Of a stretch of DNA of 64,000 nt, positions 1 to 64,000 are shown one piece after another; the stretch's first letter is position 1; each line of letters begins with the position of its first letter. This DNA comes from Bacillota bacterium. GTDB taxonomy: Bacteria > Bacillota > Sulfobacillia > JAUYEG01. The notes under the pieces are model-generated. The model did not search any database. It was given only the letters and a program-made list of their open reading frames with translations, and was not told the origin of the DNA. The translations under genes were made by a program, and so were the position numbers. The stretch spans positions 70,284 through 134,283 of the forward strand of contig JAXGPL010000006.1 in NCBI GenBank assembly GCA_040766985.1, read 5' to 3'.

Positions 1-994
1 GCTTGGAGAAGGTACCTATGTAGATCACCCGGCCGCCCGGGTCAATCGCCTTGAGGGCCGGCTGCGCGCGACCTTCGTACCTCAGGTCGCCGACGTAGTC
101 ATCCTCCAGAATCGGAATCCCGTACCGCCCGGCAGCCTCGACCAACTCTGCCCGGCGCTGGCTGCTAAGTGTGACGCCGGTGGGGTTGTGGAATGTCGGC
201 ATGGTGTAGATCAGCCTGGGGTGATGGGTAAAGACGACTTCCTCGAGGGCTTCGACCTGCATACCGCGTTCGTCGGATGGGACCTCGACCAAGCGCAGTC
301 CCAGCATGCGGAACAGGTGAAGGGCACCCGGATACGACGGGCGCTCCACGGCAACAACATCGCCGGGCCGCGTCAAGAGGCGGGCGACCACGTTCATGGC
401 CTGTTGGGCACCTGTCGTGATGAGGATATTGTCCGGGCGGACGGACAGCCCCTGGCTCGCGAGCATCGACGAGAAGGTGCGTCGCAGCGGGGCGTACCCG
501 TTGGGCTCGCCGTAATCCATGGCCGCTGTGCCGCTACGTCTGAGCACCGACTGCACCGCCTTGCGGAGGTCGTCAACCGGAAACAGCTTGTGGTCTCCGA
601 TGCCCGCTGAGAAATCGATCGCGTCGGCGTGCCTTCCGGCCGCCAGGGCTTCCCGCACTCCGTGGGTACTGAAGGCCCGACCCGGTACAGGCAACTCCTT
701 CTGCCAGGCAGGCCAGTCAGGGTCAGGCCGCTCCCCGGCCGCCGGCACGAGCCGGAATGGCGGCTGCACGTAGTTGCCGCTGCCCGCACGGGACGAGAGC
801 AGGCCGTCGGCGCGAAGCTCGGCGTAGGCGGTTTCAACGGTGATGCGGTTCACGCCAAGGGTGCGCGCAAGTTCACGGGTCGATGGCAGGCGGGCGCCGG
901 ATGCGAGTGCGCCGGATTCAATCGCCCGGCGTAGAAACGCCTCTATCTGCCGGTACAGCGGTACACCGCTCTCGCGGTTAAGCGCAATGCGCAT
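1..994 (-). CDS. MocR/PdxR-type GntR-family regulator fused to an aminotransferase-like domain (3' end runs off the window)
   Basis: Own translation of the minus strand from the ATG at 992-994: MRIALNRESGVPLYRQIEAFLRRAIESGALASGARLPSTRELARTLGVNRITVETAYAELRADGLL (GntR wHTH). An aminotransferase-like region follows, reaching ...GRVIYIGTFSK (PLP-lysine type motif), with no stop down to position 1. Absent from the ORF track because it is open at the window edge. Divergent from an EamA transporter, a common pairing. Confidence 0.85.
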   Translation of the reverse strand, partial: MRIALNRESGVPLYRQIEAFLRRAIESGALASGARLPSTRELARTLGVNRITVETAYAELRADGLLSSRAGSGNYVQPPFRLVPAAGERPDPDWPAWQKELPVPGRAFSTHGVREALAAGRHADAIDFSAGIGDHKLFPVDDLRKAVQSVLRRSGTAAMDYGEPNGYAPLRRTFSSMLASQGLSVRPDNILITTGAQQAMNVVARLLTRPGDVVAVERPSYPGALHLFRMLGLRLVEVPSDERGMQVEALEEVVFTHHPRLIYTMPTFHNPTGVTLSSQRRAELVEAAGRYGIPILEDDYVGDLRYEGRAQPALKAIDPGGRVIYIGTFSK

Positions 995-1025
995 CTGCAG
1001 CCCTCCCAAGTGGACTGGTCGGAAA

Positions 1026-1062
1026 CATGCCTTGGCGGCCCTGTGCACCATGCCAATTGGCG
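1026..1062. promoter_or_regulatory. Possible MocR operator: direct repeat CATGCC-N(2-4)-TGGCG, two copies starting 22 bp apart
   Basis: CATGCCTTGGCGG (1026-1038) and CATGCCAATTGGCGC (1048-1062) lie in the 127-bp divergent intergenic region between the regulator and the EamA gene. MocR-type regulators are known to bind spaced direct or inverted repeats. No consensus check was possible. Confidence 0.25.
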
Positions 1063-1121
1063 CCCACAATAGGTCCGGATGCCCGGGTCGGATACGGGCA
1101 CAACGTTTGGGGGCCGGAGCC

Positions 1122-2117
1122 ATGCCAGCAGAACCCAAATCCAACACAGGGCGCGGCTATGCAGTCGGAGTGCTCAGCGCCGTGATCCTGTGCACAACCT
1201 CTATCTTCATCAAACATCTCTCGGACGCCTACCGAATGCCGCCCTTGGTGCTGGCCTTCTGGCGGGATGCGTTCGTTGTGGTGACGCTTGTTGCGGCACT
1301 GGCGACCGGGCGCCGGCCGGGCCTGCTGCGGCTGCCGCGTGGGCAGGTCCGCTACCTGGTCGGATATGGGTTTGTGCTGGCCGTGTTCAACAGCTTCCTT
1401 ACGTTCTCGGTCGCGGTCAACGGTGCCGCTGTGTCAACGGTGCTGGTTAATTGCTCGGCGGCGTTCACGGCGCTATTGGGGAGATTCCTGCTCGGCGAAC
1501 GTTTGGGGTGGGCCAAGGCTGTGGCCCTGGCCTTGAGCATCGGCGGGTGCGTGCTGGTGACAGGGGCGACGTCGCGGGCGGCCTGGCAGACGGATATCGC
1601 CGGGATCGCGACGGGGATTCTGTCGGGGTTGGCCTATGCGGCCTACAGTTTGATGGGGCGGAAAGCAACGTCCCAATACCGGCTCAATCCGTGGACGACC
1701 ATTCTCTATACCTTCGGATTCGCGGGGTGCTTCCTGCTGACGGCCAGCCTCGTGCCGTGGGTCCATGTGCCGGGGGCGGCCAAGGTGCCGGCCGATCTGT
1801 TCTGCCTCGGAGCAAGCGTCTCCGGTTGGGTTACGCTGTTCGCCCTTGCCGCCGGCCCGACGCTGGTGGGATTCGGCCTGTACAACGTCACTCTGAGCCT
1901 GTTGCCGTCGAGCGTGGCCAACCTGCTGCTTACGCTGGAGGTCCCGTTCACGGCGGTTGTGGCGTATTTGACCCTGGGCGAGTTGCTGACGGTGACGCAG
2001 ATCGCGGGGGGCCTGCTCGTCCTGGCGGGCGTGGTGTTGTTACGGGTGAGCGGGGAGCTGGGGCGCGGGTTGCGGGTCGTGATTGAGCCGAGAGGCACAA
2101 AGCACTGCGAGACTTGA
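1122..2117 (+). CDS. EamA/DMT-superfamily transporter
   Basis: Internal ATG at 1122 of ORF 840..2117. The product is about 10 hydrophobic segments (GYAVGVLSAVILCTTSIFIKHLS..., two EamA-like halves). The upstream part of the ORF is antisense to the regulator gene. Confidence 0.85.
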   Translation: MPAEPKSNTGRGYAVGVLSAVILCTTSIFIKHLSDAYRMPPLVLAFWRDAFVVVTLVAALATGRRPGLLRLPRGQVRYLVGYGFVLAVFNSFLTFSVAVNGAAVSTVLVNCSAAFTALLGRFLLGERLGWAKAVALALSIGGCVLVTGATSRAAWQTDIAGIATGILSGLAYAAYSLMGRKATSQYRLNPWTTILYTFGFAGCFLLTASLVPWVHVPGAAKVPADLFCLGASVSGWVTLFALAAGPTLVGFGLYNVTLSLLPSSVANLLLTLEVPFTAVVAYLTLGELLTVTQIAGGLLVLAGVVLLRVSGELGRGLRVVIEPRGTKHCET

Positions 2118-2421
2118 GTCGAGGAGCTCATTCTGCCGGCGCGGCGCGCTTAGGCCACGAAAGCCTCGCCCGTTACCGCAACCGGACGCCAATAGTGTGC
2201 CCCCCTCACCGGGACGCGAATGCTTTGCCCCCCTCAACTGTCAGTTGCCCGCAGGATACCGGCGCGAGCAGTTTGAAGCAATATACAGGCGGCTTGAGGA
2301 ACGCCATCGACCGTACTGCCGTCGCGATTGCTGCCGAAGGCAGTGGGTTGAGTCTCACCCTCCAGTTGAGGTAGGCGCCGTCATCCTCAAGGTTACGCTG
2401 CAAGCAGGGGAGGATTCTACA

Positions 2422-3582
2422 TTGGAAACCTCGGTCACATACGCCGGGCTCAAAATCAAAAACCCCGTTCTCGCCGCGGCCGCCGGCATCACCGCCACAG
2501 TCGACCGCATGCGCAAGGCCGAGGACGCCGGCGTGGCAGCCGTGTGTGTCAAGTCGCTCTTCGAGAATCCAATCCCCCGCCAGGGTGACCCGACGCCGCA
2601 TATGCATGTCATCCGCCACGGTCGCGGAGCAAAGGCCTTCACGCTCTACTCGTACGAGCAGTGCGCACATATGGACGAATTCGCCTACGCCGATCTGATC
2701 AGGCAGGCCAAGGCTGCGCTCGACATCCCCGTGATCGCTAATATCGATTGCGCAGGCCCTGAGGCATGGTCCAGCTATGCGCAGTTGGTCGAGCAGGCCG
2801 GGGCAGACGCCGTCGAGGTCAAGTCATGCCCGCACGGCGAGCACATGATGAGCGGCGACGAACTGGCGGCAACCGTGAGACATGTGAAGTCACTGGTCAA
2901 CATCCCGGTCATCGCCAAGATGCCAAGCCAGCTAACCAACCCGTATCGCACAGCACTTGACCTCGAGGCGGCGGGAGCGGATGCGATGGTGATGTTCAAC
3001 CGGCATTCCGGCCTGGATATCGACGTGGAAACCTGCCGGCCCGTCATGCACGGCGGGTTCGCCGGCCACGGCGGGCCGTACTCCATCTACTACCGGCTGC
3101 GCTGGATCGCCCAGGTCGCCGGAGAATTGGCCATACCGGTGTGCGGGACGGGCGGGGTTTCGTCAGGTGAGGACGTGGCAAAATACATCCTCGCGGGGGC
3201 GACGTGCGTCCAACTTGCGACGGCCGCGATCGTCGAAGGGTACGGTGCCTTCCGGCGGATCCTGCGCGAACTGGACGACTGGATGGAGCGCGGCGGACAT
3301 TCGGACCTCGAGAGCCTGCGCGGCCTTGCGGCGCGGCGGCTGGTCGGCATCGCCGACGTGGACCGCCGGCAGAGCGTACGGGCGCAGATCGACCCGGAAG
3401 GGTGCACGGCCTGCGGACTCTGTTACCGGGTCTGCATTCACGGCGGCGTGGATGAGGTTGAAGCAGACCAGAGGCAGGGACGGGAGGCCGGTTTCCGGAT
3501 CAATGACCGGTGCCGTGGCTGCGGCTTGTGCGTTGAGCTATGCCCGGTAGCGGCGATCAGGCTGGTTGCCCCGCCACACTAG
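2422..3582 (+). CDS. Dihydroorotate/dihydropyrimidine dehydrogenase (PreA)-like FMN oxidoreductase with a C-terminal 2x[4Fe-4S] ferredoxin domain
   Basis: TTG at 2422, 7 nt after GGGGAGGA. Motifs: GLKIKNPVLAAAAG, VEVKSCPHG (DPD/DHOD active-site type), GTGGVSSGEDV, then CTACGLCYRVC and CRGCGLCVELCP. Confidence 0.8.
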   Translation: METSVTYAGLKIKNPVLAAAAGITATVDRMRKAEDAGVAAVCVKSLFENPIPRQGDPTPHMHVIRHGRGAKAFTLYSYEQCAHMDEFAYADLIRQAKAALDIPVIANIDCAGPEAWSSYAQLVEQAGADAVEVKSCPHGEHMMSGDELAATVRHVKSLVNIPVIAKMPSQLTNPYRTALDLEAAGADAMVMFNRHSGLDIDVETCRPVMHGGFAGHGGPYSIYYRLRWIAQVAGELAIPVCGTGGVSSGEDVAKYILAGATCVQLATAAIVEGYGAFRRILRELDDWMERGGHSDLESLRGLAARRLVGIADVDRRQSVRAQIDPEGCTACGLCYRVCIHGGVDEVEADQRQGREAGFRINDRCRGCGLCVELCPVAAIRLVAPPH

Positions 3583-3680
3583 CTTCCACGGTGAGGGCTT
3601 GTAGACATCCCCTGGTGGGCCTCCGAGGGACAGTGGCAATCCGGTCTCGCGTATCGACATGCACGATTGGCGTGGCCGCG

Positions 3681-4766
3681 TTATACCTTTCTGCCGTAGC
3701 GCCGCATGACTTCAAGCATGCGCTCGATCGGCAGCGCATGTGCGACGTGCCCCTCGCGGCCCTCGACGGTGTGGGCCATCAGCAGGGAGTTGAGCAGGGC
3801 TTCCTCGCAGGCCTCGACTGAGGCCTCGAACAGCGGATTGAGGCCGGCACGCGATGGCAACACCGCATCGATCGTAAACGTGTTGCGCCCGGCCCCGCGC
3901 GGCGCTACCGCAGCGGTCGAAACCGCCACCACAAACTCACCGCTCCCGTGGCTGCCGTACGAGCCAATCCTGCCGAGGCCGACGCCGGCCCGCCGGGCAA
4001 GCTGGGCCAGTTGTTGTGGCAGAAGCGGAGCATCGGTTGCGACCAGGACCAACGCCGAACCCTCTACGACCATGCTGGTTTCCAGATCCGGGATCTCCCG
4101 CCCGACCGGCACTCCATCCACGGTCAGCCGTCGGCGCGCGCCCATATTGGCGACGACGAGGCATCCCAGGATGTGGCCGCCGTCTTCCTCAGACAGGCGG
4201 CGCGAGGAGGTGCCTACTCCGGCCTTGAAGCCGAAGCTCACCATCCCCGTGCCCGCGCCCACGCAGCCCTCCGGAACGGGCCCGCCGGAGGCGGTTTCCA
4301 GGGCGGCAAGGGCATGCTCGTCGCGCACGTGGCGGCCTAACATGTCGTTGAGGTAGCTATCGTCGCACTCGCCGACGATCGGGAGCACAGCGTCAGCGGT
4401 CGTCCCCAGAGCCGGGTACTTGCCGACGAGGTATTCCTGCACCGCGGAGCGGGTGGTTGCGACGCTCAGCGTGTTGGTGAAGACGATCGGGCTCTCGATG
4501 AACCCGAGTTCAGTCAACGCGCGCAGCCCCGTCAGCTCGCCCGTGCCGCTGAACACATAAGCGCCGGCAAAGATGCGGTTGGGAAGGATTACGCCTTCGG
4601 CGTCGCTGAACACTACTGCAGTAACGCCCGTGCGAACCGAGTCGCCTTCGAACAGGGTCGTGTGCCCGACCCGGACACCGGCGACATCGGTGATTGCGCC
4701 GAGCGGCCCAGGGTCGTAGAAACCAAGGTTGATTCCGAGTTCTCTGGCGCGTCGGCGCGGCTCCAA
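3681..4766 (-). CDS. DmpA/S58 (P1-family) aminopeptidase
   Basis: 361-aa ORF: GAITDVAGVRVGHTT..., GECDDSYLND, GAGTGMVSFGFKAGVGTSSR, typical of the L-aminopeptidase/D-esterase family. Confidence 0.85.
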   Translation of the reverse strand: MEPRRRARELGINLGFYDPGPLGAITDVAGVRVGHTTLFEGDSVRTGVTAVVFSDAEGVILPNRIFAGAYVFSGTGELTGLRALTELGFIESPIVFTNTLSVATTRSAVQEYLVGKYPALGTTADAVLPIVGECDDSYLNDMLGRHVRDEHALAALETASGGPVPEGCVGAGTGMVSFGFKAGVGTSSRRLSEEDGGHILGCLVVANMGARRRLTVDGVPVGREIPDLETSMVVEGSALVLVATDAPLLPQQLAQLARRAGVGLGRIGSYGSHGSGEFVVAVSTAAVAPRGAGRNTFTIDAVLPSRAGLNPLFEASVEACEEALLNSLLMAHTVEGREGHVAHALPIERMLEVMRRYGRKV

Positions 4767-4868
4767 GGAGACACCCCCTAGCCCGGTAGCTTGGCCAGGC
4801 GGGAGGAAACATATGCTCCGGCAGAGCTGTCAGAGAGAGTGCCGGGTCAGGCACAGAGCCAAGCCAGG

Positions 4869-5399
4869 ATGCGAGTGAAACCCAAGACAGGAGTGAAACA
4901 CAAGGTGACCACCAAGAGCAGGGCTGTCATCGTCCTAGCCGTCGTTGCCCTCGCCATCGTTGTCGCAGCTGCTATGCTCCCCAATCACGCCAACGACAAG
5001 TTACGCTCCGCCATCAACGAAATGAAGGTCGAGGTCAAGTCCTTTGGCCTTCTCAACACGCTCGAATCGCCGGACCGCTCGGTATACCGAATGGTCCTCA
5101 CCTTTACCAACGACAGTACGATCCCGGTCAAGTACACAGCCGGCTCGCTTGTGATGCGGTTCTCGCCAAGTCACCAGATCGGGGCCAACGCCACCGACGA
5201 GGGGACGCTGCGGCCCGGGGAGTCGGTCGAGCTGACCCGTGACTTCACGATGCTGGCGACCGTGGTGGCGGACCTCCGGCGAGTGCGCGAACTCGCGGCC
5301 AGGGGTACCCTCAACACCGAGCTGGACCTCAAGTGGCTGCTCTGGAGCCTGGATCGGGCGGCCGAGTTCGAGGTCAAGCATGCGATCTACTTCGATTAG
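4869..5399 (+). CDS. Membrane-anchored hypothetical protein, LEA_2/NDR1-like beta-sandwich suspected
   Basis: Internal ATG at 4869: MRVKPK..., then one TM helix (AVIVLAVVALAIVVAAAML) and a soluble domain (VYRMVLTFTNDSTIPVKYTAGSLVMRF). The family call is tentative. Confidence 0.5.
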   Translation: MRVKPKTGVKHKVTTKSRAVIVLAVVALAIVVAAAMLPNHANDKLRSAINEMKVEVKSFGLLNTLESPDRSVYRMVLTFTNDSTIPVKYTAGSLVMRFSPSHQIGANATDEGTLRPGESVELTRDFTMLATVVADLRRVRELAARGTLNTELDLKWLLWSLDRAAEFEVKHAIYFD

Positions 5400-5442
5400 G
5401 GGTGATTCGGTGCGCAGTCAGGGGGGCGCTGCGCTGCCCTGC

Positions 5443-5582
5443 GCCGCTGGCTTGGCTACTGTGCCGCTGGCTTGGCTACTGTGCCGCTGGTTGGCTACTG
5501 TGCTGCTGGTTGGCTACTGTGCTGCTGGTTGGCTACTGTGCTGCTGGTTGGCTACTGTGCTGCTGGTTGGCTACTGTGCTGC
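5443..5582. repeat. Perfectly abutting tandem repeat, 7 units of 19-20 bp plus a 5-bp partial unit
   Basis: GCCGCTGGCTTGGCTACTGT x2 (20 bp), GCCGCTGGTTGGCTACTGT x1, GCTGCTGGTTGGCTACTGT x4 (19 bp). Intergenic. Unit length is not a multiple of 3. Confidence 0.95.
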
Positions 5583-5821
5583 ATTTTAGCCCGTAGATGA
5601 GTTGGCTATGGTGCATCCGTCATCGCTCCAGTGGTGGCGTATGTGGCACATTGCATCATCGCCGGCCCAGACTGACGACCAACGGTGCAGAATGCACCGT
5701 ACCGCTGCTATCCTAAGATGCATCTACCATCACACCGGGTCGTGCTATGGGTCAAAAACCACCATAGGCCGCCCAGTCCCTTCGGGCCGTCGATTTTCAC
5801 AAGACAGGGGAGGCAACGTCC

Positions 5822-6562
5822 ATGCCCATGGTCGATTGGCGCAACACAAGCCCCGAGATCCGCGACAGCGGGGCAGAGATTGCCGTGATCAACATCGGTT
5901 CGACCGAGCAACACGGGGCCCACCTTCCGGTTGGCACCGACACAATGATCGGCCAGCACATCGCGCGCGGCGTTGCGGAGAAGCTTGGCGCGTACCTGCT
6001 GCCGACTTTCGCCGTCGGCCATTGCCAGGAGCACATGGGCCGGGCCGGGACCGTCTGGATGAAACCTCAGACCCTCTTCGCCATGGTCACCGACGTGTGT
6101 CTGAGCCTGCGGGAGCAGGGTTTCCGGCGGATTGTGATTATCCCGACGCACGGCGGCCTCTGGGTGCTCAAGCCCGCCGTCCGCGAACTCAACCTCAACC
6201 ACCCCGACCTGATCGTCCTGCTGGCCCAGGACTATTCGACTGCATCCGGCGATGGAGAGCGTGTGTTGGTGGGGCAGGGGATGGACCTGCATGCGGGCGA
6301 GGCGGAGACTTCGATGATGCTGCACATCGACCCGGAAACCGTCAAGATGGAGCGCGCGGTCGACGCCCTCCCGGCCGTCGGCCGCGAGTACCTCGACTAC
6401 GCGGCGGTCGGGCAAATCAGCCCGAGCGGGGTATGGGGGGAAGCGAGGCTCGGCGCTGCCGACAAGGGCCGGCGGCTGCTGGAAGCGCGCATCGAGGCCA
6501 TTGCCGGGTACTGCCGCAAGACCTTCGCGCGGGTAGAGGAGTTGCGCGGGCGGCCGTTGTAG
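5822..6562 (+). CDS. Creatininase-family amidohydrolase
   Basis: GGGGAGG RBS about 9 nt upstream. Motifs: GSTEQHGAHLPVGTD, PTHGG, HAGEAETS. Confidence 0.85.
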   Translation: MPMVDWRNTSPEIRDSGAEIAVINIGSTEQHGAHLPVGTDTMIGQHIARGVAEKLGAYLLPTFAVGHCQEHMGRAGTVWMKPQTLFAMVTDVCLSLREQGFRRIVIIPTHGGLWVLKPAVRELNLNHPDLIVLLAQDYSTASGDGERVLVGQGMDLHAGEAETSMMLHIDPETVKMERAVDALPAVGREYLDYAAVGQISPSGVWGEARLGAADKGRRLLEARIEAIAGYCRKTFARVEELRGRPL

Positions 6563-6611
6563 GAGCAGGCAGAGAACGATATCATCGCCGAAAGTCAGGG
6601 GGACCCACGAC

Positions 6612-7523
6612 ATGAAACTCCACGGCATCATCCCGGCCATCGTACTGCCGATGACCGACGACGCGCGCATCGACGAGGGAGCCTTGCGGGGATACGTCGA
6701 GTGGCTGCTCGCCCAGGGCTGCCACGGGTTGGCCATCAACGTCGACACCGGCGAGGGGCCGCACCTGTGGCCGGAGGAAAAGGTCCAGGTAATCCACATC
6801 GTCAAGGATGTGGTCCGCGGGCGCGTGCCGATCATTGCGGGCCTCGGGGCCGCCTTCACGGAGCAGGCCGTCAAGGCCGCGCGCGATGCCGAGGCCGCCG
6901 GGGCGGACGGGCTTCTGGTGTTCCCGATTTCCGCGTGGCGGGGACGGCCGCTGCCGCCGGACCTGGTCTATAGCTACCACAAGGCGGTGGCGGACGCGGT
7001 TTCGATACCGCTCGTCGCGTTCCAGTTGCAGGACGCGCTCGGCGGGGTGGAGTTTGACCTGCCGACGTTAACCAGGCTGTTCGATATCCCGCAGGTCATC
7101 GGAATCAAGGAGGCCGCGTTTGACGCGAAGAAGTACCTGGAAGTCGTCCGCCACCTGCGCACCTTGCCGCGGGAGATCACCATTCTGACCGGCAACGACA
7201 ACTTCATCCTGGAGTCGTTTGTTCTTGGGGCGGACGGGGCGCTGATCGGCTTCGGCACGCTCGCAACCGCGATGCAGGTCGAGATGTACGACGCCTGGCG
7301 GGCGGGTGACCGGGAGCGGGCGTTTGATCTGGGCCGTAAGGTGCAGAAACTCGCCGACGTCATCTTCGCCCAACCCGTTCGGGACTACCGAGTGCGCACC
7401 AAAGAAGCCCTGGTTATGCAGGGAGTTATCCCTCGCGCGACAGTCCGCGCCCCGCTGATGGGCATCGATGACGCTGAGCGGGCCAAGGTGCGCGCAGCAC
7501 TCGCCGAAGCCGGGTTGGTGTAG
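6612..7523 (+). CDS. Dihydrodipicolinate synthase (DapA/NAL) family lyase
   Basis: 303-aa ORF: GIIPAIVLPMTDD, GLAINVDTGEG, IGIKEAAFD (Schiff-base lysine context). Confidence 0.85.
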   Translation: MKLHGIIPAIVLPMTDDARIDEGALRGYVEWLLAQGCHGLAINVDTGEGPHLWPEEKVQVIHIVKDVVRGRVPIIAGLGAAFTEQAVKAARDAEAAGADGLLVFPISAWRGRPLPPDLVYSYHKAVADAVSIPLVAFQLQDALGGVEFDLPTLTRLFDIPQVIGIKEAAFDAKKYLEVVRHLRTLPREITILTGNDNFILESFVLGADGALIGFGTLATAMQVEMYDAWRAGDRERAFDLGRKVQKLADVIFAQPVRDYRVRTKEALVMQGVIPRATVRAPLMGIDDAERAKVRAALAEAGLV

Positions 7524-7530
7524 GGGTATC

Positions 7531-8223
7531 GTGAGGGGCGCCTCATTGCCGGCGACCGTCAAGCAGCTCGGCGTGATTCGCGTCATCACCCTGGCGGACA
7601 GGCGCCTGGCAGACCTGCACGGCCGCCAGATCGAGGCGGCGTACGCGGGGGTCGAGACGGTTTCGATATGCCTGCCCGACCAGCCGGACGGTGTCCACGG
7701 CCCGGAAACCGAAGCCACTGCCGCAGCCAAGATGCCTGCCGCGGCTCGCGAGCTGGCCGCGCTCGGCGTGGACGGGATAGTAGTCAGTTGCTGTTCCGAC
7801 CCAGGGGTTCGCGAGGCTGCGGATGCTGTTGATGTACCATTGGTTGGCGCCGGCGAGGCTGCCGCCCTGGTGGCGCTGGCCTACCGGCGGCCGGTCGGCG
7901 TTCTCGGGCTTACCGACGAGGCTCCGGCCCCGATGCGCGCAGTCTTGGGCGACCGTCTGGTCGCGGCAGTGAGGCCGGAGGGAGTGCGGACGACGCTGGA
8001 TCTGCAGGCGCCGGGGGCTGCGGGGGCTGCCGAGGAAGCCGCGCGGAGGCTGCTCAAGCGGGGCGCCGGCGTGATTTGCCTCGCATGTACCGGGACCGCT
8101 ACCGTGGGGCTGCCGCGGCTTCTTGCAGGCGCCTTGGGGGTGCCGGTTGTGGACCCGGTCTTGGCGGCCGGGGGGCTAATAATGACCCTGGTTGCGCAGC
8201 TGAAGGGGCGCTCGGGGAGATGA
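7531..8223 (+). CDS. Asp/Glu/hydantoin racemase family protein
   Basis: GTG at 7531, in frame within ORF 7468..8223. Two Cys motifs are placed as in hydantoin racemases (GIVVSCCSDPG and VICLACTG). Confidence 0.75.
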   Translation: MRGASLPATVKQLGVIRVITLADRRLADLHGRQIEAAYAGVETVSICLPDQPDGVHGPETEATAAAKMPAAARELAALGVDGIVVSCCSDPGVREAADAVDVPLVGAGEAAALVALAYRRPVGVLGLTDEAPAPMRAVLGDRLVAAVRPEGVRTTLDLQAPGAAGAAEEAARRLLKRGAGVICLACTGTATVGLPRLLAGALGVPVVDPVLAAGGLIMTLVAQLKGRSGR

Positions 8224-8239
8224 CATGCAACAAAAGTGA

Positions 8240-8266
8240 TTGCCAGGTCCGCTGAGGACCTGGCAA
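8240..8266. terminator. Hairpin between convergent genes, probably a terminator
   Basis: TTGCCAGGTCC-GCTGA-GGACCTGGCAA, a perfect 11-bp stem. On the minus strand it is followed by TCACTTTTGTTG. It sits about 75 nt downstream of the extended end of the NamZ-like gene at 8340. Confidence 0.55.
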
Positions 8267-8339
8267 TTGGCTGGCCTGTGGGCTTTATCGCTCTGCAAAG
8301 GCTACACAGAATCCTCTACACGTTCGGAGTCGCCCGCGA

Positions 8340-9927
8340 TCAGCGGTCGAGACTCACCGTTACCACCCGGCCGACCCCGTCCCAACCAACGACAGCCCCG
8401 AGCCACTCGCCGATGTATCGCAACGGCACCATCGTGCGGTTATTCCCGAGCACCGGGACGGTATCCATGGCCCTCTCCTCGCCGTTGACCAGGGCCGTCC
8501 GGCCGGTCGATGGTCAGATGCAGCGTTGTTCCGTGCCGCACCAGCGTGACCAGCCTCGTTGCCTCATCCCAGGAAACCGACGCCCCCAACGCCTCGCCGA
8601 TCGCGCGCAGCGGCACCATGGTTCTGCTGTTGCCGTCGATGTACGGCGCTGAGTCGAAGAAGATGGGTACGTTGTTGACGACCACTCCGACCTCTGCAGT
8701 CCCCGGCGTCCCCGCACGGCCGTAGATCAGGTATTGCTCACGCTGCTTGCGGAAGGCTGCGAGCTCGGCGGCGTAGCGGGTTTCCATGGCCTCGGGGGAA
8801 AGCCGCTGCTCCAGCCACATGCCAACGCGATTGGTGCCCATGATCTTGTCGAACATGACCACGCTCGAACCGCTCTTGGGCACGGTGAAGCTGTTGAGTT
8901 GCCGCGCGAAGGCCAGCGCGTAGAGGCCGGATTTGGCCGGGTTGAACGTGCGGTAGTTGGTGATCAGGAGGCGCACCCCGCCGGCGCTGCCGATGACCTC
9001 GGGGACGAAAAGCACCCCCGGCAGGTCGGTGCCGTTTAGCAGCTGTGCGAATCGGTCGGGGTCGATGCCCCGGCCGCCGATCCACTTGAACTTGTCCTGC
9101 TGATAGATGCCCGTGCCCTCGCCGAGGCCGGTCGCCATGTAGCCAAAGACCGATTCGATGTCGGGGATGTTCGGAGACGTTGCCACCCACGGGAGCCCCG
9201 TGTCCTGCCAGACCATGTCGCGCGTGTATCCCTCCATCGGTACGACGGTCAGGGCCACGCCGATTTCGCGGTTGAAGAACCGCGCCAACTCGCCCACCGT
9301 CATCCCGTGTGCCATCGGAAGGTTGTCGACGCCAACGACTGTCTGGTACGCGTCCTCAAGCACCGGGGCATCGACGGTCTCGCCGCCGAGGGGATTCGGC
9401 CGATCGAGCACGACAACAGGCTTGCCATACTGCCGGCATGCTTTCATGGCGTAGTTTAGAGTCGAGATGTACGTGTAGGTCCGCGCCCCGATGTCCTGCA
9501 CGTCGTATAGCAGCACGTCGATGCCCTGCAGCATGGCCGCGGTTGGCGTCCGGGTTGCTCCATAGAGGCTGTACACCGGAATGCCCAGCGTAGGGTGTGT
9601 GTACGATTGGACGTACTCGCCCGCGCTCGCCTTGCCGTCGATACCGTGCTCCGGGCCGTAGAGGGCGACCAGCTGGACGGTCGGGTCGGCCGCCAGCGCG
9701 TCGATGGTGCTCACGCCCTGGCTGTTGACCCCGCTCTGGTTGGTTACGAGGCCGACCCGCTTGCCCTCGATCAGGTGATGAAACCGGCTGAACAACACCT
9801 CGTTGCCTAGCCTGAAGGCGGGCATAGCGGCGGCGCCGGACGATCCGGCTGCCGCAACTGCGGCGGGGGTTCCCAGGGAGATCAGCAGCAACACAGCGGT
9901 CAAGACGAGCACGAGTGGATGGCGCAT
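8340..9927 (-). CDS. DUF1343 (NamZ-like exo-beta-N-acetylmuramidase family) with signal peptide and C-terminal copper-amine-oxidase-N-like repeats; frameshifted near 8498-8502
   Basis: Track ORF 8440..9927: GLVTNQSGV, LYGPEHG, DVQDIGARTYTYI, VLDRPNP, then VNNVPIFFDSAPYIDGNSRTMVPLRAIGEALGASVSWDE. After LTIDRP the next frame reads TALVNGEERAMDTVPVLGNNRTMVPLRYIGEWLGAVVGWDGVGRVVTVSLDR, ending at a stop at 8340-8342. That is a second copy of the same repeat. Confidence 0.8.
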
Positions 9928-10137
9928 GATTTCGCTCCTTTGGACAGGCCTGATAGCTATATCGACGTCGGGGGACGGGGTAGGGTTTCCGAAAAAGGGC
10001 TGTCGCTTTGCTGGAAACCCCTTTGAGCAGGAATGATTCGCCGCAGGCAGGGATAGGGCCTGCTGGGAATGGGTGGTGGTGGACCCGCCATGGTGGGCGG
10101 CCGTCGAACAGATTTATCAGTAGACGCAAATTCTGTG

Positions 10138-10166
10138 TTGACAATCCGCTGTAATGGGTAAAGAAT
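10138..10166 (+). promoter_or_regulatory. Candidate sigma-A type promoter for the DUF2089 gene
   Basis: TTGACA (10138-10143), 17-nt spacer, AAGAAT (10161-10166). The gene starts at 10202. Confidence 0.3.
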
Positions 10167-10201
10167 TGTGGCAGACACCACACATGTGAGGGGTCAGACC
10201 T

Positions 10202-10576
10202 ATGCGCAAGGTCCTGGAGAAGTGCCCGACCTGTGATCAGCCCATGCACGTCACCCGGATGGCGTGCCCGAGCTGCGGTACGAGGGTCGAGGCTGAGTAC
10301 GAGCCGTGTCCTTTCTGTTCACTGGAGCCTAAGCACAGCGAGTTCCTGCAAGCCTTTGTCAAGGCCAGAGGCAACATCAAGGAAATCGAGAGGGAGCTTG
10401 GGGTTTCGTATTCAACTGCCCGGTCCATGCTCGACGACCTGCTTGAGGCCATGGGTTACGACCCCGGGCTCACTAAAGCACTCGGGCCCAATCCGACGGA
10501 GCGAGAGATCATGGACGCCCTGGCGGAGCGGCGGATTACGCGAGAGCAGGCCTTAAGGCTGCTGGAGCGGAGGTAG
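10202..10576 (+). CDS. DUF2089-family protein (zinc ribbon plus HTH)
   Basis: CPTCDQPMHVTRMACPSCGTRVEAEY..CPFC, then FLQAFVKARGNIKEIERELGVSYSTARSMLDDLLEAMG. Confidence 0.85.
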   Translation: MRKVLEKCPTCDQPMHVTRMACPSCGTRVEAEYEPCPFCSLEPKHSEFLQAFVKARGNIKEIERELGVSYSTARSMLDDLLEAMGYDPGLTKALGPNPTEREIMDALAERRITREQALRLLERR

Positions 10577-10660
10577 GGCATAGCCGAGCCGTAGCTACAT
10601 TAGAACATCACGGTTGCCCCCGGGTTGCCTCAATCATTCAAATCACGGAGGTGCCTGCAG

Positions 10661-11435
10661 ATGGAAGATCAGGTCGACCGCCTCATATATCTGCTAGAAG
10701 AGCTTGGCCGCCAGGCGGAGGAGCGGCTGATGACCTACCCGATGCACCATAGCAGTACCGTCCACTTGATTCTGGGCAAGTTATTCAACGATTACGTAAG
10801 CCAGCTACGCGAGTCCTCCGGCGAAGGGCTCGTTAGCATTCTCGACGAGGTTGCGATCCCCGACGACGATGCGGGCGTTGAGGCCATGGTCAGCGAGATC
10901 GCCCTTCGCGCACGGCAGATAGCTGCGGAGCTGCGGTATCAAGAGTGGCAGGCTGCCGAGGGCGACGAGGAGGGCCGCGAGGATTGGGCGGACGCCCTCA
11001 TCCGGCTCGCCGAGGCCGGGGTGGACACCGACGACCTTATCAACTCCACCGACGTTCTGATGGCCGGTCGCGGCGTGGACCGCGCCTGGGTGGACCGGAT
11101 AGTCAAGCTGGCCTGCGCCGGGATCGACGTAGACGACCTGATTACGAACCTGGCCTATCGCCGGCCGCCACAGGGGCCCTTTCACCGTCATCCTCGGGCC
11201 CTCGCCCGCCGCGTGGACCGCGGTTTCCGAGGGGGAACGCATCGCGATCTCTGTCGTCGGCGACCCGCGGGGAACGCGCGTCTACAGGGGCGGAGACCCC
11301 GCCGGGACAAACGACGCAGCGGCGGCGGAGAAGTCGGAAGAGGCCCGGGCGTGGCGGGTTGACCTGCTGTCGCGCGTCGAGAAGGGCGAGATTACGCCGG
11401 AGGAGGCCGTGGAGCTACTCAAGCAGGGTGAGTAG
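10661..11435 (+). CDS. Hypothetical acidic protein with a SHOCT-like C-terminus; frameshifted near 11173-11183
   Basis: ATG at 10661 after GGAGGTG. Frame 2 reads ...DDLITNLAYRRPPQGPF. Frame 3 continues GPFTVILGPS...ISVVGDPRGTRVYRGG...WRVDLLSRVEKGEITPEEAVELLKQGE, with the stop at 11433-11435. The junction lies in a GGGGCCCTTT run. Confidence 0.55.
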
Positions 11436-11620
11436 GGCAGGCTACCGGCCCGGGGTCGGGATCTCGCAGCCCGCTGGCAGGACCCGCCGCCTTACGCAAG
11501 AATGCCTTCGTGAGTCGTATGAGCGCAGCGTGGGACCACGTACTTAACGTGGTCCCGCCGCGCCAGACCGGCGACACCGCTAACCAGCGAGCAGCGAACC
11601 TCTGTCAGGGGGAACAGGAA

Positions 11621-12933
11621 TTGACCAAGCAGGAACTCAAGAACGAGGTCTGTGCGGCGATCGATGCCAAAGCCGCGGAGATCATCGCCTTCGCGGACGA
11701 CATCTTCGCGCACCCGGAGTTGGGGTACAAGGAGTTCCGGACGGCGGGGAAAGTCGCCGAGAAGTTCGATGCCCTCGGCCTGACTTATCAGAAAGGAATC
11801 GGCATCACCGGTCTCAAGTCCCGCGTCAAGGGGCGGCCCGGTGGTCCGACCGTATGCGTGCTCGGCGAGCTGGATTCGGTCCTCTGCCCGGGCCATCCCA
11901 ATGCCGACCCGCAGACCGGCGCAGCCCATTCGTGCGGGCACAACGCCCAGCTTGCGGCAGTGCTCGGCGTGGCGTATGGTTTCCTCGGCGCCAAGGCGAT
12001 GGAGCAGTTGGCCGGTGACCTGGTCCTGGTCGCCGTCCCGGCTGAGGAATACGTCGAGATCGAATACCGCTCCAAACTGCGCCGCGAGGGCAAGATCAGA
12101 TTCCTGGGCGGCAAGCAGCAGTTCATCCTCGAGGGCGCCTTCGACGACGTGGACATGGCCATGATGATGCACTCGATGGTCCCTGCGGCCGGCTCCAAGG
12201 TCAAGATGGGCGTCGGCGGGACGAGCAACGGTTTCGTGGGCAAGTTCGTCAAGTACAAAGGCAAAGAGGCCCACTCGGGCGGCGCGCCACACGCCGGCGT
12301 CAATGCACTCAATGCGGCCATGCTCGGTCTGATGGGCATCCACGCCCAGCGGGAGACGTTGCAGGACGATGACACCATCCGCATCCACCCGATCATCACC
12401 AAGGGCGGCGACCTCGTGAACATCGTCCCGGCCGACGTCCGCATCGAAACCTACGTCCGCGGCAAACGCATGCCTGCGATCATCGACGCCGCCAGGAAGG
12501 TCGACCGTGCGCTGCGCGCAGGGGCCATGGCGGTCGGGGCTGAGGTGGAGATCGAGACCCTTCCCGGCTACCTGCCGCGGAATCCGCGCCCGAGTTTGAC
12601 GGCCTCAACGAATCCAACGCCGAAGCCCTGCTTGGGACGGGCACCGTCGAATGGGCCGGCCACAGCACCGGGTCGGGCGACATGGGCGACGTGTCAAGCA
12701 TCATGCCGGTTGCGACGTTACGCGTCGGCGGCATCACCGGCGAGGGCCACTCGGAGACATGGCGCGTCGTTGACAAGGAACTGGCGTACGTCGTGCCCGC
12801 CAAGGTGATGGCAATGACTGTGATCGACCTGCTCTGGGACGGGGCGGCCAAGGCCAGGGAGATCATCGGCGAGTACAAGCCGCCTTACACTAAGGAAACC
12901 TACCTCGCGATGTGGGAGGATCTGCTCAAGTAG
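11621..12933 (+). CDS. M20-family amidohydrolase/peptidase; frameshifted near 12578
   Basis: TTG at 11621 after AGGGGGA. Motifs: HPELGYKEFRT, AHSCGHNAQ, KEAHSGGAPHAG. After EIETLPGYLP the sequence continues in the frame of ORF 12682..12933 (EFDGLNESNAEALLGTGTVEWAGHSTGSGDMGDVSSIMP...). Confidence 0.8.
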
Positions 12934-12965
12934 TGTTGGGGCGAGCGTCCCCCGTCCGTCCGTCA

Positions 12966-13010
12966 CGCCGGCCTGGCAGTGCTCGAGTTGCGAGGCCGGC
13001 GGGGTTTCTC
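12966..13010 (+). terminator. Candidate intrinsic terminator after the M20 gene
   Basis: CGCCGGCCT (12966-12974) pairs with AGGCCGGCG (12993-13001), followed by GGGTTTCTCC. Confidence 0.4.
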
Positions 13011-13572
13011 CGGGCTCGGCTCTGATCCTGATAGGCGGATCATCGGTTGGAGCTTGAGCCAAGCGTCTGTCGAGAGGTTATTGCAGGACGCGCCGCAACC
13101 TATCCGCGATGCTGATCGTGCGCCTCGGACGACGGAGGAAGCCTGGGCGTGAGGAAATGCATGGGCTGTGCCTAACTGAGACTAAGGGGCTTAACTGGCG
13201 CATGGGTGATCGCCCATATCTGCGGCCGAACTCCCAACTCAAGCCTATTGGCCACCTCCAGGTGGAATGTGGGTGGCACATACAGAACCATTCGCCTGTC
13301 CTGCGCCGCTTACCTCTTCCGAGAGCGAAGGGTTCTCCGAACCTGCCGTTGCTTTTACTTCCCGATGCGGATCCTCCCCGGGAGACACGCCCTTCTTGCC
13401 GGCCATTCCCAACCACCTCCTGGGATCCAGAGTAGCTCCTCAGCTAACGCAATTGTTGGAAATTGAGACATAAAGGCAATGTCCGGGACAGCTGACAGGG
13501 GCTCAGGCCGCATCCTATCGAACAGAAGCTCTGTAGTCCGTGTTGCGCGATCATCGTCAGGGTGGGGCTAGG

Positions 13573-14757
13573 ATGCCAGCCCCAGGTAGTCACAAATGGG
13601 CGTTCAAGTCTCGCTTCAGGTCCGGTGCTTACGGCCCCGGCGGTTCGGCGAAGGCGGTTGAGCGCGTCAGACAGGCTGTTTCGGAGGTCAAGGCAGTCGC
13701 CGGCCGGGATCCGGTTCTGGCGGCAGAAGGCGCGGTGACGTTTCTGGAGCGGGTTTCCGGGGCGCTGGAGCATGTCGACAGCTCGTCAGGTGCCATTGGC
13801 AATGCCGTGAACAAGGCGATTGAGGAGCTTGTCCCGATTATCTCTGCAGCGCCGGCCGATCTGCCCACGCGCAGGGCGTGGCTCGAGCGCCTGTATGCGG
13901 CCCACGAGATGGACGGGATCCCGTACATCGAGTTGCTGGGCGAGTGTTGGGGCGATTTGTGCGCGTCGCCGGAACTTGCATCCGAATGGGCGGATCAGAC
14001 GACTGGGGTGACGCGCATGGTTCTGCGGCCGGACCGCCAGCCCGGCGAGTTCTACCACGGCACAATCATCTGCCTGAGCAGCCTGTACAGTGCGGGGCGA
14101 TTTCAGGAGGTCGTTGATCTGCTCAGCAGGGGAACCTTTTGGACGTATTGCAGGTGGGCAGCCCGGGCGCTCGTTGCCTTGGGTCGCAAGGCCGAAGCCA
14201 TCCGCTATGCGGAAACCTTCCGTGGACCCTACGTGAGCGACACCCAGATCGACAAGTTCTGCGAAAGCGTATTGCTATCATCTGGCCTGGTCGACGAAGC
14301 CTACCGCCGGTACGGGCTGACCGCCACGCGGCGCCAGACCTACCTTGCGACGTTCCGCGCCGTGGCCAAGAAATACCCCCACAAGGATCCTGCCGAGGTT
14401 CTGGCCGATCTGGCTGCGACCACGCCCGGCTCGGAGGGCAAATGGTTCGCGGCTGCAGTGTCCGTTGGGTTGTACGACCAAGCCCTTGACCTGGCCCGGC
14501 GCTCGCCACCGGATCCGATGGTGCTATCGCGTGCCGCGGACAAGCACAAGGAAACACGCCCCTCATTCGCCATGGAGGCAGGCCTGCTGGCCGTCAAGTG
14601 GATGGCGGCCGGGTACGGCTGGGAGCTTACCGTGATGGATGTGGTGACGGCATGTCGTCGCGCCATTGTGGCGGCAGCAAATGTCGGGGCTGAGGAGCAG
14701 GCACGGCGGCAGATACTGGAGTATCTGGCGGACGCGCGGGGATTACGGTTGAGATGA
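13573..14757 (+). CDS. Hypothetical alpha-helical repeat protein
   Basis: Internal ATG at 13573 of ORF 13540..14757 (MPAPGSHKWAFKSRFRSGAYG...). 394 aa with coding-like composition throughout. I recognise no family. Confidence 0.6.
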   Translation: MPAPGSHKWAFKSRFRSGAYGPGGSAKAVERVRQAVSEVKAVAGRDPVLAAEGAVTFLERVSGALEHVDSSSGAIGNAVNKAIEELVPIISAAPADLPTRRAWLERLYAAHEMDGIPYIELLGECWGDLCASPELASEWADQTTGVTRMVLRPDRQPGEFYHGTIICLSSLYSAGRFQEVVDLLSRGTFWTYCRWAARALVALGRKAEAIRYAETFRGPYVSDTQIDKFCESVLLSSGLVDEAYRRYGLTATRRQTYLATFRAVAKKYPHKDPAEVLADLAATTPGSEGKWFAAAVSVGLYDQALDLARRSPPDPMVLSRAADKHKETRPSFAMEAGLLAVKWMAAGYGWELTVMDVVTACRRAIVAAANVGAEEQARRQILEYLADARGLRLR

Positions 14758-15286
14758 GTGAGTTGGATTGCGCGGTCGGTTGGGGTAATAGAAACGACAG
14801 CGTCCAACGAGCATCGCTAGAGGTCGATGCCGACGACGTAAATAGGTGCTGAAACGACCGCGTGGTAACCACGTACACGCCGACGTCAATCTTGTCTATT
14901 CCCGAATACGAAGCCACCTGGAACTTAAGCAGGTCGATGCCGATGAATGACGAATGCCCGAACTCCACCTCGACCCCAATGCGGCTCTTGAGGAAGTCCA
15001 TCTTGGCACTTGGGTCTTTCGGCTCATCAAACACCGGTGGTTGGGACTGCCACCCGTGAAGCACGAAGGCTTCCTGCAGAACCTCGTTGAAGCGCGGCCG
15101 AGACAACTCCGAAAGATCCCGTGGCGACTGGAGGATCGACTCGACTTCGTGCTTTACCGCCAGGTTGCTGTTGAGGACCTGGTCGGCGAAGCGGTAGCTG
15201 AAGGTCTGGAGGCGGATCCTGCTGGCCACGGTGTCAAGCCCCCAAGCATCGGGTTGTTGTGCAATGCTTAGAGCAACATTCGCCAA
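14627..15286 (-). CDS. BglII/BstYI-like restriction-endonuclease-fold protein (orphan); C-terminus doubtful
   Basis: First ~150 aa: ...KMDFLKSRIGVEVEFGHSSFIGIDLLKFQVASYSGIDKIDVGVYVVTT, resembling the BglII-family core. The last ~65 aa are low-complexity and antisense to the end of the convergent gene (130-nt overlap). G+C is visibly lower than in neighbouring genes. Confidence 0.5.
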   Translation of the reverse strand: MANVALSIAQQPDAWGLDTVASRIRLQTFSYRFADQVLNSNLAVKHEVESILQSPRDLSELSRPRFNEVLQEAFVLHGWQSQPPVFDEPKDPSAKMDFLKSRIGVEVEFGHSSFIGIDLLKFQVASYSGIDKIDVGVYVVTTRSFQHLFTSSASTSSDARWTLSFLLPQPTAQSNSLISTVIPARPPDTPVSAAVPAPQPRHLLPPQWRDDMPSPHPSR

Positions 15287-15394
15287 TCCCTTCCTCCAGT
15301 GGTGAGTCCCTGGAGGGTGCTGCCCTTGCGACGCTGAATCCTCAGGTGGTTAGCGCTCTGATTGACCAACCTTCTTCCTTGGGAGGCGACCCCC

Positions 15395-16699
15395 ATGCCC
15401 ACCATCCCCTTCAACCGATACGCACTCTACTCCGAACTGACCGACTACCTCAAAGCCCTCGCCCAGGAGCACCCCAACCTCGTCAAGCTCGACTCCATGG
15501 GCAAGAGCTACGAGGGACGCGACATCTGGATGCTTACCATCACGGACTCATCCACCGGCCCGGCCGCCGACAAGCCGGCCATGTACGTCGACGGCAACAT
15601 CCACGCCGGCGAGGTCACGGCGTCGATGACGTGCCTCTATGCGGTCAACCATCTGGTTTCCGGGTTTGGCACCGACGAGCGCATTACTGCCCTGCTGCGC
15701 CGCCGCGCCTTCTACATCGCCCCACGCGTAAACCCGGACGGGGCGGAACTCTACCTCACGACGCCGACTATGCTCCGCAGCAGCGTGCGCATCTGGCCTG
15801 ACCAGCGGCTCGCCGAGCTTCCCGGACTTCATCCGGCGGACATCGACGGAGACGGTTTCATATTGGAGATGCGTGTCCGCGACGACGAGTTGGGCGAATG
15901 GAAGGTCAGCGACCGCGATCCCCGCCTGATGGTCCACCGGCGGCCCGACGAGCGCGGCGGCCCCTACTACCGCATCTACCCGGAAGGCGAAATCAGGGAG
16001 TACCGGGGCAAGCCGTTCGAGATCCGGCCGGTGCCGTTCGGCCTGGACATGAACCGCAACTTCCCGTCCAACTGGCACCCCGCGCTGCGCGGCGGCGGCG
16101 AGTACCCGGCGCAGGAGCCGGAGACGCGGGCGATCGTCGACTTCATCTTGGGCCACCCCAATATCGGAGGACTGCTGGCGTTCCATACATCCGGCGGCAT
16201 CCTGTTCCGGGCGCCGTACGGCTATACCGACGCGCAAATGGACCCCGAGGACCTGCGCCTGACACTGGAGATCGGGCTGCTGGGCACGCAGGATTCGGGC
16301 TACCCGGAGCAGATGTCCGGCGGTACCTACGGCTCGACGATCGTCGAGTGGGCCTACGAGCACCGCGGGATCATCGGCTATACGCCGGAGCTGTGGGACA
16401 TGGCGGGCCGCGCGGGCCTGAGCCGTGATGAGGTCCAGAGGGCCAAGACCCGCGAGCAGCGCGAGGCTATCGAGCTCAAGCTGCTGACCTGGAACGACCG
16501 CGAGCTGGCGGGCAAGGGGTTCTTCCCCTGGAAACCCTTCCACCACCCCCAGCTCGGCCCCGTCGAGATCGGCGGCTGGAACCCCAAGTTCGTGCGCCAG
16601 AACCCGCCCCCGAACTTCCTCGAGCAGGAGTGCCACAAGAACGCCATGTTCGTGCTGCGCCACGCGGCCGCGCTGCCGGAGGTGGCCATCTTGAGCTGA
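15395..16699 (+). CDS. M14-family zinc carboxypeptidase (catalytic domain intact)
   Basis: ATG at 15395, 8 nt after GGGAGG. Motifs: GNIHAGEV (HxxE), NPDG, LDMNRNFP, AFHTSGG. Confidence 0.85.
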   Translation: MPTIPFNRYALYSELTDYLKALAQEHPNLVKLDSMGKSYEGRDIWMLTITDSSTGPAADKPAMYVDGNIHAGEVTASMTCLYAVNHLVSGFGTDERITALLRRRAFYIAPRVNPDGAELYLTTPTMLRSSVRIWPDQRLAELPGLHPADIDGDGFILEMRVRDDELGEWKVSDRDPRLMVHRRPDERGGPYYRIYPEGEIREYRGKPFEIRPVPFGLDMNRNFPSNWHPALRGGGEYPAQEPETRAIVDFILGHPNIGGLLAFHTSGGILFRAPYGYTDAQMDPEDLRLTLEIGLLGTQDSGYPEQMSGGTYGSTIVEWAYEHRGIIGYTPELWDMAGRAGLSRDEVQRAKTREQREAIELKLLTWNDRELAGKGFFPWKPFHHPQLGPVEIGGWNPKFVRQNPPPNFLEQECHKNAMFVLRHAAALPEVAILS

Positions 16700-17096
16700 C
16701 CGTGGACCGCATCGGCGAAACCGACGCCTACAAGGTCTCCGCCCTGGTGTGTAACCGGCTTCCTGCCGACCTGTATCTGCAACAAGGGCCGCCAGCCTGG
16801 CGTGGTCAAGGCGGACCGCGTGCGGATCGAGTTGCCGGAGGTGGCAGTTGGTTTCCGGGGAGAAGGAGCAGGAGATCGGCTACCTCGACGGCTTCAGCGC
16901 CGGGCAACGGACCGGGTGGGCAGGGCGCAGCCGGGCAGTCGAGTGTGAGGGTGGAGTGGGTGGTGCAGGGCCCCGGGGCCGCAACCCGGCGCCCGAGCCC
17001 AGCGTGAAGGTCATTTCCAGCAGGGCGGGCGCGCGATCCAGGCACTCTTTGCCTAGGACGCCGGCTCAAGCGTCGATGAAACGCCGGGAAGGCTAA
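16690..17096 (+). pseudogene. Out-of-frame remnants of the M14 C-terminal domain (at least 4 frame changes)
   Basis: Successive frames read LELTVDRIGETDAYKVSALVCN / TGFLPT.ICNKGRQPGVVKADRVRIELPEVAV / SGEKEQEIGYLDGFSAGQRTGWAG / VRVEWVVQGPGAA / VKVISSRAGA. Together these look like one continuous domain. Confidence 0.6.
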
Positions 17097-17231
17097 GGCC
17101 TCCCGGCGTAAACTCCTCGGGTCCCTACAACAACTCGGACACTCGATAGCCACATCCGGCAACAGCCGGCTCTTGACCCTCTCGCCGGCGGCATATACCC
17201 CGATGGTGACCAACTCAGCTTGCCCAGACAA

Positions 17232-17727
17232 TCACCCCGCCGGGCCGGCCACCTCGACCGTCCCAGCCTCGATATCCACGAGCCAGTACTCACGCACGCC
17301 GTACTGCGCGTAAAGCCGGCGCTTGGTCTGGCGGTCCCATTGTGCGGTGGACGGGGATAGGATCTCGACGACGAGGTCTCGGCGCGCCCGAGATATTGGC
17401 CCGGCCGACGATACCGATGTTGTCGGCCGCCACAAACATCAGGTCCGGCTGTACCACGTCGTGACTGCTCAGAACTACGTCCACCGGCGCCCGGCAAACC
17501 TTGCCGCGTCCTGTTGCCTGGTAGCCAGGTCATATGGCAGCCGCTCCAGCCTTTGCGCTACATCGTGGTGCGCGATGGTCGGCGCGTCCATCCGCCGCAG
17601 TGCCCCCTCGACAAGCTCATAGCGCTCTGCCGGGCGGGGTCTCCCGGTAATCCTCATACGTTAGCAGGCCGTGGTTGGCGGAGTACCTACGGGCGGTTTC
17701 ACGGGCCAGCTTACCTAGGTCTTGCAT
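17232..17727 (-). pseudogene. Uma2-family (DUF820) endonuclease, about 3 frameshifts
   Basis: ATG at 17725-17727 after GGAGG: MQDLGKLARE...LLTYEDYRE. Later pieces sit in other frames: ERYELVEGALRRMDAPTIAHHDVAQRLERL, then VDVVLSSHDVVQPDLMFVAADNIGIVG, then DLVVEILSPSTAQWDRQTKRRLYAQYGVREYWLVDIEAGTVEV. Confidence 0.75.
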
Positions 17728-17964
17728 CGCGGAAACCTCCTCGATAACCCGACGACCCCAAGGGCAATGCCCACGGGGAAATGGGGCAGCGGCTGTACCG
17801 ACAGGTTACCACCAATGGGAGAAAGAGGCAACCAGCCTGCTCCGACATAGAGGGTCATCTCCCGGCTCGCAGCTCTCGTACCGGTGCACCGCGAACGCAA
17901 AGGACCCCCGGCCAGCGCCGGAGGCCCCTTCGCATCTCAATCAGCCCGCGCTTACGCGGCCTGC

Positions 17965-19515
17965 TTACTGCTCCTCAGCCGCAAACTCGAACTCGGTTTC
18001 CCATTGGCACTCAAACGGCCACCACGGCGCCGTTGAGCTGCGGACGACTGTCACCTGTGGGGAGTCAGTCGTTCTGAGAATCCCTTCCGGCGCGGAAACC
18101 ACCACTGTCGTACCGCCGGCCAACGTCTGACCGCTCTTTACCGTCAGCGTGACCCTGCTTTGCCAGTCATTGAGTCGCAGCACGGCCAGGTCGAGGGTGT
18201 CGGAGTTCGATACGGTCCAGTCGGCGTCGGGATCGATCCGCAGCGGGAGCTCGATGGTGATCTGCCGCCCTTCGGCCATGTCGCCGACGTAATCGTCCGT
18301 GTTGGCTCCGAGGGTAACCGAAATGTAGGCGTCCTGCTCGCCTTCATGATCGGCGACGAGCCCTTCGCCCTCTGCCTTGAGTACCTCAACGCCCTGGAGC
18401 ATCGCGCCGAATACGTCGCCACCGAAGGTAACACCGGCAAATTGGATGTTCGGTCCGCCGACGTAGGCGTCACCGCCGACTGCGATGTCCTCGACCGTTA
18501 GTTCGGACCCCACAAAGTAGGCATCGCCGTCGACAACGACGCGGGCGATGTTCCCACCGCCGGCAGGAGCGGCATCGAAGCTGCCCGTGATATGGAGGTC
18601 ATCCACGCTCGCCTCAACGGCAACTGAGACGTCGCCGTTGACTTTGAAGCCCTTCATGACGATGCCCTGGGTTTCGTCAACCTTGACATCGCCCCGCACG
18701 GTGGTCTTCGCGGAGCCCTCTCCCTGCAACGTAAGCCCCTCAAGCTCCTTGGGGATGAGGACGTTGCCTGCAACTTCACCCTCCGGGAATGTGATCAAGT
18801 CGCCGGGGTCGGCGTCGGCGACGGCTTCCCCGAGCGTGGCGTAGAGGATGTTCTTCGTTTCGTTCTTCACCAGCACGGTGGGGGTGAGGCCGAATACGCG
18901 ATCGGCCAGCGTCCTGCCGGTCGCCGGGTCGACGAGCGACTGCACGCCGAAAGCCGTCATGATCAGGCAATCCCCGCGCGGCGCGGGAGTGTCGGCAGTG
19001 AAGTCCGGGACCTCGTCGAGCATGCCTGCGGATTCAGCGAGGGTGACGTAGTTGTCGGGCCAGGTGAGTTCAGGGTTGCCGTGAATGCCCGCTGCCTCCA
19101 AGAGCATCTTGGCGAACTGGGCATACGTGACCGGGTCCTCCGGGCCGTAACTGCCCGTGCCGTGGCCCTCGACAATCCCCAGGTTCTTGGCGAGCATAAT
19201 GTGTCCGCTTGCCCAGTGGTTTCCAGGAACGTCGTCGAACGGGCTGAGCCCCACCAACTGGCGGGCCATTGATTCATCGCCGTGTCTGATGACGATGATG
19301 ACCTTCGTCGCCTCGGCTCTGGTGATCGTGCTGTCCGGGCGGATTGTGCCGTCGGGGTAGCCCGCGATGACACCGAGATCCATCAGGTAGTCGACGGCTT
19401 CCTCGCAGGGTTCTCCGACTACGTCGGAAGGCACCTCTGCGGCGAGCGCGCCGGTGCCCACGATTAGCGATAACAGCAACATGACTGCGATTGCCCTGTT
19501 CATCGAGCGGTTCAT
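17965..19515 (-). CDS. SLH-domain cell-surface protein with a C-terminal beta-helix-like repeat region
   Basis: Signal peptide MNRSMNRAIAVMLLLSLIVGTGALA. SLH-like repeats (AVDYLMDLGVIAGYPDGTIRPDSTITRAEATKVI; FDDVPGNHWASGHIMLAKNLGIVEG). Repetitive GD-rich C-terminal half. GAGAGGAG RBS. Confidence 0.85.
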   Translation of the reverse strand: MNRSMNRAIAVMLLLSLIVGTGALAAEVPSDVVGEPCEEAVDYLMDLGVIAGYPDGTIRPDSTITRAEATKVIIVIRHGDESMARQLVGLSPFDDVPGNHWASGHIMLAKNLGIVEGHGTGSYGPEDPVTYAQFAKMLLEAAGIHGNPELTWPDNYVTLAESAGMLDEVPDFTADTPAPRGDCLIMTAFGVQSLVDPATGRTLADRVFGLTPTVLVKNETKNILYATLGEAVADADPGDLITFPEGEVAGNVLIPKELEGLTLQGEGSAKTTVRGDVKVDETQGIVMKGFKVNGDVSVAVEASVDDLHITGSFDAAPAGGGNIARVVVDGDAYFVGSELTVEDIAVGGDAYVGGPNIQFAGVTFGGDVFGAMLQGVEVLKAEGEGLVADHEGEQDAYISVTLGANTDDYVGDMAEGRQITIELPLRIDPDADWTVSNSDTLDLAVLRLNDWQSRVTLTVKSGQTLAGGTTVVVSAPEGILRTTDSPQVTVVRSSTAPWWPFECQWETEFEFAAEEQ

Positions 19516-20030
19516 GTCTCAGCTCCTCTCTGTCCTTGGGTGCACGCAGAGCGCCCTCAGGCATGCAGTAGGAGAGCTGCCCACCCTTGGCGCCGCCGGC
19601 GATGGAAGTCCTGCGCGGAGGGGAGAGGGGGATGGAAAAAGAGGCCAAACTATTGAGCAACTGGTGCCAGGGTTGTGGTCGGGCGCGTCCTGTGTGCCAA
19701 TTTCCAGATGCTTTGGCTTTCCTTCTCTGGGAGGCCAAGTCCTGCAAGATGTGGGGAATATGCTCTCCTGTGCACGCGGAGCCCTGGTGCCGGCTGGACC
19801 TGGGCGTATTGAGGCCGTATTTGGCAGAACAGGGACTCAAGACGAACACCAAAGGTCTTCGTGGTCGTTTGAGATACCGGTTTCTCGAAACCTGAGCAGA
19901 TAGTGACCACATCCGCCGAGGAGCTGTGCTCCAGGCAACCAGGTGAGCCCGCGCCAACCCGTATCGCAGTCGGACTGCAGTTTCCGAGCCCAGACAGGAA
20001 CATCGTTGTCCCGCCCTGAAACCGCATTAA

Positions 20031-21180
20031 ATGGCCAGGAACACCCGCGCGGAGAGAAAAGGCCAGATTGGCGAGGTTTACCTGATCCGATCGTTTGCGA
20101 TGTTTGGTGTCCTCGCAGTGCATGCAACAGCAACTGCCGTAACGCAGTTGTCGCCCGAGTCTGCCCTGTACCCCGCTTACATCCTGGTCAACCGGCTCGG
20201 CAAGGTCGGCACCACGACGTTCATCTTTCTGAGCAGCTTGGTGTTGTTCTACAACTACTACGGAAGAACGCTCAATGCACAACTGCTCAAGCGCTTCTAT
20301 ACACGACGGACCCTCTTTGTGCTTGTCCCTTACATCCTCTGGTCCGCCTTCTACTACTGCGTGGGTTTGGTGTTGTTGCATGGCTGGTCGGGATCGGTCC
20401 AGGCCGCCTCGGTCGGCGCGTTCGTAAAGACCCTCGTTTACGGCAACGCGCATTTCCACCTGTACTTCGTGGTCATCAGCGTGCAGCTCTATCTGGTCTT
20501 CCCGCTGATGCTGTGGCTTGTCAAACGAGTCCGGCCGATAAGGCGATACCTGGTATTGTGGGGCCTGCTCGCGCAGTGGGCCTCTTACCCATATGCACGG
20601 CACGTGGGCGGCGTTGAGTTCAAGAGCAGCATGGCCCTTCAGATGACTTCCCACTACTGCTCCCGGCGCGTTTGCCGGGCTGTATTACGAGCGGTTTGTG
20701 GCTTCCTTGAGCAACGGCGGGTCAGATTCGCTGGCCGCTCCTTCGCATGGGGCCATGTCGCGTCGGGCTGGTCTGGGCTGGGTGGCCGGGCTGGCCTATT
20801 GCACCCTTTACTACCGGGCATCCGGCTTTGCGATTTGGTACGACGGCTTCTGGTACGAATTGGTATGGAGCATCTATACCTACACATCAATTCTCATGCT
20901 CGTCTGTCTTTGCGCGTGCCGTCTACCGAAACGGCTCCGCCAAGCTGGAGCTACGCGGCAGCCAGGATCGGAGCGGTTGCCTTCGGCGTATACCTGATCC
21001 ACCCGCTTCCGTTGCTGCTATGGGAGCGTTACGTGACTGTTTGTCTGCCTGGTTATATCATGTGGGCGTGGTAGCCGGGTTCGCGCCGGTCTCCCTGGCT
21101 TCATGGTTGGTGGTTACGGCAGTCCACCGCTGGCTTCCGGTTTCGTGGCCGGTTTTCGGTCCAAAGCCCCAGATCAGTAC
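20031..21180 (+). pseudogene. Acyltransferase-3 family membrane O-acyltransferase, copy 1, at least 4 frame changes (3' limit approximate)
   Basis: N-terminal ~205 aa are intact (LIRSFAMFGVLAVHATA...HFHLYFVVISVQLYLVFP). Continuation runs through other frames: GLGWVAGLAYCTLYYRASGFAIWYDGFWYELVWSIYTYTSILML, then AAARIGAVAFGVYLIHPLPLLLWERY, then VVAGFAPVSLASWLVVTAVHRWLP. Confidence 0.75.
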
Positions 21181-21338
21181 CCAGCTGCCGCATCTCCAGG
21201 TAGCCACCGCCGGCAGGCCAAGCTCAGCTCCTCATCGCACGAACGGACAAACACCCTCCCCTCGCCGCTCTTCATTTGACCTTGGGACGTTGTCACACAC
21301 ACCGTCCCTAGCAGGCTAGATCGAGGAGGAGAGACACC

Positions 21339-21923
21339 TTGACTCATCGTCCAAGAGCGCCTGGCCTGTGTCCGGCGGGTTTCGGCGGACGGCACACGGT
21401 GGTCAGCGGCGACACCCATGCTTCGTATCGCGCAGTCGCTTGGGATCACGCTCAATGCCCTGATCCGGGCGAATCCCTACATCAGCAACCCCAACGAGAT
21501 CTACCCCGGGACGTGTTGGCGTGCCGGGCCGACCTCGCCGCCGCCGCCGCCGCCGCATGGCCCGACGCTGCCGTGCTGCTTCAAGGGCTGCTTGGCGCGC
21601 TCTCCGGGTGTGGTTGGTGCAGCAATGCTCTATCGTGACGCGCACAACATGCCCGCCTTCAGCGTGGTGGCCCGACTGCCCAACCCGTGGTGAATGGGGC
21701 GACTTTGATCTCTACGTGGTCGGGTTGACCCTGGGTGAAGAGGTTCAGGCAACTCAGTTGTTGCAGACACCTGGACGGCACGTGGGCGGCCAGCGAGAAC
21801 GTGCCTGCGTCACCGTTGGTCAACCAGGCGCGGATCGAGATCCGCCCCGAACAGCGAGTTCGGCGCGATCGCGGAGCTGGTGCTGTTCGAAACCTCTGCT
21901 CTGCCACTAGCGTGATTTCGTGA
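21339..21923 (+). pseudogene. LysM-domain protein with a proline linker, at least 3 frame changes
   Basis: HTVVSGDT in one frame, MLRIAQSLGITLNALIRANPYISNPNEIYPG in a second, then PPPPPP...YRDAHNMPAFSVVARLPNPW, EWGDFDLYVVGLTLGEEVQATQLLQTP and DGTWAASENVPASPLVNQARIEIRPE in further frames. Confidence 0.6.
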
Positions 21924-22046
21924 CCTCGCCCGGCCCCGGTCGCGCTCAGGACAAGGCGAACGCCGCCAGGGGGAAGAACCAAGGACGCACCAACCTGTTG
22001 GCCGCAGGACTTGTCCGGCGGCCAACCCCATTTGGAGAGACGCGGG

Positions 22047-22485
22047 ATGCGTGGCGGCAGGCGGAACGGTGGTTCACTCGTCGCGCTGGCGATCGGACTC
22101 CTGGTCCTCGCGGGGGCGGCCACGATGGTGTACTCCTTGGATGTCCGGCACCAGAAGAGAGGCCGAAGTCAAGATCCAGGGCGACAAGATCGTCATCACG
22201 GGTCAGTACGGGGTGACCTACAGACTCGCGGACCTGGAGGACGTCCGCCTCGCGGACTCCCTGCCCTCCGTGGGCCGCAAGGTCAACGGGGCAGGGCTTG
22301 GCGCCGTCCGCAAAGGCGACTACGAGGTGGCGGGCTACGGCACGGCTCGCCTGTTCATTCATTCGCAAACCGGCCCGTATCTCTACCTAAAGGTTGGCGG
22401 CAAGTGGACTATCCTCAACTCCGCCGACCCTCGCAAGACCGTCGGTATCTACGATCGGATCCGGGATTCGTGGTCCGCCCCGTGA
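22047..22485 (+). CDS. Membrane-anchored bacterial PH-like domain protein; frameshifted near 22147-22160
   Basis: MRGGRRNGGSLVALAIGLLVLAGAATMVYSL (frame of ORF 22011), then EAEVKIQGDKIVITGQYGVTYRLADLEDVRL...GYGTARLFIHSQTGPYLYLKVGGKWTILN (frame of ORF 22051). Confidence 0.45.
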
Positions 22486-22608
22486 TCGCCGCACCGTGCT
22501 GAGTCTTGCTGGAGGAACCCCCATAGCGCAGGGCGAAGCCTCAAAGCGACAACCCGCCCGCCGGGTTTCTGCCGCGCGCGGTGCCGCGGGGCCCAGGAGG
22601 TTCTGTCC

Positions 22609-24043
22609 ATGAAGGACGTACTTGTTGCCAACGTCAACTCCCTCCGCAGAAAGCTCATCGAAGTCGCCGATTCGGTCTGGCGTCACGCCGAACTAGGCCT
22701 GTTAGAACACGAATCGGCGTCGGCGCTGGCCGGTTTGCTTGAGTCGCACGGCTTCACCATCAAGATGGGCCTCGCCAACATGGAAACCGCCTTCGTCGCG
22801 ACCTGGGGCGAGGGCGAACCGGTGATCGGTTTCCTCGGCGAGTACGATGCCCTCCCGGGCATATCCAACGAGCCTGTGCCATACCGGGCCCCCATTGCCG
22901 AGAACACGTCGGGCCACGGATGCGGTCACAACCTCCTCGGCGCGGCGGCGGCCGGAGGAGCAATTGCCCTCAAGCAGGCCATGGAGGAGCAGGGCCTGGC
23001 CGGGACGGTCAAGTTCTTTGGCTGCCCGGCGGAAGAGAGCTCGTTCGGCAAGATGTGGATGGTCTGCGACGGGGTCTTTGACGGTGTGGACATCGTTTTG
23101 ACCTGGCATCCGGGCGGGGTGAACGCGGTGACGTTCACCAGCAGCCTGGCTGACTGGGTGTACAAGTTCAACTTCTACGGCAAGACCGCGCACGCCGCCG
23201 CCAACCCATACGAGGGCCGCAGCGCACTTGACGCCCTGGAACTGATGAACGAAGGCGTCGAACGGATGCGAGAGCACATGCGCCCCGAATGCCGCGTCCA
23301 CTACGTGATCACGCACGGCGGCCAGAGCCCCAACGTCGTACCTGACTACGCGCAGAGCTTCTACGACGTCCGGGCCGCGACGGTGCCCGACCTTATCCCG
23401 CTCTACGAATGGGTCGAGCAGATCGGCCGCGGCGCCGCCATGATGACCCAGACGCGGTTTGAGCCTGAGTTCATCGGCGCCGCCGCCAACACCATCGCCA
23501 ATCAGGTCATCGGCGACGTCCTCCAGTCCGCCATGGAAACCATCGGCGTGCCCCAGTATACGCCGGCCGAGATCGAATTCGCGGAGCAACTGCAGAAGCA
23601 TTTCCCGGGGTGCGTCGAGCGTGGGTTGCGCGACCTTGAGGAACGGGCGGAGTTCATGAAGGATACCCGCATCTGCGACGTGATCCTGCCGCTCGACGAC
23701 CACGGTCAAGCCCGGCAAGGTTCGACCGACGTCGGGGACGTGTCGTGGGTGGTGCCGACCAGCCAGTTTAGCGGTGCCTGCTATGCCTTCGGCGTACCCG
23801 GGCACACCTGGGCGGCGACAGCCTGCGGCGGATGCCGGTGGGCACGCCGGCATGCTCTTTTAAGCAAAAGTGCTGGCTTTGGCTGGCTCGCGGTTTGTGC
23901 TCGACGCCGACTTACGGGCCAAGGCCAAGCGCGAACACGACGCCGACTCGGTAGCCACACGTACACAAGCCCCGATCCCAGAAGGGATCACGCGCCCGCC
24001 CATGCCTTTCGGACCCGCGCCCGGCAGGGCAAGGCAAGGCTGA
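22609..24043 (+). pseudogene. M20-family amidohydrolase (AbgB-like) with one frameshift (~23825) and an in-frame TAA (23861-23863)
   Basis: HAELGLLEHESA, GHGCGHNLLG, GKTAHAAANPYEGRSALDA and VGDVSWVVP are intact. After GVPGHTWAATA the next frame reads DAGGHAGMLF-TAA-AKVLALAGSRFVLDADLRAKAKREHDADS...GRARQG, with the stop at 24041-24043. Confidence 0.8.
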
Positions 24044-24083
24044 GCTAGAGGCAGAGGGCAGAGGGTAGAGTCAGGGGGGCGGA

Positions 24084-25230
24084 GTGAGTGGCTGGAGAAA
24101 GCTTCACGCACAGCGGCGGCGTATTCCTGAACTCGACGCTGTAAGAGCGCTGGCGATGCTCGCCGTATTGGCGGTCCACGTCTCCGCCGGGCCGGTCGTT
24201 GAGCTTACCGTGGAGTCCAAGGCCTACCCGCTATACATCCTTCTTAACCGCCTGGGGGCGTTCGCCGTCCCCGGGTTTGTGTTCCTGAGCGGAGCTGGTG
24301 CTGTTTCACAACTACTATGGCCGGGGCTGCAGGTTCGATGCCGGACAGGTGCGGGCCTTCTACGCCCGGCGGGCGGCGGCGGTCATGGCGCCATGCGTGC
24401 TGTGGTCCATGCCTTGCCTCAGCCTGTTGGGAACCCACGGTTGGCCGGACGCGCTGCGGGCGTTTTCGGTTCGCGACCTGGCAGGCGACCTGCTCTTTGG
24501 CACCGCGCATTACCACCTCTACTTCATGGTCGTAAGTATCCAGTTCTATGCGGCTTTCCCGGTGTTGCTTCGGCTCCTGGGACGGCGATCGGGGACGACG
24601 GCCGCGGGGCATGCAGTTGTGGTCGGGTTAGGCCTGCAGCTTGCCCTGTGCGCGGTCGCGAGCTACGTGGCCCCGGTGCCAGGCAAGGCGGGCATTGCCG
24701 TCTCGTACCTTTCCCACTTCATGCTCGGCGCGTACGTGGCGCTCAACTACGATCTGTTTACTGCGTGGCTCCAGCCGCAAACGTATCCCTCTTCGGCCGC
24801 CGCATTCGCGCTGTACGGGTTTTGACAGCTGGTTGGGCGGTCGCCGGGCTCCTCCACGGGGGCGCCTACTACGTGGGGTTTGGATACGGGACCTGGTACG
24901 ACAGCATGTGGTACGAGATTCTCTGGAGCGTCTACACCTTCGTGTCCGCGCCTCTTCTGCTGCACTGGGGAAGGATCATCTACGCCCGTTCATCGCCAGG
25001 TGTGCTCGGAACGTAAGAAGCCCTTGGGGCAGCCAGCTTCGGGATCTACCTCGTTCACCCGGCACTTCTTGCCGCGTGGAACCGCTTCGTCGCCCCGGCG
25101 GCGCCCTCGGCGTACCACGGGATGATCGTCGCAGAGTTCGTAGCCGTGACCGGCGGCGCCTCGTGGGGCCTGGTCGCGGCGGCTAGGCGGTGGCTTCCGT
25201 ACGCGTGGCTGGTGTTCGGGCGGGCAGGAG
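24084..25230 (+). pseudogene. Acyltransferase-3 family membrane O-acyltransferase, copy 2: 2 frameshifts plus an in-frame TAA (25014-25016); 3' limit approximate
   Basis: AVRALAMLAVLAVHVSAG..., then LFHNYYGRG...HYHLYFMVVSIQFYAAFP in another frame, then back to GWAVAGLLHGGAYYVGFGYGTWYDSMWYEILWSVYTFVSAPLL...GT-TAA-EALGAASFGIYLVHPALLAAWNRF...RRWLPYAWLVFG. Paralogous to 20031-21180. Confidence 0.75.
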
Positions 25231-25357
25231 CTACGGTTCGTGGACCACGGCCAGGGCCAGTGGTCGCAGCCGCCTGCCGTAGGGGTATCTTGCGGCCGCA
25301 CCGGCTGCCACCACTCCTCGCCCGCATCGCCCACGCGCCGGCATCGCAGCATCGCCC

Positions 25358-25388
25358 TTGACTATGACGTTACGTTATAGTCTAAAAT
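25358..25388 (+). promoter_or_regulatory. MerR-type promoter: TTGACT, 19-bp spacer containing a dyad, TAAAAT
   Basis: TTGACT (25358-25363), spacer ATGACGTTACGTTATAGTC (19 nt), TAAAAT (25383-25388). GACTATGACGTTACGTTATAGTC is a near-perfect 23-bp palindrome. AGGAGG lies at 25396-25401. Confidence 0.6.
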
Positions 25389-25410
25389 CGCAATCAGGAG
25401 GTTTTTCACC

Positions 25411-26282
25411 CTGGCAAGCGGGACTGAACGGTGCGCACGGGCGTCGCAGCCCACACAAACGCAGCAGCGCTATGCGGTCAAGGGAGTAGCCGACCTGGCC
25501 GGAGTTAGCGTCCGGACGCTGCACTACTACGACCAGATCGGGCTGCTGAACCCGGCTGCCGGTCACCGAGGCCGGGTATCGGCTGTACAGCTTTGCCGAC
25601 CTGGAGCGGCTGCAACAGGTCCTGTTCTTTCGCGAGCTGGGGTTGAGCCTTAAAGACATCAAGCGGATTATCGATAGCCCTGGCTTCTTCGATCGCCGTA
25701 GGGCCATGGTCGAGCACCGGCGGTTTCTCGAAGGTAGGCGGCAACTGGACCGGCTGATCGAACTGGTCGACGAGACGCTTCCGGGCGATGGGAAGGGGCA
25801 CAAGAGTGGACGAGAAGAGCATGTTCGGTGCGTTTGACGAGAAGCAACTGGAGGAATACCGCAAGGAAGCGACCGAGCGGTGGGGCAGGGAGCTATTCGA
25901 CGCGTCCTACGGGCGCCTCCACGGCCGGCTCAGCAAGGCCTGGAGCAAGGGGAGTTGTCCGCGAAGGGTGGGCAGATCGAGCTAGATGCTGCAGCTCTGA
26001 CTGAGCGCGACCCGGCCGACCCCGCCGTGCTGGCCGTGATGGAACGCTGGTGGAAGCACATCGAGCAGCTCGTTCTACCCGGTGACGACCGAGATCTTCC
26101 AGGGACTCGGCGAGATGTACGTGGCGGACGAGCGGTTCGCCCGCCCACTACAACGCCGTCAAGCCGGGGCTGGCGGAGTTCATGCGCGCCGCCGCATGAG
26201 CGCCTACTGCGAGAAGATCGAGCAAGAGGCCTCGCCGGCAAGTAACGAGACACCTGGCAGCCATCGTGCCTGCCACCGATGA
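25411..26282 (+). pseudogene. MerR-family regulator with a TipAS-like effector domain, at least 4 frame changes; start uncertain
   Basis: YAVKGVADLAGVSVRTLHYYDQIGLLNPAA in one frame, TEAGYRLYSFADLERLQQVLFFRELGLSLKDIKRIIDSP... in a second. Later pieces: SMFGAFDEKQLEEYRKEATERWG, LGEMYVADERFA, KPGLAEFMRAA, AYCEKIEQ. No ATG/GTG/TTG lies at the RBS-appropriate position (CTG at 25411). Confidence 0.7.
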
Positions 26283-26393
26283 GTCGACACACAACGCCCC
26301 CTGCCTCATGCGGCCACGCCTGGGACCAGAGCGTTGTTGGGGAGTATTCTTCCATAGGAGCATCAAAAAGGGCGTTGCGTATCGAGCGTAGCG

Positions 26394-28922
26394 TTGCTTG
26401 GAGGGGTCCTTCTGAACCGCGAAGCCGACTACACTCAACTCCGCCTGACGACTTCCCCATCTGACGTGGCCTGTGAGCACACGGGCGAGCTTACGCCGCT
26501 GTCGGGCATCATCGGCCAGGAGCGCGCGGTTCGGGCGCTGCGCTTTGGCCTGGGGATCAGAGCCAGGGGGTTCAACATTTACCTCGCCGGTGCGCCGGGG
26601 ACCGGCAGGACGACCGCCGCCACCGACTACCTGAGGACCGCGGCTCGCGCCGAGCCGACTCCGCCGGACTGGGTCTACGTGCACAACTTCAAGGATCCGT
26701 ACCAGCCCAAGGCCCTGCGGCTGTCGCCCGGCAAGGGGCGCCAGTTCGCCGAGGATGTCGGCAAGCTCATCGAGCGGGTCCAAGCGGAGCTGCCCAAGGC
26801 GTTCGAGTCCGCTCCCTACACAGAGCAGCGCGGCGAGATCGCCGAGAAGCTCTCCGACCGCCGCCGTGAGCTGTTGTCTCGCCTGACGCAGCAGGCAAAG
26901 GAACGGGGCATGGCCATTCAGGCGACGCCCGCAGGTTTCGTCATTGTCCCGGTCCGGGACGACAAGCCGCTCACCGACGACGAAATCGAGGGCATGGACG
27001 AGCAGAGCCGGGATGACATGACCCGCCGCCGGGACGAGGTCGAGGCCGAACTGAAGTCCTTTCTCAGCGACATGCGCACCGCCGAGAAATCCGCCGCCGA
27101 AGAGATCAGCAAGCTCGATCGGGAGGTCGCGGTATACGCCATCGGCCACCTGGTCGACGAGACGGTGGCGGAGTACTCGGACATTGAGGGCGCCGGCGAC
27201 TACCTCCGGGCTCTGGAGGAGGATGTCATCGACAAGCAGGCCCTGTTTCGGGGGACCGGCCATTCCGGCGGCGATGAGGAGAGCCGTCACCGGCAGGAAG
27301 CCATGCGCGACGTGTTCGGCCGGGATATGCGGTTTCGCAGGTATGAGGTAAATGTCATTGTCGATAACAGCACGCTGTTGGGAGCGCCGGTGGTGATCGA
27401 GCTCAACCCGACCTTCACCAACCTGTTCGGCAAGATGGAGAAGGAAGCGCAGTTCGGTGCCTTGACCACGGACTTCACGATGATCCGCCCCGGCGCTTTG
27501 CACCGGGCCAACGGCGGCTACCTGGTGGTGCCGGCCCGCGAGGTCCTGACCAACCTTTTCACCTACGAAACCCTCAAGCTCGCCGCCCGCTCCAGGGAGA
27601 TCGCAATTGAGGAGGTCGCGGAGCGCCTCGGGCTGACGACTACGAAGAGCCTGCGCCCCGAGCCTATCCCGCTGGACGTCAAGTTGGTGATGATCGGAGA
27701 TTCGTACCTGCACTTTCTGCTCCACGCCTATGACCCGGACTTCGGCGAGCTGTTCAAGGTCAAAGCCGAGTTCGGCACGACGATGGACCGCACGGCCGAG
27801 AAAACCGCGCAGTATGCCGCCTTTGTCTGTACGCTGTGCGAGAAGGAAGGCCTTCGACACCTCAGGGCGGCCGCGGTCGCGGAACTAATCGACCACAGCG
27901 CCCGGTTGGCCGGCGACAGGCACAAGCTGACGACGGAGTTCTCCGAGATCGCCGACCTGATCCGCGAGGCCGACTACTGGGCGGGCATCGAAGGCGCGGA
28001 CCTGATCGACAGGGGACACGTCGAGAGGGCCATCGACGAGAAGCACTTCCGCTCAAACCTCATCGAGGAGCGCCTCCGCGAACTCGTCGCTCAGGGAGTC
28101 ATCCTTATCCAGACCCGCGGCGAACAGGCGGGCCAGGTCAACGGGCTCTCGGTTTTCAGCCTGGGCGACCTGACGTTCGGGAGTCCTGCCCGGATCACGG
28201 CGACGGTCGGCATCGGGCGGGCAGGCGTGGTCGACATCGAGCGTGAGGCGAGGCTTGGCGGCCCTATCCACACCAAGGGCGTTCTCATCCTCGGCGGCCT
28301 GCTCGCTGAGCGGTACGCCCGCGATATCCCGTTGAGCCTCTCGGCGCGCCTGGTCTTTGAGCAGAACTACGGGATGGTGGAGGGCGACTCTGCATCTTTG
28401 GCGGAAACCTGCGCGCTCCTTTCCGCCCTGAGCGGCGTACCGATCCGGCAGTCGATCGCGGTAACGGGGTCGATCAACCAGAAGGGCCAGGTCCAACCCA
28501 TCGGCGGGGTCAATGAGAAGATCGAGGGCTTCTATGCGACGTGCAAGCTCAACAGCGGCGAGAACGGTCCAGACGGTACGCAGGGCGTTGTCATCCCCGA
28601 GAGCAACGTTCGCCACCTGATGCTCCGTCGCGACGTTGTGGAGGCAGCCCGGGAAGGCCGTTTTCACATCTGGCCGGTTTCCACGCTGGACGAAGCGCTG
28701 GAGATCCTGACCGGGACTCCAGCGGGGCGGCAGGGGACCGACGGATCATACCCCGAGGGCAGCATCAACGCCCGGGTGATGGCAAGACTTGCCCAGCTGG
28801 CCGAAAGGATGATCCGCTTCGGTGCGGGCTCCGGTGCGGCGACGGTCGTACGCACGGAGGCTCCGCCGGGCGAGCCCGAACCGCAGCCGCCACAGCCGCC
28901 GCCGGTGACCAGAGAAGCGTAA
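26394..28922 (+). CDS. LonC-type Lon-like protease (AAA-like domain with degenerate Walker motifs, long helical insert, S16 protease domain)
   Basis: 842 aa, intact. IIGQERAVRALRFGL; P-loop GAPGTGRTT (Arg codon AGG at 26607-26609 where Lys is canonical); ANGGYLVVPAREV where hhhhDE is expected; protease motifs VEGDSASLAE and TGSINQKGQVQPIGGVNEKIEGF. Confidence 0.85.
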   Translation: MLGGVLLNREADYTQLRLTTSPSDVACEHTGELTPLSGIIGQERAVRALRFGLGIRARGFNIYLAGAPGTGRTTAATDYLRTAARAEPTPPDWVYVHNFKDPYQPKALRLSPGKGRQFAEDVGKLIERVQAELPKAFESAPYTEQRGEIAEKLSDRRRELLSRLTQQAKERGMAIQATPAGFVIVPVRDDKPLTDDEIEGMDEQSRDDMTRRRDEVEAELKSFLSDMRTAEKSAAEEISKLDREVAVYAIGHLVDETVAEYSDIEGAGDYLRALEEDVIDKQALFRGTGHSGGDEESRHRQEAMRDVFGRDMRFRRYEVNVIVDNSTLLGAPVVIELNPTFTNLFGKMEKEAQFGALTTDFTMIRPGALHRANGGYLVVPAREVLTNLFTYETLKLAARSREIAIEEVAERLGLTTTKSLRPEPIPLDVKLVMIGDSYLHFLLHAYDPDFGELFKVKAEFGTTMDRTAEKTAQYAAFVCTLCEKEGLRHLRAAAVAELIDHSARLAGDRHKLTTEFSEIADLIREADYWAGIEGADLIDRGHVERAIDEKHFRSNLIEERLRELVAQGVILIQTRGEQAGQVNGLSVFSLGDLTFGSPARITATVGIGRAGVVDIEREARLGGPIHTKGVLILGGLLAERYARDIPLSLSARLVFEQNYGMVEGDSASLAETCALLSALSGVPIRQSIAVTGSINQKGQVQPIGGVNEKIEGFYATCKLNSGENGPDGTQGVVIPESNVRHLMLRRDVVEAAREGRFHIWPVSTLDEALEILTGTPAGRQGTDGSYPEGSINARVMARLAQLAERMIRFGAGSGAATVVRTEAPPGEPEPQPPQPPPVTREA

Positions 28923-28953
28923 CCTTCGCGCTCCATGTAGGCGCTTAAGAGCA

Positions 28954-29012
28954 ACGCCCGCGCCGATGCCCGCGCCGATTTCCGTACTCGGCGCGGGCGT
29001 TCCTTTGGTTTG
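28954..29012 (+). terminator. Intrinsic terminator after the Lon-like gene
   Basis: AACGCCCGCGCCGA (28954-28967) pairs perfectly (14 bp) with TCGGCGCGGGCGTT (28989-29002), followed by CCTTTGGTTT. Confidence 0.6.
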
Positions 29013-29184
29013 GGCTCCATCCCAACCTCGGTTACCTCCAGGGGGCTCCCCGCTACTATGCGAGTGCTGGCCCACGATTGGGCAAGACGCTCCAAGGCCT
29101 GGTCCGGGTTCCCCGAAGCTCACTGCCAACGGTCGGCCAGCACTGCTGTTCAGTCTATTCGGCGAATGGGGAGGGGGTGAGTTG

Positions 29185-29448
29185 ATGGAGAAAGCGGAGG
29201 TCCAGACCATTCTGGAGCTTGCCAAGCAGATGTTTATGGAGGATGCCCCGAAGGCGGCTGCTGCCGCGCCCGAGGCTAATACCGCGAAGTGCCCCGGCAA
29301 CACCGTTCACCGGTGCCCCCCTGACAACGGCTGTGCCGTGCCTTTGCTGGCCCTGTACTTTGTGTTCTCGGATTGCGTCGTGATCAATAATGGCGCCTGC
29401 CCGCAGTGGGATTTCTGCGGCAACGCGGTTGCCTGCGCCCGGAAGTAG
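29185..29448 (+). CDS. Small cysteine-rich protein P1 (87 aa, 7 Cys), unknown family
   Basis: ATG at 29185, 7 nt after GGGGAGGGGG. MEKAEVQTILELAKQMF...KCPGNTVHRCPPDNGCAVPLLALYFVFSDCVVINNGACPQWDFCGNAVACARK. Paralogous core shared with the next ORF. Confidence 0.55.
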   Translation: MEKAEVQTILELAKQMFMEDAPKAAAAAPEANTAKCPGNTVHRCPPDNGCAVPLLALYFVFSDCVVINNGACPQWDFCGNAVACARK

Positions 29449-29550
29449 TGGACTGCCCGGACTGGAGCCCGGTCGGGTGCGCTGCCGTCGCACTCCGACC
29501 GCCCGGAGCCCATGTAGTGAGGAGGGATTAAGCTGAGATCCAAAGATATC

Positions 29551-29826
29551 GTGATCGGTGGTTCTGACCAGGCCAATGCCGAACGGCCCTCATTTGAATA
29601 CGGGGAACGCGAACTCGCGCACGATTGCAGGTGCAAAGACAACTGTGCCGTGCCGCAGAAGGTCATCTACATCATCTTCACCGACAAGACCTGCATCGAC
29701 AAGCTTTGCGTGTCGAAGACATGTGGGCTGACCAAAGCCGAAGCGAGGATGCTCTGGAAGCTCTGGTGGCGGTGGAAACAAGGCTGCCGGCAGGGCGACG
29801 GTCGCTTCGACTGGCGCCGCGGCTAA
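29551..29826 (+). CDS. Small cysteine-rich protein P2 (7 Cys), paralog of P1; start uncertain
   Basis: ...HDCRCKDNCAVPQKVIYIIFTDKTCIDKLCVSKTCGL..., then a Trp/Arg-rich tail (MLWKLWWRWKQGCRQGDGRFDWRRG). AGGAGG at 29520-29525 would fit an in-frame CTG at 29533 better than the GTG at 29551. Confidence 0.5.
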   Translation: MIGGSDQANAERPSFEYGERELAHDCRCKDNCAVPQKVIYIIFTDKTCIDKLCVSKTCGLTKAEARMLWKLWWRWKQGCRQGDGRFDWRRG

Positions 29827-29925
29827 GAGCCACGACCCGGTGTGGCGGCAGAACGGAGGGCCGCTGACGGCGGCCTCGGGCTGCCGCTCCGGTGTTGGGG
29901 ACATGCCCTCGCCGACCCCGTCCCA

Positions 29926-31809
29926 CTACCGCGGCACGACCAACTCGCATAGGGCTCCCGCTACTTCACCCCGCGTCATCGTCAGGCACCTCGCTTCCAA
30001 CTCACCGGCGGTGCTCCTGCGCAACCCAAATTGGCGCCGCGCGGCCTCGATCCACGCTGCCGCCTCGGCCGGCGATACCGGGTCGTCAGGAGCGAAGTCC
30101 AGTCCGCAGGCGCGCAGGATTCCGCACACGGCGAGGTACTGAACGGGGAAGAACGCCGGGTGGCCGATCGGCACATCGCAGAACCAGTAAAGCGGCACTC
30201 CGGACGACAGGAGAAGCCGCTGCAGGCGTCTGAGTAATCCCAGGTCAAGTGCTACGTCCACCGTCCCGCAGCCGATCTTGCCGGCCATGGCGCATAGAGC
30301 CCCGGCGGCCTCGCCGATGTTCCACTCCACGGGCTGGAACCGGTACGCTCCGTTGGCAATGTGCGTGGTGGAGATGGTCTTGCCGCCGGCCACGAAGTTG
30401 GCGATGTCGGCGGCCACCATTGCGGACAGCGGAATCTGGTATCTCAGGACGCGCTGCCCGGAACCCCGCCGCGACGTGGTGTGAGCGCACCGGTGAATGT
30501 CGATGTACGGATACCAGCCGATGCCCACCGTATCGGGGTGCATCCTTGCCCGGACGCCGCAGTTGTACCCGGCCGCCACGTCCTGCTCGCGGATCGTGTC
30601 CAGGCCGTAAAGCCGCCTCGCTTCGCGGATGTGGGGTTCCTCAGCCAGCCCGTCGGGGCTGCCCATGACATCGGCGCGGAGCTTAAGTTCGGGATAGCCT
30701 TTGCCCTTGCCGTCGTCGCGCGGCGCCTCCGTCTGCAGCCAATAGAGAAAGCTGAGTGCCAGCTGTTTGGCACGCTGCTTGTGTCGCAGGATGCCTTCGG
30801 TGGGTTGGCCGATCAAGGTTTCATCGTGGTAGTCGGTGCTCGCGGAGCTGACCAGGGAGAGGTCGCCGGCGAATTCCGGGCTCGCGAAGTGCCCCGCGTA
30901 AATGATCCGCCGCCAGTTCAGGAACGATCGGCTGCCCCGCCCGTGCGCGAACATGGTCCGCCCGCCCAGGGTGAACGGGTGCGTACGCCGGAGTTCATCA
31001 TAGAGCTCAGGCTTGGGGATGACGTGTTGTTCGCCGGGGCGGAACTCCACCGCGAAGGTGTATGTGAACGACTGGGTGGCTCGGGGGTCCGGTACGGCCG
31101 GCGCGCTGGGCTCACCGGTTTCGGCAAAGCAGTCGGTACCCACCCGGTAGGCTATTCCCGCCAGCGGCATCAGCTCGCCCGTCTCCGTGGCGTCGATCAC
31201 GTATCGGGGCCGGATGCGAGTGGACTTGCCGGTCGCCGCCGTCTCCACGACGACCTCGGAAACCCGTTCGCCGTCGCGCTTGGCGGCGCAAAGGGTGGTA
31301 CCGAGCAGTACCCTGAGCCTCCCTGATCGTCGCGCCGGTTCGACCATCCGCTCAAGCGCCGCCACTCCCGCCTTCGGTTCAAATGCCAGGGGGGTCTGCC
31401 GCCGCGGGGAGCCGGGGTTGGGCAAGCGGTCGTCCAGCCGCAGTATGAGCTTGAGGTGAGGGCGGTAGTATTCCTTGATCTGCCGCCGCAACTCGTAGTA
31501 CAGCGCTGTGCCGCCGAACTGATCAATGAAGGCGTGCTCCTCGAGTACCGAGACCCCTTGGGAGGTCATCGCGCCGCCGAGCACGGACGCCGGCTCGACG
31601 AGGGTGACGTCGCATCCCATTGCCGTGGCCTTTAGCGCTGCGGCTACCCCTCCAAGTCCGCCCCCGGCGACGAGCAACGTGCAATCAGCCTGGGCTGACG
31701 GGGTGGTCACCATGGACCGGCCGCCGCGCCCGCCGTATTGGGTTTTACGCACCTCAACCGTTTCCTGGCTCTTGCCTGCGGCCCCGTGCTCGGCGTAGAC
31801 GCATAGCAC
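29926..31809 (-). CDS. FAD-dependent oxidoreductase (true start possibly ATG at 31713)
   Basis: TLLVAGGGLGGVAAALKATAMGCDVTLVE...GGAMTSQG dinucleotide-binding motif. 627-aa ORF with coding-like sequence throughout. Confidence 0.8.
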   Translation of the reverse strand: MLCVYAEHGAAGKSQETVEVRKTQYGGRGGRSMVTTPSAQADCTLLVAGGGLGGVAAALKATAMGCDVTLVEPASVLGGAMTSQGVSVLEEHAFIDQFGGTALYYELRRQIKEYYRPHLKLILRLDDRLPNPGSPRRQTPLAFEPKAGVAALERMVEPARRSGRLRVLLGTTLCAAKRDGERVSEVVVETAATGKSTRIRPRYVIDATETGELMPLAGIAYRVGTDCFAETGEPSAPAVPDPRATQSFTYTFAVEFRPGEQHVIPKPELYDELRRTHPFTLGGRTMFAHGRGSRSFLNWRRIIYAGHFASPEFAGDLSLVSSASTDYHDETLIGQPTEGILRHKQRAKQLALSFLYWLQTEAPRDDGKGKGYPELKLRADVMGSPDGLAEEPHIREARRLYGLDTIREQDVAAGYNCGVRARMHPDTVGIGWYPYIDIHRCAHTTSRRGSGQRVLRYQIPLSAMVAADIANFVAGGKTISTTHIANGAYRFQPVEWNIGEAAGALCAMAGKIGCGTVDVALDLGLLRRLQRLLLSSGVPLYWFCDVPIGHPAFFPVQYLAVCGILRACGLDFAPDDPVSPAEAAAWIEAARRQFGLRRSTAGELEARCLTMTRGEVAGALCELVVPR

Positions 31810-31940
31810 CTCCTAAGCGTGTCTTGCGAAGGCATGATACTCGCCCGCCCGAGGGGCCGAAACGCAGACGGCCTGGTGAGGCGGTGCACCAGGGCCGGTA
31901 CGCGGCGCGGAGCTAGGTGGGCCGGCTGAGGGCCACCGTC

Positions 31941-32517
31941 TTATCCCTTAAACTTGGCGAATGCACTCGCGGCCTCCCGCATCTGCGCGGGGACGTCGAC
32001 CCCGAAGGGGCACCGCTCCATGCACTCGCCGCAGCCCGTGCATAGGCCGGGCTTGTCGGCCAGGGCTCGGGCGACATCAGGAGCGTAACTGAGGCCCCAG
32101 CCGAGCCCGCGAAAGGCGCTCATCACATCGCCGATCGGGATTTCCATGGGGCAGGGAGGCAGTGGTTGCAGAAGGTGATGTTGAGGATATCTGCGTGGTC
32201 GGTCCCAAGGCGCCGGAGCCAGCTTCGACGTAGGCCTCGCATTCGGCGGGTTCCCTTGACGAACTCCACTGTCCCTCGCTGACAATGCCGCCGAGGTGAC
32301 ACGTCAATACAGCCTGGTCCCGCCGTCCCTTGAACGCAGCACCCATGTTGTCCCGGTAGTCCGGCATGGGCATCAACACGTCAAAGTAGTTGGCTCCGCG
32401 GTCCAGGGCCTCGCTGATCGTGTCGATCACTGTCTGACGGCCTTGACGCAGATACTCCGTTCCAAGGCCGATCAGGCCGACCTTCCAGCCGGTCCGGCCC
32501 AGGGTCCTTCTGGGCAT
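31941..32517 (-). pseudogene. Aldo/keto reductase with a C-terminal Fe-S motif: frameshifted and apparently internally deleted remnant
   Basis: MPRRTLGRTGWKVGLIGLGTEYL...ALDRGANYFDV in one frame, LRRLGTDHADILNITFCNH in a second, and ...CTGCGECMERCPFGVDVPAQMREA in a third. Total length is about 190 codons, well short of typical AKR length. Confidence 0.65.
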
Positions 32518-32610
32518 CTCCGCCACTATCGATTCGCCTCCTTCAGTCCCCGCAATGCGGGGCGACATCCTGAATCCGGGAAACCTGAATTTGCAAGAAC
32601 CGTGCCGTGG

Positions 32611-32651
32611 CCTCCGCCGGCAGTAGCCTCCGCCGGCAGTAGCCTCCGCCG
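32611..32651. repeat. 16-bp tandem repeat, about 2.5 copies
   Basis: CCTCCGCCGGCAGTAG x2 followed by CCTCCGCCG, upstream of the AKR remnant. Confidence 0.8.
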
Positions 32652-32732
32652 TGTCGAGGGGGAAGGAACGCCGCCGATATCGTCCAATCAATAACAGGTC
32701 ATCGGAAAATAGTTGTCTTAGGAGTTGGAAAA

Positions 32733-33533
32733 ATGCCGGTCATCGAAGCGGTTGATCTCCGCAAAAGCTACGGTTCGCTCAAGGCGGTCGACGGCGTAAG
32801 CATCGCAGTCAGAGCCGGGCGAGCTATTCTGTTTTCTGGGCCCCAACGGCGCGAGACCACGACAATCAAGATGCTGATCGGCCTGATCAAGCCGATGGGC
32901 GGCCGGGTCCGCATCGATGGCCTGGATGTTCGGGTCGAACCGGTCAAGGCCAAGAGCAGGATCGGGTACGTCCCGATGCGGCGAACCCTCTACGATCGGC
33001 TCACTGCCAGGGAGTTTCTCGGCTTTGTCGCTGACATCTTCCGCCTGGGCAGGCAGGAACGTGCCGTGCGGATCGATTCCCTTCTCGAGCGGTTCGAGCT
33101 TACCGGCGACGCCGACCAGATGCTCGGTGGCTTCTCGCGTGGCATGCGCCAGAAGGTCACGATTGCTGCGGCGCTGCTTCACGATCCCAAGGCAATCTTC
33201 CTCGACGAGCCGACCGTGGGGCTCGACCCCAAGAGCGCCCGCACCCTCAAGGATCTGCTCCGGGGGTCGTGCGATCGCGGAGCCGCGGTATTCATGTCGA
33301 CCCATATCCTCGAAGTGGCCGAGACCATGGCCGACCGCGTTGGGATCATCCAAAAGGGCCAGATGCGTTTCCAGGGTACTGTGGCCGAACTTCGCGAGTA
33401 CGAGCACGGACCGGAGTCCGCGTCGCTTGAGGAGTTGTTCCTCCTGCTTACAGAAACCGGCAACGCCGTCGCCGGCCAGCCGGCCGCGGGGAGCGGCGGC
33501 CGCGGGCGGCCCGGCAGCCGGGAACGGAGCTGA
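32733..33533 (+). CDS. ABC transporter ATP-binding protein with a scrambled Walker A segment
   Basis: The ORF is intact, with signature FSRGMRQKV and Walker B IFLDEPTVGLD. The P-loop region reads VRAGRAILFSGPQRRETTTIKML, while the +1 frame over 32815-32858 reads ELFCFLGPNGA. Confidence 0.8.
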   Translation: MPVIEAVDLRKSYGSLKAVDGVSIAVRAGRAILFSGPQRRETTTIKMLIGLIKPMGGRVRIDGLDVRVEPVKAKSRIGYVPMRRTLYDRLTAREFLGFVADIFRLGRQERAVRIDSLLERFELTGDADQMLGGFSRGMRQKVTIAAALLHDPKAIFLDEPTVGLDPKSARTLKDLLRGSCDRGAAVFMSTHILEVAETMADRVGIIQKGQMRFQGTVAELREYEHGPESASLEELFLLLTETGNAVAGQPAAGSGGRGRPGSRERS

Positions 33534-33535
33534 CG

Positions 33536-35239
33536 ATGCGCGACTTTTGGCTTGTACTGCGGGCGCACGTGGGCGTCTCGTGGCGGAGGCTCGGAAGGGG
33601 TGGCCGGGCTGCGGGGCTGCTGCTTCTCGGCATCGGGTTGGTGGTCGGCTTCGCGGCGCTGCTGGCCCGGGGCACGGTCGTTATGCTGCGGGGCCTGCAC
33701 GATGTCCTTGCGGGCTACCCGGAGCTCGTCCCCGCCGTCGAAGGCAACCTGCTCTTGATGTGGTCCCTGTTTGTCGTCGCCATCGTGCTCAGTAACGCTT
33801 TGCACACCACCTATGCGACGCTTTATGGGTCCGATGACACCGGATTTCTTCTGGCGACGCCGCTCAGCACCAGGTCGGTGTTCGCGGCGCGCCTGACTGC
33901 CAGCATGGCCGGGTACGTCGCCGTCGCGGTGCCCACCTTCGGGCCGTTCGTCGCCTATGGCATGGCTTACGGCGCCGGCGCCCGGTACTACGTGACCGCG
34001 GCGCTGGCGTATTTCGGGTTTCTGGCTTTGATGGTCGCCGTGGCGGCGCTGTTTATCACGCTGGTCATGGCCTTCGTGCCGGGCGCCCGGCTGAAGCAGT
34101 GGTTGATGACCCTGGGTCTCCTGATCGGCTTGGCCATCGTCTTCGGTACGCAGTATGTGGCGGCGGGCGTGGATCGGCAAGGCGGGGTAGTGGCGCTGTT
34201 GCAGCGGATCGGCGGGTTCAATCTTGGCGGCATCCCCGTGCTTCCGCACGTGTGGCTGGCCCGGGCAACGCAGGCGGCAGTCGCAGGCGGTGGGCTGAAC
34301 TATGTCCTTGCGCTTCTAGGTCTCACGGCCCTCGCCGGTTTTGTGCTCGTGAACTACGCTTCACGCGTGTACACGGTTGGCTGGGCCGGTGGGCAGGAAG
34401 CCCAGCGCCGTCGCGTGCGGGCGCCACGACGGCGCAGCACAACCACTGCGGCCGCCAAGGGAAGATCGCCCCTGGCTTCGCCCTTCTGGGGGCTCGCCCG
34501 CAAGGACTTCCTGGCCAGCGCCAGGACACCGGTGTTGTGGTACCTGTTGCTTGTGGGCGCTGTGGTGGTTGCATTCCAGATCATCAACATGGTGCGGGCA
34601 AGATCGGGGCAGCCGGTGGACGAGGGCGTCAGGTTGTTGTTGTTGGGGTTCGTTCTGGGCGGTGCGAGCTTCTCGGGGTCTGTCCTTGCAGGGTCGGCGT
34701 TCAGCCGCGAAGGCGGCAACTTCGGGCTGGTGCAGTCGTGGCCGGTCCCGGCGACCACGGTGTTCCTCGGCAAGGTTGCCGCCGCGTTGCCTGTGCCGTT
34801 GGCAGCCAGCGTCGCGGGGCTGCTTGCTGTGTCACGGTTCACACCGGTGGCCTTCGCTCCGCTCTGGCGGTACCTGCCGGTTGTGGTCTTAAGCATTCTC
34901 TCAGTGCTGTCGCTGATGGCCTTGCTGGACACGTTCTTTCCCGATTTCTCCTACGAGAAGGGGTTCGAGCCAGGCAGCCGCGGCTCGGGGACGACTGTGA
35001 TCAAGACGCTAGTGTCCGTCTACGGTGGGATCGGCATCATCGTACTGATGATGGCGACCCTCAGCTTCGGCTTCACTTACGGGAGGTTCGGCTGGGCACA
35101 GTCGTTAACCCAGGGTCAAGCCGGTGCTTTGGCCTACGCGCTATTCGTGGCGGAGGCAGCTCTGTTTACGGTCGGCGCGGTGGCGCTGGGGTCGCGTCGG
35201 CTGGCCGCGCTCGCTCAGCGTGATGTGAGGCGGAGATAG
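33536..35239 (+). CDS. Large polytopic membrane protein, probable permease partner of the ABC ATPase
   Basis: Starts 3 nt after the ATPase stop. 567 aa with many hydrophobic segments. Resembles putative ABC-exporter membrane proteins (tentative). Confidence 0.65.
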   Translation: MRDFWLVLRAHVGVSWRRLGRGGRAAGLLLLGIGLVVGFAALLARGTVVMLRGLHDVLAGYPELVPAVEGNLLLMWSLFVVAIVLSNALHTTYATLYGSDDTGFLLATPLSTRSVFAARLTASMAGYVAVAVPTFGPFVAYGMAYGAGARYYVTAALAYFGFLALMVAVAALFITLVMAFVPGARLKQWLMTLGLLIGLAIVFGTQYVAAGVDRQGGVVALLQRIGGFNLGGIPVLPHVWLARATQAAVAGGGLNYVLALLGLTALAGFVLVNYASRVYTVGWAGGQEAQRRRVRAPRRRSTTTAAAKGRSPLASPFWGLARKDFLASARTPVLWYLLLVGAVVVAFQIINMVRARSGQPVDEGVRLLLLGFVLGGASFSGSVLAGSAFSREGGNFGLVQSWPVPATTVFLGKVAAALPVPLAASVAGLLAVSRFTPVAFAPLWRYLPVVVLSILSVLSLMALLDTFFPDFSYEKGFEPGSRGSGTTVIKTLVSVYGGIGIIVLMMATLSFGFTYGRFGWAQSLTQGQAGALAYALFVAEAALFTVGAVALGSRRLAALAQRDVRRR

Positions 35240-35654
35240 ACATGGCAGGTGGTTTCACGGGTCGGTCAAATCAGCCCCGCGGCTAGTTGCCGAGCTCGGC
35301 GGGACGCCAATTCGCCTGCCGTCGATGCGTGCCTGGTCCCACAGCCCGGAATCTCGGCCGTCAGCTCCGCGCGCACTCGGGCCAGCATCGCCTCGAGCGG
35401 GCACGCCGTGCCCTCAGACAGCACGCTGAGGCCACCGAGGAGCCCTGAGATCTCGCTGCAGCCGTAAAGCAGGGCCAGCAAGCCGATGGCTTCATCGGCT
35501 CTGGATTGCAGGGAAGGCCTTGCCACCGGGGCGAGTGCAGCCTCTACGACCGCGGCGCTTGTTCACCCCTTGCCGGCGGAGTCCCTCCGATGGCAGGGGA
35601 GATGCGTAAGCTGACGAATAACGCTTGCGCATCGGGATTGGGGAGGGAGCGAAG

Positions 35655-36137
35655 ATGGGTCGCCGCGACGAAATCACAAACCACCTTGTTCACTGGCAGG
35701 ACGTGTTGCGCCTGCGCGATTGGGACATCCGCCTGGAGATCGCCCCTGCGTCCTGGCGTAAGTCAGGCGACATCAAAATCGACCTTGAAGATCGCAAAGC
35801 GGTGATGATCATAAACGAGCGGCCCAGGACAGAGAACCTCGAGGAACTCGTCGTCCACGAACTCCTGCACGTCAAGCTGTATGCCATGGACCAGATGCTC
35901 ACCGAACTGCTCGGCACCGTCTTCGGCGAGGATCCTGACGATCCAAAGCGCGAATTCGCCTATACGCAGTTCATGGTGCTGCTGGAGTCGACCGTGGAAG
36001 ACCTCACCAAAGGCTATCTGGCTGCCGCAGGCACGGGCAACGACCTTTCCTTCGGCCGTATCCGGCGAGAAGTCACCGCGGAAATCGAGTCTGCCCGGAC
36101 AGTCGCCCCAGGCGACGCCGGCGGGTTAAGCAAGTAG
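35655..36137 (+). CDS. Hypothetical protein with an HExxH motif
   Basis: ATG at 35655, 5 nt after GGAGGGAG. ...LEELVVHELLHVKLYAMDQ... I recognise no family. Confidence 0.5.
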   Translation: MGRRDEITNHLVHWQDVLRLRDWDIRLEIAPASWRKSGDIKIDLEDRKAVMIINERPRTENLEELVVHELLHVKLYAMDQMLTELLGTVFGEDPDDPKREFAYTQFMVLLESTVEDLTKGYLAAAGTGNDLSFGRIRREVTAEIESARTVAPGDAGGLSK

Positions 36138-36348
36138 CCCGCACATATCAATCTGGAGGGAGAGTGATGGGCGGGCAGAGAATCTTCCGCGCAGGATAAT
36201 CCGTAGCAGCGTACTTGCCACATCCGTTCCAGCGCCTATCGTCACCCTCCGAAGGGAGGTGCCGCCTGGTAGCAATACCCTGCACTAATCCGTCTCCTTT
36301 TGTCGTCGTGACGAGTCGTTTGTGATGAGCGAACGGAAGGAGGCTACC

Positions 36349-37128
36349 ATGTCCCTCTATGCAGGCAGGCTTTCGCATTTGCTGTTCTTCGCCGCGTTTT
36401 GTGTGGTCACTTACCTCGGCATGAAGCGGTTTCGCGAAACCGGCAAGGTGCCCATCCGCAGGGTCACTGGCCTCGATGCGTTCGAGGAGGCCATCGGCCG
36501 CGCAACCGAACTTGGCCGGCCCGTCCACTACACCCTCGGCCGGGGCCTTTTTGATGCCGAGCACGGCGCGCAGACGTTTGCCGGTTTTTCGATGCTCAAG
36601 CACACCGCCGCGACCGCGGCACGCTACGGCTGCAGACTGATTGTGACAAACCAGAGCCCGCAGGCCCACCCGGTCACAGAGGAGATCGTCCGCACGGCCT
36701 TCATCGAGGCCGGCCACGCGGACGCGTTCAACCCGGACGACATCCGGTACCTGAGCGAAACCCAAAACGCTTATGTGTCCGGCGTGATCGGGGTCATGGA
36801 GCGGGACAGAATCGCTGCCAACATCATGATCGGGTACTTTTACGCCGAGTCGATGATGCTCGCGGAAACCGCCAACAAGGTCGGCTCCATCCAGATCGCC
36901 GGCACCGCCAATACCCACCAGATCCCGTTCTTTGTGGCGGCTTGCGACTACACCCTCATCGGTGAGGAGATCTATGCCGCTTCGGCGTACCTCGAACGCC
37001 AGCCGGCGCAGATCGGCTCGCTGGTGGCCCAGGACTTCGGCAAGTTCCTGGCGGTCCTGTTCATTGTTCTGGGCACGCTTCTGGCTTCCGCAGGGCACTC
37101 GTTCCTGACCGATCTACTGAAGAAATAG
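36349..37128 (+). CDS. Unknown-function membrane operon copy A, subunit 1
   Basis: ATG at 36349, 6 nt after AAGGAGG. N- and C-terminal TM helices flank a soluble-looking core. Shares QIPFFVAACDYTLIGEE and G(L)(D/E)A(F/I)EEA(I/V)GRATE(L/M)G(R/K)PV with ORF 52058..52846. Confidence 0.7.
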   Translation: MSLYAGRLSHLLFFAAFCVVTYLGMKRFRETGKVPIRRVTGLDAFEEAIGRATELGRPVHYTLGRGLFDAEHGAQTFAGFSMLKHTAATAARYGCRLIVTNQSPQAHPVTEEIVRTAFIEAGHADAFNPDDIRYLSETQNAYVSGVIGVMERDRIAANIMIGYFYAESMMLAETANKVGSIQIAGTANTHQIPFFVAACDYTLIGEEIYAASAYLERQPAQIGSLVAQDFGKFLAVLFIVLGTLLASAGHSFLTDLLKK

Positions 37129-37141
37129 GGGGTGACTGGGG

Positions 37142-37777
37142 ATGAAACTTGTCGAGTGCCAATCTTTGTTTCGCTGGTCGTCGGCGTTGTCGTCGTGGCC
37201 GATTTCTTCATCAACCAGTCCGCCCTGGTTGCGACCTCGCGAGTTTATGAATTGGGGCGTGATCATCTCCGCCTTTGCCACGGGCCTCGGCGCTGCCAAC
37301 CTCCTGCGCATCCACGGTACCAGGACGCAGCAGCGCCGCGCCAACTGGCAGTACTCAATCGTGCTGCTGGTGGCGATGATCGGCTACACCGTGTTGGGCA
37401 TCGTCACCCGTAACACGTCTAAGCCGTACCTGTTCATCTTCGACAACATGTACAACCCGCTGGGAGCAACGGTGTTCTCGTTCAACGCGTTCTTCATGAC
37501 CTCTGCGGCGTACCGGGCGTTCCGCATCAAGACCGCCTCCGCGACGGTCCTGCTCATCGCCGCTCTCCTGGTGATGTTGGGCAACGTCGGGATCGGCGCC
37601 GTCATCTCGAAGCAGATACCGGAGATCGCGGGATGGATCTCGCGCGTGCCAACGACAGCCGGTTTCCGTGGGGTCACGATCGGAGCGGCCCTCGGCGCCA
37701 TCGGCCTCAGTCTCAGGATCATCCTCGGTATCGAAAGGTCGCACTTCGGCGGCACCGGCGGGGGTGGTAACGCATGA
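37142..37777 (+). CDS. Unknown-function membrane operon copy A, subunit 2 (compensated double frameshift near the N-terminus)
   Basis: The ORF is intact, but residues ~4-34 (VECQSLFRWSSALSSWPISSS...) are implausible. The other frame over ~37151-37240 reads RVPIFVSLVVGVVVVADFFINQSALVATS, which matches B2 (ELPIFLTGLTGLILIAHYYITIPIPFINR). From NWGVIISAF onward it is colinear with B2. Confidence 0.65.
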   Translation: MKLVECQSLFRWSSALSSWPISSSTSPPWLRPREFMNWGVIISAFATGLGAANLLRIHGTRTQQRRANWQYSIVLLVAMIGYTVLGIVTRNTSKPYLFIFDNMYNPLGATVFSFNAFFMTSAAYRAFRIKTASATVLLIAALLVMLGNVGIGAVISKQIPEIAGWISRVPTTAGFRGVTIGAALGAIGLSLRIILGIERSHFGGTGGGGNA

Positions 37778-38610
37778 ACTTCTGGGTTGGGGTGCAGAAC
37801 GTCGACCGGCGTATCTGGTACCTATTGCTGACCGTCTCGCTGTTCATCCCGTTGATCATGCCGTTGGGACTCCCGCTACAGGTCAGCCAGGAGGCCCAAA
37901 CGGTCTATGACACAATCGAGGCCCTGCCCGAAGGGGCGATCGTGATCGTCTCACCGAGCTATAGCCCCGGTACCGACGCGGAGAACTGGCCGCAGCACGC
38001 GGCGATCATCCAGCACCTGATCGCCAAGAAAGCCAAGGTGGTTCAGGTCTCGTTGGTCCTTGAGTCGGTGATGTATGCCACCCGCGCGCGTGAAGTGTAT
38101 TTCGACACGCTTGGCTACGTATATGGGACCGACCATGTGATCATGCCGTACAAGGCCGGCAGCGACGTCGCGATTGCGTCGATGGGCCGCGACTTCAAGG
38201 CCCTTTACACGGAGGACTACCTCGGGACCGCGGCCGACGATCTGCCGCTGATGAACCAGATCACGAGCATCCACGACATCGCCCTAATCGTCGACTTCAT
38301 GCCCGGCAACACTCTCGTGGACTATATCAAACAGATCGAGGGCACCTACAACATCCCCGTGACCGGGGGCGTGACAGGTGTCTGCATCCCCACGATGATG
38401 CCCTATGTGATGTCAGGCCAGTGTCGCGGCCTGCTGGGCGGGATGCGCGGCGCGGCTGAATACGAACTGCTGATCAAGTCGCCCGGCAAGGCGATCGGTG
38501 GTATGGACGCCCAGTCGCTGTCGCACCTGCTGATCATTTTCGCCATCGCTCTCGGCAACCTGGGCTACATCATCACGCGTGGCCATGGGAGAGGGGGCGC
38601 TGCGAAGTGA
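37774..38610 (+). CDS. Unknown-function membrane operon copy A, subunit 3
   Basis: ATGA overlap with subunit 2. N-terminal and C-terminal TM helices around a ~220-aa domain. Shares RG(A/G)AEYELL.K.PG......MDAQS..HLL with ORF 53510..54346. Confidence 0.7.
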   Translation: MNFWVGVQNVDRRIWYLLLTVSLFIPLIMPLGLPLQVSQEAQTVYDTIEALPEGAIVIVSPSYSPGTDAENWPQHAAIIQHLIAKKAKVVQVSLVLESVMYATRAREVYFDTLGYVYGTDHVIMPYKAGSDVAIASMGRDFKALYTEDYLGTAADDLPLMNQITSIHDIALIVDFMPGNTLVDYIKQIEGTYNIPVTGGVTGVCIPTMMPYVMSGQCRGLLGGMRGAAEYELLIKSPGKAIGGMDAQSLSHLLIIFAIALGNLGYIITRGHGRGGAAK

Positions 38611-39206
38611 GCACCGATCTCGGCGTCTGGATCGCCGCAGGGTGTACGATCTTCATGTACAGCTACCTGATTGGCGACAACCCGCTGTTCAAATTTGCCG
38701 AGCACCTTTACATCGGTATCTCGGCGGCGCACGCCGTCGTGCTCGGTTACCAGAACATTCAGGAGATGGCCTGGAAACCCCTCATCGACGGCAAGTGGAT
38801 CATGGTCATACCACTCGTCCTCGGGCTTTTGCTGTACACCCGGTTCGTCAAGGACTGGTCGAGTCTTTCGCGGATCCCGATTGCCTTCCTGACGGGCCTG
38901 GCTGCGGCGCTGTCCATCCGCGGCGCCCTTGACGCGTCCTTCATCAAGCAGGTGGCCGCGACGATGGTGCCGATCACCAACGTGAACGTTCTTCTGACAA
39001 TGGTCATGGTTGCGACGACGATCACCTACTTCTTCTTCACCGCAGGGTCGCAACTCGCTCCCGTTCAATTCAGCGCCCAGGTGGGCCGATGGGTCATGAT
39101 GGTTGCTTTCGGCTCCGCCTTCGGCAACACCGTCATGGCACGAATGTCGCTGGTCATCGGCAGGCTGCAGTTCCTGTTTGGGACCTGGATCAAGCTCATT
39201 AAGTAG
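38607..39206 (+). CDS. Unknown-function membrane operon copy A, subunit 4
   Basis: GTGA overlap with subunit 3. Polytopic. MSTDLGVWIAAGCTIFMYSYL...FAEHLYIGISAA parallels MSTNPGIWVASILTIFVYSYL...LTEHLYVGVAAG at 54349. Confidence 0.7.
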   Translation: MSTDLGVWIAAGCTIFMYSYLIGDNPLFKFAEHLYIGISAAHAVVLGYQNIQEMAWKPLIDGKWIMVIPLVLGLLLYTRFVKDWSSLSRIPIAFLTGLAAALSIRGALDASFIKQVAATMVPITNVNVLLTMVMVATTITYFFFTAGSQLAPVQFSAQVGRWVMMVAFGSAFGNTVMARMSLVIGRLQFLFGTWIKLIK

Positions 39207-39227
39207 GTAAGAGGGGCTCTGAGTATT

Positions 39228-39257
39228 GAGGCCCGGCGTCCAAGCACGCCGGGCCTC
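39228..39257 (+). terminator. Strong hairpin after operon copy A (no clear U-tract)
   Basis: GAGGCCCGGCG-TCCAAGCA-CGCCGGGCCTC, a perfect 11-bp stem. Confidence 0.4.
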
Positions 39258-39285
39258 AGTCCAGCCCTGGAGTGCGCGAAGCGGG

Positions 39286-39648
39286 GTGGTTCAGGTGTTC
39301 GAGTCGTTCAGCCACGCCTTTGAAGGTATCGTCCACGCGGTCAGGACCGAGACGAACATCCGCATCCAGTTGGCCGCCCTGGCCGCGGTCCTCGGGGCTG
39401 CGGCATGGTGCCGGGTGACACCTGTCGAGCTGGCGCTGCTGCTGCTCTCTTCCGGGTGTGTCATCGCGCTCGAACTGGTGAACACGGCCCTGGAAACCGT
39501 TGTCAACCTCGTCACCGAGGAGTACAGCGAGCGTGCCAAGCTGGCCAAGGACGTCGCCGCCGGGGCGGTGCTCGTGATGGCCGGCGTCTCTGTGCTGGTG
39601 GGCCTGGCCATTGTGCTCCCTCGCGCGGCGAGGGGGTTGGGTTTCTAG
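39286..39648 (+). CDS. dgkA: Diacylglycerol/undecaprenol kinase (DgkA family)
   Basis: GTG at 39286, in frame in ORF 39226..39648. FSHAFEGIVHAVRTETNIRIQL, IALELVNTALETVVNLV, AKDVAAGAVL. Confidence 0.8.
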   Translation: MVQVFESFSHAFEGIVHAVRTETNIRIQLAALAAVLGAAAWCRVTPVELALLLLSSGCVIALELVNTALETVVNLVTEEYSERAKLAKDVAAGAVLVMAGVSVLVGLAIVLPRAARGLGF

Positions 39649-39682
39649 GGCCTTCGTGCCCGGGCAGCTCATCCCAAAAGGC

Positions 39683-40744
39683 CTACAGGTACGGGTCCAG
39701 CGCAGTAAGCAGTTCCTCATAGAACGAGCCAAAGTCGGGGTACCTGTCGCGGGAAGCCTCGTACTCCTCCAGCTTGGCGTAAAGGGCCCGGACATACCGG
39801 AAGCCGCGGGATTGATCTCGCGCAAGACTGTCTTCGGCCGATGCCTCCCCCTTGCTCTGGAGGTAGATCCGGGCGTGGCAGGCCCGCAAAACGTGTTCGT
39901 TGAGGCAGGTCATCCATTCGCCGTACGCCTGCTGTCGCATGGCGCTGGCGATGGGCCGGTAGAGCGCTTCGTACCTGGCGACGGCGGCCGCGTGCTCCAG
40001 GGCGTGGTGGTTGACGAAGGAGTGTCCGCCTTCGTGCAGGACCATTTCTTCCAGGGTGGACAGCTGCGGCAGGGCCTCCGCGGTCACCGCTCCGAAGCAG
40101 TTGATGGCCCACCGGCCCAGGGGGTCCTCGATGCTGCCGCCGAACCCACAGTTGGCGATCATGGCGCTCGGGATGATCACGAGGGCGGAGATGGTTTCAC
40201 CGAGATATTCTTCAAGCTGGCCGAGGGGGTCTGACCCCGCCAGAGACGCCCGGCAGTACCTTTCCACGCTCTCGTAGCCCGCCGCGTTGTCGGCCCACCA
40301 CTCGGCAAATCCCGCCTGCGCCGCGAAGTCTTGCACCCGGACCATGATCTCCCGCAGGACCAGGTCATCGCCGCCGGCCCTGCTACGCAGGTAGAGCCGG
40401 GCACCGCCGGCCGAGGTGGATCCGGACCGGAAGAAGAACCAGCGGCTTGCCAAGCCGGAGACGATAAACACCAGCTCGACCTTTGGCGAGGCCGCGATAA
40501 CGACACGTTCCGTCGAAGGGAGTCCCGGCGTGCTGACTACGCGCGCGAGCTCGCTGAGCAGCCGGTCTTCGTAGTCGTCGAGCGGGCGCGCACGTGTCGG
40601 CACGGGCGCCGGCACATCGACCTCGGGCAGGGGCGGGGAAGGGGCCCTGACACACGCAGCGAGGGACGGGAGCAAGCAAAGCGGGAGGCAAAGGGACATG
40701 CAGAGCGAAAGGCAAAGAGAGAGCAGACGACTGGTGAGTCGCAC
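39683..40744 (-). CDS. Lipoprotein, DUF4932-like putative metallopeptidase (HExxH)
   Basis: GTG start 8 nt after GAGGAGGG. Lipobox-like ...LLPSLAAC. LHEGGHSFVNHH. Confidence 0.6.
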   Translation of the reverse strand: MRLTSRLLSLCLSLCMSLCLPLCLLPSLAACVRAPSPPLPEVDVPAPVPTRARPLDDYEDRLLSELARVVSTPGLPSTERVVIAASPKVELVFIVSGLASRWFFFRSGSTSAGGARLYLRSRAGGDDLVLREIMVRVQDFAAQAGFAEWWADNAAGYESVERYCRASLAGSDPLGQLEEYLGETISALVIIPSAMIANCGFGGSIEDPLGRWAINCFGAVTAEALPQLSTLEEMVLHEGGHSFVNHHALEHAAAVARYEALYRPIASAMRQQAYGEWMTCLNEHVLRACHARIYLQSKGEASAEDSLARDQSRGFRYVRALYAKLEEYEASRDRYPDFGSFYEELLTALDPYL

Positions 40745-40878
40745 GGGACGGACCCTCCTCAGGTAGCTACGCGTGTTGCTGGACCTGGTCGGGCAGAGAT
40801 GTCGGTCGCGTCGTCTTTATTATAGCAGCAATATCTAACTTATCTGTATCAATGTCACGCTTTTCGGAGGCCGGCCAT

Positions 40879-41640
40879 ATGGACGACAGACTGCGCGAGC
40901 GGCTCGCGAGAGTGGACACCCTGCTGTTTGACCTTGACGGTACGCTCCTTGGCAACGACATGGACCTCTTCCTACGGTACTACCTCGACGCTGTATCGCG
41001 GGTGGTGGCGGGGGCAGTGGCGCAGGGGCAGTTCATCCGCCAGCTCATGGCATCTACCCAGGCGATGGTCGAGAATCTCGACACTAAGGTCAGCAACGAG
41101 GAGGCCTTCGCGGCGAGTTTCTATCCGGCGCTCGGCCTGGACCGGTCAGCGGCCGAGCCGCTGTTCGCGGCTTTCTACGAACGCGAGTTTCCGAAGCTGC
41201 GGGTGCACACGCAAGTCAAGCCTGCAGCGCGCAGGCTGCTCGATCTGGCGGCGGCTCGCGGATACGGCCTGGTCCTGGCGACCAATCCGGTGTTCCCGCG
41301 GGCGGCGATTCTGGAAAGGATGCGCTGGGCCGCCGTTGATGACTACCCGTGGCTGCTGATTACCGACTACGAAACGATGCACCACTGCAAACCCTGGCCG
41401 GCCTACTACCGTGAGATCCTGGTCGATATCGGGCGCGCCGCCGCCCAATGCCTGATGGTTGGCAACGACGTCGAGGAAGATTTGGTTGCGGGGCGGCTAG
41501 GAATCATGACGTTTCTCGACCGCAGCCAGCTGATCCACCGGGGGACGGGACCGTCTGGGGCGGACCTGGAGGGCGGCCTGGACGACCTTACCTCCGTGCT
41601 GATGGAGTTGCCCGAGCCGGCGCCGACCGACCGGCAGTAG
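40879..41640 (+). CDS. HAD-superfamily hydrolase
   Basis: ATG at 40879 after GGAGG. TLLFDLDGTLLGND; LVLATNP; MVGNDVEEDL. Confidence 0.75.
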   Translation: MDDRLRERLARVDTLLFDLDGTLLGNDMDLFLRYYLDAVSRVVAGAVAQGQFIRQLMASTQAMVENLDTKVSNEEAFAASFYPALGLDRSAAEPLFAAFYEREFPKLRVHTQVKPAARRLLDLAAARGYGLVLATNPVFPRAAILERMRWAAVDDYPWLLITDYETMHHCKPWPAYYREILVDIGRAAAQCLMVGNDVEEDLVAGRLGIMTFLDRSQLIHRGTGPSGADLEGGLDDLTSVLMELPEPAPTDRQ

Positions 41641-41659
41641 CGGTGGCGGTTAGGACGGC

Positions 41660-43759
41660 CTATCCGCCGGTGTCCGCCTGCCAGTCGCTTCGCACGCCAC
41701 CCCTCAGGTGCGTCGGGCCGAGGTCCCTGTCAAACCAGGCGTCGGTGGGGTCGTGGTGGAATACGCCGTTGGCGACATAGCCGGCGCCCCATGTAGCGTC
41801 AACTGAAACCCAGCGCCCACCGTCCCTGAACTCGTTCCAGGCGTGGTTCTGGTTATCGGCAAAGGTTACGCCCGTGGCGACACGGCACTCAATGCCGAGT
41901 GTCCTGCACATGGCGGCAAACACGTTGGCGTAATCTTCGCAAACCCCTCTGCCGCGGGCGATGATTTCCAGCGACGTAAGCTGCCCTTCCGTGGGATCCG
42001 CCGCACGTACCAGGTCGTAGGTCAGGTGCCGTGCGACCCACCTGTAGATGGCCTTCGCCTTGCCGTAAGCTGTCTTTTCTCCAGCCGTCGCAGTTGCCGC
42101 GAGGTCGTGGACGGCGGCGCTACCCGACTGGATGTAGACCCCGGGGGCCGCCCATTCGTCCGGCGATGGGCTAACGCTGTCCGCCCGAAAGGCCGCATCG
42201 GTCAGCAGGTACCTGGACTCCTCGCCGCTGTCGAGGCACAGCCGTATCTCGTATCGGCCGGGGCCGTGCGTGAGCCAGATGCGGCCGCTGAAGTATCCGT
42301 TTCTGACCGGCAGGTGGTGCAATGCCAACTCATGGCCGTAAGTCAGCTGGACGTGCACGCGTTCTCCCGGGGCGAATCCGGCGATGTCGACGAATCCTTC
42401 CGCCTCCACCAGGTCGGCTCGCGGCCACGTAAAGCCGGCGTCGTATCGCGGATCGTTGACAAGCGCCAGCATGTTCTTGACGCGGAAACCGAGGTCCTCA
42501 TAGTAGTAGTCGCCCTTGCCGGGAACCGGTGTCATGAACTGCAGGTAGTAGTCGCCTCGTCCCGCGGCGAAATAAAAGCGCTGGTCGAAGCTGCCTCCCA
42601 TCACCGCGACCGGCGTCCAGGGCGTGCCGATGTGGTCGCGGATCATCAGTTCAGGCTGGGTGGTCGTGCCCTTGACATGCAGGATTCCGTCGACCTCGCC
42701 GCCGTCCGCCCGCGGGAGGAACAGCCGCACCTTGGCCGATGAGAGAGCGCCGGGTGAGCAATAGCGCGAAGCGTGCGCCGCGTCCAGGTCCAGGATGTCC
42801 TGCCACCAGGCATTGGCTTCGAGAGCCAAGGGCCCCGGCCGGTCGCTGTGATAGCCAAGGTAGCCCTCCGGGCACCAGGGCCTGGTGCCCGATGCCACCA
42901 CAATCGCCGCCTCGTCGGACCCGGGCAACAGGAGGACGTCGACCGTCCGGCCGACCAGCGGTTCGATCGTGCCATCACCGCACACGTAGGGGTCGGCAAG
43001 GGAAAGAAACTGCCCGCCGACCGTCAACCTCCCGTCACCGGCGGTCTGGAGCAACCCGCGCTGGAACCCAAAGCGCTCGTCGAGCAAAGTCCCGCAAGAG
43101 CCGGCTTGGTCGATCGGTACGGTCGGGGCCTGTGCCGAGAGGTGGGCGATGCCGGCGCGGTCCAGTCCGACGTTGCCGTACCCGGTGAGCCGCCCGGAGA
43201 GGCCGATGCGTTCACCCAATTCAAGATACGACTCGGGCCACGCGCGGGCCGGGTCGAGTTCGTCCTCCCGTCCAAGGAGCCGCGACAACATCGCCAGGCC
43301 TTCCGCAAGCAGAACACCCTGGTCGGGGCGGAATGTCCCGTCCTCAAAGCCGCGGATCAGGCCGTGCGCCTTCGCCGCGTTGACGTAGCCCAATGCCCAG
43401 GCCGGAATCCGGTCAGCGTCCGCGAAGGCCGGGCGTGCCTCCGACTCCGCCCCGCCATCCGCCGCGATTCCCTTGAGGCGAAGGACAAGCGCTGCGAATT
43501 CGGCACGCGTCAGGCTGTCCCCGGGCCTGACCTTACCGCCGAGACCCGAGTCGCCCTGTATCAGGCGCAGTGCGCCGAGCAGGTCGAAATCCGCTCCACA
43601 CCGGCCGTCGGTGTCGCTGAATGCGGCGGCGAGGGCGACCGGGGCCGCGGCCCACGCAGGGGCGGGCACATGGCCCACCCCTGCGGCGAGGGTGGTAAGG
43701 GCCATGATGACCGCGATCAGCGCATGGTGGCGATGGTGTCCTAGTGGGTGCAATGGCAT
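41660..43759 (-). CDS. SLH-domain surface protein with a C-terminal transglutaminase-like cysteine protease core
   Basis: Internal ATG at 43759 (MPLHPLGHHRHHALIAVIMALTTLAAG...). SLH-like repeats (FADADRIPAWALGYVNAAKAHGLIRGFEDGTFRPD). RGRGVCEDYANVFAAMCRTLGIECRV...NHAWNEF...VDATWG. Confidence 0.8.
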   Translation of the reverse strand: MPLHPLGHHRHHALIAVIMALTTLAAGVGHVPAPAWAAAPVALAAAFSDTDGRCGADFDLLGALRLIQGDSGLGGKVRPGDSLTRAEFAALVLRLKGIAADGGAESEARPAFADADRIPAWALGYVNAAKAHGLIRGFEDGTFRPDQGVLLAEGLAMLSRLLGREDELDPARAWPESYLELGERIGLSGRLTGYGNVGLDRAGIAHLSAQAPTVPIDQAGSCGTLLDERFGFQRGLLQTAGDGRLTVGGQFLSLADPYVCGDGTIEPLVGRTVDVLLLPGSDEAAIVVASGTRPWCPEGYLGYHSDRPGPLALEANAWWQDILDLDAAHASRYCSPGALSSAKVRLFLPRADGGEVDGILHVKGTTTQPELMIRDHIGTPWTPVAVMGGSFDQRFYFAAGRGDYYLQFMTPVPGKGDYYYEDLGFRVKNMLALVNDPRYDAGFTWPRADLVEAEGFVDIAGFAPGERVHVQLTYGHELALHHLPVRNGYFSGRIWLTHGPGRYEIRLCLDSGEESRYLLTDAAFRADSVSPSPDEWAAPGVYIQSGSAAVHDLAATATAGEKTAYGKAKAIYRWVARHLTYDLVRAADPTEGQLTSLEIIARGRGVCEDYANVFAAMCRTLGIECRVATGVTFADNQNHAWNEFRDGGRWVSVDATWGAGYVANGVFHHDPTDAWFDRDLGPTHLRGGVRSDWQADTGG

Positions 43760-44008
43760 CTCCGTTGTGGGTGATCGCTGGTTTCGTAGGGGATGTGATT
43801 TCACACCTGCCCCGCGGATGCCTGCCGGCAGGACAGCCATGGAAGAAAATGGACCGCGGGCCTATTCACGGAATAGGCGCGGCCTGCGTGACCGTGTGCA
43901 CGACTGTCCGCGCGGCTGAGTGCGTGGCCGTTGCCTCCCACCGAACCAGCTGGAGGCAGTCATGGCAGGCGCCGCCGAAGAAGCACACCAATCCGGGGGG
44001 TGACCGCG

Positions 44009-44992
44009 ATGCTCATACTTACCAAGTCCGACGTTCGGGACGCACTCCGCATGCCTGCGGCAATTGATGCGGCGGCAGGAGCCCTTGCGGCCTTTTCATC
44101 CGGTGACGCGGATGTGCCGCCGCGGATTCACGTCAACGCCGCCAAAGGGGTCAGTCTTTACATGCCCGGCCTGATCCGGAGCAGCGGCGCCCTCGGCGCC
44201 AAGATCGTATCCGTCTTCCCGGGCAACCAGTCGGCCGGTCTTCCGACCATCACGGCGCTGATGGTGCTGCAGGATTCCGCGACCGGCATGCCGCTATCAG
44301 TAATGGAAGCCTCATACCTCACGGCCGTCCGCACCGGTGCGGCAGCCGGGGTCGCCACCAGATACCTCGCCCGGGCGGGTGCAGCCAACGTTCTGCTGAT
44401 CGGCGCCGGCGTGCAGGGCAGGGCCCAGCTTGCGGCAGTACAGGCGGTACGTGGTGTCAGCCGGGCGGTCATCTGCGACCTGGATTCGGCGGCGGCGGGG
44501 CAGCTGGCACAGGAACTCGAAGGCGAGACTGCGAGCCTGCAGACCGCAGCCGACCCGAACCCGTTCGTCCCGGACGCAGACATCATCATCTGCGCCACGA
44601 CTTCGCGCCGCCCGGTGTTCGACGGCAGGTTGGTCCGCCCCGGCACCCATATCAACGCGATCGGGGCGTACACCCCCGAGATGCAGGAACTCGACGAGTT
44701 CATCGTCTCCGGCGCAGACCTGTTCGTCTGCGACTCCCGTGCGGCAGCCTGGAAGGAGGCCGGCGACCTGGTCATCCCCGCCCGCAAAGGCCTGATCGAC
44801 ATGTCCCGCATCGACGCCGAGGTCGGCGACCTCGTCCTCGGAAGGGCACCGGGCAGGCGCGACGACCGCGAGATCACAGTATACAAGGGCGTCGGGCTGG
44901 CTGCCCTTGACCTGGCGGCTGCGCAGGCGGTCTTCGCCGGGGCGGAGGCAGCCGGGATAGGTACCGCAGTGGACGTCATGGCATCGGATTGA
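44009..44992 (+). CDS. Ornithine cyclodeaminase/mu-crystallin family protein
   Basis: Internal ATG at 44009. MLILTKSDVRDAL, YLTAVRTGAAAGVATRYLAR, LLIGAGVQGRAQL, HINAIGAY. Confidence 0.85.
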   Translation: MLILTKSDVRDALRMPAAIDAAAGALAAFSSGDADVPPRIHVNAAKGVSLYMPGLIRSSGALGAKIVSVFPGNQSAGLPTITALMVLQDSATGMPLSVMEASYLTAVRTGAAAGVATRYLARAGAANVLLIGAGVQGRAQLAAVQAVRGVSRAVICDLDSAAAGQLAQELEGETASLQTAADPNPFVPDADIIICATTSRRPVFDGRLVRPGTHINAIGAYTPEMQELDEFIVSGADLFVCDSRAAAWKEAGDLVIPARKGLIDMSRIDAEVGDLVLGRAPGRRDDREITVYKGVGLAALDLAAAQAVFAGAEAAGIGTAVDVMASD

Positions 44993-45131
44993 CGCTGCAG
45001 GATATGTGGACCGGCGGCGAAACCATATGGCAATGCAGCGCCTTGTCGGCTAGCTGCGCCGGGCCCGGTCCGGTCGGTGCGGCATCAGCGTAGCTGTATG
45101 GGAGGTTCAGGCCATCGCGGTTTCGGGTTGG

Positions 45132-45989
45132 GTGTTCAACATTATGCGCTTTGCCGTCAACGACGGACCGGGAATCCGCTCGACGGTTTTCCTGAAAGGT
45201 TGCCCGCTGGACTGCTGGTGGTGCCATAACCCCGAGAGCCAGGCGCCGGGACCGGAGCTCGTCCTTAACCGGGACCGGTGTATCAGTTGCGGGCGCTGCG
45301 CCGCGGTGTGTCCCAGGGGGCCGGGGGAGCCCTGCACGGCGTGTGGGCGATGCGTTGAAACCTGCCCCGCCGCCGCGCGCGAGATTGCCGGTCGGCTGAT
45401 GACCGCCCGCGAGGTATTGGCTGAGGCGCAGCGCGACAGGGTGTTCTTTGATCAATCCGGCGGCGGGATCAGCTTCTCGGGCGGCGAGCCTCTGGCCCAG
45501 CCGGACTTCCTCGTTGCGATGCTCAGGTTGTGCCGCGAAGCCGGCATCGCCACCGCCGTCGACACCTGCGGCTATGCGGACCAATCGGCGATCCTGGCCG
45601 CCGCCGAGTACGCCGATGAATTCCTTTACGATATCAAGCACCTCGACACCGAGACCCACCGGCAGTACACGGGAGTCGGCAACGAGCAGATCCTTGCGAA
45701 CCTTGTCGCCCTCAGCAGCGTCCACGACGCGGTTACCGCTAGGGTACCGGTGATCCCGGGCGTCAACGACGATAGTGGACACATCGAGAGGGTGGCCGCA
45801 TATCTCTGCCGCAATACCCGGATCAGGCGGGTCACCTTGCTGCCGTACCACGCTTCCGGGGAAAGCAAATACCTGCGCCTTGGCCGTCCGTACCGCATGG
45901 CCGGCACCAGGACTCCATCTCACGAGCATATGGGTAAGCTGGCGGGGGCCTTCGCCGCAGCCGGCCTTGAGCCTGACATAGGAGGCTAG
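45132..45989 (+). CDS. Glycyl-radical enzyme activating protein (radical SAM with two extra 4Fe-4S motifs)
   Basis: FNIMRFAVNDGPGIRSTVFLKGCPLDCWWCHNPE (CX3CX2C); CISCGRCAAVCP; CTACGRCVETCP. Confidence 0.9.
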   Translation: MFNIMRFAVNDGPGIRSTVFLKGCPLDCWWCHNPESQAPGPELVLNRDRCISCGRCAAVCPRGPGEPCTACGRCVETCPAAAREIAGRLMTAREVLAEAQRDRVFFDQSGGGISFSGGEPLAQPDFLVAMLRLCREAGIATAVDTCGYADQSAILAAAEYADEFLYDIKHLDTETHRQYTGVGNEQILANLVALSSVHDAVTARVPVIPGVNDDSGHIERVAAYLCRNTRIRRVTLLPYHASGESKYLRLGRPYRMAGTRTPSHEHMGKLAGAFAAAGLEPDIGG

Positions 45990-45993
45990 ACCG

Positions 45994-48354
45994 ATGATCA
46001 CCAACCGTGTGGCCAGACTCCGGCAGCAGAGCCTTGACGCCCAGCCCCGCATCTCGACGGAGCGGGCGGAGTTGCTGACGGAGTTTGACCGGACCTGCCG
46101 TGAAACCGCTGTGCCGGTGCGCCGCGCGCTGGCCTTCCAATACATTCTTGAGCACAAAGCCATCGCGATTGGGCCAGGCGAACTGATCGTCGGCGAACGC
46201 GGCCCGTCTCCGAAAGCTACTCCCACCTATCCCGAGCTGTGCTGCCACAGCCTGGCCGACCTCGACCTCCTCGACAGCAGGCCCAAGATCCCGTTCCGGG
46301 TCGACGAGAGGTCGCGACGGGTGTACGAGGAGAGCATCATTCCCTATTGGCAGGGCCGTTCGATACGCGACATGCTGTTCGCGGCGATGAGCCCGGAGTG
46401 GGTTGCAGCATATGACGCCGGGATGTTCACGGAGTTCATGGAGCAGCGGGCGCCGGGGCATACGGTCTGCGGCGACAAGATCTACCGCAAGGGTTTCCTT
46501 GATATCAAACGGGACGTTGAATCACACCTTGCCCGCCTCGACTACCTCCGAGACCCCATGGCATACGACAAGCGCCTTGAACTCAGGGCGATGCGGATCT
46601 GCTGTGACGCGATCATCGCTTACGCGGCCAGGCACGCCGGACTGGCCCGCGAACTAGCCGCCTCGGAGGCCGACGCGACCAGGCAGGCTGAATTGCTGAA
46701 GATCGCTGAGGTCTGCGGGCATGTGCCCGCGGAGGCCCCCAGGGATTTTTGGGAGGCCCTGCAGGCGTATTGGTTTGTGCACCTCGGCGTGATTACCGAG
46801 CTGAACACGTGGGACTCGTTTTGCCCAGGGCGTCTTGACCAGCACCTTGAGCCGTTCTACCGGCAGGGCCTGGAGCAGGGCTCCCTGACGCGGGAGCAGG
46901 CCGAGGAGTTGCTGCAGTGTTTTTGGGTCAAGTTCAACAACCAGCCCGCGCCCCCCAAGGTCGGAGTCACCGCAGCCGAGTCGGGCACGTATACCGACTT
47001 TGCCAACATCAACAGCGGCGGCCTCCGCGCCGACGGGACCGACGGCGTCAACGAGGTCACATACCTTGTGCTGGACGTGATCGACCAGATGCGGTTACTG
47101 CAGCCGAGTTCGAACATCCAGGTCAGCAAGAAGAGCCCAGACGCCTTCGTCCGCCGTGCCGCCCGCATCATCCGCAAGGGTTGGGGTCAGCCCTCGGTCT
47201 TCAACGCGGACGCGGTGGTTGCCGAACTGCTAAGGCAGGGCAAGAGCCTCGAAGACGCCAGGATGGGCGGCACGAGCGGGTGTGTCGAAACTGGCGCCTT
47301 CGGCAAGGAAAGCTACATCCTGACCGGATATCTCAATCTCCCCAAGATCTTCGAACTCACCCTCAGCCGGGGCGTCGATCCGCGCACAGGACGCCGGCTC
47401 GGACCCGATACCGGCGACGCCGCGTCATTCACGGGGTTTGAGCAACTGTGGGCCGCTTACCGCAGGCAACTCGACCACATGGTCGAGGTAAAGATCGCCG
47501 GCAGCAACATCATCGAACGCCTTTACGCGCAACACATGCCCGCGCCGTTCCTTTCGCTCGTGATCGACGACTGCGTGACCAACGGCCGCGACTACAATGC
47601 GGGCGGAGCTCGGTACGATACGAGCTACATTCAGGGCGTCGGCATCGGTACACTGACCGACTCGCTGGCGGCCATCAAGCACCTCGTTTACGAGAGCGGC
47701 GTCCTGACGATGGCGCAGTTGCTTGGAGCCCTGAGCGCAGACTTCGAGGGCTCGGAGGACGTCAGGCAGTACCTCGTCAACCGGGCACCCAAGTACGGCA
47801 ACGACGACGACCGGGCCGACGAACTGATGCGCATGGCCTTTGACGCTTTCTACGAGACCGTCAACGGCAGGCCTAACACGCGCGGCGGGACTTACCGCAT
47901 CAACATGTTGCCGACGACGTGCCACGTCTACTTTGGCTCCGTAACCGGCGCAACCCCCGACGGTCGCCGCGGCGGCCTGCCGCTGTCGGAGGGCATCTCC
48001 CCGGTCCAGGGGGCGGACCGCAAAGGGCCGACAGCTGTCATCCAGTCCTGCGCCAAGATGGATCACCTCCGCACCGGCGGAACGTTGCTGAACATGAAGT
48101 TTACGCCGTCGGTGCTGGAAGGGGAGAAGGGGCTCGACAACCTCGTGCACCTCATCCGCGCCTACTTCAAGCTGGACGGCCACCATGTGCAGTTCAACGT
48201 CGTCGATGCCGAGACGCTCCGGGCCGCTCAGCGCGAGCCGGAGAAGCACCGCGACCTGATTGTGCGCGTGGCGGGGTACAGCGACTTCTTCTGCGACCTA
48301 AGCCCTGCCCTGCAGGATGAGATCATCGCCAGGACGGCGCACACCACCGCCTAA
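45994..48354 (+). CDS. Glycyl radical enzyme, PFL2/eliminase class (substrate unknown)
   Basis: 786 aa, intact. Cys loop GGTSGCVETGAFG (TGT GTC GAA at 47281-47289). Glycyl-radical motif LIVRVAGYSDFF near the C-terminus. Confidence 0.9.
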   Translation: MITNRVARLRQQSLDAQPRISTERAELLTEFDRTCRETAVPVRRALAFQYILEHKAIAIGPGELIVGERGPSPKATPTYPELCCHSLADLDLLDSRPKIPFRVDERSRRVYEESIIPYWQGRSIRDMLFAAMSPEWVAAYDAGMFTEFMEQRAPGHTVCGDKIYRKGFLDIKRDVESHLARLDYLRDPMAYDKRLELRAMRICCDAIIAYAARHAGLARELAASEADATRQAELLKIAEVCGHVPAEAPRDFWEALQAYWFVHLGVITELNTWDSFCPGRLDQHLEPFYRQGLEQGSLTREQAEELLQCFWVKFNNQPAPPKVGVTAAESGTYTDFANINSGGLRADGTDGVNEVTYLVLDVIDQMRLLQPSSNIQVSKKSPDAFVRRAARIIRKGWGQPSVFNADAVVAELLRQGKSLEDARMGGTSGCVETGAFGKESYILTGYLNLPKIFELTLSRGVDPRTGRRLGPDTGDAASFTGFEQLWAAYRRQLDHMVEVKIAGSNIIERLYAQHMPAPFLSLVIDDCVTNGRDYNAGGARYDTSYIQGVGIGTLTDSLAAIKHLVYESGVLTMAQLLGALSADFEGSEDVRQYLVNRAPKYGNDDDRADELMRMAFDAFYETVNGRPNTRGGTYRINMLPTTCHVYFGSVTGATPDGRRGGLPLSEGISPVQGADRKGPTAVIQSCAKMDHLRTGGTLLNMKFTPSVLEGEKGLDNLVHLIRAYFKLDGHHVQFNVVDAETLRAAQREPEKHRDLIVRVAGYSDFFCDLSPALQDEIIARTAHTTA

Positions 48355-48409
48355 CTCCGCGCCGCTCTCCCACGTCCGTGATGCCTGGTCAGATGACCGC
48401 GGTCGGGGC

Positions 48410-48640
48410 TTAGCTGCCGCGCCCGCCGGCCAAGAACCCCCTGCACTGAGGCGCTTGCTGGAGAAACGACTCGATCCTAGCGCATCCGAAATCCGACCAC
48501 CTGCCGCAATTGGCCACGCCGGCCCGCCCGCGGGCGCACGCCCTGATCTCGCAGACGTTGCAGTGGCTGAAGAGGTGGGGGCCATCCGAAGGTGAGGCTT
48601 CCAGAACAATATACCGAACATCTGTTCGCTTGTCAATCAT
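48410..48640 (-). CDS. Questionable small Cys-rich ORF (76 aa)
   Basis: MIDKRTDVRYIVLEASPSDGPHLFSHCNVCEIRACARGRAGVANCGRWSDFGCARIESFLQQ... from an internal ATG of ORF 48410..48706. Weak RBS and no family recognised. Confidence 0.2.
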   Translation of the reverse strand: MIDKRTDVRYIVLEASPSDGPHLFSHCNVCEIRACARGRAGVANCGRWSDFGCARIESFLQQAPQCRGFLAGGRGS

Positions 48641-48800
48641 TCCCCGCCAAGAGGGCTGCAACGATAGACCCTCCTCACATTGAGCCGTTCTGGCAGGCCT
48701 GGCCAAGGGGTGGACGGCCCTGCGGCCCGGCAGGGAACGACGACGCCGGCTGAGAATCGCTCGTCAAGATTAGGACCGCCCCGCGACAGAGGGCGGCGGC

Positions 48801-48911
48801 CACCGGCGAGGGGTTCCTGGCGACCGGGTGGCTGCCGGGCACCGGCGAGGGGTTCCTGGCGACCGGGTGGCTGCCGGGCACCGGCGAGGGGTCGACCCGG
48901 CACCGGCGAGG
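48801..48911. repeat. 39-bp tandem repeat, 2 full copies plus partial copies
   Basis: CACCGGCGAGGGGTTCCTGGCGACCGGGTGGCTGCCGGG at 48801-48839 and 48840-48878, then CACCGGCGAGGGGT (48879-48892) and CACCGGCGAGG (48901-48911). Confidence 0.9.
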
Positions 48912-49189
48912 ATAGGTGGACGTGCGGCGACCCGGTTTCTGGGAAACCTGGTCGCTCTAAGCACGCGTTGCGCAGAACGCGGTCACGGATCGACCTTAAG
49001 GGGCCGCCAAGGTCGTTTTGTTACCGCATTCCTGGAAACCTGGTTTCAGCAAAACCAGGTCACTGCGCCATCGGGTCGTTTTCCGCCCAATGCACCGCGC
49101 CCGTGGCCAGGCTCCCACGACGCCCCGCGCCCACGCCGGCGGCTGTGCGCGCCTTTGCGGGTGGGTGAGTCTTGCGAGGGGGATGCGAT

Positions 49190-50687
49190 ATGGGCGAATG
49201 GCAGGTCGGGTTGCCTCAGGACATCGAGGAAATGACCACCGTGCAGATGCAGGAGGCGATGGCCGACGGGCGGCTGACTTCGCATGGACTGGCATTGGCG
49301 TATCTTGACCGGATCGCGCGGTACGACCACGCCGGACCAGGGATCAACGCCGTCCTGGAGATCAACCCGGATGCGCTGCACATCGCGCGGGCGATGGACG
49401 CCGAGCGTGCCCGTTCCGGCCCACGCGGGCCGTTGCACGGTATTCCCGTCCTGCTCAAAGATAACATCGACACGGGAGACAAGATGCACACGAGCGCGGG
49501 GTCGCTGGCCCTGGCGGAGTCGTACGCCGCGGCGGATTCGTTCGTCGCCGCCCGGCTGCGTCACTGCGGAGCCGTCATCCTCGGCAAAGCCAACATGACG
49601 GAATGGGCCAACTTCATGACCGAGGGCATGCCCGCGGGTTACAGTTCGCGCGGCGGCCAAGTCCTCAACCCCTACCTGCCTGGCAAGTACACCGTCGGCG
49701 GCTCGAGCTCCGGTTCTGGTGCGGCGGTGGCGGCCAATCTGGCGGCCGCGGCAATCGGCACGGAAACCTCCGGCTCCATCCTCAGTCCCGCCAGCTCCAA
49801 TTCGGTCGTCGGCATCAAGCCGACAGTCGGGCTCGTGAGTCGCACAGGGATCATCCCGATAATGCACACCCAGGATACTGCCGGCCCGCTGGCTCGGACC
49901 GTGGCCGATGCGGCAGCGCTTCTGAGTGCTATCGCGGGCGTGGATGAGCGCGATCCGGCGACGTGGGCCTACGAGGGGAGGGCGTTTGCGGATTACACCG
50001 CTTTCCTCGACGGCCGTGCCCTGCGGCACGCGCGGCTCGGCGTGTGCCGGGACCTGCTCGGCCGGATGGACGGGGAGCAGCTGGCTCTGATGGAGCGTGC
50101 CTTCAGCGTGATGCGGGAAGCCGGCGCGGAGGTCATTGACCCCGTCGACATGCCTGTGGCACGGGAGAAGTACGACCGGACGGCGATGCTCTACGAGTTC
50201 AAACCCAATCTCAATGCCTACCTTGCTAGGCTTGGGCAGGCTGTGCCGGTCCATTCGCTCCGGGAGTTGATCGAGTACAATTCGCGGCACCCCAAGGCCA
50301 TGCTCCGCTATGGTCAGACTCTGCTCATCCAGTCCGAAACCAAATCCGGCGACCTTACCGAGCCGGAATACGTCCAAGCGCTTGCCAACGGCATTTACCA
50401 GTGCGCCGCACGGGGTATCGACAAGGTGATCGCCGAGCACCGGCTCGACGCCGTCGTGTTCCCCGGCAACCTGGGGGCATCGATCGCGGCCAAGCCAGGC
50501 TACCCATCGGTCTGTGTGCCGGGCGGGTACACTCCTGACGGGCGGCCCGGGTGTTACGTTCTGTGCAGGGGCGTGGAGCGAGCCGATGTTGATCGCCCTG
50601 GCATACGCGTTCGAGCAGGCGACAATGTACAGACGGCCGCCGGCGATGGACGGGCCCGCGCTGTCGACAGCTCCGCCCGAGGGTTAA
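49190..50687 (+). CDS. Amidase-signature (AS) family amidase; frameshifted near 50545-50552
   Basis: ATG at 49190 after [47 protein letters not shown]. After GGYTPDGRP the next frame reads [31 protein letters not shown]..., with the stop at 50685-50687. Confidence 0.85.
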
Positions 50688-50928
50688 CAGAATCTGCGTA
50701 GTCTTGCGTTGTTCCTGTACATTCATACAGCCATACGGCCGGCCGCCGCCAACGCTTCCAGGTGGTGGTTTGGTCTCTGCCAGGATTCGACTCTGCCACC
50801 GCGCAAACACAGGAGTACTCTGCCTCTCCGTCGAAGAGGTGATGTCTTAATGTGGGCATTATGCACAGCCACCGATGGCTTAGGCATGCGGCCCCGGCAA
50901 CAAGAAGGCTGGCAAGGGAGGTTTGGGT

Positions 50929-51906
50929 TTGGACGAGGATCTCAAAAAGCAGGTCGAGCAGTTGTTGTCTGCCCAGGAGGGTCTACAACACGTCTTTGCG
51001 CAGCTTTACAAGGCCGTTGACGATGTGTTGTGGTACCACAAGGTTGGCGACGTGGCGGAGCATGACACATTCGTCTACTGTGGGCCGCCGCCGGCCAACC
51101 TGAGTGCTCAACCGCCTCAGGACCGCGGCAACCCCGTCAAGATCAGGGCCTACCGGTTTTGGCCCAAAGGTATCGACAGGACCAAGAAGCATCCGCTGCT
51201 CGTGTACCCGCATGGCGGCGTGCACGCCAACTTTTCGAGCGCCGGCTCCAACGTCGTCCGGGAGATGGTCCAGCAAGGATACATCGTTGTCGCCCCGGAC
51301 TATCGCGGGTCCACGGGCTACGGCGAATACCTCTACCGTATGATTGACTACGGCGGGCTCGAGGTTGAGGACACGATGTGCGCCAGGGACTGGATGGTCG
51401 AGAACGACCCGCTCGTCGACCCGGAACGCGTCGGCATCCTCGGCTGGAGCCACGGCGGACTGCACACTCTGTTTAACATCTTCCGTTATCCGGAGAAGTA
51501 CAAGGTGGCCTACGCCGCGGTCCCGGTCAGCGATCTGGTCGCCCGGATGGCCTACAAGGGGCCGCACTACCACTCCCTGTACTCGGCGGACCACCACATC
51601 GGCAAGCCCGCGTGGGTTGACCCATGGGAGTACAAGCGGCGTTCGCCCGCGTACAACGCGGACAAGCTGCAGACACCGCTGCTGATCCACACGACGACCA
51701 ACGATGAGGACGTCAACGTGCTCGAAGTGGAGCACCTCATTGCACAGCTCAAGGCCGCCGGCAAGAAGTTTGAGTACAAGATCTACGACGCGGCCCCCGG
51801 AGGGCATGCGTTCAACCGCATCGATACGCCGCTGGCGCGCGAGTCGAGGCGGGAGGTGTGGGCCTTCCTGGCTAAACACCTTAACCCGCCCAATCCGCTC
51901 GTTTAG
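50929..51906 (+). CDS. S9-family/alpha-beta hydrolase peptidase
   Basis: TTG at 50929, 7 nt after GGGAGG. GILGWSHGG (GxSxG), TTNDEDVNV, GGHAFNR. Confidence 0.8.
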   Translation: MDEDLKKQVEQLLSAQEGLQHVFAQLYKAVDDVLWYHKVGDVAEHDTFVYCGPPPANLSAQPPQDRGNPVKIRAYRFWPKGIDRTKKHPLLVYPHGGVHANFSSAGSNVVREMVQQGYIVVAPDYRGSTGYGEYLYRMIDYGGLEVEDTMCARDWMVENDPLVDPERVGILGWSHGGLHTLFNIFRYPEKYKVAYAAVPVSDLVARMAYKGPHYHSLYSADHHIGKPAWVDPWEYKRRSPAYNADKLQTPLLIHTTTNDEDVNVLEVEHLIAQLKAAGKKFEYKIYDAAPGGHAFNRIDTPLARESRREVWAFLAKHLNPPNPLV

Positions 51907-52057
51907 CAGCGCGTTCGATTGTATGGTGCTGGGCTCGGCCGCCTTTCCGGGGCGGCTGTGCCCGGCGGCCCAACATAAGGGAGGTGGTTAGCCCACGGAG
52001 TAGCCCGAAGAACACTGTCGGCAGAGGTGTTACTCAAGGTTCCGAGGGATTTTCGGG

Positions 52058-52846
52058 ATGGAGGTGCAAGACAACTTGATTGCAGGACGGATTGCTGGAT
52101 TCTGGGCTCTTCTAGTCTCATTCGTACTGATGCTTCTGGCAGTCAGTAACGCCAAGAAGAGACTGCCCAAGATCCGGACGCTTGCTGGCCTGGAGGCGAT
52201 CGAAGAGGCGGTTGGCCGCGCGACCGAGATGGGCAAACCGGTGATGTTCACCCCGGGCTATGGGGACGTCGCCGGAACCAACGCAGCGCCCACGATCGCC
52301 GGACTCGATATGCTTGGCTATGTCGGGCGCCTAGCCGCCAGGCGCGATACCAAAATGGCAGTGACCGTGGGCCACCCCAATACATACACCGTTGCGCTGG
52401 ACGTTCTGAGGCGCGCATATATGGTTGAGGGCCGTCCCGATGCTCTGCCGGACGACGCTGTCACCTTTGGCTCCGAGATTCAGTTCGCGTTTACGGCTCA
52501 CACTCTCGGGCGTATCCAGCGGGAGAAGCCGGCAACCTGCCTGTTCCTCGGTTACTTCGCTGCGGAAGCGATCATCGTTGCTGAGGCAGCGGTAGCCGCC
52601 GGGTCAATCTCAATCGCTGGGGCGACAAACCACTTCCAGTTGCCGTTCTTTGTCGCCGCCTGCGACTACACCCTGATTGGAGAGGAATTCCTTGCGGCCG
52701 GCGCTTACGTGTCAAACGATCCGCGCCGCATTGGTTCAATCGCCGGTCAGGATTGGATCAAGGGCATTGCGGTCTTGATAGTAATCGCCGGGGTGGTCAT
52801 GCGGGCAACGGGCAACAACGCTATGACCACATGGCTCAGCAAATAG
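52058..52846 (+). CDS. Unknown-function membrane operon copy B, subunit 1
   Basis: 262 aa. TM-core-TM layout. LAGLEAIEEAVGRATEMGKPVMF and QLPFFVAACDYTLIGEE match copy A subunit 1. Confidence 0.7.
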   Translation: MEVQDNLIAGRIAGFWALLVSFVLMLLAVSNAKKRLPKIRTLAGLEAIEEAVGRATEMGKPVMFTPGYGDVAGTNAAPTIAGLDMLGYVGRLAARRDTKMAVTVGHPNTYTVALDVLRRAYMVEGRPDALPDDAVTFGSEIQFAFTAHTLGRIQREKPATCLFLGYFAAEAIIVAEAAVAAGSISIAGATNHFQLPFFVAACDYTLIGEEFLAAGAYVSNDPRRIGSIAGQDWIKGIAVLIVIAGVVMRATGNNAMTTWLSK

Positions 52847-52873
52847 GGCCGGCGGGAGAGGAGGGCGCGAACT

Positions 52874-53503
52874 ATGAAACGTGAGCTTCCCATATTCCTG
52901 ACAGGTCTGACCGGCCTGATCCTGATTGCGCACTACTACATCACCATTCCGATACCGTTCATCAACCGGCTCGCCGAGGCCATGCCGAACTGGGGTGTCA
53001 TCATTGCTGCCTTCACGCTGGCCTTGGCTGCTGCCAACCTGATCAAGATCCACCTGACACGGCTGATCCGTGGTGGCGGTATTGGCAGGGTCCTGCCCAG
53101 TGTGGTGCTCCTGGCGGGTCTGTTTGTGACGGCCATTTCGGGCATCTTCCTTGGGCAGAGTTCCACCTCGTTCAACTTCATCTTCACCAATATGTACACG
53201 CCCCTGGCTGCGGCCTTCTACGCGATGACGGCGTTTCACCTGGCTTCTGCATCATACCGGGCCTTCCGAGCGCGTACAGCTCAAGCTGCTGTGCTCCTCG
53301 TCACGGGTGTCCTTCTGATGCTGGGCCGGGCGCCCATCGGTGAGGCGGTCTGGGCCCAGTTCCCGACAATCGCTAACTGGATTATGAACGTCGGTAACCT
53401 GGCGGGGTCACGTGGAATCATGATTAGCATTGCCGTTGGTGTAATCGGTGTGAGCTTGCGGGTTCTCGTGGGCATCGACCGGGCACACCTGGGCGCGGAA
53501 TAG
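52874..53503 (+). CDS. Unknown-function membrane operon copy B, subunit 2
   Basis: AGGAGGG RBS 8 nt upstream. Polytopic. MPNWGVIIAAF, FIFTNMYTPL and ASASYRAFRARTA parallel the A2 motifs. Confidence 0.7.
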   Translation: MKRELPIFLTGLTGLILIAHYYITIPIPFINRLAEAMPNWGVIIAAFTLALAAANLIKIHLTRLIRGGGIGRVLPSVVLLAGLFVTAISGIFLGQSSTSFNFIFTNMYTPLAAAFYAMTAFHLASASYRAFRARTAQAAVLLVTGVLLMLGRAPIGEAVWAQFPTIANWIMNVGNLAGSRGIMISIAVGVIGVSLRVLVGIDRAHLGAE

Positions 53504-53509
53504 GGGGTC

Positions 53510-54346
53510 GTGCAGATGAGTCTGATTGAACGGCTCGGCCGCGTCGACAACCGGGTGATTTATGCGCTCTTGATAGTTGTACTGATTTGGCCGCTGGCAA
53601 AGCCACTCGGTCTTCCAGTTTCGGTCGGTGTCTATACCCAGAAGTCCTACGAGACTATCGATGCCCTTCAGGCCGGGGATGTGGTTCTCTTCTGTTCCGG
53701 CTACTCGGTATCAGGTGCCGGCGACGTCCAGGCTCAAGCCATTGCCATCTCGCGTCACCTGTTTGGGAAAGACGTCAAGGTCATCTTCTACTCGGATGTC
53801 GTCGAGGGGCCGATGGTGATCGAGAACGTTTTGACCAACATCCCGGAGATCCAGGGCAAGACCTACGGCGTCGACTGGGTCAACCTCGGTTACCTTGCCG
53901 GTGGAGAGATGGCCCACACCGCGGCCGCTAAGGGGCTTAAAGAGGCCTATCCGCTCGATTTCAAGGGCGATCCGACAGACACGCTTCCGATTCTTGAGAA
54001 CGTCAACACCGCCGGCGATGTAGCCCTGACGGTCTTCTTCACCACCCAGAACTCGGACATGTTCGTTCGTCAGATTACGCCTTACGGCAAACCAGTCATC
54101 GGCGGACTGATCAACACAATTGTTCCGCAGGCTGAGCCGTACGTGAACTCCGGACAGCTCACCAGCATCCTGGCCGGTCTGCGTGGCGGCGCTGAGTATG
54201 AGTTGTTGATGAAGCAGCCCGGCGTCGGTTTGGCGGCCATGGATGCCCAGAGCATGGGTCACCTGCTGTTTATCCTGTTTATCGGATTGGCCAATGTCGC
54301 CTACTTCTCGACACGCGGCAGGGCTGCTCGAAAGGTGGGTGGTTAG
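53510..54346 (+). CDS. Unknown-function membrane operon copy B, subunit 3
   Basis: 278 aa, the same length as A3. LRGGAEYELLMKQPGVGLAAMDAQSMGHLLFILFIGLANVAYF parallels A3. Confidence 0.7.
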   Translation: MQMSLIERLGRVDNRVIYALLIVVLIWPLAKPLGLPVSVGVYTQKSYETIDALQAGDVVLFCSGYSVSGAGDVQAQAIAISRHLFGKDVKVIFYSDVVEGPMVIENVLTNIPEIQGKTYGVDWVNLGYLAGGEMAHTAAAKGLKEAYPLDFKGDPTDTLPILENVNTAGDVALTVFFTTQNSDMFVRQITPYGKPVIGGLINTIVPQAEPYVNSGQLTSILAGLRGGAEYELLMKQPGVGLAAMDAQSMGHLLFILFIGLANVAYFSTRGRAARKVGG

Positions 54347-54348
54347 CT

Positions 54349-55046
54349 GTGTCCACCAATCCAGGGATTTGGGTTGCGTCGATCCTGACGATATTCGTCT
54401 ACTCCTATCTATTTAAGGAGAACCTGTTCTATCAACTGACCGAGCACCTCTATGTAGGCGTGGCCGCCGGGTACACGGTGACGATCGCGTGGACCAACAT
54501 CAAGTCAGCGGTTTGGCAGCCGTTGTCGGCCAAGGGCGATTACCTGGTACTTGTACCGGCAATCCTTGGCCTACTGCTCTTCGCACCGTTCGTTTCCCCG
54601 TCGCTCAAGTGGGTCAAGCGCATCCCGATTGCCGTTATCATCGGTATCGGCACTGCGCTCACTTTGCGGACCACGGTAATATCCAGTTCTTAGCCCAGCT
54701 AAAGGCGTCAATCATGACACTTAATAGTGTTGACAACGTGATTGTCGTGATCGGTACGCTGGCGACTTTGAGCTACTTCTTCTTTACCTACAAGCAGAAC
54801 CCGGTATTGCATGCCTCCTCCGAAATCGGCAAGTGGGTGATCATGGTCACCTTCGGCGCCGCGTTCGGCAGCGGCATCATGGGCCGGTTGTCGCTCCTGA
54901 TCGACCGGATCCTGCTGGTCTTCCGCGACTGGCTACCGCTGATACAAAGTAGCGTCGGCGCACCTTGGATGGAGCGCGTGGTCCGCGGCGGACAAACCGC
55001 CGCGGACCCGCCGTTATCCCCGCAGGGGATGGAGCAGATACCATGA
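54349..55046 (+). CDS. Unknown-function membrane operon copy B, subunit 4; frameshifted near 54674-54678
   Basis: GTG at 54349. The first frame stops at 54691-54693 after LTLRTTVISSS. The frame of ORF 54489..55046 continues NIQFLAQLKASIMTLNSVDN...GKWVIMVTFGAAFGSGIMGRLSLLIDRILLVF, colinear with A4. Confidence 0.65.
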
Positions 55047-55813
55047 CCGACGGCCGCCTTCCGCGACCTGACCGGTTTGACCCGGTGGCCCGACACTATG
55101 ACTTGGCCAACCGGCTGCTAAGCGTGGGCCTTGACCGCTGGTGGCGTAGGCAGGCTCTTGCCGCGCTCGCCTCCGCCCGGGGATCCGCCGTCATTGATCT
55201 ATGCTGCGGCACAGGTGACCTCGCCCTTGGGATCGCGGCCTCAGGGCTGCCGCAGGTGGTTGTAGGTCTGGATGTTTCCCCGGCAATGCTCGGGATGGCC
55301 CGGTCAAAGCTGGCCCGCGACGCGGCAAGGGTCAGTAGGGCAGGCCGCACCGTCCCGCCGGTGGCGCTGCTGCTTGCCGACGTCAGGCGGCTCCCGTTTC
55401 CGGATGCCGCCTTCGACTCGGCAGTCATGGGCTTTGGCTTGCGCAATGTGGCCGATCGGGACTTGGCGTTGGCCGAGGCCCACCGGGTTCTCGCGGGTAA
55501 CGGCCTGCTGGTGGTCCTGGAGTTCGTCCCGCCTGCAAAGGGTTTCTGCGGCAAGGCTGTCCGCCTGTGGATCGAGCGCGCTGTACCCGGACTGGGCGGA
55601 GTGGTCACGGGGGGCCGTGAACCCTACTCCTACCTAAGGGACTCGATCCTGTCCTTCCCGCCACCCGACCGCATCGCGGAGGAAATCCGCTCGGCAGGCT
55701 TTGCGCCGGTCAGCTATCGGCCCCTTTTTCCGGGCGTTGCCGGACTATGGGTCGCCCGGGCGACGGGAGCGGGGCCCAGCCACGGGGCGCAACGCCAATT
55801 GTCACGGTCCTAG
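55043..55813 (+). CDS. UbiE/MenG-type class I SAM-dependent methyltransferase
   Basis: ATG at 55043 overlaps the B4 stop (ATGA). FDPVARHYDLANRLLSVGLDRWWRR, VIDLCCGTGD, FGLRNV. Confidence 0.8.
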   Translation: MTDGRLPRPDRFDPVARHYDLANRLLSVGLDRWWRRQALAALASARGSAVIDLCCGTGDLALGIAASGLPQVVVGLDVSPAMLGMARSKLARDAARVSRAGRTVPPVALLLADVRRLPFPDAAFDSAVMGFGLRNVADRDLALAEAHRVLAGNGLLVVLEFVPPAKGFCGKAVRLWIERAVPGLGGVVTGGREPYSYLRDSILSFPPPDRIAEEIRSAGFAPVSYRPLFPGVAGLWVARATGAGPSHGAQRQLSRS

Positions 55814-55992
55814 GGCTCATTCGGGACGATGATCACAGCAATGATGTAGGCAAGCAGGCCGCTGCCGCCCAGGAGCCCAAACAACACCCAGGCGAGCCTG
55901 ATGAGAGTTGGATCGACGTTGAAATACTCGGCGATGCCCCCGCAGACGCCGCCCAGCATACGTTCCCTGCGCGAGCGATAGAGTCTTTTCAA
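55810..55992 (-). CDS. PspC-domain membrane protein
   Basis: MKRLYRSRRERMLGGVCGGIAEYFNVDPTLIRLAWVLFGLLGGSGLLAYIIAVIIVP. Confidence 0.85.
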   Translation of the reverse strand: MKRLYRSRRERMLGGVCGGIAEYFNVDPTLIRLAWVLFGLLGGSGLLAYIIAVIIVPNEP

Positions 55993-56083
55993 GCAGGTCC
56001 CTCCTTATCCACCCGACTGGACGCCCCAAGACAAGGTTATCTTGCACGCAGACCTGCCGGCTCCTGTCGCATCAGCATCCCGC

Positions 56084-56590
56084 TCAGCCGTCTCTCCATT
56101 GCTCGACGACGCCGCACGCCGCCCTGGGGCCGGCCGCTCCCGCAGGCTGCGAACGGTAATCGTCCGGATAGAGGTGGATGATGACCGCCTTTCCAACCGC
56201 TGCTGCCGGCTCGAACCTGTCCGTATAGAAGGACATGATGGCCGTCCCGTTGTTCGAGAACAGCACGGGAAAGTCGCCGGCGTGGTCCCCATGGGGACGA
56301 CCGTCGGGATTCCAGTGGCCCCCCGCGGCCTGGAAGGGGTCGGCCGGGTTGCCGACCGCGCACGTGCCCTCCTCGTGCAGGTGGAAACCGTGTGGACCGA
56401 GCGGCGGCCGCGTCGCGGTCGCCGGTTGGTACGGCGGAAGCCCCCTGACGATAACCGACACCCAGGTGCCCTGCCGGTACGGCCAAAAACAGACCGTGCC
56501 AGCGATATCCGGCGCCAGCGGGCCGCCACGCACCTGCGCCACAGCAACCGGGTGTTCCGGGCGGTCGGCAATGTTGTACTGGCTCGCCAT
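56084..56590 (-). CDS. Cu/Zn superoxide dismutase family protein
   Basis: Internal ATG at 56590. HGFHLHEEGTC, GGHWNPDGRPHGDHAGDFP, AVIIHLYPDDYRSQPAGAAGPRAACGVV. Confidence 0.8.
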   Translation of the reverse strand: MASQYNIADRPEHPVAVAQVRGGPLAPDIAGTVCFWPYRQGTWVSVIVRGLPPYQPATATRPPLGPHGFHLHEEGTCAVGNPADPFQAAGGHWNPDGRPHGDHAGDFPVLFSNNGTAIMSFYTDRFEPAAAVGKAVIIHLYPDDYRSQPAGAAGPRAACGVVEQWRDG

Positions 56591-56680
56591 AACCTCACCC
56601 CGCTTCATCACTTGCATCGCTAGAGTGTATGAGGGGCGGGAGGCGAGGGGCACCAGGAACGCACCTGTTTTCGGAGATGG

Positions 56681-57289
56681 CTATATCTCTGACTGTGTTT
56701 CTGCTGTGAGCTTGTGTTTCATGAAGACGCAGACCTGTCCGCCGCCTCCGGCGTCGTCGTTGCGGTAGTAGGATAAGTCGATGCCGTCGATTTCAAAGCC
56801 GGCCTTGCGGTAGAACGTTATGGCCGGCACGTTGGTCGTCTGGGTTTCAAGGGCGACGACCCTGCAGCCCTCGCGCCGCGCCGTCCGAATAGTCTCGTCG
56901 AGCAGCCGCCTGCCGATGCCCCGGCCCCGATAGGCCGGCGATACGTGGAGGTCCCAAACCCACAGGGTGTGGTTCCATTTGCGCTTCTCGACTATGCAGA
57001 CGGCGACCAGAGCGCCGGTCTTGTCGTAGGCCCCCAGCGAGAGCCCACCTGCGGCGCACCCGCGCCAGATCTCGCGGTCCAGGTCGTCGATCGGCCAACG
57101 GACCTCGATCGGCGTGGCGGCCGGCTTAAGGGTCAGTGCGATGGTCGTCCGCTGATGGGTTTCATGTTTTTCGACTTCGTAGTATTCCGTTGACCGGTAG
57201 CCGCTGCTGACCAGCAGATCGACCACGGGGCCGACAGTTTCAAGGCGCCTGATCGTCACCTCGCCAGGGCCTGCGCTTGGGGGTGTCAT
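56681..57289 (-). CDS. GNAT-family N-acetyltransferase
   Basis: AGGAGGAGG RBS. VWDLHVSPAYRGRGIGRRLLDETI, AITFYRKAGFE. Confidence 0.85.
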   Translation of the reverse strand: MTPPSAGPGEVTIRRLETVGPVVDLLVSSGYRSTEYYEVEKHETHQRTTIALTLKPAATPIEVRWPIDDLDREIWRGCAAGGLSLGAYDKTGALVAVCIVEKRKWNHTLWVWDLHVSPAYRGRGIGRRLLDETIRTARREGCRVVALETQTTNVPAITFYRKAGFEIDGIDLSYYRNDDAGGGGQVCVFMKHKLTAETQSEI

Positions 57290-57310
57290 GATATCGCAGC
57301 CTCCTCCTGC

Positions 57311-58840
57311 CTATTGCCGCCCGATTGCAGCGAGACGGCCGTATAGAGACCTCACCCGCGGGTAGAGCTCGCGGTAGATTGCATATAGCTCGTCATACGG
57401 CGCCCGGTGGACGGCGCGCGGCTCGGTCACCGACGTAACCCTGGTAAACCGGCCGATTTCCGACCAGTCCGAGAACACCCCGCTGCCCATTCCCGCCACG
57501 AACGCCGCTCCCAGCGCCGATCCCGGGTGCTCGGCCTGATGCTCGACCGGCGAGCCGAGGATGTCCGCCGCAATCTGACGCCAGAGCCTGCTCCGTGCAC
57601 CCCCATCGGTGGCGACGATCCTCCGGGGAAGGTGGCCACGCTCGGCCAGGATGTCAAGGTGGTGGCGGAAACCGAACACGACGGCCTCCAGGATCGCCCG
57701 GTGGATGTGCTCGGGACCGTGGTGGAGAGAGAGCCCAAAGACAAGGCCCCGTGCCTCGGGGTTGTGGATGGGCGTCTTCTCGCCCACGAAGTACGGCAGC
57801 ACCACGAGGCTCTCAGGGCCGGGCTCCAGTCCCGCGGCCGCCGCGTCCAGCTGTTCGGGACGCTCCGCGACGCCGCCCATACGGTCCCCGAAATTCTGGC
57901 CGAACCACCTGACCAGCGACCCCCCGGCGGCCATGCAGCCGTTGATCAGGTACTTGCCGGGCGCGAGGTGATAGTCGATGTAAAGACGCGGGTCGGTGTC
58001 AAGGCGCTCCAGGCAAAACAGGATATCTCCTGCGCCGCCGAACTTGATGTTCAGGTCGCCCTCGTCGACAAGGCCTGCCGCGAAGGCCGACGCCACATGG
58101 TCGGCGCACCCCACGACGACCGGCAGCCCCTCCGGCAGTCCCGTCTCGCGGGCCGCATCTGCGGTCAAATACCCTGCAAGCTCCGCCGGGCGGCGTACCG
58201 GCGGACGCAAGTCGGTGTCGATGCCCGCAAGTTCGAGGTAGGGGGCGTGCCATGCCGCGGCGGCCAGGTCCGCCAGACCCGACTCGAGCGCCCAGTTGGC
58301 CTCGACGCTCAGGTTGCCGTCAGGCGGTAGGTGATGTAGTCGTAGGAGCCCAGCAGCCATCTTGCGCCGGCCATCACCCCGGGCTCGTGGCGGCGCAGCC
58401 ATTCGATCTTCGGAGCGATCAACTGCTGGTTGATGGACCCTCCGGTGACTCCGAAGAACTCCTCCGCGTCAACGAGACCGCGCATCCAGTCCAGTTCGGC
58501 AGCTGTGCGCGCGTCGTTCTGCTGGATCGATAGGCGGAGCGGGTTTCCGTGCCGGTCGAGGATCACCAGCGCCGGGACCATTCCGGATACTCCGACGGCC
58601 GCAATCGATTCGGGCTGCATGCCGGGGGCCCGGAGCAGGCCGCGGACTACGGCGAGCGTGTTGCGCCACCACTGGGCGGGATCCATCTCCGCCCAGCCCC
58701 GGGTGCTGTGAGATGAGTTGCTGCGGCTCGGACCGCTGGGCGACGATGCGGCCGGCATCATTGATCACGACGCCCTTGAGCGAAGTCGTCCCGACGTCAA
58801 GACCGATCAGCTGGCGTCCCCCGGCTTGCGCGCCCGTCAT
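57311..58840 (-). pseudogene. FGGY-family carbohydrate kinase, 2 frameshifts (~58697-58703 and ~58310-58325)
   Basis: LIGLDVGTTSLKGVVINDAGRIVAQ...SQHPG in one frame, WAEMDPAQWW...AAVGVSGMVPALVILD...LGSYDYITYRLT in a second, NLSVEANWALESGL...GCADHVASAFAAG...FGGAGD... in a third. The first junction lies in a CCCCGGG run. Confidence 0.8.
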
Positions 58841-59769
58841 GCCGGCAAACCCTCACGCGTTGCGGTGCGCCAGGCGGTGACGCTTTCCGCCCAGTCGGCG
58901 AGGATCTCCTCGGGGCCCGCCTCCGGGGGATGGATGATTTCGAAGACCAGGTCGATACGCTCGCGCGCCGATCCCGCGAGGACTTGCAGCACGCGCGCAG
59001 GCGAGATGATGCCGTCTCCGGTGTGCTCTTCCGTAAACGGCCAGTGACGGTCGCCCAGACCGTCGGTCTGCTGAAGGTGCACACACCGGATAAACGGCAG
59101 CATCTCCCTCCAGCCATGCGTAGGCGCGTTCGCGGTCTGGTCGGAGGTCGCTGCCGCACGCATGCCCCAGGTCGTAGCACAACTCAAAAGGCGCCGGGCT
59201 GACCTCGTTGATTGCCCCCAGCAGATCGCGGACGTCGCGCGGCGTGTGGGAAGCTCGCGCGCGCCGGGCATGGCCTCGAGCATGAGGTACTCAAGGCCCA
59301 CATCGACCGCGCGCCTCCCGATTTCGGCGCAATCCCCGGCCAACGATCGGATCAGGGCAGGAGCCAGCCTGCCCTCGGAAACCGAGGCATCCCTAACCGC
59401 GCAGGATGCCTCAAGGGCTGCGATGTGGCCCCCCGTCGCGCGCGCTCCCATCGCCGCCGTTACTTCGACCGCAGCCAACAGCCATGTCCTGGCCCAGTCG
59501 CGGTAGCGTGCATCGGAGTGCCCCAGCCTGTTTGTGGCGTACGCGCGGCTCCCTGTGAAGGTGGACCAGATCTCGACCCCGGCCGCCTCCGCCGCGCGCC
59601 CCATCTCGGCGGCGAGCTGACGGGCGTCCGGCAGCAGCGGGTCAAGCAGGTCGAGGGAGCACTGGACCGACCGCAATCCCCAGGACTTCACGCATTCCAC
59701 CCACTGCTCGGGCCGGGGCCAATTCTTGTTGGCAAAGCAGGTGTTGGCCGACAGGACAAGGTTGGTCAT
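58837..59769 (-). CDS. Xylose-isomerase-like TIM-barrel sugar-phosphate isomerase/epimerase with an internal out-of-frame segment
   Basis: The ORF is intact. Over about 59105-59250 the alternative frame reads HTPRDVRDLLGAINEVSPAPFELCYDLGHACGSDLRPDRERAYAWLE (family-like C.D.GH motif), whereas the ORF frame reads TRRATSAICWGQSTRSARRLLSCATTWGMRAAATSDQ. Confidence 0.7.
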   Translation of the reverse strand: MTNLVLSANTCFANKNWPRPEQWVECVKSWGLRSVQCSLDLLDPLLPDARQLAAEMGRAAEAAGVEIWSTFTGSRAYATNRLGHSDARYRDWARTWLLAAVEVTAAMGARATGGHIAALEASCAVRDASVSEGRLAPALIRSLAGDCAEIGRRAVDVGLEYLMLEAMPGARELPTRRATSAICWGQSTRSARRLLSCATTWGMRAAATSDQTANAPTHGWREMLPFIRCVHLQQTDGLGDRHWPFTEEHTGDGIISPARVLQVLAGSARERIDLVFEIIHPPEAGPEEILADWAESVTAWRTATREGLPA

Positions 59770-59805
59770 AGTCTCACCCTCCTTGGCTCAGATCGCCCGC
59801 GGTTC

Positions 59806-60603
59806 TCAGGTCTGGCCGCGCGCGGCCCGCATGAAGGACTTGACCCGTTCGGGATCGACCGGGTTCCAGGTGACCCCGTCAGCCTTCAGCGCCGTGCCGA
59901 CGACGGCCGCGTCCGCGACGGCCAGGATTTCCGCCACGTTGCCCGGGCGCACTCCTGTGTTCGCCACCACCGGCAGGTCGCCGACCGCGGCTTTGACCAC
60001 CCTCAGGTCGTCCAGGCTCACGGCCTGCCCGGTCATCGGGCCGGACACGCAAAGCGCGTCGGCCAGCGACGAGAAGGCGACGCTCCTGGCGAGCGCTCCG
60101 AGCGGCCGGGTGTCGAAACGGCCGGCGAATTCGGCCTGGATGTTGAAGAGCAGCTTGATGTGCCCCGCGCCGAGCGCTCGCCGGTAGCGGAGGGCCTCCC
60201 CGCATGCGGTATCCCACAGCCCCATGTCACTGGGGTAGGCGCCCGTGAACACCTCGCGCACGAACGAAGCGCCTGTGGCCGCCGCCAGAGCGATCGCTGC
60301 GACGGGGTCCCAAAGGACGTCGACACCGAAGGGCAGTCTGAGGCCCTTGGTCACCCCGGCGATTACGGCGGCCATTGTGGCGATGGTTTCCGGGCGTGCC
60401 CTGACCAGGTACGGTCGGTCGCCCTCGTTGCAGAACATGATCGCGTCGACGCCACCGCTCGCCAGCGCCTCGACGTCCCGTTCCACCCAATCCCCGATGG
60501 CGCCGACGCCCCCTCGCTCATCGTAAAGCGGAGCGCCGGGCAGCGGCGGAAAGTGCGCCATCCCGATGATCTTGCGGCTTGCCCGCAGTTCGAACGGCTG
60601 CAA
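59806..60603 (-). CDS. BtpA/SgcQ-family TIM-barrel protein (start uncertain)
   Basis: IIGMAHFPPLPGAPLYD, DAIMFCNEGDRPY, VANTGVRPGNVAEIL. TTG at 60603, 9 nt after GAGAGG, or the ATG of MAHFPP. Confidence 0.75.
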   Translation of the reverse strand: MQPFELRASRKIIGMAHFPPLPGAPLYDERGGVGAIGDWVERDVEALASGGVDAIMFCNEGDRPYLVRARPETIATMAAVIAGVTKGLRLPFGVDVLWDPVAAIALAAATGASFVREVFTGAYPSDMGLWDTACGEALRYRRALGAGHIKLLFNIQAEFAGRFDTRPLGALARSVAFSSLADALCVSGPMTGQAVSLDDLRVVKAAVGDLPVVANTGVRPGNVAEILAVADAAVVGTALKADGVTWNPVDPERVKSFMRAARGQT

Positions 60604-60617
60604 TCCAGAACACCTCT

Positions 60618-61601
60618 CTAGTTGGGAGCCATGGCGGGCTCCAGTATCGTCAACGACTTCCGGTCCGCATCCATCCTCGCACGCACGCCAAGCGGGAGGG
60701 CCGCATGGTAACGCCCGTGCCCACAACAGAGCCCGTAGTAGCACGGGATGGAGCGCGGGGCGAAGAATTCCTGCAGCAGTTGGACGAACTCAGGCGTTGG
60801 CAGCCCCGATTCGTCCGCGAGCGAGGCGGTTTCGCCGAACACGACTCCCTCCACCGCTTCGAACTTGCCCGCCAGGCGGAGCGTCGTCAACATCCGGTCG
60901 ACACGGTACAGCGGTTCGCGGACGTCTTCGAGTACCAGAATGCAGCCTGAATCCCCAACCGTCGCCGGGTCGAGGGCATACGGGGTTCCAGAGAGCGCCG
61001 CGAGCAGCGAAAGGTTGCCGCCGAGCAGCCTTCCCTCGGCCCTGCCGGGAACGACGGTGACAAGCGGGGGGCCCTCGGCGGGGTGGGGGATCCTGCCCAG
61101 GGGCGACGTGGCCGTGATGGCCTGGAACAGGCAGTCGCGATCGTAGGAGGTCCACTCCGCGTCCATGCCGGCCATCCGGCCGTGGAAACCGACCAGCCCC
61201 GCCATTTGCCACGCCGCGACCAGGAGGCCCGTGATGTCGCTGAAGCCCACCAGCACTTTGGGATCGAGCACGATGGCCTGGAAGTCGACCCGGTCGAGAA
61301 TGCGCGTTACCCCGTACCCGCCGCGTGCGGCGACGATGGCGCGCACCTCGGGGTCGCTCAGCATTTGGTTGAGTTCATCTGCCCGCGCCTCGTCGTCGCC
61401 GGCGAACCGGCCGCCCCCGGCCTTGGCCAGCGGCCCAAAGCGGACGCGAAAGCCGGCCTGTTCAAGCTGATGGCACCCCTCAGCCAGCCTTTCCGCCGGT
61501 GCGGGGCTCGCGGGCGTCGGAACAGCGACGAGGTCGCCGCGGCGCAGGGCCCTGGCCAGAAGAGGCCGGACAGGCGTACTTGGGGCGGGTCGCATTGTCA
61601 C
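60618..61601 (-). CDS. S66-family LD-carboxypeptidase (LdcA/MccF-like)
   Basis: GDLVAVPTPASP, AIVAARGGYG, LVGFSDITGL (Ser nucleophile context), LVLEDVREPLYRVDRML, CGHG. Confidence 0.85.
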   Translation of the reverse strand: MTMRPAPSTPVRPLLARALRRGDLVAVPTPASPAPAERLAEGCHQLEQAGFRVRFGPLAKAGGGRFAGDDEARADELNQMLSDPEVRAIVAARGGYGVTRILDRVDFQAIVLDPKVLVGFSDITGLLVAAWQMAGLVGFHGRMAGMDAEWTSYDRDCLFQAITATSPLGRIPHPAEGPPLVTVVPGRAEGRLLGGNLSLLAALSGTPYALDPATVGDSGCILVLEDVREPLYRVDRMLTTLRLAGKFEAVEGVVFGETASLADESGLPTPEFVQLLQEFFAPRSIPCYYGLCCGHGRYHAALPLGVRARMDADRKSLTILEPAMAPN

Positions 61602-61757
61602 ACCGCTCCTCCCTTTTCGGCTTCAGGGGTCGTCGTCAGCTTTCGGGGACCAGGGCATATTCCCCTCCGGGCGAGCGCGCGCCACGTGGCACACCGAAAA
61701 ACAAACCGCCCGGCCGTGGGGCTGGGCGGTGGATTCTGTGCGCAATCAGGGGGAGTG

Positions 61758-63612
61758 CTATCCGAACGTCGCACCGCTTGCCAGCAGGCCGACCAGGGCT
61801 TCGACAACCCAGGGGTCGAATTGGCTGCCGGCGTTGCGCTTGAGTTCCGCTGCCGCCTCCTCGTAGCTGATCGCGGGCCGGTACGGCTGCCGTGCCGACA
61901 TCATCACATCCAAAAGCATCCGCTACGGCGAGGATCCGGGCCATCAACGGGATGTCCGCTCCGGCGAGGCCCTGCGGGTATCCGGTGCCGTCCCAGCGCT
62001 CGTGGTGGGCCAGGACTGGTTTCCGCGATCAGGGCGAGGTCCGGTGTCGTCGCCGCGATGCGGTATCGATTTCCGAATGGCGCTTTATCGCTTCCCATTC
62101 CCTCGGCCGATCAGCGGCCAGGGCGTTCGAGGACCTCCCTTGCCACGCCGATCTTGCCGACGTCGTGGAGCGAAGCGAGGTCGGCAACGTGGGTGAGCTG
62201 CTTCTCGCCGCTCCAGGACCGCGCCAAGCGCGAGCATCAGCGCCTTCAGGCGCTCCGCGTGAGCCCGGTCTTCGTGGGTCCGTTGAACCAGCGATTCCTG
62301 CAGGAAACTGACGATCGCCCCATGGGCGTTGCGCCCTTCAAGCAGCTTGTTGCAGGCGCGCATGAGCAGCAGGCGGTGACTCCATGTATCCTGCGCAGGT
62401 CGATCGGCGGCCATCCAGGCGATGCTTAACGGGATGGGGTCAGCGGCCGCCGTCCGCACTGGAACGGCCCGGTCGCGGACCCGAGCCGCGATGTCGGCTC
62501 TGGTCAGGAGCAGGATGATCGCGAACTCGTCGCCGCCCCAGCGGCAGATGACGTCCTCGCGCCGGAGGACGGAGCGGATGGCGTTGGCCGTATTGGTCAA
62601 CAGGCGGTGCGCGCTGTGGCCGAGAACGTCGTTGGCCAGCAGACCATTGATGTCGCCGATGATGATGGCCAGGGCGGGGACCGCGAGGAGTTGTGGCGCG
62701 CGATTTCCTCTTCGAAATACGCGCGGTTGTAGAGGACCCCGTCAGCTTGTCGTGGAAGGTCAGGTACCGGATGTTCTCGAGCGCCTGGATTTGGCTGGTG
62801 ATGTCACGGCACAGGCCGGCGACCCCCGTGATCTCCCCGCAGTCGCCGCGGATCGGGTACACGGTGAACCGGTACACGCTGTGGCCTCCGCCGGAGAGCT
62901 GGAGCTTGGTTTCGGTTTCTGCGGTCTGGCCGTCCCTGATCACCTTACGGTGCAGACGCTCAAGGCTGTGGACCAGTTCATATGGCACCTTGAGGTCGTG
63001 GATCACCTCGCCGAGCATTTCTTCCTCGGACGACCCGAACGCGCGGCAGATACTCCGATTGGCTGCCGTAACCCGGCAGTCGCGGTCCAGGCTGAAGATG
63101 AAGTCCTCCGTGTTGTCGACGAGGTCGCGGTAGCGGCGCTCGCTCTGCCGTAGGGCCATCTCGACGAGACGGCGCTCCGTGATATCCCGCGCGGCTACGA
63201 TCGCGCCGGTCACCATCCGGTCGGGCGCGCGCACGATTCTCCCGTGCCCCTCAAGGGAAACCCAAGGCCCGCTTTGGTGCCGCACCCGAAACGTAAACGG
63301 CGCTGTGAGCGGAATCGCCGTCCGGTCTTGTGGAACGCGTAGACTGGCCGCATCCTCAGGGTGGAGGTACGGGTAGATGCTGTGCCCGGCCAGCTCCGCC
63401 GGGTCGTAGCCCAGCAGCTCCTGCGCTGAGGGGCTGACGTACATCAACCGGCCCTGGACGTCCAGTTCGACGACCAGGTCGCGCATGTACGTCGTAATGC
63501 GCCGGAGCTGTTGGAGTTCGACGCTCTCGGACGCCTCGGTGCTGGATATTTCCCTAGATGCTCTATCACTGATGCCAGAACCAGGCGCAAACTTGGTTGC
63601 CGGCTTACTCAC
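61758..63612 (-). pseudogene. PAS-PAS-GGDEF-HD-GYP signalling protein; N-terminal half intact, C-terminal half with at least 5 frame changes
   Basis: GTG at 63612, 7 nt after AAGGGGG. Two PAS-like modules are intact up to YLTFHDKLTG. Later pieces sit in shifting frames: [122 protein letters not shown]. Stop at 61758-61760. Confidence 0.75.
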
Positions 63613-63771
63613 TGGCGAACCCCCTTTGGGTTAGTGCCTTTATACCCAAATCGGACGCCGGAGAGGGTCTCGTTAACCCGTCGGCGTATCTGAATTGACT
63701 GTCTTTAGGGACACCCGGCTCTGCCGGCGTAGACTCTGAGACGAGGAAGCCTATTCGCGGGGGAATCGCCA

Positions 63772-64000
63772 ATGAACCTGGACCGAAAACCGAAGTGGCA
63801 AGACATCGTCGCCGCGCGCGCACGTCTTGCGGGCGTGGCCAGGCGGACGCCGCTTCTGCACGCGCAAGATGTGGCGGGGGGCGCTGAGCTCTACCTCAAA
63901 GCCGAGTGTTTCCAGCGGACGCACGCCTTCAAGTTCCGTGGCGCCTACAACCGTTCGAGCCTGCTCTCGGCAGGCCAACTCAAACGAGGCCTCGTGACCG
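63772..64000 (+). CDS. PLP-dependent threonine/serine dehydratase family protein (5' part; runs off the window)
   Basis: Own translation from the ATG at 63772: MNLDRKPKWQDIVAARARLAGVARRTPLLHAQDVAGGAELYLKAECFQRTHAFKFRGAYN... (PLP-lysine motif). Open to position 64000. Confidence 0.8.
   Translation, partial: MNLDRKPKWQDIVAARARLAGVARRTPLLHAQDVAGGAELYLKAECFQRTHAFKFRGAYNRSSLLSAGQLKRGLVT

Follow-up and report, generated by a model that had tools for sequence, protein, structure and literature searches.

The window analysed here, a stretch of 64,000 nucleotides from a Bacillota bacterium, harbours two small co-directional genes, P1 and P2, which are located between a gene predicted to encode a LonC-type Lon-like protease and a convergent gene putatively encoding an FAD-dependent oxidoreductase (Table 1). 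The initial annotation had described two open reading frames with equal numbers of cysteines, which are intact and present as described. It had also placed them behind the terminator of the Lon-like gene and opposite the FAD oxidoreductase, and both the Pfam assignments and the terminator scan agree with this context. The order LonC-like gene, P1, hairpin, P2 and convergent FAD oxidoreductase is the same in four public contigs (L001, an NCBI MAG, as well as L002, L004 and L005), the arrangement being judged where a contig was long enough; the LonC-type gene was found upstream of P1 in L001 and L002, and the FAD oxidoreductase gene is syntenic in L001, L002 and L005.

Table 1. Features of the P1/P2 locus (positions refer to the window).
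Feature	Position	Strand	Description
LonC-type Lon-like protease gene	26394..28922	+	Pfam LonC_helical, AAA_32, LonB_AAA-LID, Lon_C; context only, outside the unit
Intrinsic-terminator-like hairpin at the end of the Lon gene	28969..29011	+	CCCGCGCCGA..TCGGCGCGGG, then T-rich CGTTCCTTTGGTTT; match in the terminator scan
Candidate P1-P2 promoter	29030..29060	+	GGTTACCTCC-N12-GCTACTATG
Conserved 5' leader	29061..29184	+	~125 nt; from the alignment of related contigs
P1	29185..29448	+	87 aa, ATG start, acidic (pI 5.15), 7 Cys
GC-rich hairpin between P1 and P2	29471..29500	+	11-12 bp stem invariant, loop varies, no U-tract after it
P2 translation initiation region	29521..29535	+	GGAGGG, then ATTAAG, then CTG (29533-29535)
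P2	29533..29826	+	97 aa, basic (pI 9.08), 7 Cys, 5 Trp
Long GC-rich hairpin at the P2/FAD oxidoreductase convergence	29833..29897	.	fold prediction
FAD-dependent oxidoreductase gene	29926..31809	-	Pfam PF12831 (FAD_oxidored), E 2e-78; convergent, context only

The P1 gene is preceded by the ribosome binding site GGGGAGGGGG at positions 29168-29177, and in its product an Ala/Pro linker connects the amphipathic helix at the N-terminus with the Cys-rich core; the cysteines of P1 are located at positions C36, 44, 50, 64, 72, 78 and 84. The same three parts characterise the family to which P1 belongs, referred to here as the INNGAC family: an N-terminal helix (M-P/V-D-K-E-x-V-Q-A-V-L-D-A), a short variable linker and the core C-x2-P-x4-Y-x5-C-x2-I-N-N-[GA]-A-C-x2-W-x-F-C, in proteins of 65-90 aa. 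The N-terminus of P1, MEKAEVQTILELAKQMF, contains the helix pattern of the family in its general form (M-x-D/E-K-E-x-V/I-Q/K-A-V-L-E/D-A), and P1 carries the expected residue in all invariant or near-invariant columns of the core (C50, P53, Y58, C64, I67, N68, N69, A71, C72, W75, F77 and C78). A signal peptide is absent from the P1/P2 family.

The P2 protein is without the N-terminal helix region of the INNGAC family; at its C-terminus it has acquired an amphipathic helix rich in Trp and Arg, with the tail LWKLWWRWKQ. Its cysteines, counted from the CTG codon, are located at positions C32, 34, 38, 54, 59, 64 and 86. It retains the stretch C-x-V-P-x4-Y-I-I-F-T-D, that is, just the C, P, Y and I of the signature together with the IFTD strand, while the INN, W and FC residues are gone, which sets P2 apart from the typical family members as a diverged paralogue. 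What P1 and P2 have in common is the motif C-A-V-P-x4-Y-[FI]-[VI]-F-[ST]-D. This shared core, pointed out in the initial annotation as a sign of tandem paralogy, is beyond chance according to pairwise BLASTP (E 8e-6 across 28 residues) and to an hhalign comparison of small P1 and P2 profiles of four sequences each (E 6e-4). In addition, the P2 profile matched the profile of 62 family members with a probability of 96% and an E-value of 4.3e-9 (hhalign), and it also detected the P1-type genes in 14 further genomes. Given these matches, the paralogy of P1 and P2 is well supported.

In comparison with the orthologues from three related contigs the dN/dS values ranged from 0.16 to 0.40 for P1 and from 0.29 to 0.44 for P2, and the substitutions in both genes were found in excess at third codon positions. 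P1 and P2 are thus real coding genes under purifying selection. The locus is best explained as a two-gene operon of tandem paralogues from an undescribed family of small proteins.

The initial annotation had left the choice between CTG 29533 and GTG 29551 as the start codon of P2. The CTG codon occupies the start position, six bases behind the ribosome binding site GGAGGG, in the window as well as in L005, L001 and L004, and it is replaced by GTG in L002. The residues following it are kept (L-R/E/Q-x-K/R-D/N-h-h-h-G), so that the segment encoded between CTG 29533 and GTG 29551 is itself conserved, and no ribosome binding site was found in front of GTG 29551. In L001 the P2 gene is without any in-frame ATG, GTG or TTG between the CTG codon and the conserved Cys region; the product predicted by the gene caller, 60 aa in length, begins within the CAVPQ motif. 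The conserved CTG, its spacing from the ribosome binding site, the conserved residues behind it and the situation in L001 together identify CTG 29533, in preference to GTG 29551, as the start of P2 on comparative grounds.

Several non-coding elements of the locus are conserved as well. According to an alignment of the window with L001 and L002 the candidate promoter is made up of two blocks that do not vary, with a spacer between them that is not conserved. No sigma-70 consensus was found in this region, and the -35 block resembles GTAACCTCC, which is located upstream of family genes in the genus g18; we infer the sigma factor serving P1 and P2 from such sequence likeness. In a genome search the P1-type promoter was not detected anywhere else in the genome of the window. 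The leader sequence likewise occurs once in the genome. It contains two invariant arms with long-range complementarity, GTGCTGGCC (29064-29072) and GGCCAGCAC (29135-29143), and the invariant AGTCTATTC at positions 29152-29160, just 5' of the P1 ribosome binding site. The fold energy of the leader was not better than that of shuffled sequences (z 0.37), covariation was absent, and neither the leader nor the intergenic region had a match in Rfam.

The hairpin between P1 and P2 was predicted in five of five related sequences with identical stems and different loops; in the window one A is missing from the 5' arm compared with L005, which is 99% identical. It may act as a 3' stabiliser of the mRNA or as a partial terminator, in either case favouring P1 over P2. 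The GCGGCAG..CTGCCGC arms of the hairpin at the convergence with the FAD oxidoreductase gene are kept in L001 and L002, and this hairpin is probably a bidirectional terminator.

The family was unrecognised in the initial annotation and is also missing from the reference collections. P1 and P2 had no match in Pfam at E-values up to 10, nor did the 62 members at values up to 1. Searches of P1, P2 and the 62 members against NCBIfam, PADLOC and PHROGs yielded noise only, profile searches against the PDB yielded no matching structure, and a text search of the literature for the motif 'INNGAC' returned nothing. With a profile built from P1 and closely related sequences, open reading frames of 65-85 aa were detected in 26 of the 210 genomes of the class. 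Among 5.8 billion proteins a word-indexed search matched 63 clusters, none of which carries a Pfam domain; those named by their source are all 'hypothetical' except for one with the JGI label 'putative hemolysin'. An exhaustive HMM search of 1.84 billion representatives yielded 35 matches, about 33 of them true members; the long matches P0083, containing kringle repeats, and P0084, containing a low-complexity repeat, were dismissed as false positives.

Among 185,579 species genomes, 24 loci were identified, all of them in Bacillota MAGs. The carriers with names are Ca. Fermentithermobacillaceae, unclassified Bacillota, one Desulforudis sp. and UBA911 MAGs; no relatives were detected in viral contigs. 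A lack of homologues with a conserved cysteine pattern had been named in advance as a finding that would speak against the pair, and homologues with the invariant cysteines were found in about 26 species. The gene is usually present as a single copy, its C-terminal core being the most conserved part and the linker being variable. Independent tandem duplications were detected in other lineages (L046, L052, L061, L065 and L066), and the full-length P2 with its Trp/Arg tail is restricted to the genus of the window. To judge by these searches, the INNGAC family is rare, unannotated and confined to a few uncultured lineages of endospore-forming Bacillota.

The initial annotation had suggested a check for conserved neighbours and had doubted that P1 and P2 are RiPP precursors, since no maturase lies adjacent to them. 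A clustering of the neighbouring open reading frames of 23 loci from more than ten genera revealed no enzyme or transporter shared across genera. The neighbours vary and include leuS, purA, an MntR-like regulator, an amidohydrolase, MscS, DUF885, DUF4438 and a LUD-domain protein, and just one small gene, c2, is common to several genera. The earlier doubt thus extends from the window, where the neighbours are the LonC-type and FAD oxidoreductase genes, to all 23 loci, and the lack of shared enzymes and transporters speaks strongly against a RiPP or bacteriocin cluster.

As RiPP precursors, P1 and P2 would consist of a leader formed by the N-terminal helix and of a Cys-rich core to be modified by a maturase encoded elsewhere in the genome. 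The order of a helix and a Cys-rich C-terminus left unstructured by AlphaFold2 would suit such a role, as would the hairpin behind the first gene, which is found in many precursor operons. Moreover, the helix presumably bears a loose resemblance to the first helix of Nif11-type leaders, a likeness without a statistical match. The INNGAC proteins also resemble the precursors of SCIFF and of ranthipeptides or sactipeptides, RiPPs of Clostridia, in being short and Cys-rich, in occurring across genera of anaerobic Bacillota and in having a leader-like N-terminus. However, SCIFF-type precursors are, as far as known, always encoded beside a radical-SAM maturase, whereas no gene for a radical-SAM protein, LanB/C/M, YcaO or any other protein is conserved beside the family gene at the 23 loci, and the family has no match in TIGR or NCBIfam. 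None of the Pfam leader families matches either, and a Gly-Gly or similar cleavage motif is absent. Instead of a conserved leader followed by a variable core, the supposed core is the most conserved part, near-invariant across genera, the linker is variable, and the gene is usually single-copy. Hence, a role as RiPP precursors seems very unlikely.

Similar considerations apply to a secreted or lytic pair of the bacteriocin type, whose membrane-active part would be the Trp/Arg-rich P2 helix. The P2 tail resembles cationic antimicrobial helices rich in Trp, and two-peptide bacteriocins are typically encoded by pairs of small genes. Yet the proteins have neither a signal peptide nor a double-glycine leader, no transporter or immunity gene is located near any of the loci, and the gene is a single-copy chromosomal gene in housekeeping contexts without matches in viral contigs, PADLOC or PHROGs. 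We consider this explanation extremely improbable.

The gene c2 is a small gene located convergently 3' of the family gene in four genera of the Fermentithermobacillaceae. This basic partner gene of other genera, like the conservation of the CTG start, the intergenic hairpin and the 5' leader, was not mentioned in the initial annotation. Its product is strongly basic with a poly-Arg N-terminus and the C-terminal end LYLVLTDLVKLFKR; in one genus c2 forms the C-terminus of an open reading frame of about 620 aa which ends with KGLYVIFTDSLKVND...RRRWW. In a class-wide search c2 was detected in 14 genomes, all 14 of which also contain the family gene; in 13 of them the two genes are neighbours in convergent orientation. 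The strand pattern [LIV][YF][LIVFM][LIVM][LIVFM]T[DEN] was found exclusively in family genes, P2 and c2/c48 when about 330 kb of loci were searched in six frames, and in the 2.36-Mb genome of the window its sole occurrences are P2 and an open reading frame that is unrelated; the corresponding strand of P1, LYFVFSD, has S in place of T and hence falls outside this count. An hhalign comparison of c2 with the family resulted in a weak match over the strand (probability 45%, E 2e-4), which is suggestive of a homology between c2 and the INNGAC family. In two genera c2 also shows an apparent CTG start behind GAGAGGAGGGAT-N4-5, the same layout as in P2, and the c2 gene of L056 has no other in-frame start before the conserved sequence. 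Since c2 is absent from the genome of the window, P2 is proposed to take its place as the basic partner in this genus.

Using alignments of 62 and 68 sequences, AlphaFold2 predicted, with moderate confidence, a helix at positions 3-25 of P1 (pLDDT ~80) and solely a helix at positions 68-86 of P2, and no confident fold was obtained for the Cys-rich core of either protein (pLDDT 63 and 56). Such a failure in the absence of a cofactor fits a metal-dependent fold, and P1 and P2 might be small cytoplasmic proteins binding Zn or an Fe-S cluster, with a regulatory or redox role following a WhiB-like logic. Four invariant or near-invariant cysteines (C50, C64, C72 and C78) with aromatic residues around them would ligate the metal. 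In P2, the basic tail would serve for contacts with nucleic acid or with a partner. Both P2 and c2 are strongly basic, and disulfides are unlikely in the cytoplasm of the anaerobic thermophilic hosts.

The likeness to the WhiB-like (Wbl) [4Fe-4S] proteins of Actinobacteria comprises a length of about 80-100 aa, four conserved cysteines and a basic C-terminal tail. Wbl proteins are furthermore linked to sporulation and development, a link that we infer for the INNGAC family. On the other hand, the family has no match to PF02467, is without the G[V/I]WGG turn and belongs to another phylum, and its cysteine spacing is C-X13-C-X7-C-X5-C instead of the C-Xn-C-X2-C-X5-C of Wbl proteins. This spacing is also unlike that of ferredoxins, rubredoxins and zinc ribbons, no member matched an Fe-S or Zn family in Pfam, NCBIfam or the PDB, and cysteines are lost or moved in P2 and in some of the tandem copies. 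Metal binding therefore seems unlikely to be the main role of the proteins, while it would be compatible with an expression specific to sporulation and in part overlaps with the explanation that we prefer, a role in the spore.

The promoters of the family genes bear on this role. A CATAnnnT[G/A] box is located 35-63 nt before the start codon in 21 of the 24 family genes, and in most of them AC or CACAC is found 15-17 nt upstream of the box (17 counted by eye). The box is also present in the copies from Desulforudis and UBA911, which do not belong to the class, and in the genera that have it the flanks are otherwise unalignable from one genus to another. Only four of 224 other genes at the same loci carry the composite motif, namely c2 (twice), c48 and a gene encoding a membrane protein beside c2. 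The mother-cell -10 box has been described as CATATTAT, the sigma-K form consisting of AC at -35 and CATATAAT at -10, and the sigma-K regulon of C. difficile includes coat genes (PMC3789822). The sigma-K promoters of B. subtilis comprise a -35 element of 5 nt and a -10 element of 10 nt with a gap of 14-16 nt (PMC517825). The motif of the family genes (AC-N15-17-CATAnnnT[G/A]) fits the published mother-cell boxes and the sigma-K gap. With aaCATAAnnTGTTkACG the full motif is longer than a normal -10 box, and this extended form may be a transcription factor binding site or include the site of a regulator. The P1 gene of the window has no CATA box; its candidate promoter matches the motif in part, with the 125-nt leader in between.

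Sporulation genes of the same organisms offer a comparison. The gene dpaA is a classic sigma-K gene, and in the genome of the window it carries ACATATCATGTAAC, which is nearly identical to the box ACATATTATGTAAC that precedes family genes of two genera; since DpaA was not found in the Fermentithermobacillaceae genomes, this comparison is limited to the window's own family. In the Fermentithermobacillaceae genomes spoIVA is preceded by GGCATATAGAT at the same distance from the start as the box of the family genes. SpoIVA is encoded in 184 of the 210 genomes of the class, which is thus overwhelmingly sporogenic. The genome of the window encodes Spo0A, SpoIID and DpaA, and SpoIVA was not detected in this MAG, which is 85% complete. 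Within the class the presence of the family does not separate sporulators from non-sporulators, apart from one genus that is without both. A search of six genomes for ACATATNATGTA resulted in 11 matches, six of which were located at the family gene; the downstream genes of the remaining ones were two encoding a yabR-like S1 protein, one encoding a LysM protein and two unknowns, which is too few to define a regulon.

A spore or envelope component had been among the candidates of the initial annotation, and the mother-cell-type promoters of the relatives favour it. Our preferred, still tentative explanation is that P1 and P2 are a pair of mother-cell sporulation proteins, probably with a structural role in the outer layers of the spore. 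We prefer it because of the missing signal peptide, the strong ribosome binding site, the mother-cell-type promoter of a family gene that stands alone and the spore-forming hosts, and furthermore because of the invariant cysteines, the recurrent tandem or adjacent partners and the complementarity of acidic and basic proteins. What probability the spore, metal, RiPP and bacteriocin explanations leave falls to something else.

Cys-rich proteins of the spore surface are well known from other organisms. CotY/CotZ of B. subtilis, ExsY of the B. cereus group and CdeC/CdeM of C. difficile are Cys-rich proteins of small to medium size without signal peptides; they are expressed from mother-cell sigma-K or sigma-E promoters, are often encoded by adjacent paralogues and form Cys-dependent cross-links. 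P1 and P2 resemble these coat and exosporium proteins in their cysteine content, the lack of a signal peptide and the adjacency of the paralogues. In contrast to CotY/Z, ExsY and CdeC, the INNGAC proteins are much smaller, at 65-90 aa, with an INNGAC-W-FC signature of their own, and they share no detectable sequence or profile similarity with these proteins (Pfam, NCBIfam, PDB); the best match to a coat protein model was that of one member to NF041648 CotA in NCBIfam (E 0.06). The family is new to the curated databases and the searchable literature, and its category, that of Cys-rich sporulation proteins, is probably a known one.

According to the proposed mechanism the mother cell would synthesise the family proteins at a late stage of sporulation, their expression being driven by a promoter of the sigma-K/sigma-E type and a strong ribosome binding site. 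The proteins would serve as small structural components of the outer spore layers, where the conserved cysteines might hold them by disulfide or metal bridges. The acidic P1 would work together with a basic partner, which in the genus of the window would be P2, its Trp/Arg-rich amphipathic helix presumably binding to a membrane or an acidic surface. In the four other genera the partner would be the separate, convergent c2, which has the same hYhhhT[D/E] strand and type of promoter as well as an apparent CTG start. The hairpin behind P1 and the weak CTG start may keep the amount of P2 below that of P1.

A further-reaching and rather doubtful proposal is that the family and its basic partners (P2 and c2/c48) constitute a previously unknown two-component sporulation module of an acidic, Cys-rich subunit and a basic one. 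This module would be defined by the shared hYhhhT[D/E] strand, the extended mother-cell promoter and a partner deliberately under-translated from a conserved CTG codon. It would be a building block of the spore surface that is specific to the lineage of Fermentithermobacillia-like Bacillota and has no counterpart in Bacillus or Clostridium.

To our knowledge, the composition of the spore coat has been described for a few Bacilli and Clostridia only and is poorly conserved, and we know of no characterised coat proteins from the uncultured, deep-branching lineages prevailing in thermophilic anaerobic digesters. If the proposed role in the spore is true, the INNGAC family would provide the first handle on the spore surface of these lineages, and it would represent a compact case in which paralogues have specialised, one as an acidic core subunit and the other as a basic, Trp-rich partner. 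The CTG start found in two distantly related partner genes is a clean natural case of non-canonical initiation that selection has apparently maintained. Should the spore role prove wrong, P1 and its relatives would still make up a rare orphan family that is well defined, has a sharp signature and can be entered into the family databases.

A second orphan protein family of approximately 105-165 aa, here termed c2, was detected in relatives of the window organism, with no match in Pfam or NCBIfam. Its members comprise a poly-Arg N-terminus followed by FVPPLGRVRTWK, the motif TYVVVQVPR..G..ASRRI and the C-terminal end LYLVLTDLVKLFKR, and in genus g18 c2 forms the C-terminal part of an ORF of approximately 620 aa. 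In four genera c2 is always convergent to the gene of the orphan Cys-rich family typified by P1, and its promoter (aaCATAAYGTGTTGACGAG) is near-identical to that of the Cys-rich family gene.

In genus g22 a small membrane protein of approximately 128-147 aa without any family match (c30) is encoded adjoining c2. c30 also carries a mother-cell-type box (CAACATATTATGG), resembling promoter elements of sporulation genes, which suggests a small local cluster of orphan genes expressed in sporulation.

Translation of both P2, the basic paralogue downstream of P1, and c2 appears to start at CTG, for P2 in the window and for c2 in L044, L048, L049, L053, L056 and L059. This codon is placed 6-8 nt downstream of GGAGGG(AT), and upstream of the conserved sequence no canonical in-frame start is present in L001 (P2) or L056 (c2). 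In genus g22 the c2 start codon is ATG, not CTG.

In the four lineages compared, conservation of the P1 5' region matches that of the coding sequence, and the region holds invariant complementary arms of 9 nt each, approximately 60 nt apart. It occurs once in the window's genome, has no match in Rfam and could act as a leader RNA with a regulatory role or be bound by a protein. In the window, the 5' arm of the P1-P2 intergenic hairpin has one A fewer than in L005, a public contig of 99% identity, which could reflect either a true variant or a single-base indel of the assembly.

Coordinates of the features described
Feature	Location	Detail
P1 5' region	window 29030-29184	
P2 start region	window 29521-29535	CTG (putative)
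Hairpin 5' arm	window 29471-29481; L005:148-159	
c2 genes	L044-L049, L053-L056, L059	e.g. L044:7422-7899 (+), L053:6927-7395 (+), L054:6159-8009 (+)
c30	L045:9194-9637 (-); L047:7500-7886 (+)	
dpaA candidate mother-cell promoter	upstream, G000 (window's genome) C12:152196-152290	GCAC-N18-CATATCATGTAAC
spoIVA candidate mother-cell promoter	upstream, L109 (related genome G090)	GGTATATCC-N12-CATAGGATG

Genus g24 of the Fermentithermobacillaceae-like family is represented by four genomes with sizes of 1.4-1.7 Mb and a completeness of 85-92%, in which class-wide searches revealed neither SpoIVA nor the Cys-rich family. This double absence is consistent with the loss of sporulation in this lineage. 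Based on their sequences, the elements upstream of dpaA, a sigma-K gene, and spoIVA are likely mother-cell promoters within the window organism's own taxonomic family, and may serve as references to define the sporulation regulon of its lineage.

Follow-up and report, generated by a model that had tools for sequence, protein, structure and literature searches.

The question raised by this locus is what is made by four membrane-protein genes that stand in the same order at two places in the 64,000-nucleotide stretch of Bacillota DNA analyzed here (the window). The answer that we favor, at about even odds (roughly 0.5), is that the four products of each set would assemble into a self-contained complex in the cytoplasmic membrane, belonging to an uncharacterized, widespread family and most plausibly transporter-like.

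The two operons and their reading frames

All eight open reading frames proposed in a sequence-only reading of this DNA were recovered in place on the + strand (Table 1), as were the two stop/start overlaps of copy A (ATGA at 37774-37777 and GTGA at 38607-38610). The ATG of A1 (36349) is preceded, at a distance of 7 nt, by a GGAGG ribosome-binding site.

Table 1. Features of the two four-gene sets in the window.
Feature	Coordinates	Strand	Remarks
Copy A, four-gene operon	36349-39206	+	ORFs recovered at these coordinates
A1, subunit 1, 259 aa, DUF6754	36349..37128	+	Pfam PF20539, E 6.8e-86
A2, subunit 2, polytopic, true length 212 aa	37142..37777	+	46% identical to B2
A3, subunit 3, 278 aa	37774..38610	+	ATGA overlap with A2; AF2 pLDDT 92.4
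A4, subunit 4, 199 aa, polytopic	38607..39206	+	GTGA overlap with A3
GC-rich 14-bp hairpin after copy A	39225..39258	+	RNA fold
Copy B, four-gene operon, true span	52058-54952	+	homologous to copy A
B1, subunit 1, 262 aa, DUF6754	52058..52846	+	Pfam PF20539, E 1.5e-78
B2, subunit 2, 209 aa	52874..53503	+	46% identical to A2
B3, subunit 3, 278 aa from GTG at 53510	53510..54346	+	39% identical to A3
B4, subunit 4, 201 aa in sister assemblies	54349..54952	+	split in window

That the same four genes recur in the same order was borne out by the pairwise identities: 39% for A1 and B1 (E 1e-59), 46% for A2 and B2 (E 1e-39), 39% for A3 and B3 (E 1e-57) and about 36-40% for A4 and B4. The shared motif blocks picked out earlier are present in these alignments, and they are the best-conserved blocks across each family as well. 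The two copies are ancient, diverged paralogues. Each protein has hundreds to thousands of homologues, and the eight reading frames are therefore real genes rather than chance ORFs of GC-rich DNA. The same B2 protein occurs in three other assemblies.

The span first given for copy B, 52058-55046, was right in that the set recurs gene for gene, but its end belongs at 54952. B4 appears in the window as two ORFs, 54349-54693 and 54489-55046, with a seemingly extended C-terminus. Compared with two independent assemblies of the same organism (L089 and L090), the window is missing a single C near 54683 and another near 54946, and these two deletions produce the split and the extension; the translation of B4 in L089 is intact at 201 aa. 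A pseudogene and a programmed frameshift were both rejected, since the sister assemblies are intact and what the window lacks is single Cs in short runs. In A2, alignment with L001 and L003 uncovered a pair of indels that compensate each other (near 37154 and near 37241) and scramble some 30 residues of the N-terminus. The N-terminus in the sister assemblies, MKLVGVPIFVSLVVGVVVVADFF..., adds an extra first transmembrane (TM) helix. The apparent B4 frameshift and the odd start of A2 are both indel errors of this assembly. For B3, the start in the sister assemblies is the ATG at 53516 (276 aa; the gene call in L089).

The flanks of copy A also agree with the first description. The HExxH protein upstream is present as HELLH (35655-36137) and has no Pfam match; downstream, the hairpin of Table 1 is followed by dgkA (DAGK_prokar, E 4.5e-31). 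The region around the hairpin (39195-39295) folds at -47 kcal/mol with a z-score of -3.55, and the hairpin is possibly the terminator of the operon, although no U-tract follows it. Promoter and terminator scans of the window yielded nothing above background, and an Rfam scan gave zero matches. An ABC pair at 32733-35239, upstream of copy A, forms a unit of its own and does not accompany the module elsewhere.

Family searches and nearest relatives

The proteins had been described as belonging to no named family. This holds insofar as no characterized family was found for any subunit; subunit 1, though, is Pfam DUF6754 (PF20539), a name without a function. A1 and B1 are full-length members, scoring 288 and 263.9 bits against a gathering score of 27 over profile positions 9-255 of 257, and all 54 of the 54 aligned homologues match. 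The Pfam entry, in contrast to the operon seen here, is for a single protein and records no function, partners (subunits 2-4), topology or operon; a literature search found no paper on DUF6754 or PF20539. Subunits 2, 3 and 4 matched nothing in Pfam, NCBIfam, PADLOC or the PDB sequences. The eight proteins, run against Pfam, NCBIfam and PADLOC, returned no characterized transporter, respiratory, secretion or defense family. PDB sequences searched with all four subunit profiles (hmmsearch) gave nothing below E 0.2, the profiles of subunits 2 and 4 drawing a blank even at E 10. Foldseek searches of the PDB with the models of subunits 1 and 3 gave no match at E <= 0.001, with TM-scores of 0.37 or less. 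A mobile, phage or defense origin was rejected, as neither viral contigs nor plasmids carry the module and no PADLOC model matches it. Given the conserved four-gene order and the lack of a match to any characterized family or solved structure, the module is probably an undescribed membrane machine of an uncharacterized, new family.

Several sub-threshold resemblances are of note. In subunit 1 a beta-alpha-beta stretch of 30-35 residues (ET/GxxxG..QIAGTAN..IPFFVAA) is similar to the motif of the family of eIF2B alpha/beta/delta, MtnA and ribose-1,5-bisphosphate isomerase (IF-2B/MtnA/RBPI), and the two have Rossmann-like alpha/beta folds in common. The IF-2B profile (PF01008), with a cut-off of 22.4 bits, reaches 21.9 bits on A1, where the match is limited to residues 173-206, and does not match B1; sub-threshold IF-2B/MtnA matches (~1e-4) occur in 17 of 54 DUF6754 members. 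TIGR00524 scores 25 bits against a cut-off of 186, and MtnA is the top, insignificant PDB match of the subunit 1 profile (E 0.2). Membership in this family (PF01008, TIGR00524, TIGR00512) was rejected, the scores being below cut-off and confined to a short stretch. Unlike the IF-2B family, subunit 1 is membrane-anchored at both ends, and Foldseek ranks a different family first for it, the SIS-domain enzyme MurQ (TM-scores 0.35 or less).

Membership in known membrane systems was likewise rejected. ABC transporters were dismissed because neither operon contains an ATPase ORF and because TMD0_ABC matches only 12 of 39 subunit 2 members, at best with E 1.9e-4 and under its 27-bit cut-off. For TRAP and TTT transporters there was no Pfam or NCBIfam match to DctP/Bug, DctQ/DctM or TctB/TctA; the top PDB match of subunit 3, the Bug/TctC binding protein BugE (2dvz), is insignificant (E 0.21 over 44 residues). 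Nothing in Pfam supported OAD_beta, Rnf/Nqr or Mrp/Nuo membrane subunits beyond stray matches below cut-off (MrpG 18.4 bits against 151, NuoB 15.7 against 263, NuoJ 12.4 against 319).

The TRAP (DctPQM) and TTT (TctABC) systems nevertheless provide a working analogy. In subunit 3 the module would have an extracytoplasmic alpha/beta domain beside polytopic subunits, its operon contains no ABC ATPase, and several paralogous copies occur per genome. The differences are that the outer domain of subunit 3 is TM-tethered at both ends and has neither sequence nor fold similarity to those systems, that the 6+6 TM subunits are unrelated to DctQM or TctAB, and that there is an additional conserved subunit with a cytoplasmic domain. 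No family is known to combine a 2+6+2+6 TM layout with soluble domains on the two sides of the membrane.

Distribution and gene neighborhoods

Two outcomes had been named as refuting the proposed complex, a match to a characterized family and a lack of conserved co-occurrence, and neither came about. Co-occurrence of the four families held throughout: the order 1-2-3-4 is found, wherever the contig permits, in 80 of 80 genome loci located through subunit 3. These loci span more than 10 phyla (Nitrospira, Zixibacteria, WOR-3, Ignavibacteria, Binatia, Bacillota and others), and two loci anchored on subunit 1, from Chloroflexota and from a MAG labelled archaeon, have the same order. Intergenic gaps have family-wide medians of 4.5-6.5 nt, with many 4-nt overlaps. 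Hundreds of bacterial species carry the set in this order. The subunit 3 family comprises 5,475 clusters at 50% identity, and GTDB species-representative genomes hold at least 586 matching loci. Among the 353 homologues of subunit 4 none has a Pfam domain, and nearly all are unnamed or annotated as 'hypothetical protein'.

Outside the four genes, no universally conserved neighbor was found in the 80 loci. With no consistently conserved neighbor, the module is self-contained. The HExxH gene and dgkA that flank copy A in the window do not accompany it elsewhere, not even in a 75%-identical relative. The most frequent companions are a MutL gene (PF13941, E 6e-125) and a gene for a 372-aa barrel-sandwich protein, directly upstream, on the same strand and tightly packed, in 22-26 of the 80 loci from about six phyla, including Nitrospira and Binatia. 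Neither has a homologue within the window, and neither matched PADLOC models at E <= 0.01, nor did the four subunits. In 21 of 22 members the 372-aa accessory has weak matches to RnfC_N, NqrA_N and biotin-lipoyl-like barrel-sandwich domains; its consensus has no biotinylation (MKM-type) motif. A literature search on PF13941, GlmL and MutL with glutamate mutase and Nitrospira returned no relevant paper. The likeness to NqrA and RnfC of Na+-NQR and Rnf concerns this accessory of other phyla, which like NqrA is without evident cofactor motifs; the four core subunits, on the other hand, are unlike Rnf/Nqr membrane subunits, and no flavin or Fe-S motifs were seen.

Other associations are narrower. 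A Memo-like neighbor occurs at 17 loci, all of the Nitrospira lineage. Of the 80 loci, 15 have a GMPPB/GlmU-like NTP_transferase next to the module, as do L084 and L092; this link is restricted to FCB-group lineages and one other locus. Locus L092 is the single one in which genes for a biotin-carrier protein and an OadA-like carboxyltransferase (HMGL-like plus PYC_OADA) come immediately before the module on its strand; it also carries GlmS. In L085, a close relative, PIG-L, SpoIID and FtsW/SpoVE are found near the module copies. A reading of function from neighbors was rejected, as the MutL/barrel-sandwich, Memo-like, NTP_transferase and OadA/BCCP associations are all lineage-limited.

Architecture, proposed working and alternatives

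AF2 models bore out the TM-soluble core-TM layout proposed for subunits 1 and 3. The description of all four proteins as strongly hydrophobic is true of the polytopic subunits 2 and 4; subunits 1 and 3, by contrast, are mostly a soluble alpha/beta domain between two TM helices. In subunit 1 (pLDDT 90.9) a Rossmann-like domain is followed by a long C-terminal TM helix. The C-terminal TM helix of subunit 3 bears conserved Q, H and N residues, and further motifs of this subunit are GAAEYE and MDAQS..H. From hydropathy and positive-inside charge bias, both family-wide, the domain of subunit 1 is predicted to be cytoplasmic (N-out) and that of subunit 3 to be outside (N-in). CARDB repeats, of extracellular type, are inserted in the subunit 3 domain of one homologue (P0436), which supports the outside location. 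Subunits 2 and 4 are predicted to have about six TM helices each in opposite orientations (N-in/C-in and N-out/C-out); the rather basic C-tail of subunit 4, predicted to be outside, counts against this topology. Invariant polar or charged residues are found in the YRAFRxR loop and within or next to TM helices; conserved residues of the latter kind are E32/H33 (subunit 4), Q247/H251/N262 (subunit 3) and R177 (subunit 2). This loop, SAAYRAFRxR in subunit 2, is predicted to be cytoplasmic; the motifs of subunit 4 are DNPxYKxAEH and FGAxFGYTVMARxSLLIGR. Mean column identities of 42-59% across the four families indicate strong purifying selection. The subunit 1 domain stands at 59% across phyla, and the outer domain of subunit 3 is more variable and tolerates insertions.

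From the synteny we infer a physical complex with 1:1:1:1 stoichiometry. Subunits 2 and 4 would form a core of ~12 helices, to which subunits 1 and 3 would each contribute two TM helices and one Rossmann-like domain. The outer domain of subunit 3 may bind or hand over substrate, and the 2/4 pair may provide its path by way of the conserved residues listed above. The cytoplasmic domain of subunit 1 could take over the substrate, have a nucleotide or a phosphorylated compound as its ligand, or be the docking point of soluble partners; in Nitrospira and Binatia, and in several further phyla, these partners might be the co-operonic MutL/GlmL-type ASKHA ATPase and the barrel-sandwich protein. Against transport it counts that neither window operon contains a gene for an ATPase or for another means of energy coupling, and that Pfam, NCBIfam, PDB and Foldseek searches showed no sequence or fold similarity to known transporters. 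The extreme conservation of the subunit 1 domain would suit an enzyme no less than an accessory of a transporter.

An envelope-glycoconjugate machine, which would flip, polymerize or modify a lipid-linked or sugar-phosphate precursor, is one alternative, and an unlikely one. The cytoplasmic domain of subunit 1 would have a sugar phosphate or a sugar nucleotide as its ligand, and the product would be the substrate of subunit 3 outside the membrane. The neighboring NTP_transferase and GlmS genes, dgkA after copy A and the envelope genes near the L085 copies would suit it, as would the likeness of subunit 1 to MurQ and to the sugar-phosphate-binding fold of IF-2B/MtnA. Yet these scores are all sub-threshold (that of IF-2B over 34 residues), the NTP_transferase link is confined as described, and Pfam detected no glycosyltransferase, Wzx/Wzy, MurJ or polyprenyl-phosphate domain; moreover, the module occurs in monoderms, diderms and the MAG labelled archaeon, whose envelopes differ. 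We are similarly doubtful of an ion-translocating coupling module, in which the core would move H+ or Na+ coupled to a lineage-specific soluble enzyme on subunit 1, either the MutL-type ATPase with the barrel-sandwich protein or a biotin-dependent carboxyltransferase. The invariant E, H, Q, N and R within TM segments, the Rnf/Nqr- and biotin-lipoyl-like accessory and the upstream genes of L092 are consistent with it. The carboxyltransferase context, however, is that of a single locus, the accessory lacks the biotinylation motif, no soluble partner gene adjoins either window operon, and similarity to OAD-beta, Rnf, Nqr, Mrp or complex I is absent (MrpG, NuoB and NuoJ at 12-18 bits against 140-320).

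Small helical membrane proteins are difficult to assign to families, and a highly diverged member of a characterized transporter or complex family might have been missed by sequence-profile and PDB-only fold searches. The TMD0_ABC and 2dvz matches would point that way, but all matches fall below cut-off, none is consistent across subunits, the PDB searches with subunits 2 and 4 were empty, and the two confident models stay at low Foldseek TM-scores; we regard this explanation as highly improbable. It is scarcely credible that there is no complex at all, the genes being spurious ORFs or independent membrane proteins travelling together. The long subunit 3 homologues inspected have no fusions between different subunits, only insertions or duplications of the outer domain, as such independence would have it; against it are the constant order from phylum to phylum, the overlap of stop codons with start codons, the duplication of the set as a unit and the purifying selection in each family.

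A bolder form of the membrane machine, also improbable in our estimate, is an antiparallel pseudo-dimer with 1+2 and 3+4 halves, powered in many phyla by the MutL/GlmL-type ATPase. Within each pair of like subunits, 1 and 3 as well as 2 and 4, the predicted orientations are opposed. The arrangement would place equivalent Rossmann-like domains on both membrane faces, and an actin/Hsp70-fold ATPase, not an ABC, P-type or V/F-type motor, would drive it. The secondary-structure order of subunits 1 and 3 is nearly superimposable, and hhalign aligned them in register (columns 41-130 with 39-123), a weak match with probability 10% and E 0.003. The same comparison of subunits 2 and 4 returned a probability of 1%. 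If true, such powering would be an unprecedented way of energizing transport or trans-membrane coupling.

As a rule, conserved membrane complexes with several subunits have a central part in transport, energy conversion or envelope assembly. Three of the four proteins of this module have no family name, and no structural or functional relative was found for any. A new complex would supply a missing physiological component for many uncultivated lineages and for the nitrite oxidizer Nitrospira, which matters in wastewater treatment and the nitrogen cycle, and the optional MutL/GlmL-type link would offer a new context for a poorly understood ATPase family. The boundaries and corrected sequences of the subunits are defined here, together with their predicted topology, their conserved residues and candidate partner proteins, and the question is now directly testable.

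Several paralogous copies per genome are typical of transporters and, by analogy with transporter paralogues, copies A and B may differ in specificity. The window and L085 each have two copies of the module, and two or three lie in tandem in L018, L023, L030, L042 and L074, all four genes being duplicated together.

Copies A and B and the sequence errors that affect them

Each copy consists of four consecutive genes (A1-A4 and B1-B4, for subunits 1-4; coordinates are collected in the table). The sequence-only reading had described copy A as four tightly packed ORFs with ATGA and GTGA overlaps, and these are present on the plus strand: A2 and A3 overlap by 4 nt (gcATGAac at 37774), as do A3 and A4 (aaGTGAgc at 38607), and a GGAGG site lies 7 nt 5' of the A1 ATG. 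The proposed recurrence of the same set, in the same order, as copy B holds gene for gene at 36-46% identity (39% for subunit 1, 46% for subunit 2, 39% for subunit 3 and ~36-40% for subunit 4; E 1e-59 to 1e-36). In the family alignments, the motif blocks quoted as shared turned out to be the most conserved blocks of each subunit family. The HExxH ORF upstream of copy A, and the hairpin and dgkA (E 4.5e-31) downstream, were all found as described. The upstream ORF encodes 160 aa with the motif HELLH and has no Pfam match; the hairpin has a 14-bp GC stem and a z-score of -3.55.

The window is ~99.7% identical to independent assemblies of the same organism, with at least four small indel differences. 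In A2, a G is missing near 37154 and GA near 37241, as a result of which ~30 N-terminal residues are out of frame; the corrected N-terminus, MKLVGVPIFVSLVVGVVVVADFF..., is the first TM helix. Compared to the independent assemblies L089 and L090, B4 is short of one C at each of two positions, near 54683 and near 54946. These two omissions split the ORF (54349-54693 / 54489-55046) and give it a false C-terminal tail. We considered a pseudogene and a programmed frameshift, and both are ruled out because the gene is intact in L089 and L090 (201 aa, ending ...DWLPLIPK) and the window lacks single Cs. Other window genes may carry similar indel errors.

Features of the window and of the compared loci (L-numbers are genome loci)
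Feature	Location	Strand	Source
A1	36349-37128	+	ORF listing
A2	37142-37777	+	ORF listing
A3	37774-38610	+	ORF listing
A4	38607-39206	+	ORF listing
B1	52058-52846	+	ORF listing
B2	52874-53503	+	ORF listing
B3	53510-54346	+	ORF listing
B4	54349 onward; corrected span 54349-54952	+	ORF listing and sister assemblies
HExxH ORF	35655-36137		
Hairpin after copy A	39225-39258		
19-bp tandem repeat	5446-5582		
39-bp tandem repeat	48797-48892		
Two SLH-domain proteins, LonC-like protease, glycyl-radical enzyme	17965-19515, 26394-28922, 41660-43840, 45994-48354		
Longer subunit 4	L020, L024, L029, L031, L044, L052, L059, L064		
Accessory set, examples	L024:3492-6792, L029:5156-8119, L044:4619-8018, L008:1614-2732		
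NTP_transferase downstream of subunit 4	L007, L009, L011-L013, L017, L026, L036, L040, L049, L056, L079, L084		
L092 neighbours	5804-7803 and 11046-14085		

Subunit anatomy and comparison with known families

The operon had been presented as belonging to no recognised family. This stands for subunits 2, 3 and 4; for subunit 1 there is a family name to which no function is attached, A1 and B1 being full-length members of Pfam DUF6754 (PF20539; 288 and 264 bits); nothing else in either copy scored above the curated cut-offs of Pfam or NCBIfam. When every member of the family alignments was scanned separately against Pfam, only two sub-threshold signals recurred: IF-2B/MtnA in 17 of 54 subunit 1 proteins (best ~1e-4, over a single 34-residue beta-alpha-beta stretch), and TMD0_ABC in 12 of 39 subunit 2 proteins. 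No Pfam domain was found in the subunit 3 and 4 homologues, nearly all of which are unnamed or "hypothetical protein" in their source records (JGI annotates a single subunit 4 homologue as "lipoprotein signal peptidase"). PADLOC returned no match. Profiles of the four families found nothing below E 0.2 among all PDB sequences, and those of subunits 2 and 4 nothing even at E 10. The four families show no detectable relationship to one another, except for a weak in-register profile match that might link subunit 1 to subunit 3 (probability 10%, E 0.003).

In the alignment-based AlphaFold2 models of subunit 1 (pLDDT 90.9, pTM 0.83) and subunit 3 (pLDDT 92.4, pTM 0.86), five or six beta-alpha units make up an alpha/beta domain that is preceded by a TM helix and followed by a long TM helix. 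Foldseek placed neither at E <= 0.001 among 350,542 PDB chains; the best TM-scores, 0.2-0.37, went to a mix of Rossmann-like proteins (TtuA, shikimate dehydrogenase, RCK domains, SIS-domain MurQ/MurR, Sir2). Topology was derived from family-averaged hydropathy and the positive-inside rule. Subunit 1 is predicted to be N-out with a cytoplasmic domain, because an R/K-rich stretch (...KVPxIRK...) directly follows TM1. Subunit 3 is predicted to be N-in with its domain outside, given the DRR that precedes TM1 and the basic C-tail. Long homologues of subunit 3 carry large insertions at a single hot spot in the outer domain (profile positions ~100-115); in homologue P0436 the insert consists of CARDB repeats, above the Pfam cut-off, and their extracellular type lends independent support to the outside location. 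Helical inserts occupy the hot spot in P0505, P0484 and P0493, and in P0432 the whole outer domain is tandemly duplicated, with acidic linkers.

Subunit 2 is predicted to cross the membrane six times, N-in/C-in; its SAAYRAFRxR loop, on the presumptive cytoplasmic side, is invariant, and it carries a C-terminal LGIER motif. Subunit 4 is best read as N-out/C-out with about six TM segments. In Nitrospira and Binatia it exceeds the window proteins by ~50 residues and has one more TM helix at the C-terminus, followed by a basic tail; the seventh helix and tail in Nitrospira fit the N-out/C-out reading. Conserved polar residues lie in or beside the TM helices of subunit 4 (E32/H33), subunit 3 (Q247, H251, N262) and subunit 2 (R177). 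Conservation is highest in subunit 1, whose mean column identity across phyla is 59%; R51, E54, R152, E167, E173, Q191, D200 and E207 are invariant and C199 nearly so.

Distribution and gene neighbourhood

Subunit 3 relatives occur at at least 586 loci in GTDB species-representative genomes, the best 80 of which formed our synteny sample. These 80 come from Nitrospira and Nitrospirota, Zixibacteria, WOR-3, Ignavibacteria, Binatia, Stahlbacteria, Latescibacterota, Poribacteria, Calditrichota, Cloacimonadota, Elusimicrobia and Bacillota. In tblastn with all eight window proteins, every one of them had the order 1-2-3-4 on one strand, broken off only at contig ends, which bears out the co-occurrence and synteny expected of the four families. 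One complete set is found at 60 of the 80; arrangements with additional genes include two tandem sets (L018, L030), two divergently oriented sets ~3 kb apart (L042), three sets (L074), two sets with an extra subunit 1 (L023) and a doubled subunit 1 (L083, L084). Loci anchored on subunit 1, one in a Chloroflexota MAG and one in a MAG labelled archaeon, have the same four genes. Median intergenic gaps are 4.5, 6.5 and 6 nt across the family, with frequent 4-nt overlaps. Searched exhaustively with HMMER, 1.84 billion representatives yielded 5,475 relatives of subunit 3 (E <= 0.001); clustered at 90% identity, DUF6754 forms more than 7,800 clusters. The module was not found in viral contigs or plasmids. 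Copies A and B are about as distant from each other as either is from orthologues in other phyla, and are therefore ancient paralogues. Two copies are likewise present in the Bacillota MAG that is the closest named relative (75% identity).

In the loci examined, none of the flanking genes is conserved in every lineage. The most widespread accessory set (22-26 of 80 loci; Nitrospirota, Binatia, Latescibacterota, Poribacteria, Zixibacteria, Elusimicrobia) immediately precedes the module as a tightly packed group on the same strand. Besides a small protein, it encodes an ASKHA ATPase of the MutL/GlmL family (PF13941, E 6e-125) and a protein of 372 aa. The latter has an RnfC_N/NqrA_N/biotin-lipoyl-like barrel-sandwich domain (weak matches, 21 of 22 members) and a KOW-like C-terminus. 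Neither this ATPase nor the 372-aa protein is encoded in the window. A Memo-like neighbour is found at 17 loci, all of the Nitrospira lineage, and a GMPPB-like NTP_transferase at 15 loci of the FCB group and additionally at L084 and L092. Downstream of subunit 4 in Zixibacteria, Ignavibacteria and Calditrichota lies an NTP_transferase that resembles GMPPB/eIF2B-epsilon and carries an LbH domain, a curious companion to the weak eIF2B-alpha/MtnA-fold resemblance of subunit 1. L092, the MAG labelled archaeon, is the one locus in which the module is directly preceded by a BCCP gene and an OadA-like carboxyltransferase; downstream come an NTP_transferase and GlmS. The window's own neighbours (ABC-type pair, HExxH ORF, dgkA, amidase, S9 peptidase, UbiE-type methyltransferase) are not conserved with the module, the 75%-identical relative included.

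Possible roles of the module

The four-gene unit is self-contained and strongly conserved, and its genes are probably co-translated; that the products form no complex at all is highly improbable. Together they are predicted to provide ~16 TM helices and one soluble domain per membrane face. We infer that they form one complex through which something is moved or transmitted across the cytoplasmic membrane; the best fit is a transporter-like role (probability about 0.5, assembly included). This role is favored by the variable, insertion-tolerant outward domain of subunit 3, the conserved polar residues of the polytopic core, the frequent paralogous expansion and the optional ATPase partner. The products might alternatively constitute an envelope-glycoconjugate machine, which we consider rather unlikely, and an ion-translocating coupling module serving soluble enzymes appears similarly doubtful.

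Compared with Pfam, NCBIfam, PADLOC and the PDB, the module is rated a new kind of system and not a variant of a known one, since all tests for membership in characterised families were negative, two confident folds have no PDB neighbor, and we found no paper mentioning DUF6754, PF20539 or PF13941. A member of a known family that has diverged beyond recognition by the searches used is improbable. Its occurrence in more than ten phyla and thousands of clusters, its conservation and its presence in Nitrospira make the module a worthwhile target.

Elsewhere in the window, the stretch between ORFs 4791-5399 and 5602-6615 contains an almost perfect tandem array of 7.1 copies of a 19-bp unit (GCTGGTTGGCTACTGTGCT), and a 39-bp x 2.5 tandem repeat (98% matches), also present in L089, lies 5' of the amidase gene. 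Further genes encode two proteins with SLH domains, one of which has a transglutaminase core, as well as a LonC-like protease and a glycyl-radical enzyme resembling pyruvate formate-lyase. They are compatible with an anaerobic, S-layer-bearing Bacillota-type organism, in agreement with the labelling of the closest homologues as Bacillota.

Follow-up and report, generated by a model that had tools for sequence, protein, structure and literature searches.

The 64-kb stretch of DNA analysed here (the window) carries two four-gene membrane cassettes, copies A and B, and raises the question of whether copy B is an intact unit and whether it works together with the methyltransferase gene that follows it. 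The first-pass annotation had read copy B as an old duplicate of copy A, coupled to the methyltransferase gene through a fourth gene whose stop codon overlapped the methyltransferase start, and from this gene and the dgkA gene behind copy A it had drawn a hint of a lipid- or quinone-related role. The reading which we consider likely is that copy B is intact and functional, being one paralogue of a self-contained four-gene membrane cassette, that the breaks in its fourth gene are assembly errors, and that the methyltransferase is a mere neighbour. The features concerned are listed in Table 1, and subunits 1 to 4 are referred to as S1-S4 in general and as A1-A4 or B1-B4 in the two copies.

Table 1. 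Positions of the two cassettes and of the features downstream of them in the window.
Feature	Coordinates	Strand	Product and evidence
Copy A	36322-39206	+	four-gene membrane cassette, paralogue of copy B
A1	36322-37128	+	subunit 1, 268 aa, DUF6754; PF20539 E 8e-86
A2	37142-37777	+	subunit 2, 211 aa
A3	37774-38610	+	subunit 3, 278 aa; start overlaps A2 stop
A4	38607-39206	+	subunit 4, 199 aa, one intact frame; start overlaps A3 stop
dgkA	39226-39648	+	DgkA-type (DAGK_prokar); PF01219 E 7.3e-31
Copy B	52058-54952	+	four-gene membrane cassette, paralogue of copy A
B1	52058-52846	+	subunit 1, 262 aa, DUF6754; PF20539 E 1.5e-78
B2	52874-53503	+	subunit 2, 209 aa
B3	53510-54346	+	subunit 3, 278 aa from GTG 53510
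B4	54349-54952	+	subunit 4, corrected product 201 aa; two missing C's in window; stop TAG 54950-54952
Spacer hairpin	54980-55008	+	perfect 12-bp GC hairpin, GGTCCGCGGCGG acaaa CCGCCGCGGACC; fold z-scores -3.5 to -4.3
Shine-Dalgarno site	55032-55035	+	GGAG, 7 nt 5' of methyltransferase ATG, read from sequence
Methyltransferase	55043-55813	+	UbiE/MenG-family SAM methyltransferase, 256 aa; PF01209 E 1.9e-46; TIGR01934 197.5 bits

The copy B proteins were searched against the window by tblastn, and exactly one further copy was found, at 36340-39263 and in matching order. B1, B2 and B3 were 39%, 46% and 39% identical to their copy A counterparts (E 2e-57, 4e-40 and 1e-51) and two pieces of B4 were 40% and 34% identical to A4 (E 2e-26 and 8e-18), so that protein identity between the copies ranged from 34 to 46%. 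Together with the gene lengths this confirmed a second copy with conserved order and near-equal subunit lengths. Intergenic gaps within copy B were 27, 6 and 2 nt. Synonymous sites were saturated between the copies (pS 0.65-0.74), and the duplication is therefore old. A concatenated tree placed copy B in a clade with cassettes from L001, L004, L006-L010 and L012 and with the first cassette of L011, and paired copy A with the second cassette of L011, and the A/B split therefore predates those lineages. Copy B genes compared with their orthologues gave dN/dS values of 0.04-0.21, and, judged from these alignments, the cassette is under purifying selection. The earlier view of an old duplication kept by selection was thus borne out by the tree, by the dN/dS values and by four B genes which are intact after error correction.

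With respect to the individual subunits, B1 and A1 matched Pfam DUF6754 (PF20539) from end to end, scoring 263.9 and 287.8 bits against a gathering threshold of 27. This family is a catalogue entry only, for which no function, structure or paper was found; neither "DUF6754" nor "PF13941" is mentioned in any searchable paper. In B1 a Rossmann-like domain is flanked by one TM helix at either terminus (AF2 model, pLDDT 92.9), and S1 carries invariant polar residues in the motifs GRATE and AACDYT. The domain was placed in the cytoplasm because Zixibacterial proteins carry a signal peptide and an exported FN3-like region ahead of the DUF6754 TM helix. Hydropathy and K/R profiles gave B2 six TM helices with the N-terminus inside. 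B3 comprises a TM helix, a probably extracytoplasmic alpha/beta domain and a second TM helix, as judged from its AF2 model (pLDDT 93.7) and positive-inside analysis; public gene calls start it at ATG 53516, giving 276 aa. These topologies come from a crude charge-bias analysis, in which S4 was ambiguous.

Subunits 2-4 matched no Pfam or NCBIfam model at threshold, and these three partners, like the four-gene unit as a whole, are absent from Pfam. Remote Pfam homology of S2 and S4 was considered and rejected, as 84 and 89 members scanned singly gave scattered sub-threshold matches (TMD0_ABC in 13 and Acyl_transf_3 in 11 of the 84 S2 members). When profiles of all four subunits were run against PDB sequences, no match fell below E 0.07. 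A known fold for S1 or S3 was likewise rejected, Foldseek returning only generic Rossmann-type matches (shikimate dehydrogenase, Moco-carrier/DprA, SIS, alcohol dehydrogenase), with TM scores on the query of at most 0.37 for the S1 model against PDB. Within the cassette, weak but collinear profile similarity linked S1 to S3 (E 0.0036) and S2 to S4 (E 0.0047), with hhalign probabilities below 10% for both pairs.

The same arrangement was examined in 80 genome loci, drawn from about a dozen phyla and including as much as 10 kb of flank per side. Together with L001 and L004 these yielded 87 complete cassettes outside the window. The order 1-2-3-4 was kept in essentially all of the 80 loci, apart from four loci with subunit 1 alone and a few truncated contigs, and both window copies, L001 and L004 conform to it. 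S1 (DUF6754)-S2-S3-S4 is thus a self-contained cassette, present in uncultured Bacillota, Zixibacteria, Ignavibacteria, Planctomycetota and other phyla. Two or more cassettes occurred in about 18 of the 80 loci, and tandem triplets resolved into three deep, position-specific clades. Homologues of subunit 1 numbered more than 7100 and those of S3 amounted to 5491 cluster representatives at E<=1e-3 (clusters at 50% identity). Since DUF6754 was also found in the absence of S2-S4 (in L026, L057, L063 and the FN3-DUF6754 proteins), S1 is not invariably bound to the complex. The cassette is a delimited portion of protein "dark matter" spread over about a dozen phyla, with three of its four subunits lacking a family model. 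Given its strict order, strong purifying selection, repeated ancient paralogy and a recurrent GlmL-type ATPase partner, we would say that it does something important in many anaerobic and uncultured bacteria. An apparent DUF6754-peptidase S49 fusion in L067 was discarded as a Rosetta-stone clue; the public protein is a 417-aa partial sequence, PF01343 was found in 0 of its 120 best homologues, and the frame is probably a read-through ORF. A defence system was also rejected, as PADLOC matched neither the A or B subunits nor the ATPase or barrel-sandwich protein found beside some cassettes.

The strict co-occurrence and gene order of S1-S4 suggest, tentatively, one hetero-oligomeric membrane complex which may move or process a small molecule across the membrane in a transporter-like fashion. 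The Rossmann-like domain of S1 with its invariant polar residues would face the cytoplasm, the alpha/beta domain of S3 would face outside, and S2 and S4, six-TM subunits of about 200 aa in possibly opposite orientation, would form the membrane path. On this view, paralogous cassettes (A/B here, tandem triplets elsewhere) would each have become specialised, for instance by substrate, and the complex may be driven or regulated in other lineages by a GlmL/MutL-type ASKHA ATPase together with a barrel-sandwich protein. The cassette matched no transporter family and nothing points to a substrate or activity. A bolder and more doubtful proposal is that S1-S4 represent a previously unrecognised class of transport or translocation machine, which would go back to an anciently duplicated module of two genes (a TM-anchored Rossmann-like protein plus a six-TM protein). 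Its halves would be antiparallel, with the S1 domain inside and that of S3 outside, and with the N-terminus of S2 in and that of S4 out; a barrel-sandwich adaptor would link the machine to the ATPase in many phyla, and the A/B copies and triplets would be substrate-specialised. As the unit and its likely topology are now defined, these proposals are directly testable.

Two groups of known systems resemble the cassette in part. RnfA/RnfE and NqrD/NqrE likewise pair two six-TM subunits of roughly 200 aa from a single operon, possibly with opposite topology, and the cassette's frequent neighbour is an RnfC_N-like barrel-sandwich protein. However, homology to Rnf or Na+-NQR was undetected, as PF02508 matched none of the 89 S4 members and reached 2 of the 84 S2 members at sub-threshold scores (best E 0.014), and the cassette has neither Fe-S or flavin-binding motifs nor equivalents of RnfB/C/D/G. 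TRAP (DctPQM) and TTT (TctABC) transporters share with it an extracytoplasmic alpha/beta domain combined with two membrane subunits, as well as multiple paralogous copies per genome with varied neighbours. They show no sequence or specific fold similarity to the cassette, whose outside domain is anchored at either end by a TM helix and which has an extra cytoplasmic Rossmann-like subunit.

Among the alternatives to a self-contained cassette, the one that survives best, although we regard it as improbable, is that the four proteins are the membrane module of a larger ATP-driven machine rather than an autonomous secondary transporter, its soluble parts (ASKHA ATPase, barrel-sandwich protein and small proteins) being encoded elsewhere in the genome. 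A GlmL/MutL-type gene lay beside the cassette in 25 of the 80 loci and a barrel-sandwich gene in 29, directly next to S1 in several phyla, and in Planctomycetes the barrel-sandwich gene was found with DUF6754 alone. Gene order also speaks for it, being rearranged between Bacillota and other phyla. In most phyla the pair lies upstream of the cassette, in L027 and L053 downstream of it. The neighbouring ATPase matched PF13941, the accessory ATPase family of glutamate mutase, at E 1e-121 to 1e-130, but adjoins a membrane cassette rather than a B12 mutase. Against this explanation, both genes are absent from the window and from most Bacillota loci, and the cassette is conserved without either partner.

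Whether copy B is itself complete depends on B4. As first given (54349-55046), B4 spanned 698 nt, a length not divisible by 3, and in the window letters it falls into two ORFs in different frames, 54349-54693 and 54489-55046. It was compared with four independent assemblies of the same organism (L086-L089), which were 100% identical to the window over the remainder of B4 except for three substitutions in the short contig L088. In these alignments single C's were missing from the window in ATCCCAG at about 54683, in ATACCAAAG at about 54946 and in an intergenic C5 run at about 55018. L086, L087 and L089 each have a called B4 gene of 201 aa without breaks; L088 ends shortly past the first site and has an intact CCC run there. 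All four reading frames are thus intact, in copy A as read and for B4 in those three assemblies, and the earlier extent of B4 was superseded. Further indels in short base runs were seen in an FGGY kinase gene 3 kb away in the same window. Because the window stands alone against four independent assemblies, the three missing bases all belong to C runs and the kinase gene is similarly affected, the comparison shows that the B4 frameshift and the apparent overlap with the methyltransferase are homopolymer under-calls in the assembly. Errors of this kind can make genes in long-read-style assemblies look fused or overlapping when they are not.

As the corrected B4 stops well upstream, the supposed stop/start overlap is an artefact; the letters ATGA are present at 55043-55046, but the TGA there is not the B4 stop codon. 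Corrected B4 and the methyltransferase ATG are separated by a 90-nt spacer containing the hairpin, and a 90-nt gap is likewise present in L086, where the 256-aa methyltransferase gene is also called. This hairpin has no U-tract and was missed by the U-tract terminator scan, so B4 and the methyltransferase may still be co-transcribed. Strong hairpins, unrelated to that of the window, also lie 3' of gene 4 in L001 and L004. The assignment of the downstream gene as a UbiE/MenG-type methyltransferase was upheld, its TIGR01934 score exceeding the subfamily cut-off of 158.35 bits. It remained under every equivalog cut-off for UbiE/MenG/COQ5 C-methyltransferases (best NF001244, 192.3 bits versus 216), and for that reason it is given no exact substrate.

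The proposal that cassette B and the methyltransferase form one unit acting on a membrane-embedded quinone or lipid, with copy A and DgkA as a parallel unit, is in our estimation very unlikely. It can draw on the order of cassette B and then a UbiE-type gene, kept in L086, L001, L004 and L005 and persistent among relatives with 77-88% S1 identity, on the lack of a U-tract terminator between the two genes, and on dgkA lying 20 nt 3' of A4, as had been noted. The UbiE-type gene was near the cassette only in the closest relatives, however, once after a 107-nt gap (L001) and twice behind a whole intervening gene of 361 aa (L004 and L005). In the same genome pairs the methyltransferase was 42-48% identical at the amino-acid level versus 68-88% for the cassette, its non-synonymous change being 2-4 times faster. 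These arrangements, the hairpin-containing spacer, the methyltransferase gene's own Shine-Dalgarno site and the faster divergence show that the methyltransferase is a separately initiated neighbour and not part of the cassette, which ends at 54952, and the coupling suggested earlier was not sustained. Within 10 kb on each side, none of the 80 more distant loci had a UbiE-type gene and one had dgkA, 5 kb off, an outcome which had been named beforehand as refuting the lipid or quinone hint. Pfam tallies of the immediately flanking genes revealed no dominant family, the neighbours being heterogeneous. The only other lipid neighbour, plsX-fabHD..F with the cassette on its 5' side, is a housekeeping operon limited to Phycisphaerae (five loci by Pfam, six by clustering).

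The least probable explanation, slightly behind the quinone/lipid unit, is that B4 is truly frameshifted and copy B a decaying pseudo-operon, its S4 being either a truncated 114-aa product or a read-through fusion frame ending at the methyltransferase start, as the two frame breaks in the window letters would imply. Against it, the differences are single-base losses in C runs, indels also occur in the unrelated kinase gene, four other assemblies share an identical S3 protein, three of them encoding intact B4, and B1-B3 are intact and strongly conserved. A programmed -1 frameshift was ruled out, as a slippery heptamer is missing from the shift site and the four other assemblies keep the frame open. 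Copy B is accordingly taken as an intact cassette. A mobile element was also rejected, B1 having no plasmid match; both cassettes are lower in GC (0.59-0.62), in keeping with the composition of membrane proteins.

The proteins encoded by copy B of the four-gene membrane cassette (genes B1-B4, encoding subunits S1-S4) were compared with the whole window by tblastn. Exactly one further copy was found, copy A (A1-A4), which lies at 36340-39263 and has an identical gene order. Identity between B and A was 39% for subunit 1, 46% for subunit 2 and 39% for subunit 3, and two separate pieces of B4 matched A4, a single 199-aa frame, at 40% and 34% identity (E 1e-18 to 1e-57 across all matches). Matches of this strength in the same order are far beyond chance, and the A/B paralogy is therefore real, as proposed in the first-pass annotation. 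ORF listing and translation also recovered B1, B2 and B3 as clean genes exactly where that annotation had placed them. This was not the case for B4, which had been given as 54349-55046; this interval is 698 nt long and cannot be a single reading frame. Coordinates of the features in and around the two copies are collected in the table.

Table. Features within and flanking cassette copies A and B (window coordinates)
Feature	Position	Length	Remark
ABC ATPase	32733-33533		upstream of copy A
PF16949 "putative ABC" membrane protein	33536-35239	567 aa	upstream of copy A
Protein without family	35625-36137	170 aa	upstream of copy A
PFL-like glycyl-radical enzyme	45994-48354	786 aa	upstream of copy B
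Amidase	49172-50701		upstream of copy B
S9/DLH hydrolase	50923-51906		upstream of copy B
B1	52058-52846	262 aa	clean gene
B2	52874-53503	209 aa	clean gene
B3	53510-54346	278 aa	clean gene
First ORF of B4 region	54349-54693	114 aa	ends in TAG
Second ORF of B4 region			-1 frame; runs to TGA 55044-55046
GC hairpin	54980-55008	12 bp	perfect; within the true 90-nt B4-methyltransferase spacer
GGAG			7 nt 5' of methyltransferase ATG

Gene 4 was intact (200-201 aa) in the orthologous loci of close relatives, L001 and L004/L005, which were located via their B1 homologues (S1 identity to the window 88% and 77%, respectively), and alignment to these loci placed a 1-nt gap in the window near 54681. An exact look-up of the B3 protein (P0121) retrieved four further, independent assemblies representing what is essentially the window's organism, namely L086 (NCBI GCA_964430585.1), L088 (GCA_040773805.1, a short contig), and L087 and L089 (both Logan). 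A 201-aa gene 4 was encoded in L086, L087 and L089, and in L086 a gap of 90 nt separates it from the UbiE-type gene that follows (256 aa). On DNA alignment the window was identical to these four assemblies except for three substitutions in L088, a few intergenic differences, and three single-C losses from the window: in ATCCCAG (about 54683), in ATACCAAAG (about 54946) and in an intergenic C5 run (about 55018). A 12.8-kb comparison of the window with L086 gave 99.69% identity and 10 indel events, mainly falling in G/C runs, and the window therefore contains both under- and over-called homopolymers. These alignments show that the B4 frameshift and the reported ATGA overlap of B4 with the downstream methyltransferase gene are assembly artefacts. 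The true B4 product ends in ...PLIPK, followed by TAG at 54950-54952, and the frame terminating at the ATGA is a different one. A programmed frameshift is not indicated, since no slippery sequence is present. The original observation was thus sound in its paralogy and gene order, and mistaken in the B4 frame and overlap.

Two of the 10 indel events, at 58314 and 58697, split an FGGY-family sugar kinase gene (57311-58761, - strand) into 363-aa and 150-aa ORFs; it is a single 509-aa gene in L086. These errors are of the same type as those in B4, a single base in a short base run. Further indels relative to L086 were found at 48517 (3 nt), 50549 (2 nt), 59106 and 59248, that at 50549 lying close to where the amidase gene ends (its product is 509 aa in the window versus 499 aa in L086). 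Further frameshifts or fusions that this window seems to contain should be treated with suspicion.

Beyond the downstream boundary of copy B, 55043-55813 encodes a genuine methyltransferase of the UbiE/MenG family at the level of subfamily; an equivalog-level assignment was not reached. Fold z-scores for the hairpin in the spacer ranged from -3.5 to -4.3, and all 200 shuffles folded less well. Strong hairpins, unrelated in sequence, were also present 3' of gene 4 in L001 and L004 (z = -6.2 in L004), and a scan for U-tract-dependent terminators gave no match in the B4-methyltransferase spacer. A 361-aa CarboxypepD_reg gene separates gene 4 from the methyltransferase in L004 and L005. The methyltransferase was only 48% (L001) and 42% (L004) identical to that of the window, compared with 68-88% for the cassette proteins in the same comparisons, and its dN/dS was 0.31-0.42 versus 0.04-0.21 for the cassette, these ratios being approximate as dS was saturated. 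B4 and the methyltransferase gene are neither overlapping nor obviously coupled, and the coupling previously proposed is not upheld by the hairpin-bearing spacer, the intervening gene or the faster divergence of the methyltransferase.

A lipid- or quinone-related role had also been suggested, from this methyltransferase and from dgkA, which follows copy A. When one genome was scanned for each GTDB species, at least 579 loci encoding a relative of DUF6754 (S1) were identified; 80 of these were retrieved together with their flanks (at most 10 kb per side). These included loci from Bacillota (Fermentithermobacillaceae and Symbiobacterium among them), Zixibacteria, Ignavibacteriales, Phycisphaerae and other Planctomycetota, Eisenbacteria, WOR-3, Stahlbacteria, Elusimicrobia, Gemmatimonadetes and Terriglobia. 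Cultivable carriers of the cassette include Symbiobacterium thermophilum and Anaerobranca gottschalkii. In tblastn searches that used every subunit of A and B, the methyltransferase and DgkA as queries, essentially every locus showed the 1-2-3-4 order; none of the 80 held a UbiE-type gene, which was confined to the closest relatives (L001, L004 and L005), and DgkA was found only in L021, 5 kb away. HMM or phmmer searches of called ORFs did not change the outcome for either gene. No dominant Pfam family was observed among first upstream (77 proteins) or first downstream genes (68 proteins), the commonest downstream families being Amidohydro_1 (7/68) and PlsX (5/68). The PlsX cases represent a single lineage, the plsX-fabH-fabD...fabF housekeeping operon of Phycisphaerae. 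The neighbourhood comparison thereby gave the outcome named beforehand as refuting the lipid/quinone idea, with no UbiE-type gene in the 80 loci, DgkA in one locus and no dominant flanking family. In these Phycisphaerae the cassette lies directly upstream of the operon and is co-directional with it (L050 14286-20579, with equivalents in L052, L055, L064 and L084).

Paralogy is a trait of the cassette family: within 20 kb, about 18 of the 80 loci carry from two to four copies. A neighbour-joining tree built from 89 concatenated cassettes grouped copy B with L001, L004, L006-L010, L012 and one L011 cassette, and paired copy A with L011's other cassette; A and B therefore separated long ago and both were retained. 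Synonymous sites between A and B were saturated. That part of the earlier interpretation which held the duplication to be old and kept under selection is supported; its methyltransferase coupling and lipid/quinone hint are not. The tandem triplets of Zixibacteria and Ignavibacteria formed three deep, position-specific clades. As same-position copies cluster across genomes, the triplication is also ancient, with each copy kept. Triplets of Zixibacteria and Ignavibacteriales occur at about 6400-17200 in L035, L037, L043, L044, L062, L070, L079 and L082, and L024 holds four cassettes.

Clustering of all flanking ORFs, combined with Pfam, identified two recurrent partners encoded directly beside S1. 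Of the 80 loci, 25 have a GlmL/MutL-type ASKHA ATPase of ~610 aa (PF13941, E about 1e-125), and 29 have a ~375-aa protein whose barrel-sandwich domain is RnfC_N-like. Two small proteins accompany these genes, in 17 and 10 loci; the small proteins of the set measure about 100 aa and 170 aa. Planctomycetota, Eisenbacteria, Gemmatimonadetes and other groups carry the partners on the upstream side, and the Bacillota loci L027 and L053 on the downstream side; none was found in the window. Examples of the set are L041 6565-9820, L027 13190-17362 and L053 13118-16978, the gene order in Bacillota differing from that in other phyla. In three Planctomycetes loci (L026, L057, L063) the barrel-sandwich gene is followed by DUF6754 without detectable S2, S3 or S4, so that subunit 1 is able to function apart from the four-gene cassette.

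The cassette represents an uncharacterised but catalogued family. S1 corresponds to Pfam DUF6754 (more than 7100 homologues, all annotated as hypothetical), which a literature search found mentioned in no paper; no Pfam or NCBIfam model matched S2, S3 or S4. An exhaustive profile search with S3 gave 5491 representatives of 50%-identity clusters at E<=1e-3, of remarkably constant length (mostly 265-293 aa). No sequence related to S1-S4 was found by searching PDB sequences. AF2 models of B1 and B3 (pLDDT 92.9 and 93.7) were built alike, with a TM helix at each end and a six-stranded Rossmann-like alpha/beta domain between them, and gave only generic Foldseek matches. Charge bias in the family alignments placed the S1 domain in the cytoplasm and the S3 domain outside with both termini inside. 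The S1 domain carries invariant residues in GRATE and AACDYT. Independent support for the predicted cytoplasmic S1 domain comes from Zixibacterial proteins whose DUF6754 TM helix follows a signal peptide and an exported FN3-like region. There are six TM helices in S2, whose N-terminus is inside, and about six in S4, whose positive loops occupy the opposite register; this suggests an antiparallel S2/S4 pair. Deep profile-profile comparison detected weak collinear similarity between S1 and S3 (E 0.0036 over 182 columns) and between S2 and S4 (E 0.0047 over 75 columns), each at a probability below 10%. Our best mechanistic guess, a tentative one, is that the S1-S4 products would form one hetero-oligomeric, transporter-like membrane complex, of which paralogous cassettes would be specialised versions.

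These FN3-DUF6754 proteins of Zixibacteria stand alone, with no S2-S4 nearby; they are ~425 aa long and highly conserved, at 77-86% identity between many contigs (L067 9440-11827; P0222-P0341). In L067 the ORF continues into a peptidase S49 (SppA-like) domain, probably by read-through, because the public protein there is a 417-aa partial. ABC ATPase genes related to that upstream of copy A were found near cassettes in three other loci (cluster 25). The glycyl-radical enzyme, amidase and S9/DLH hydrolase genes upstream of cassette B are syntenic in close relatives, and in L004 the same PFL-like gene has a radical-SAM activase 5' of it.
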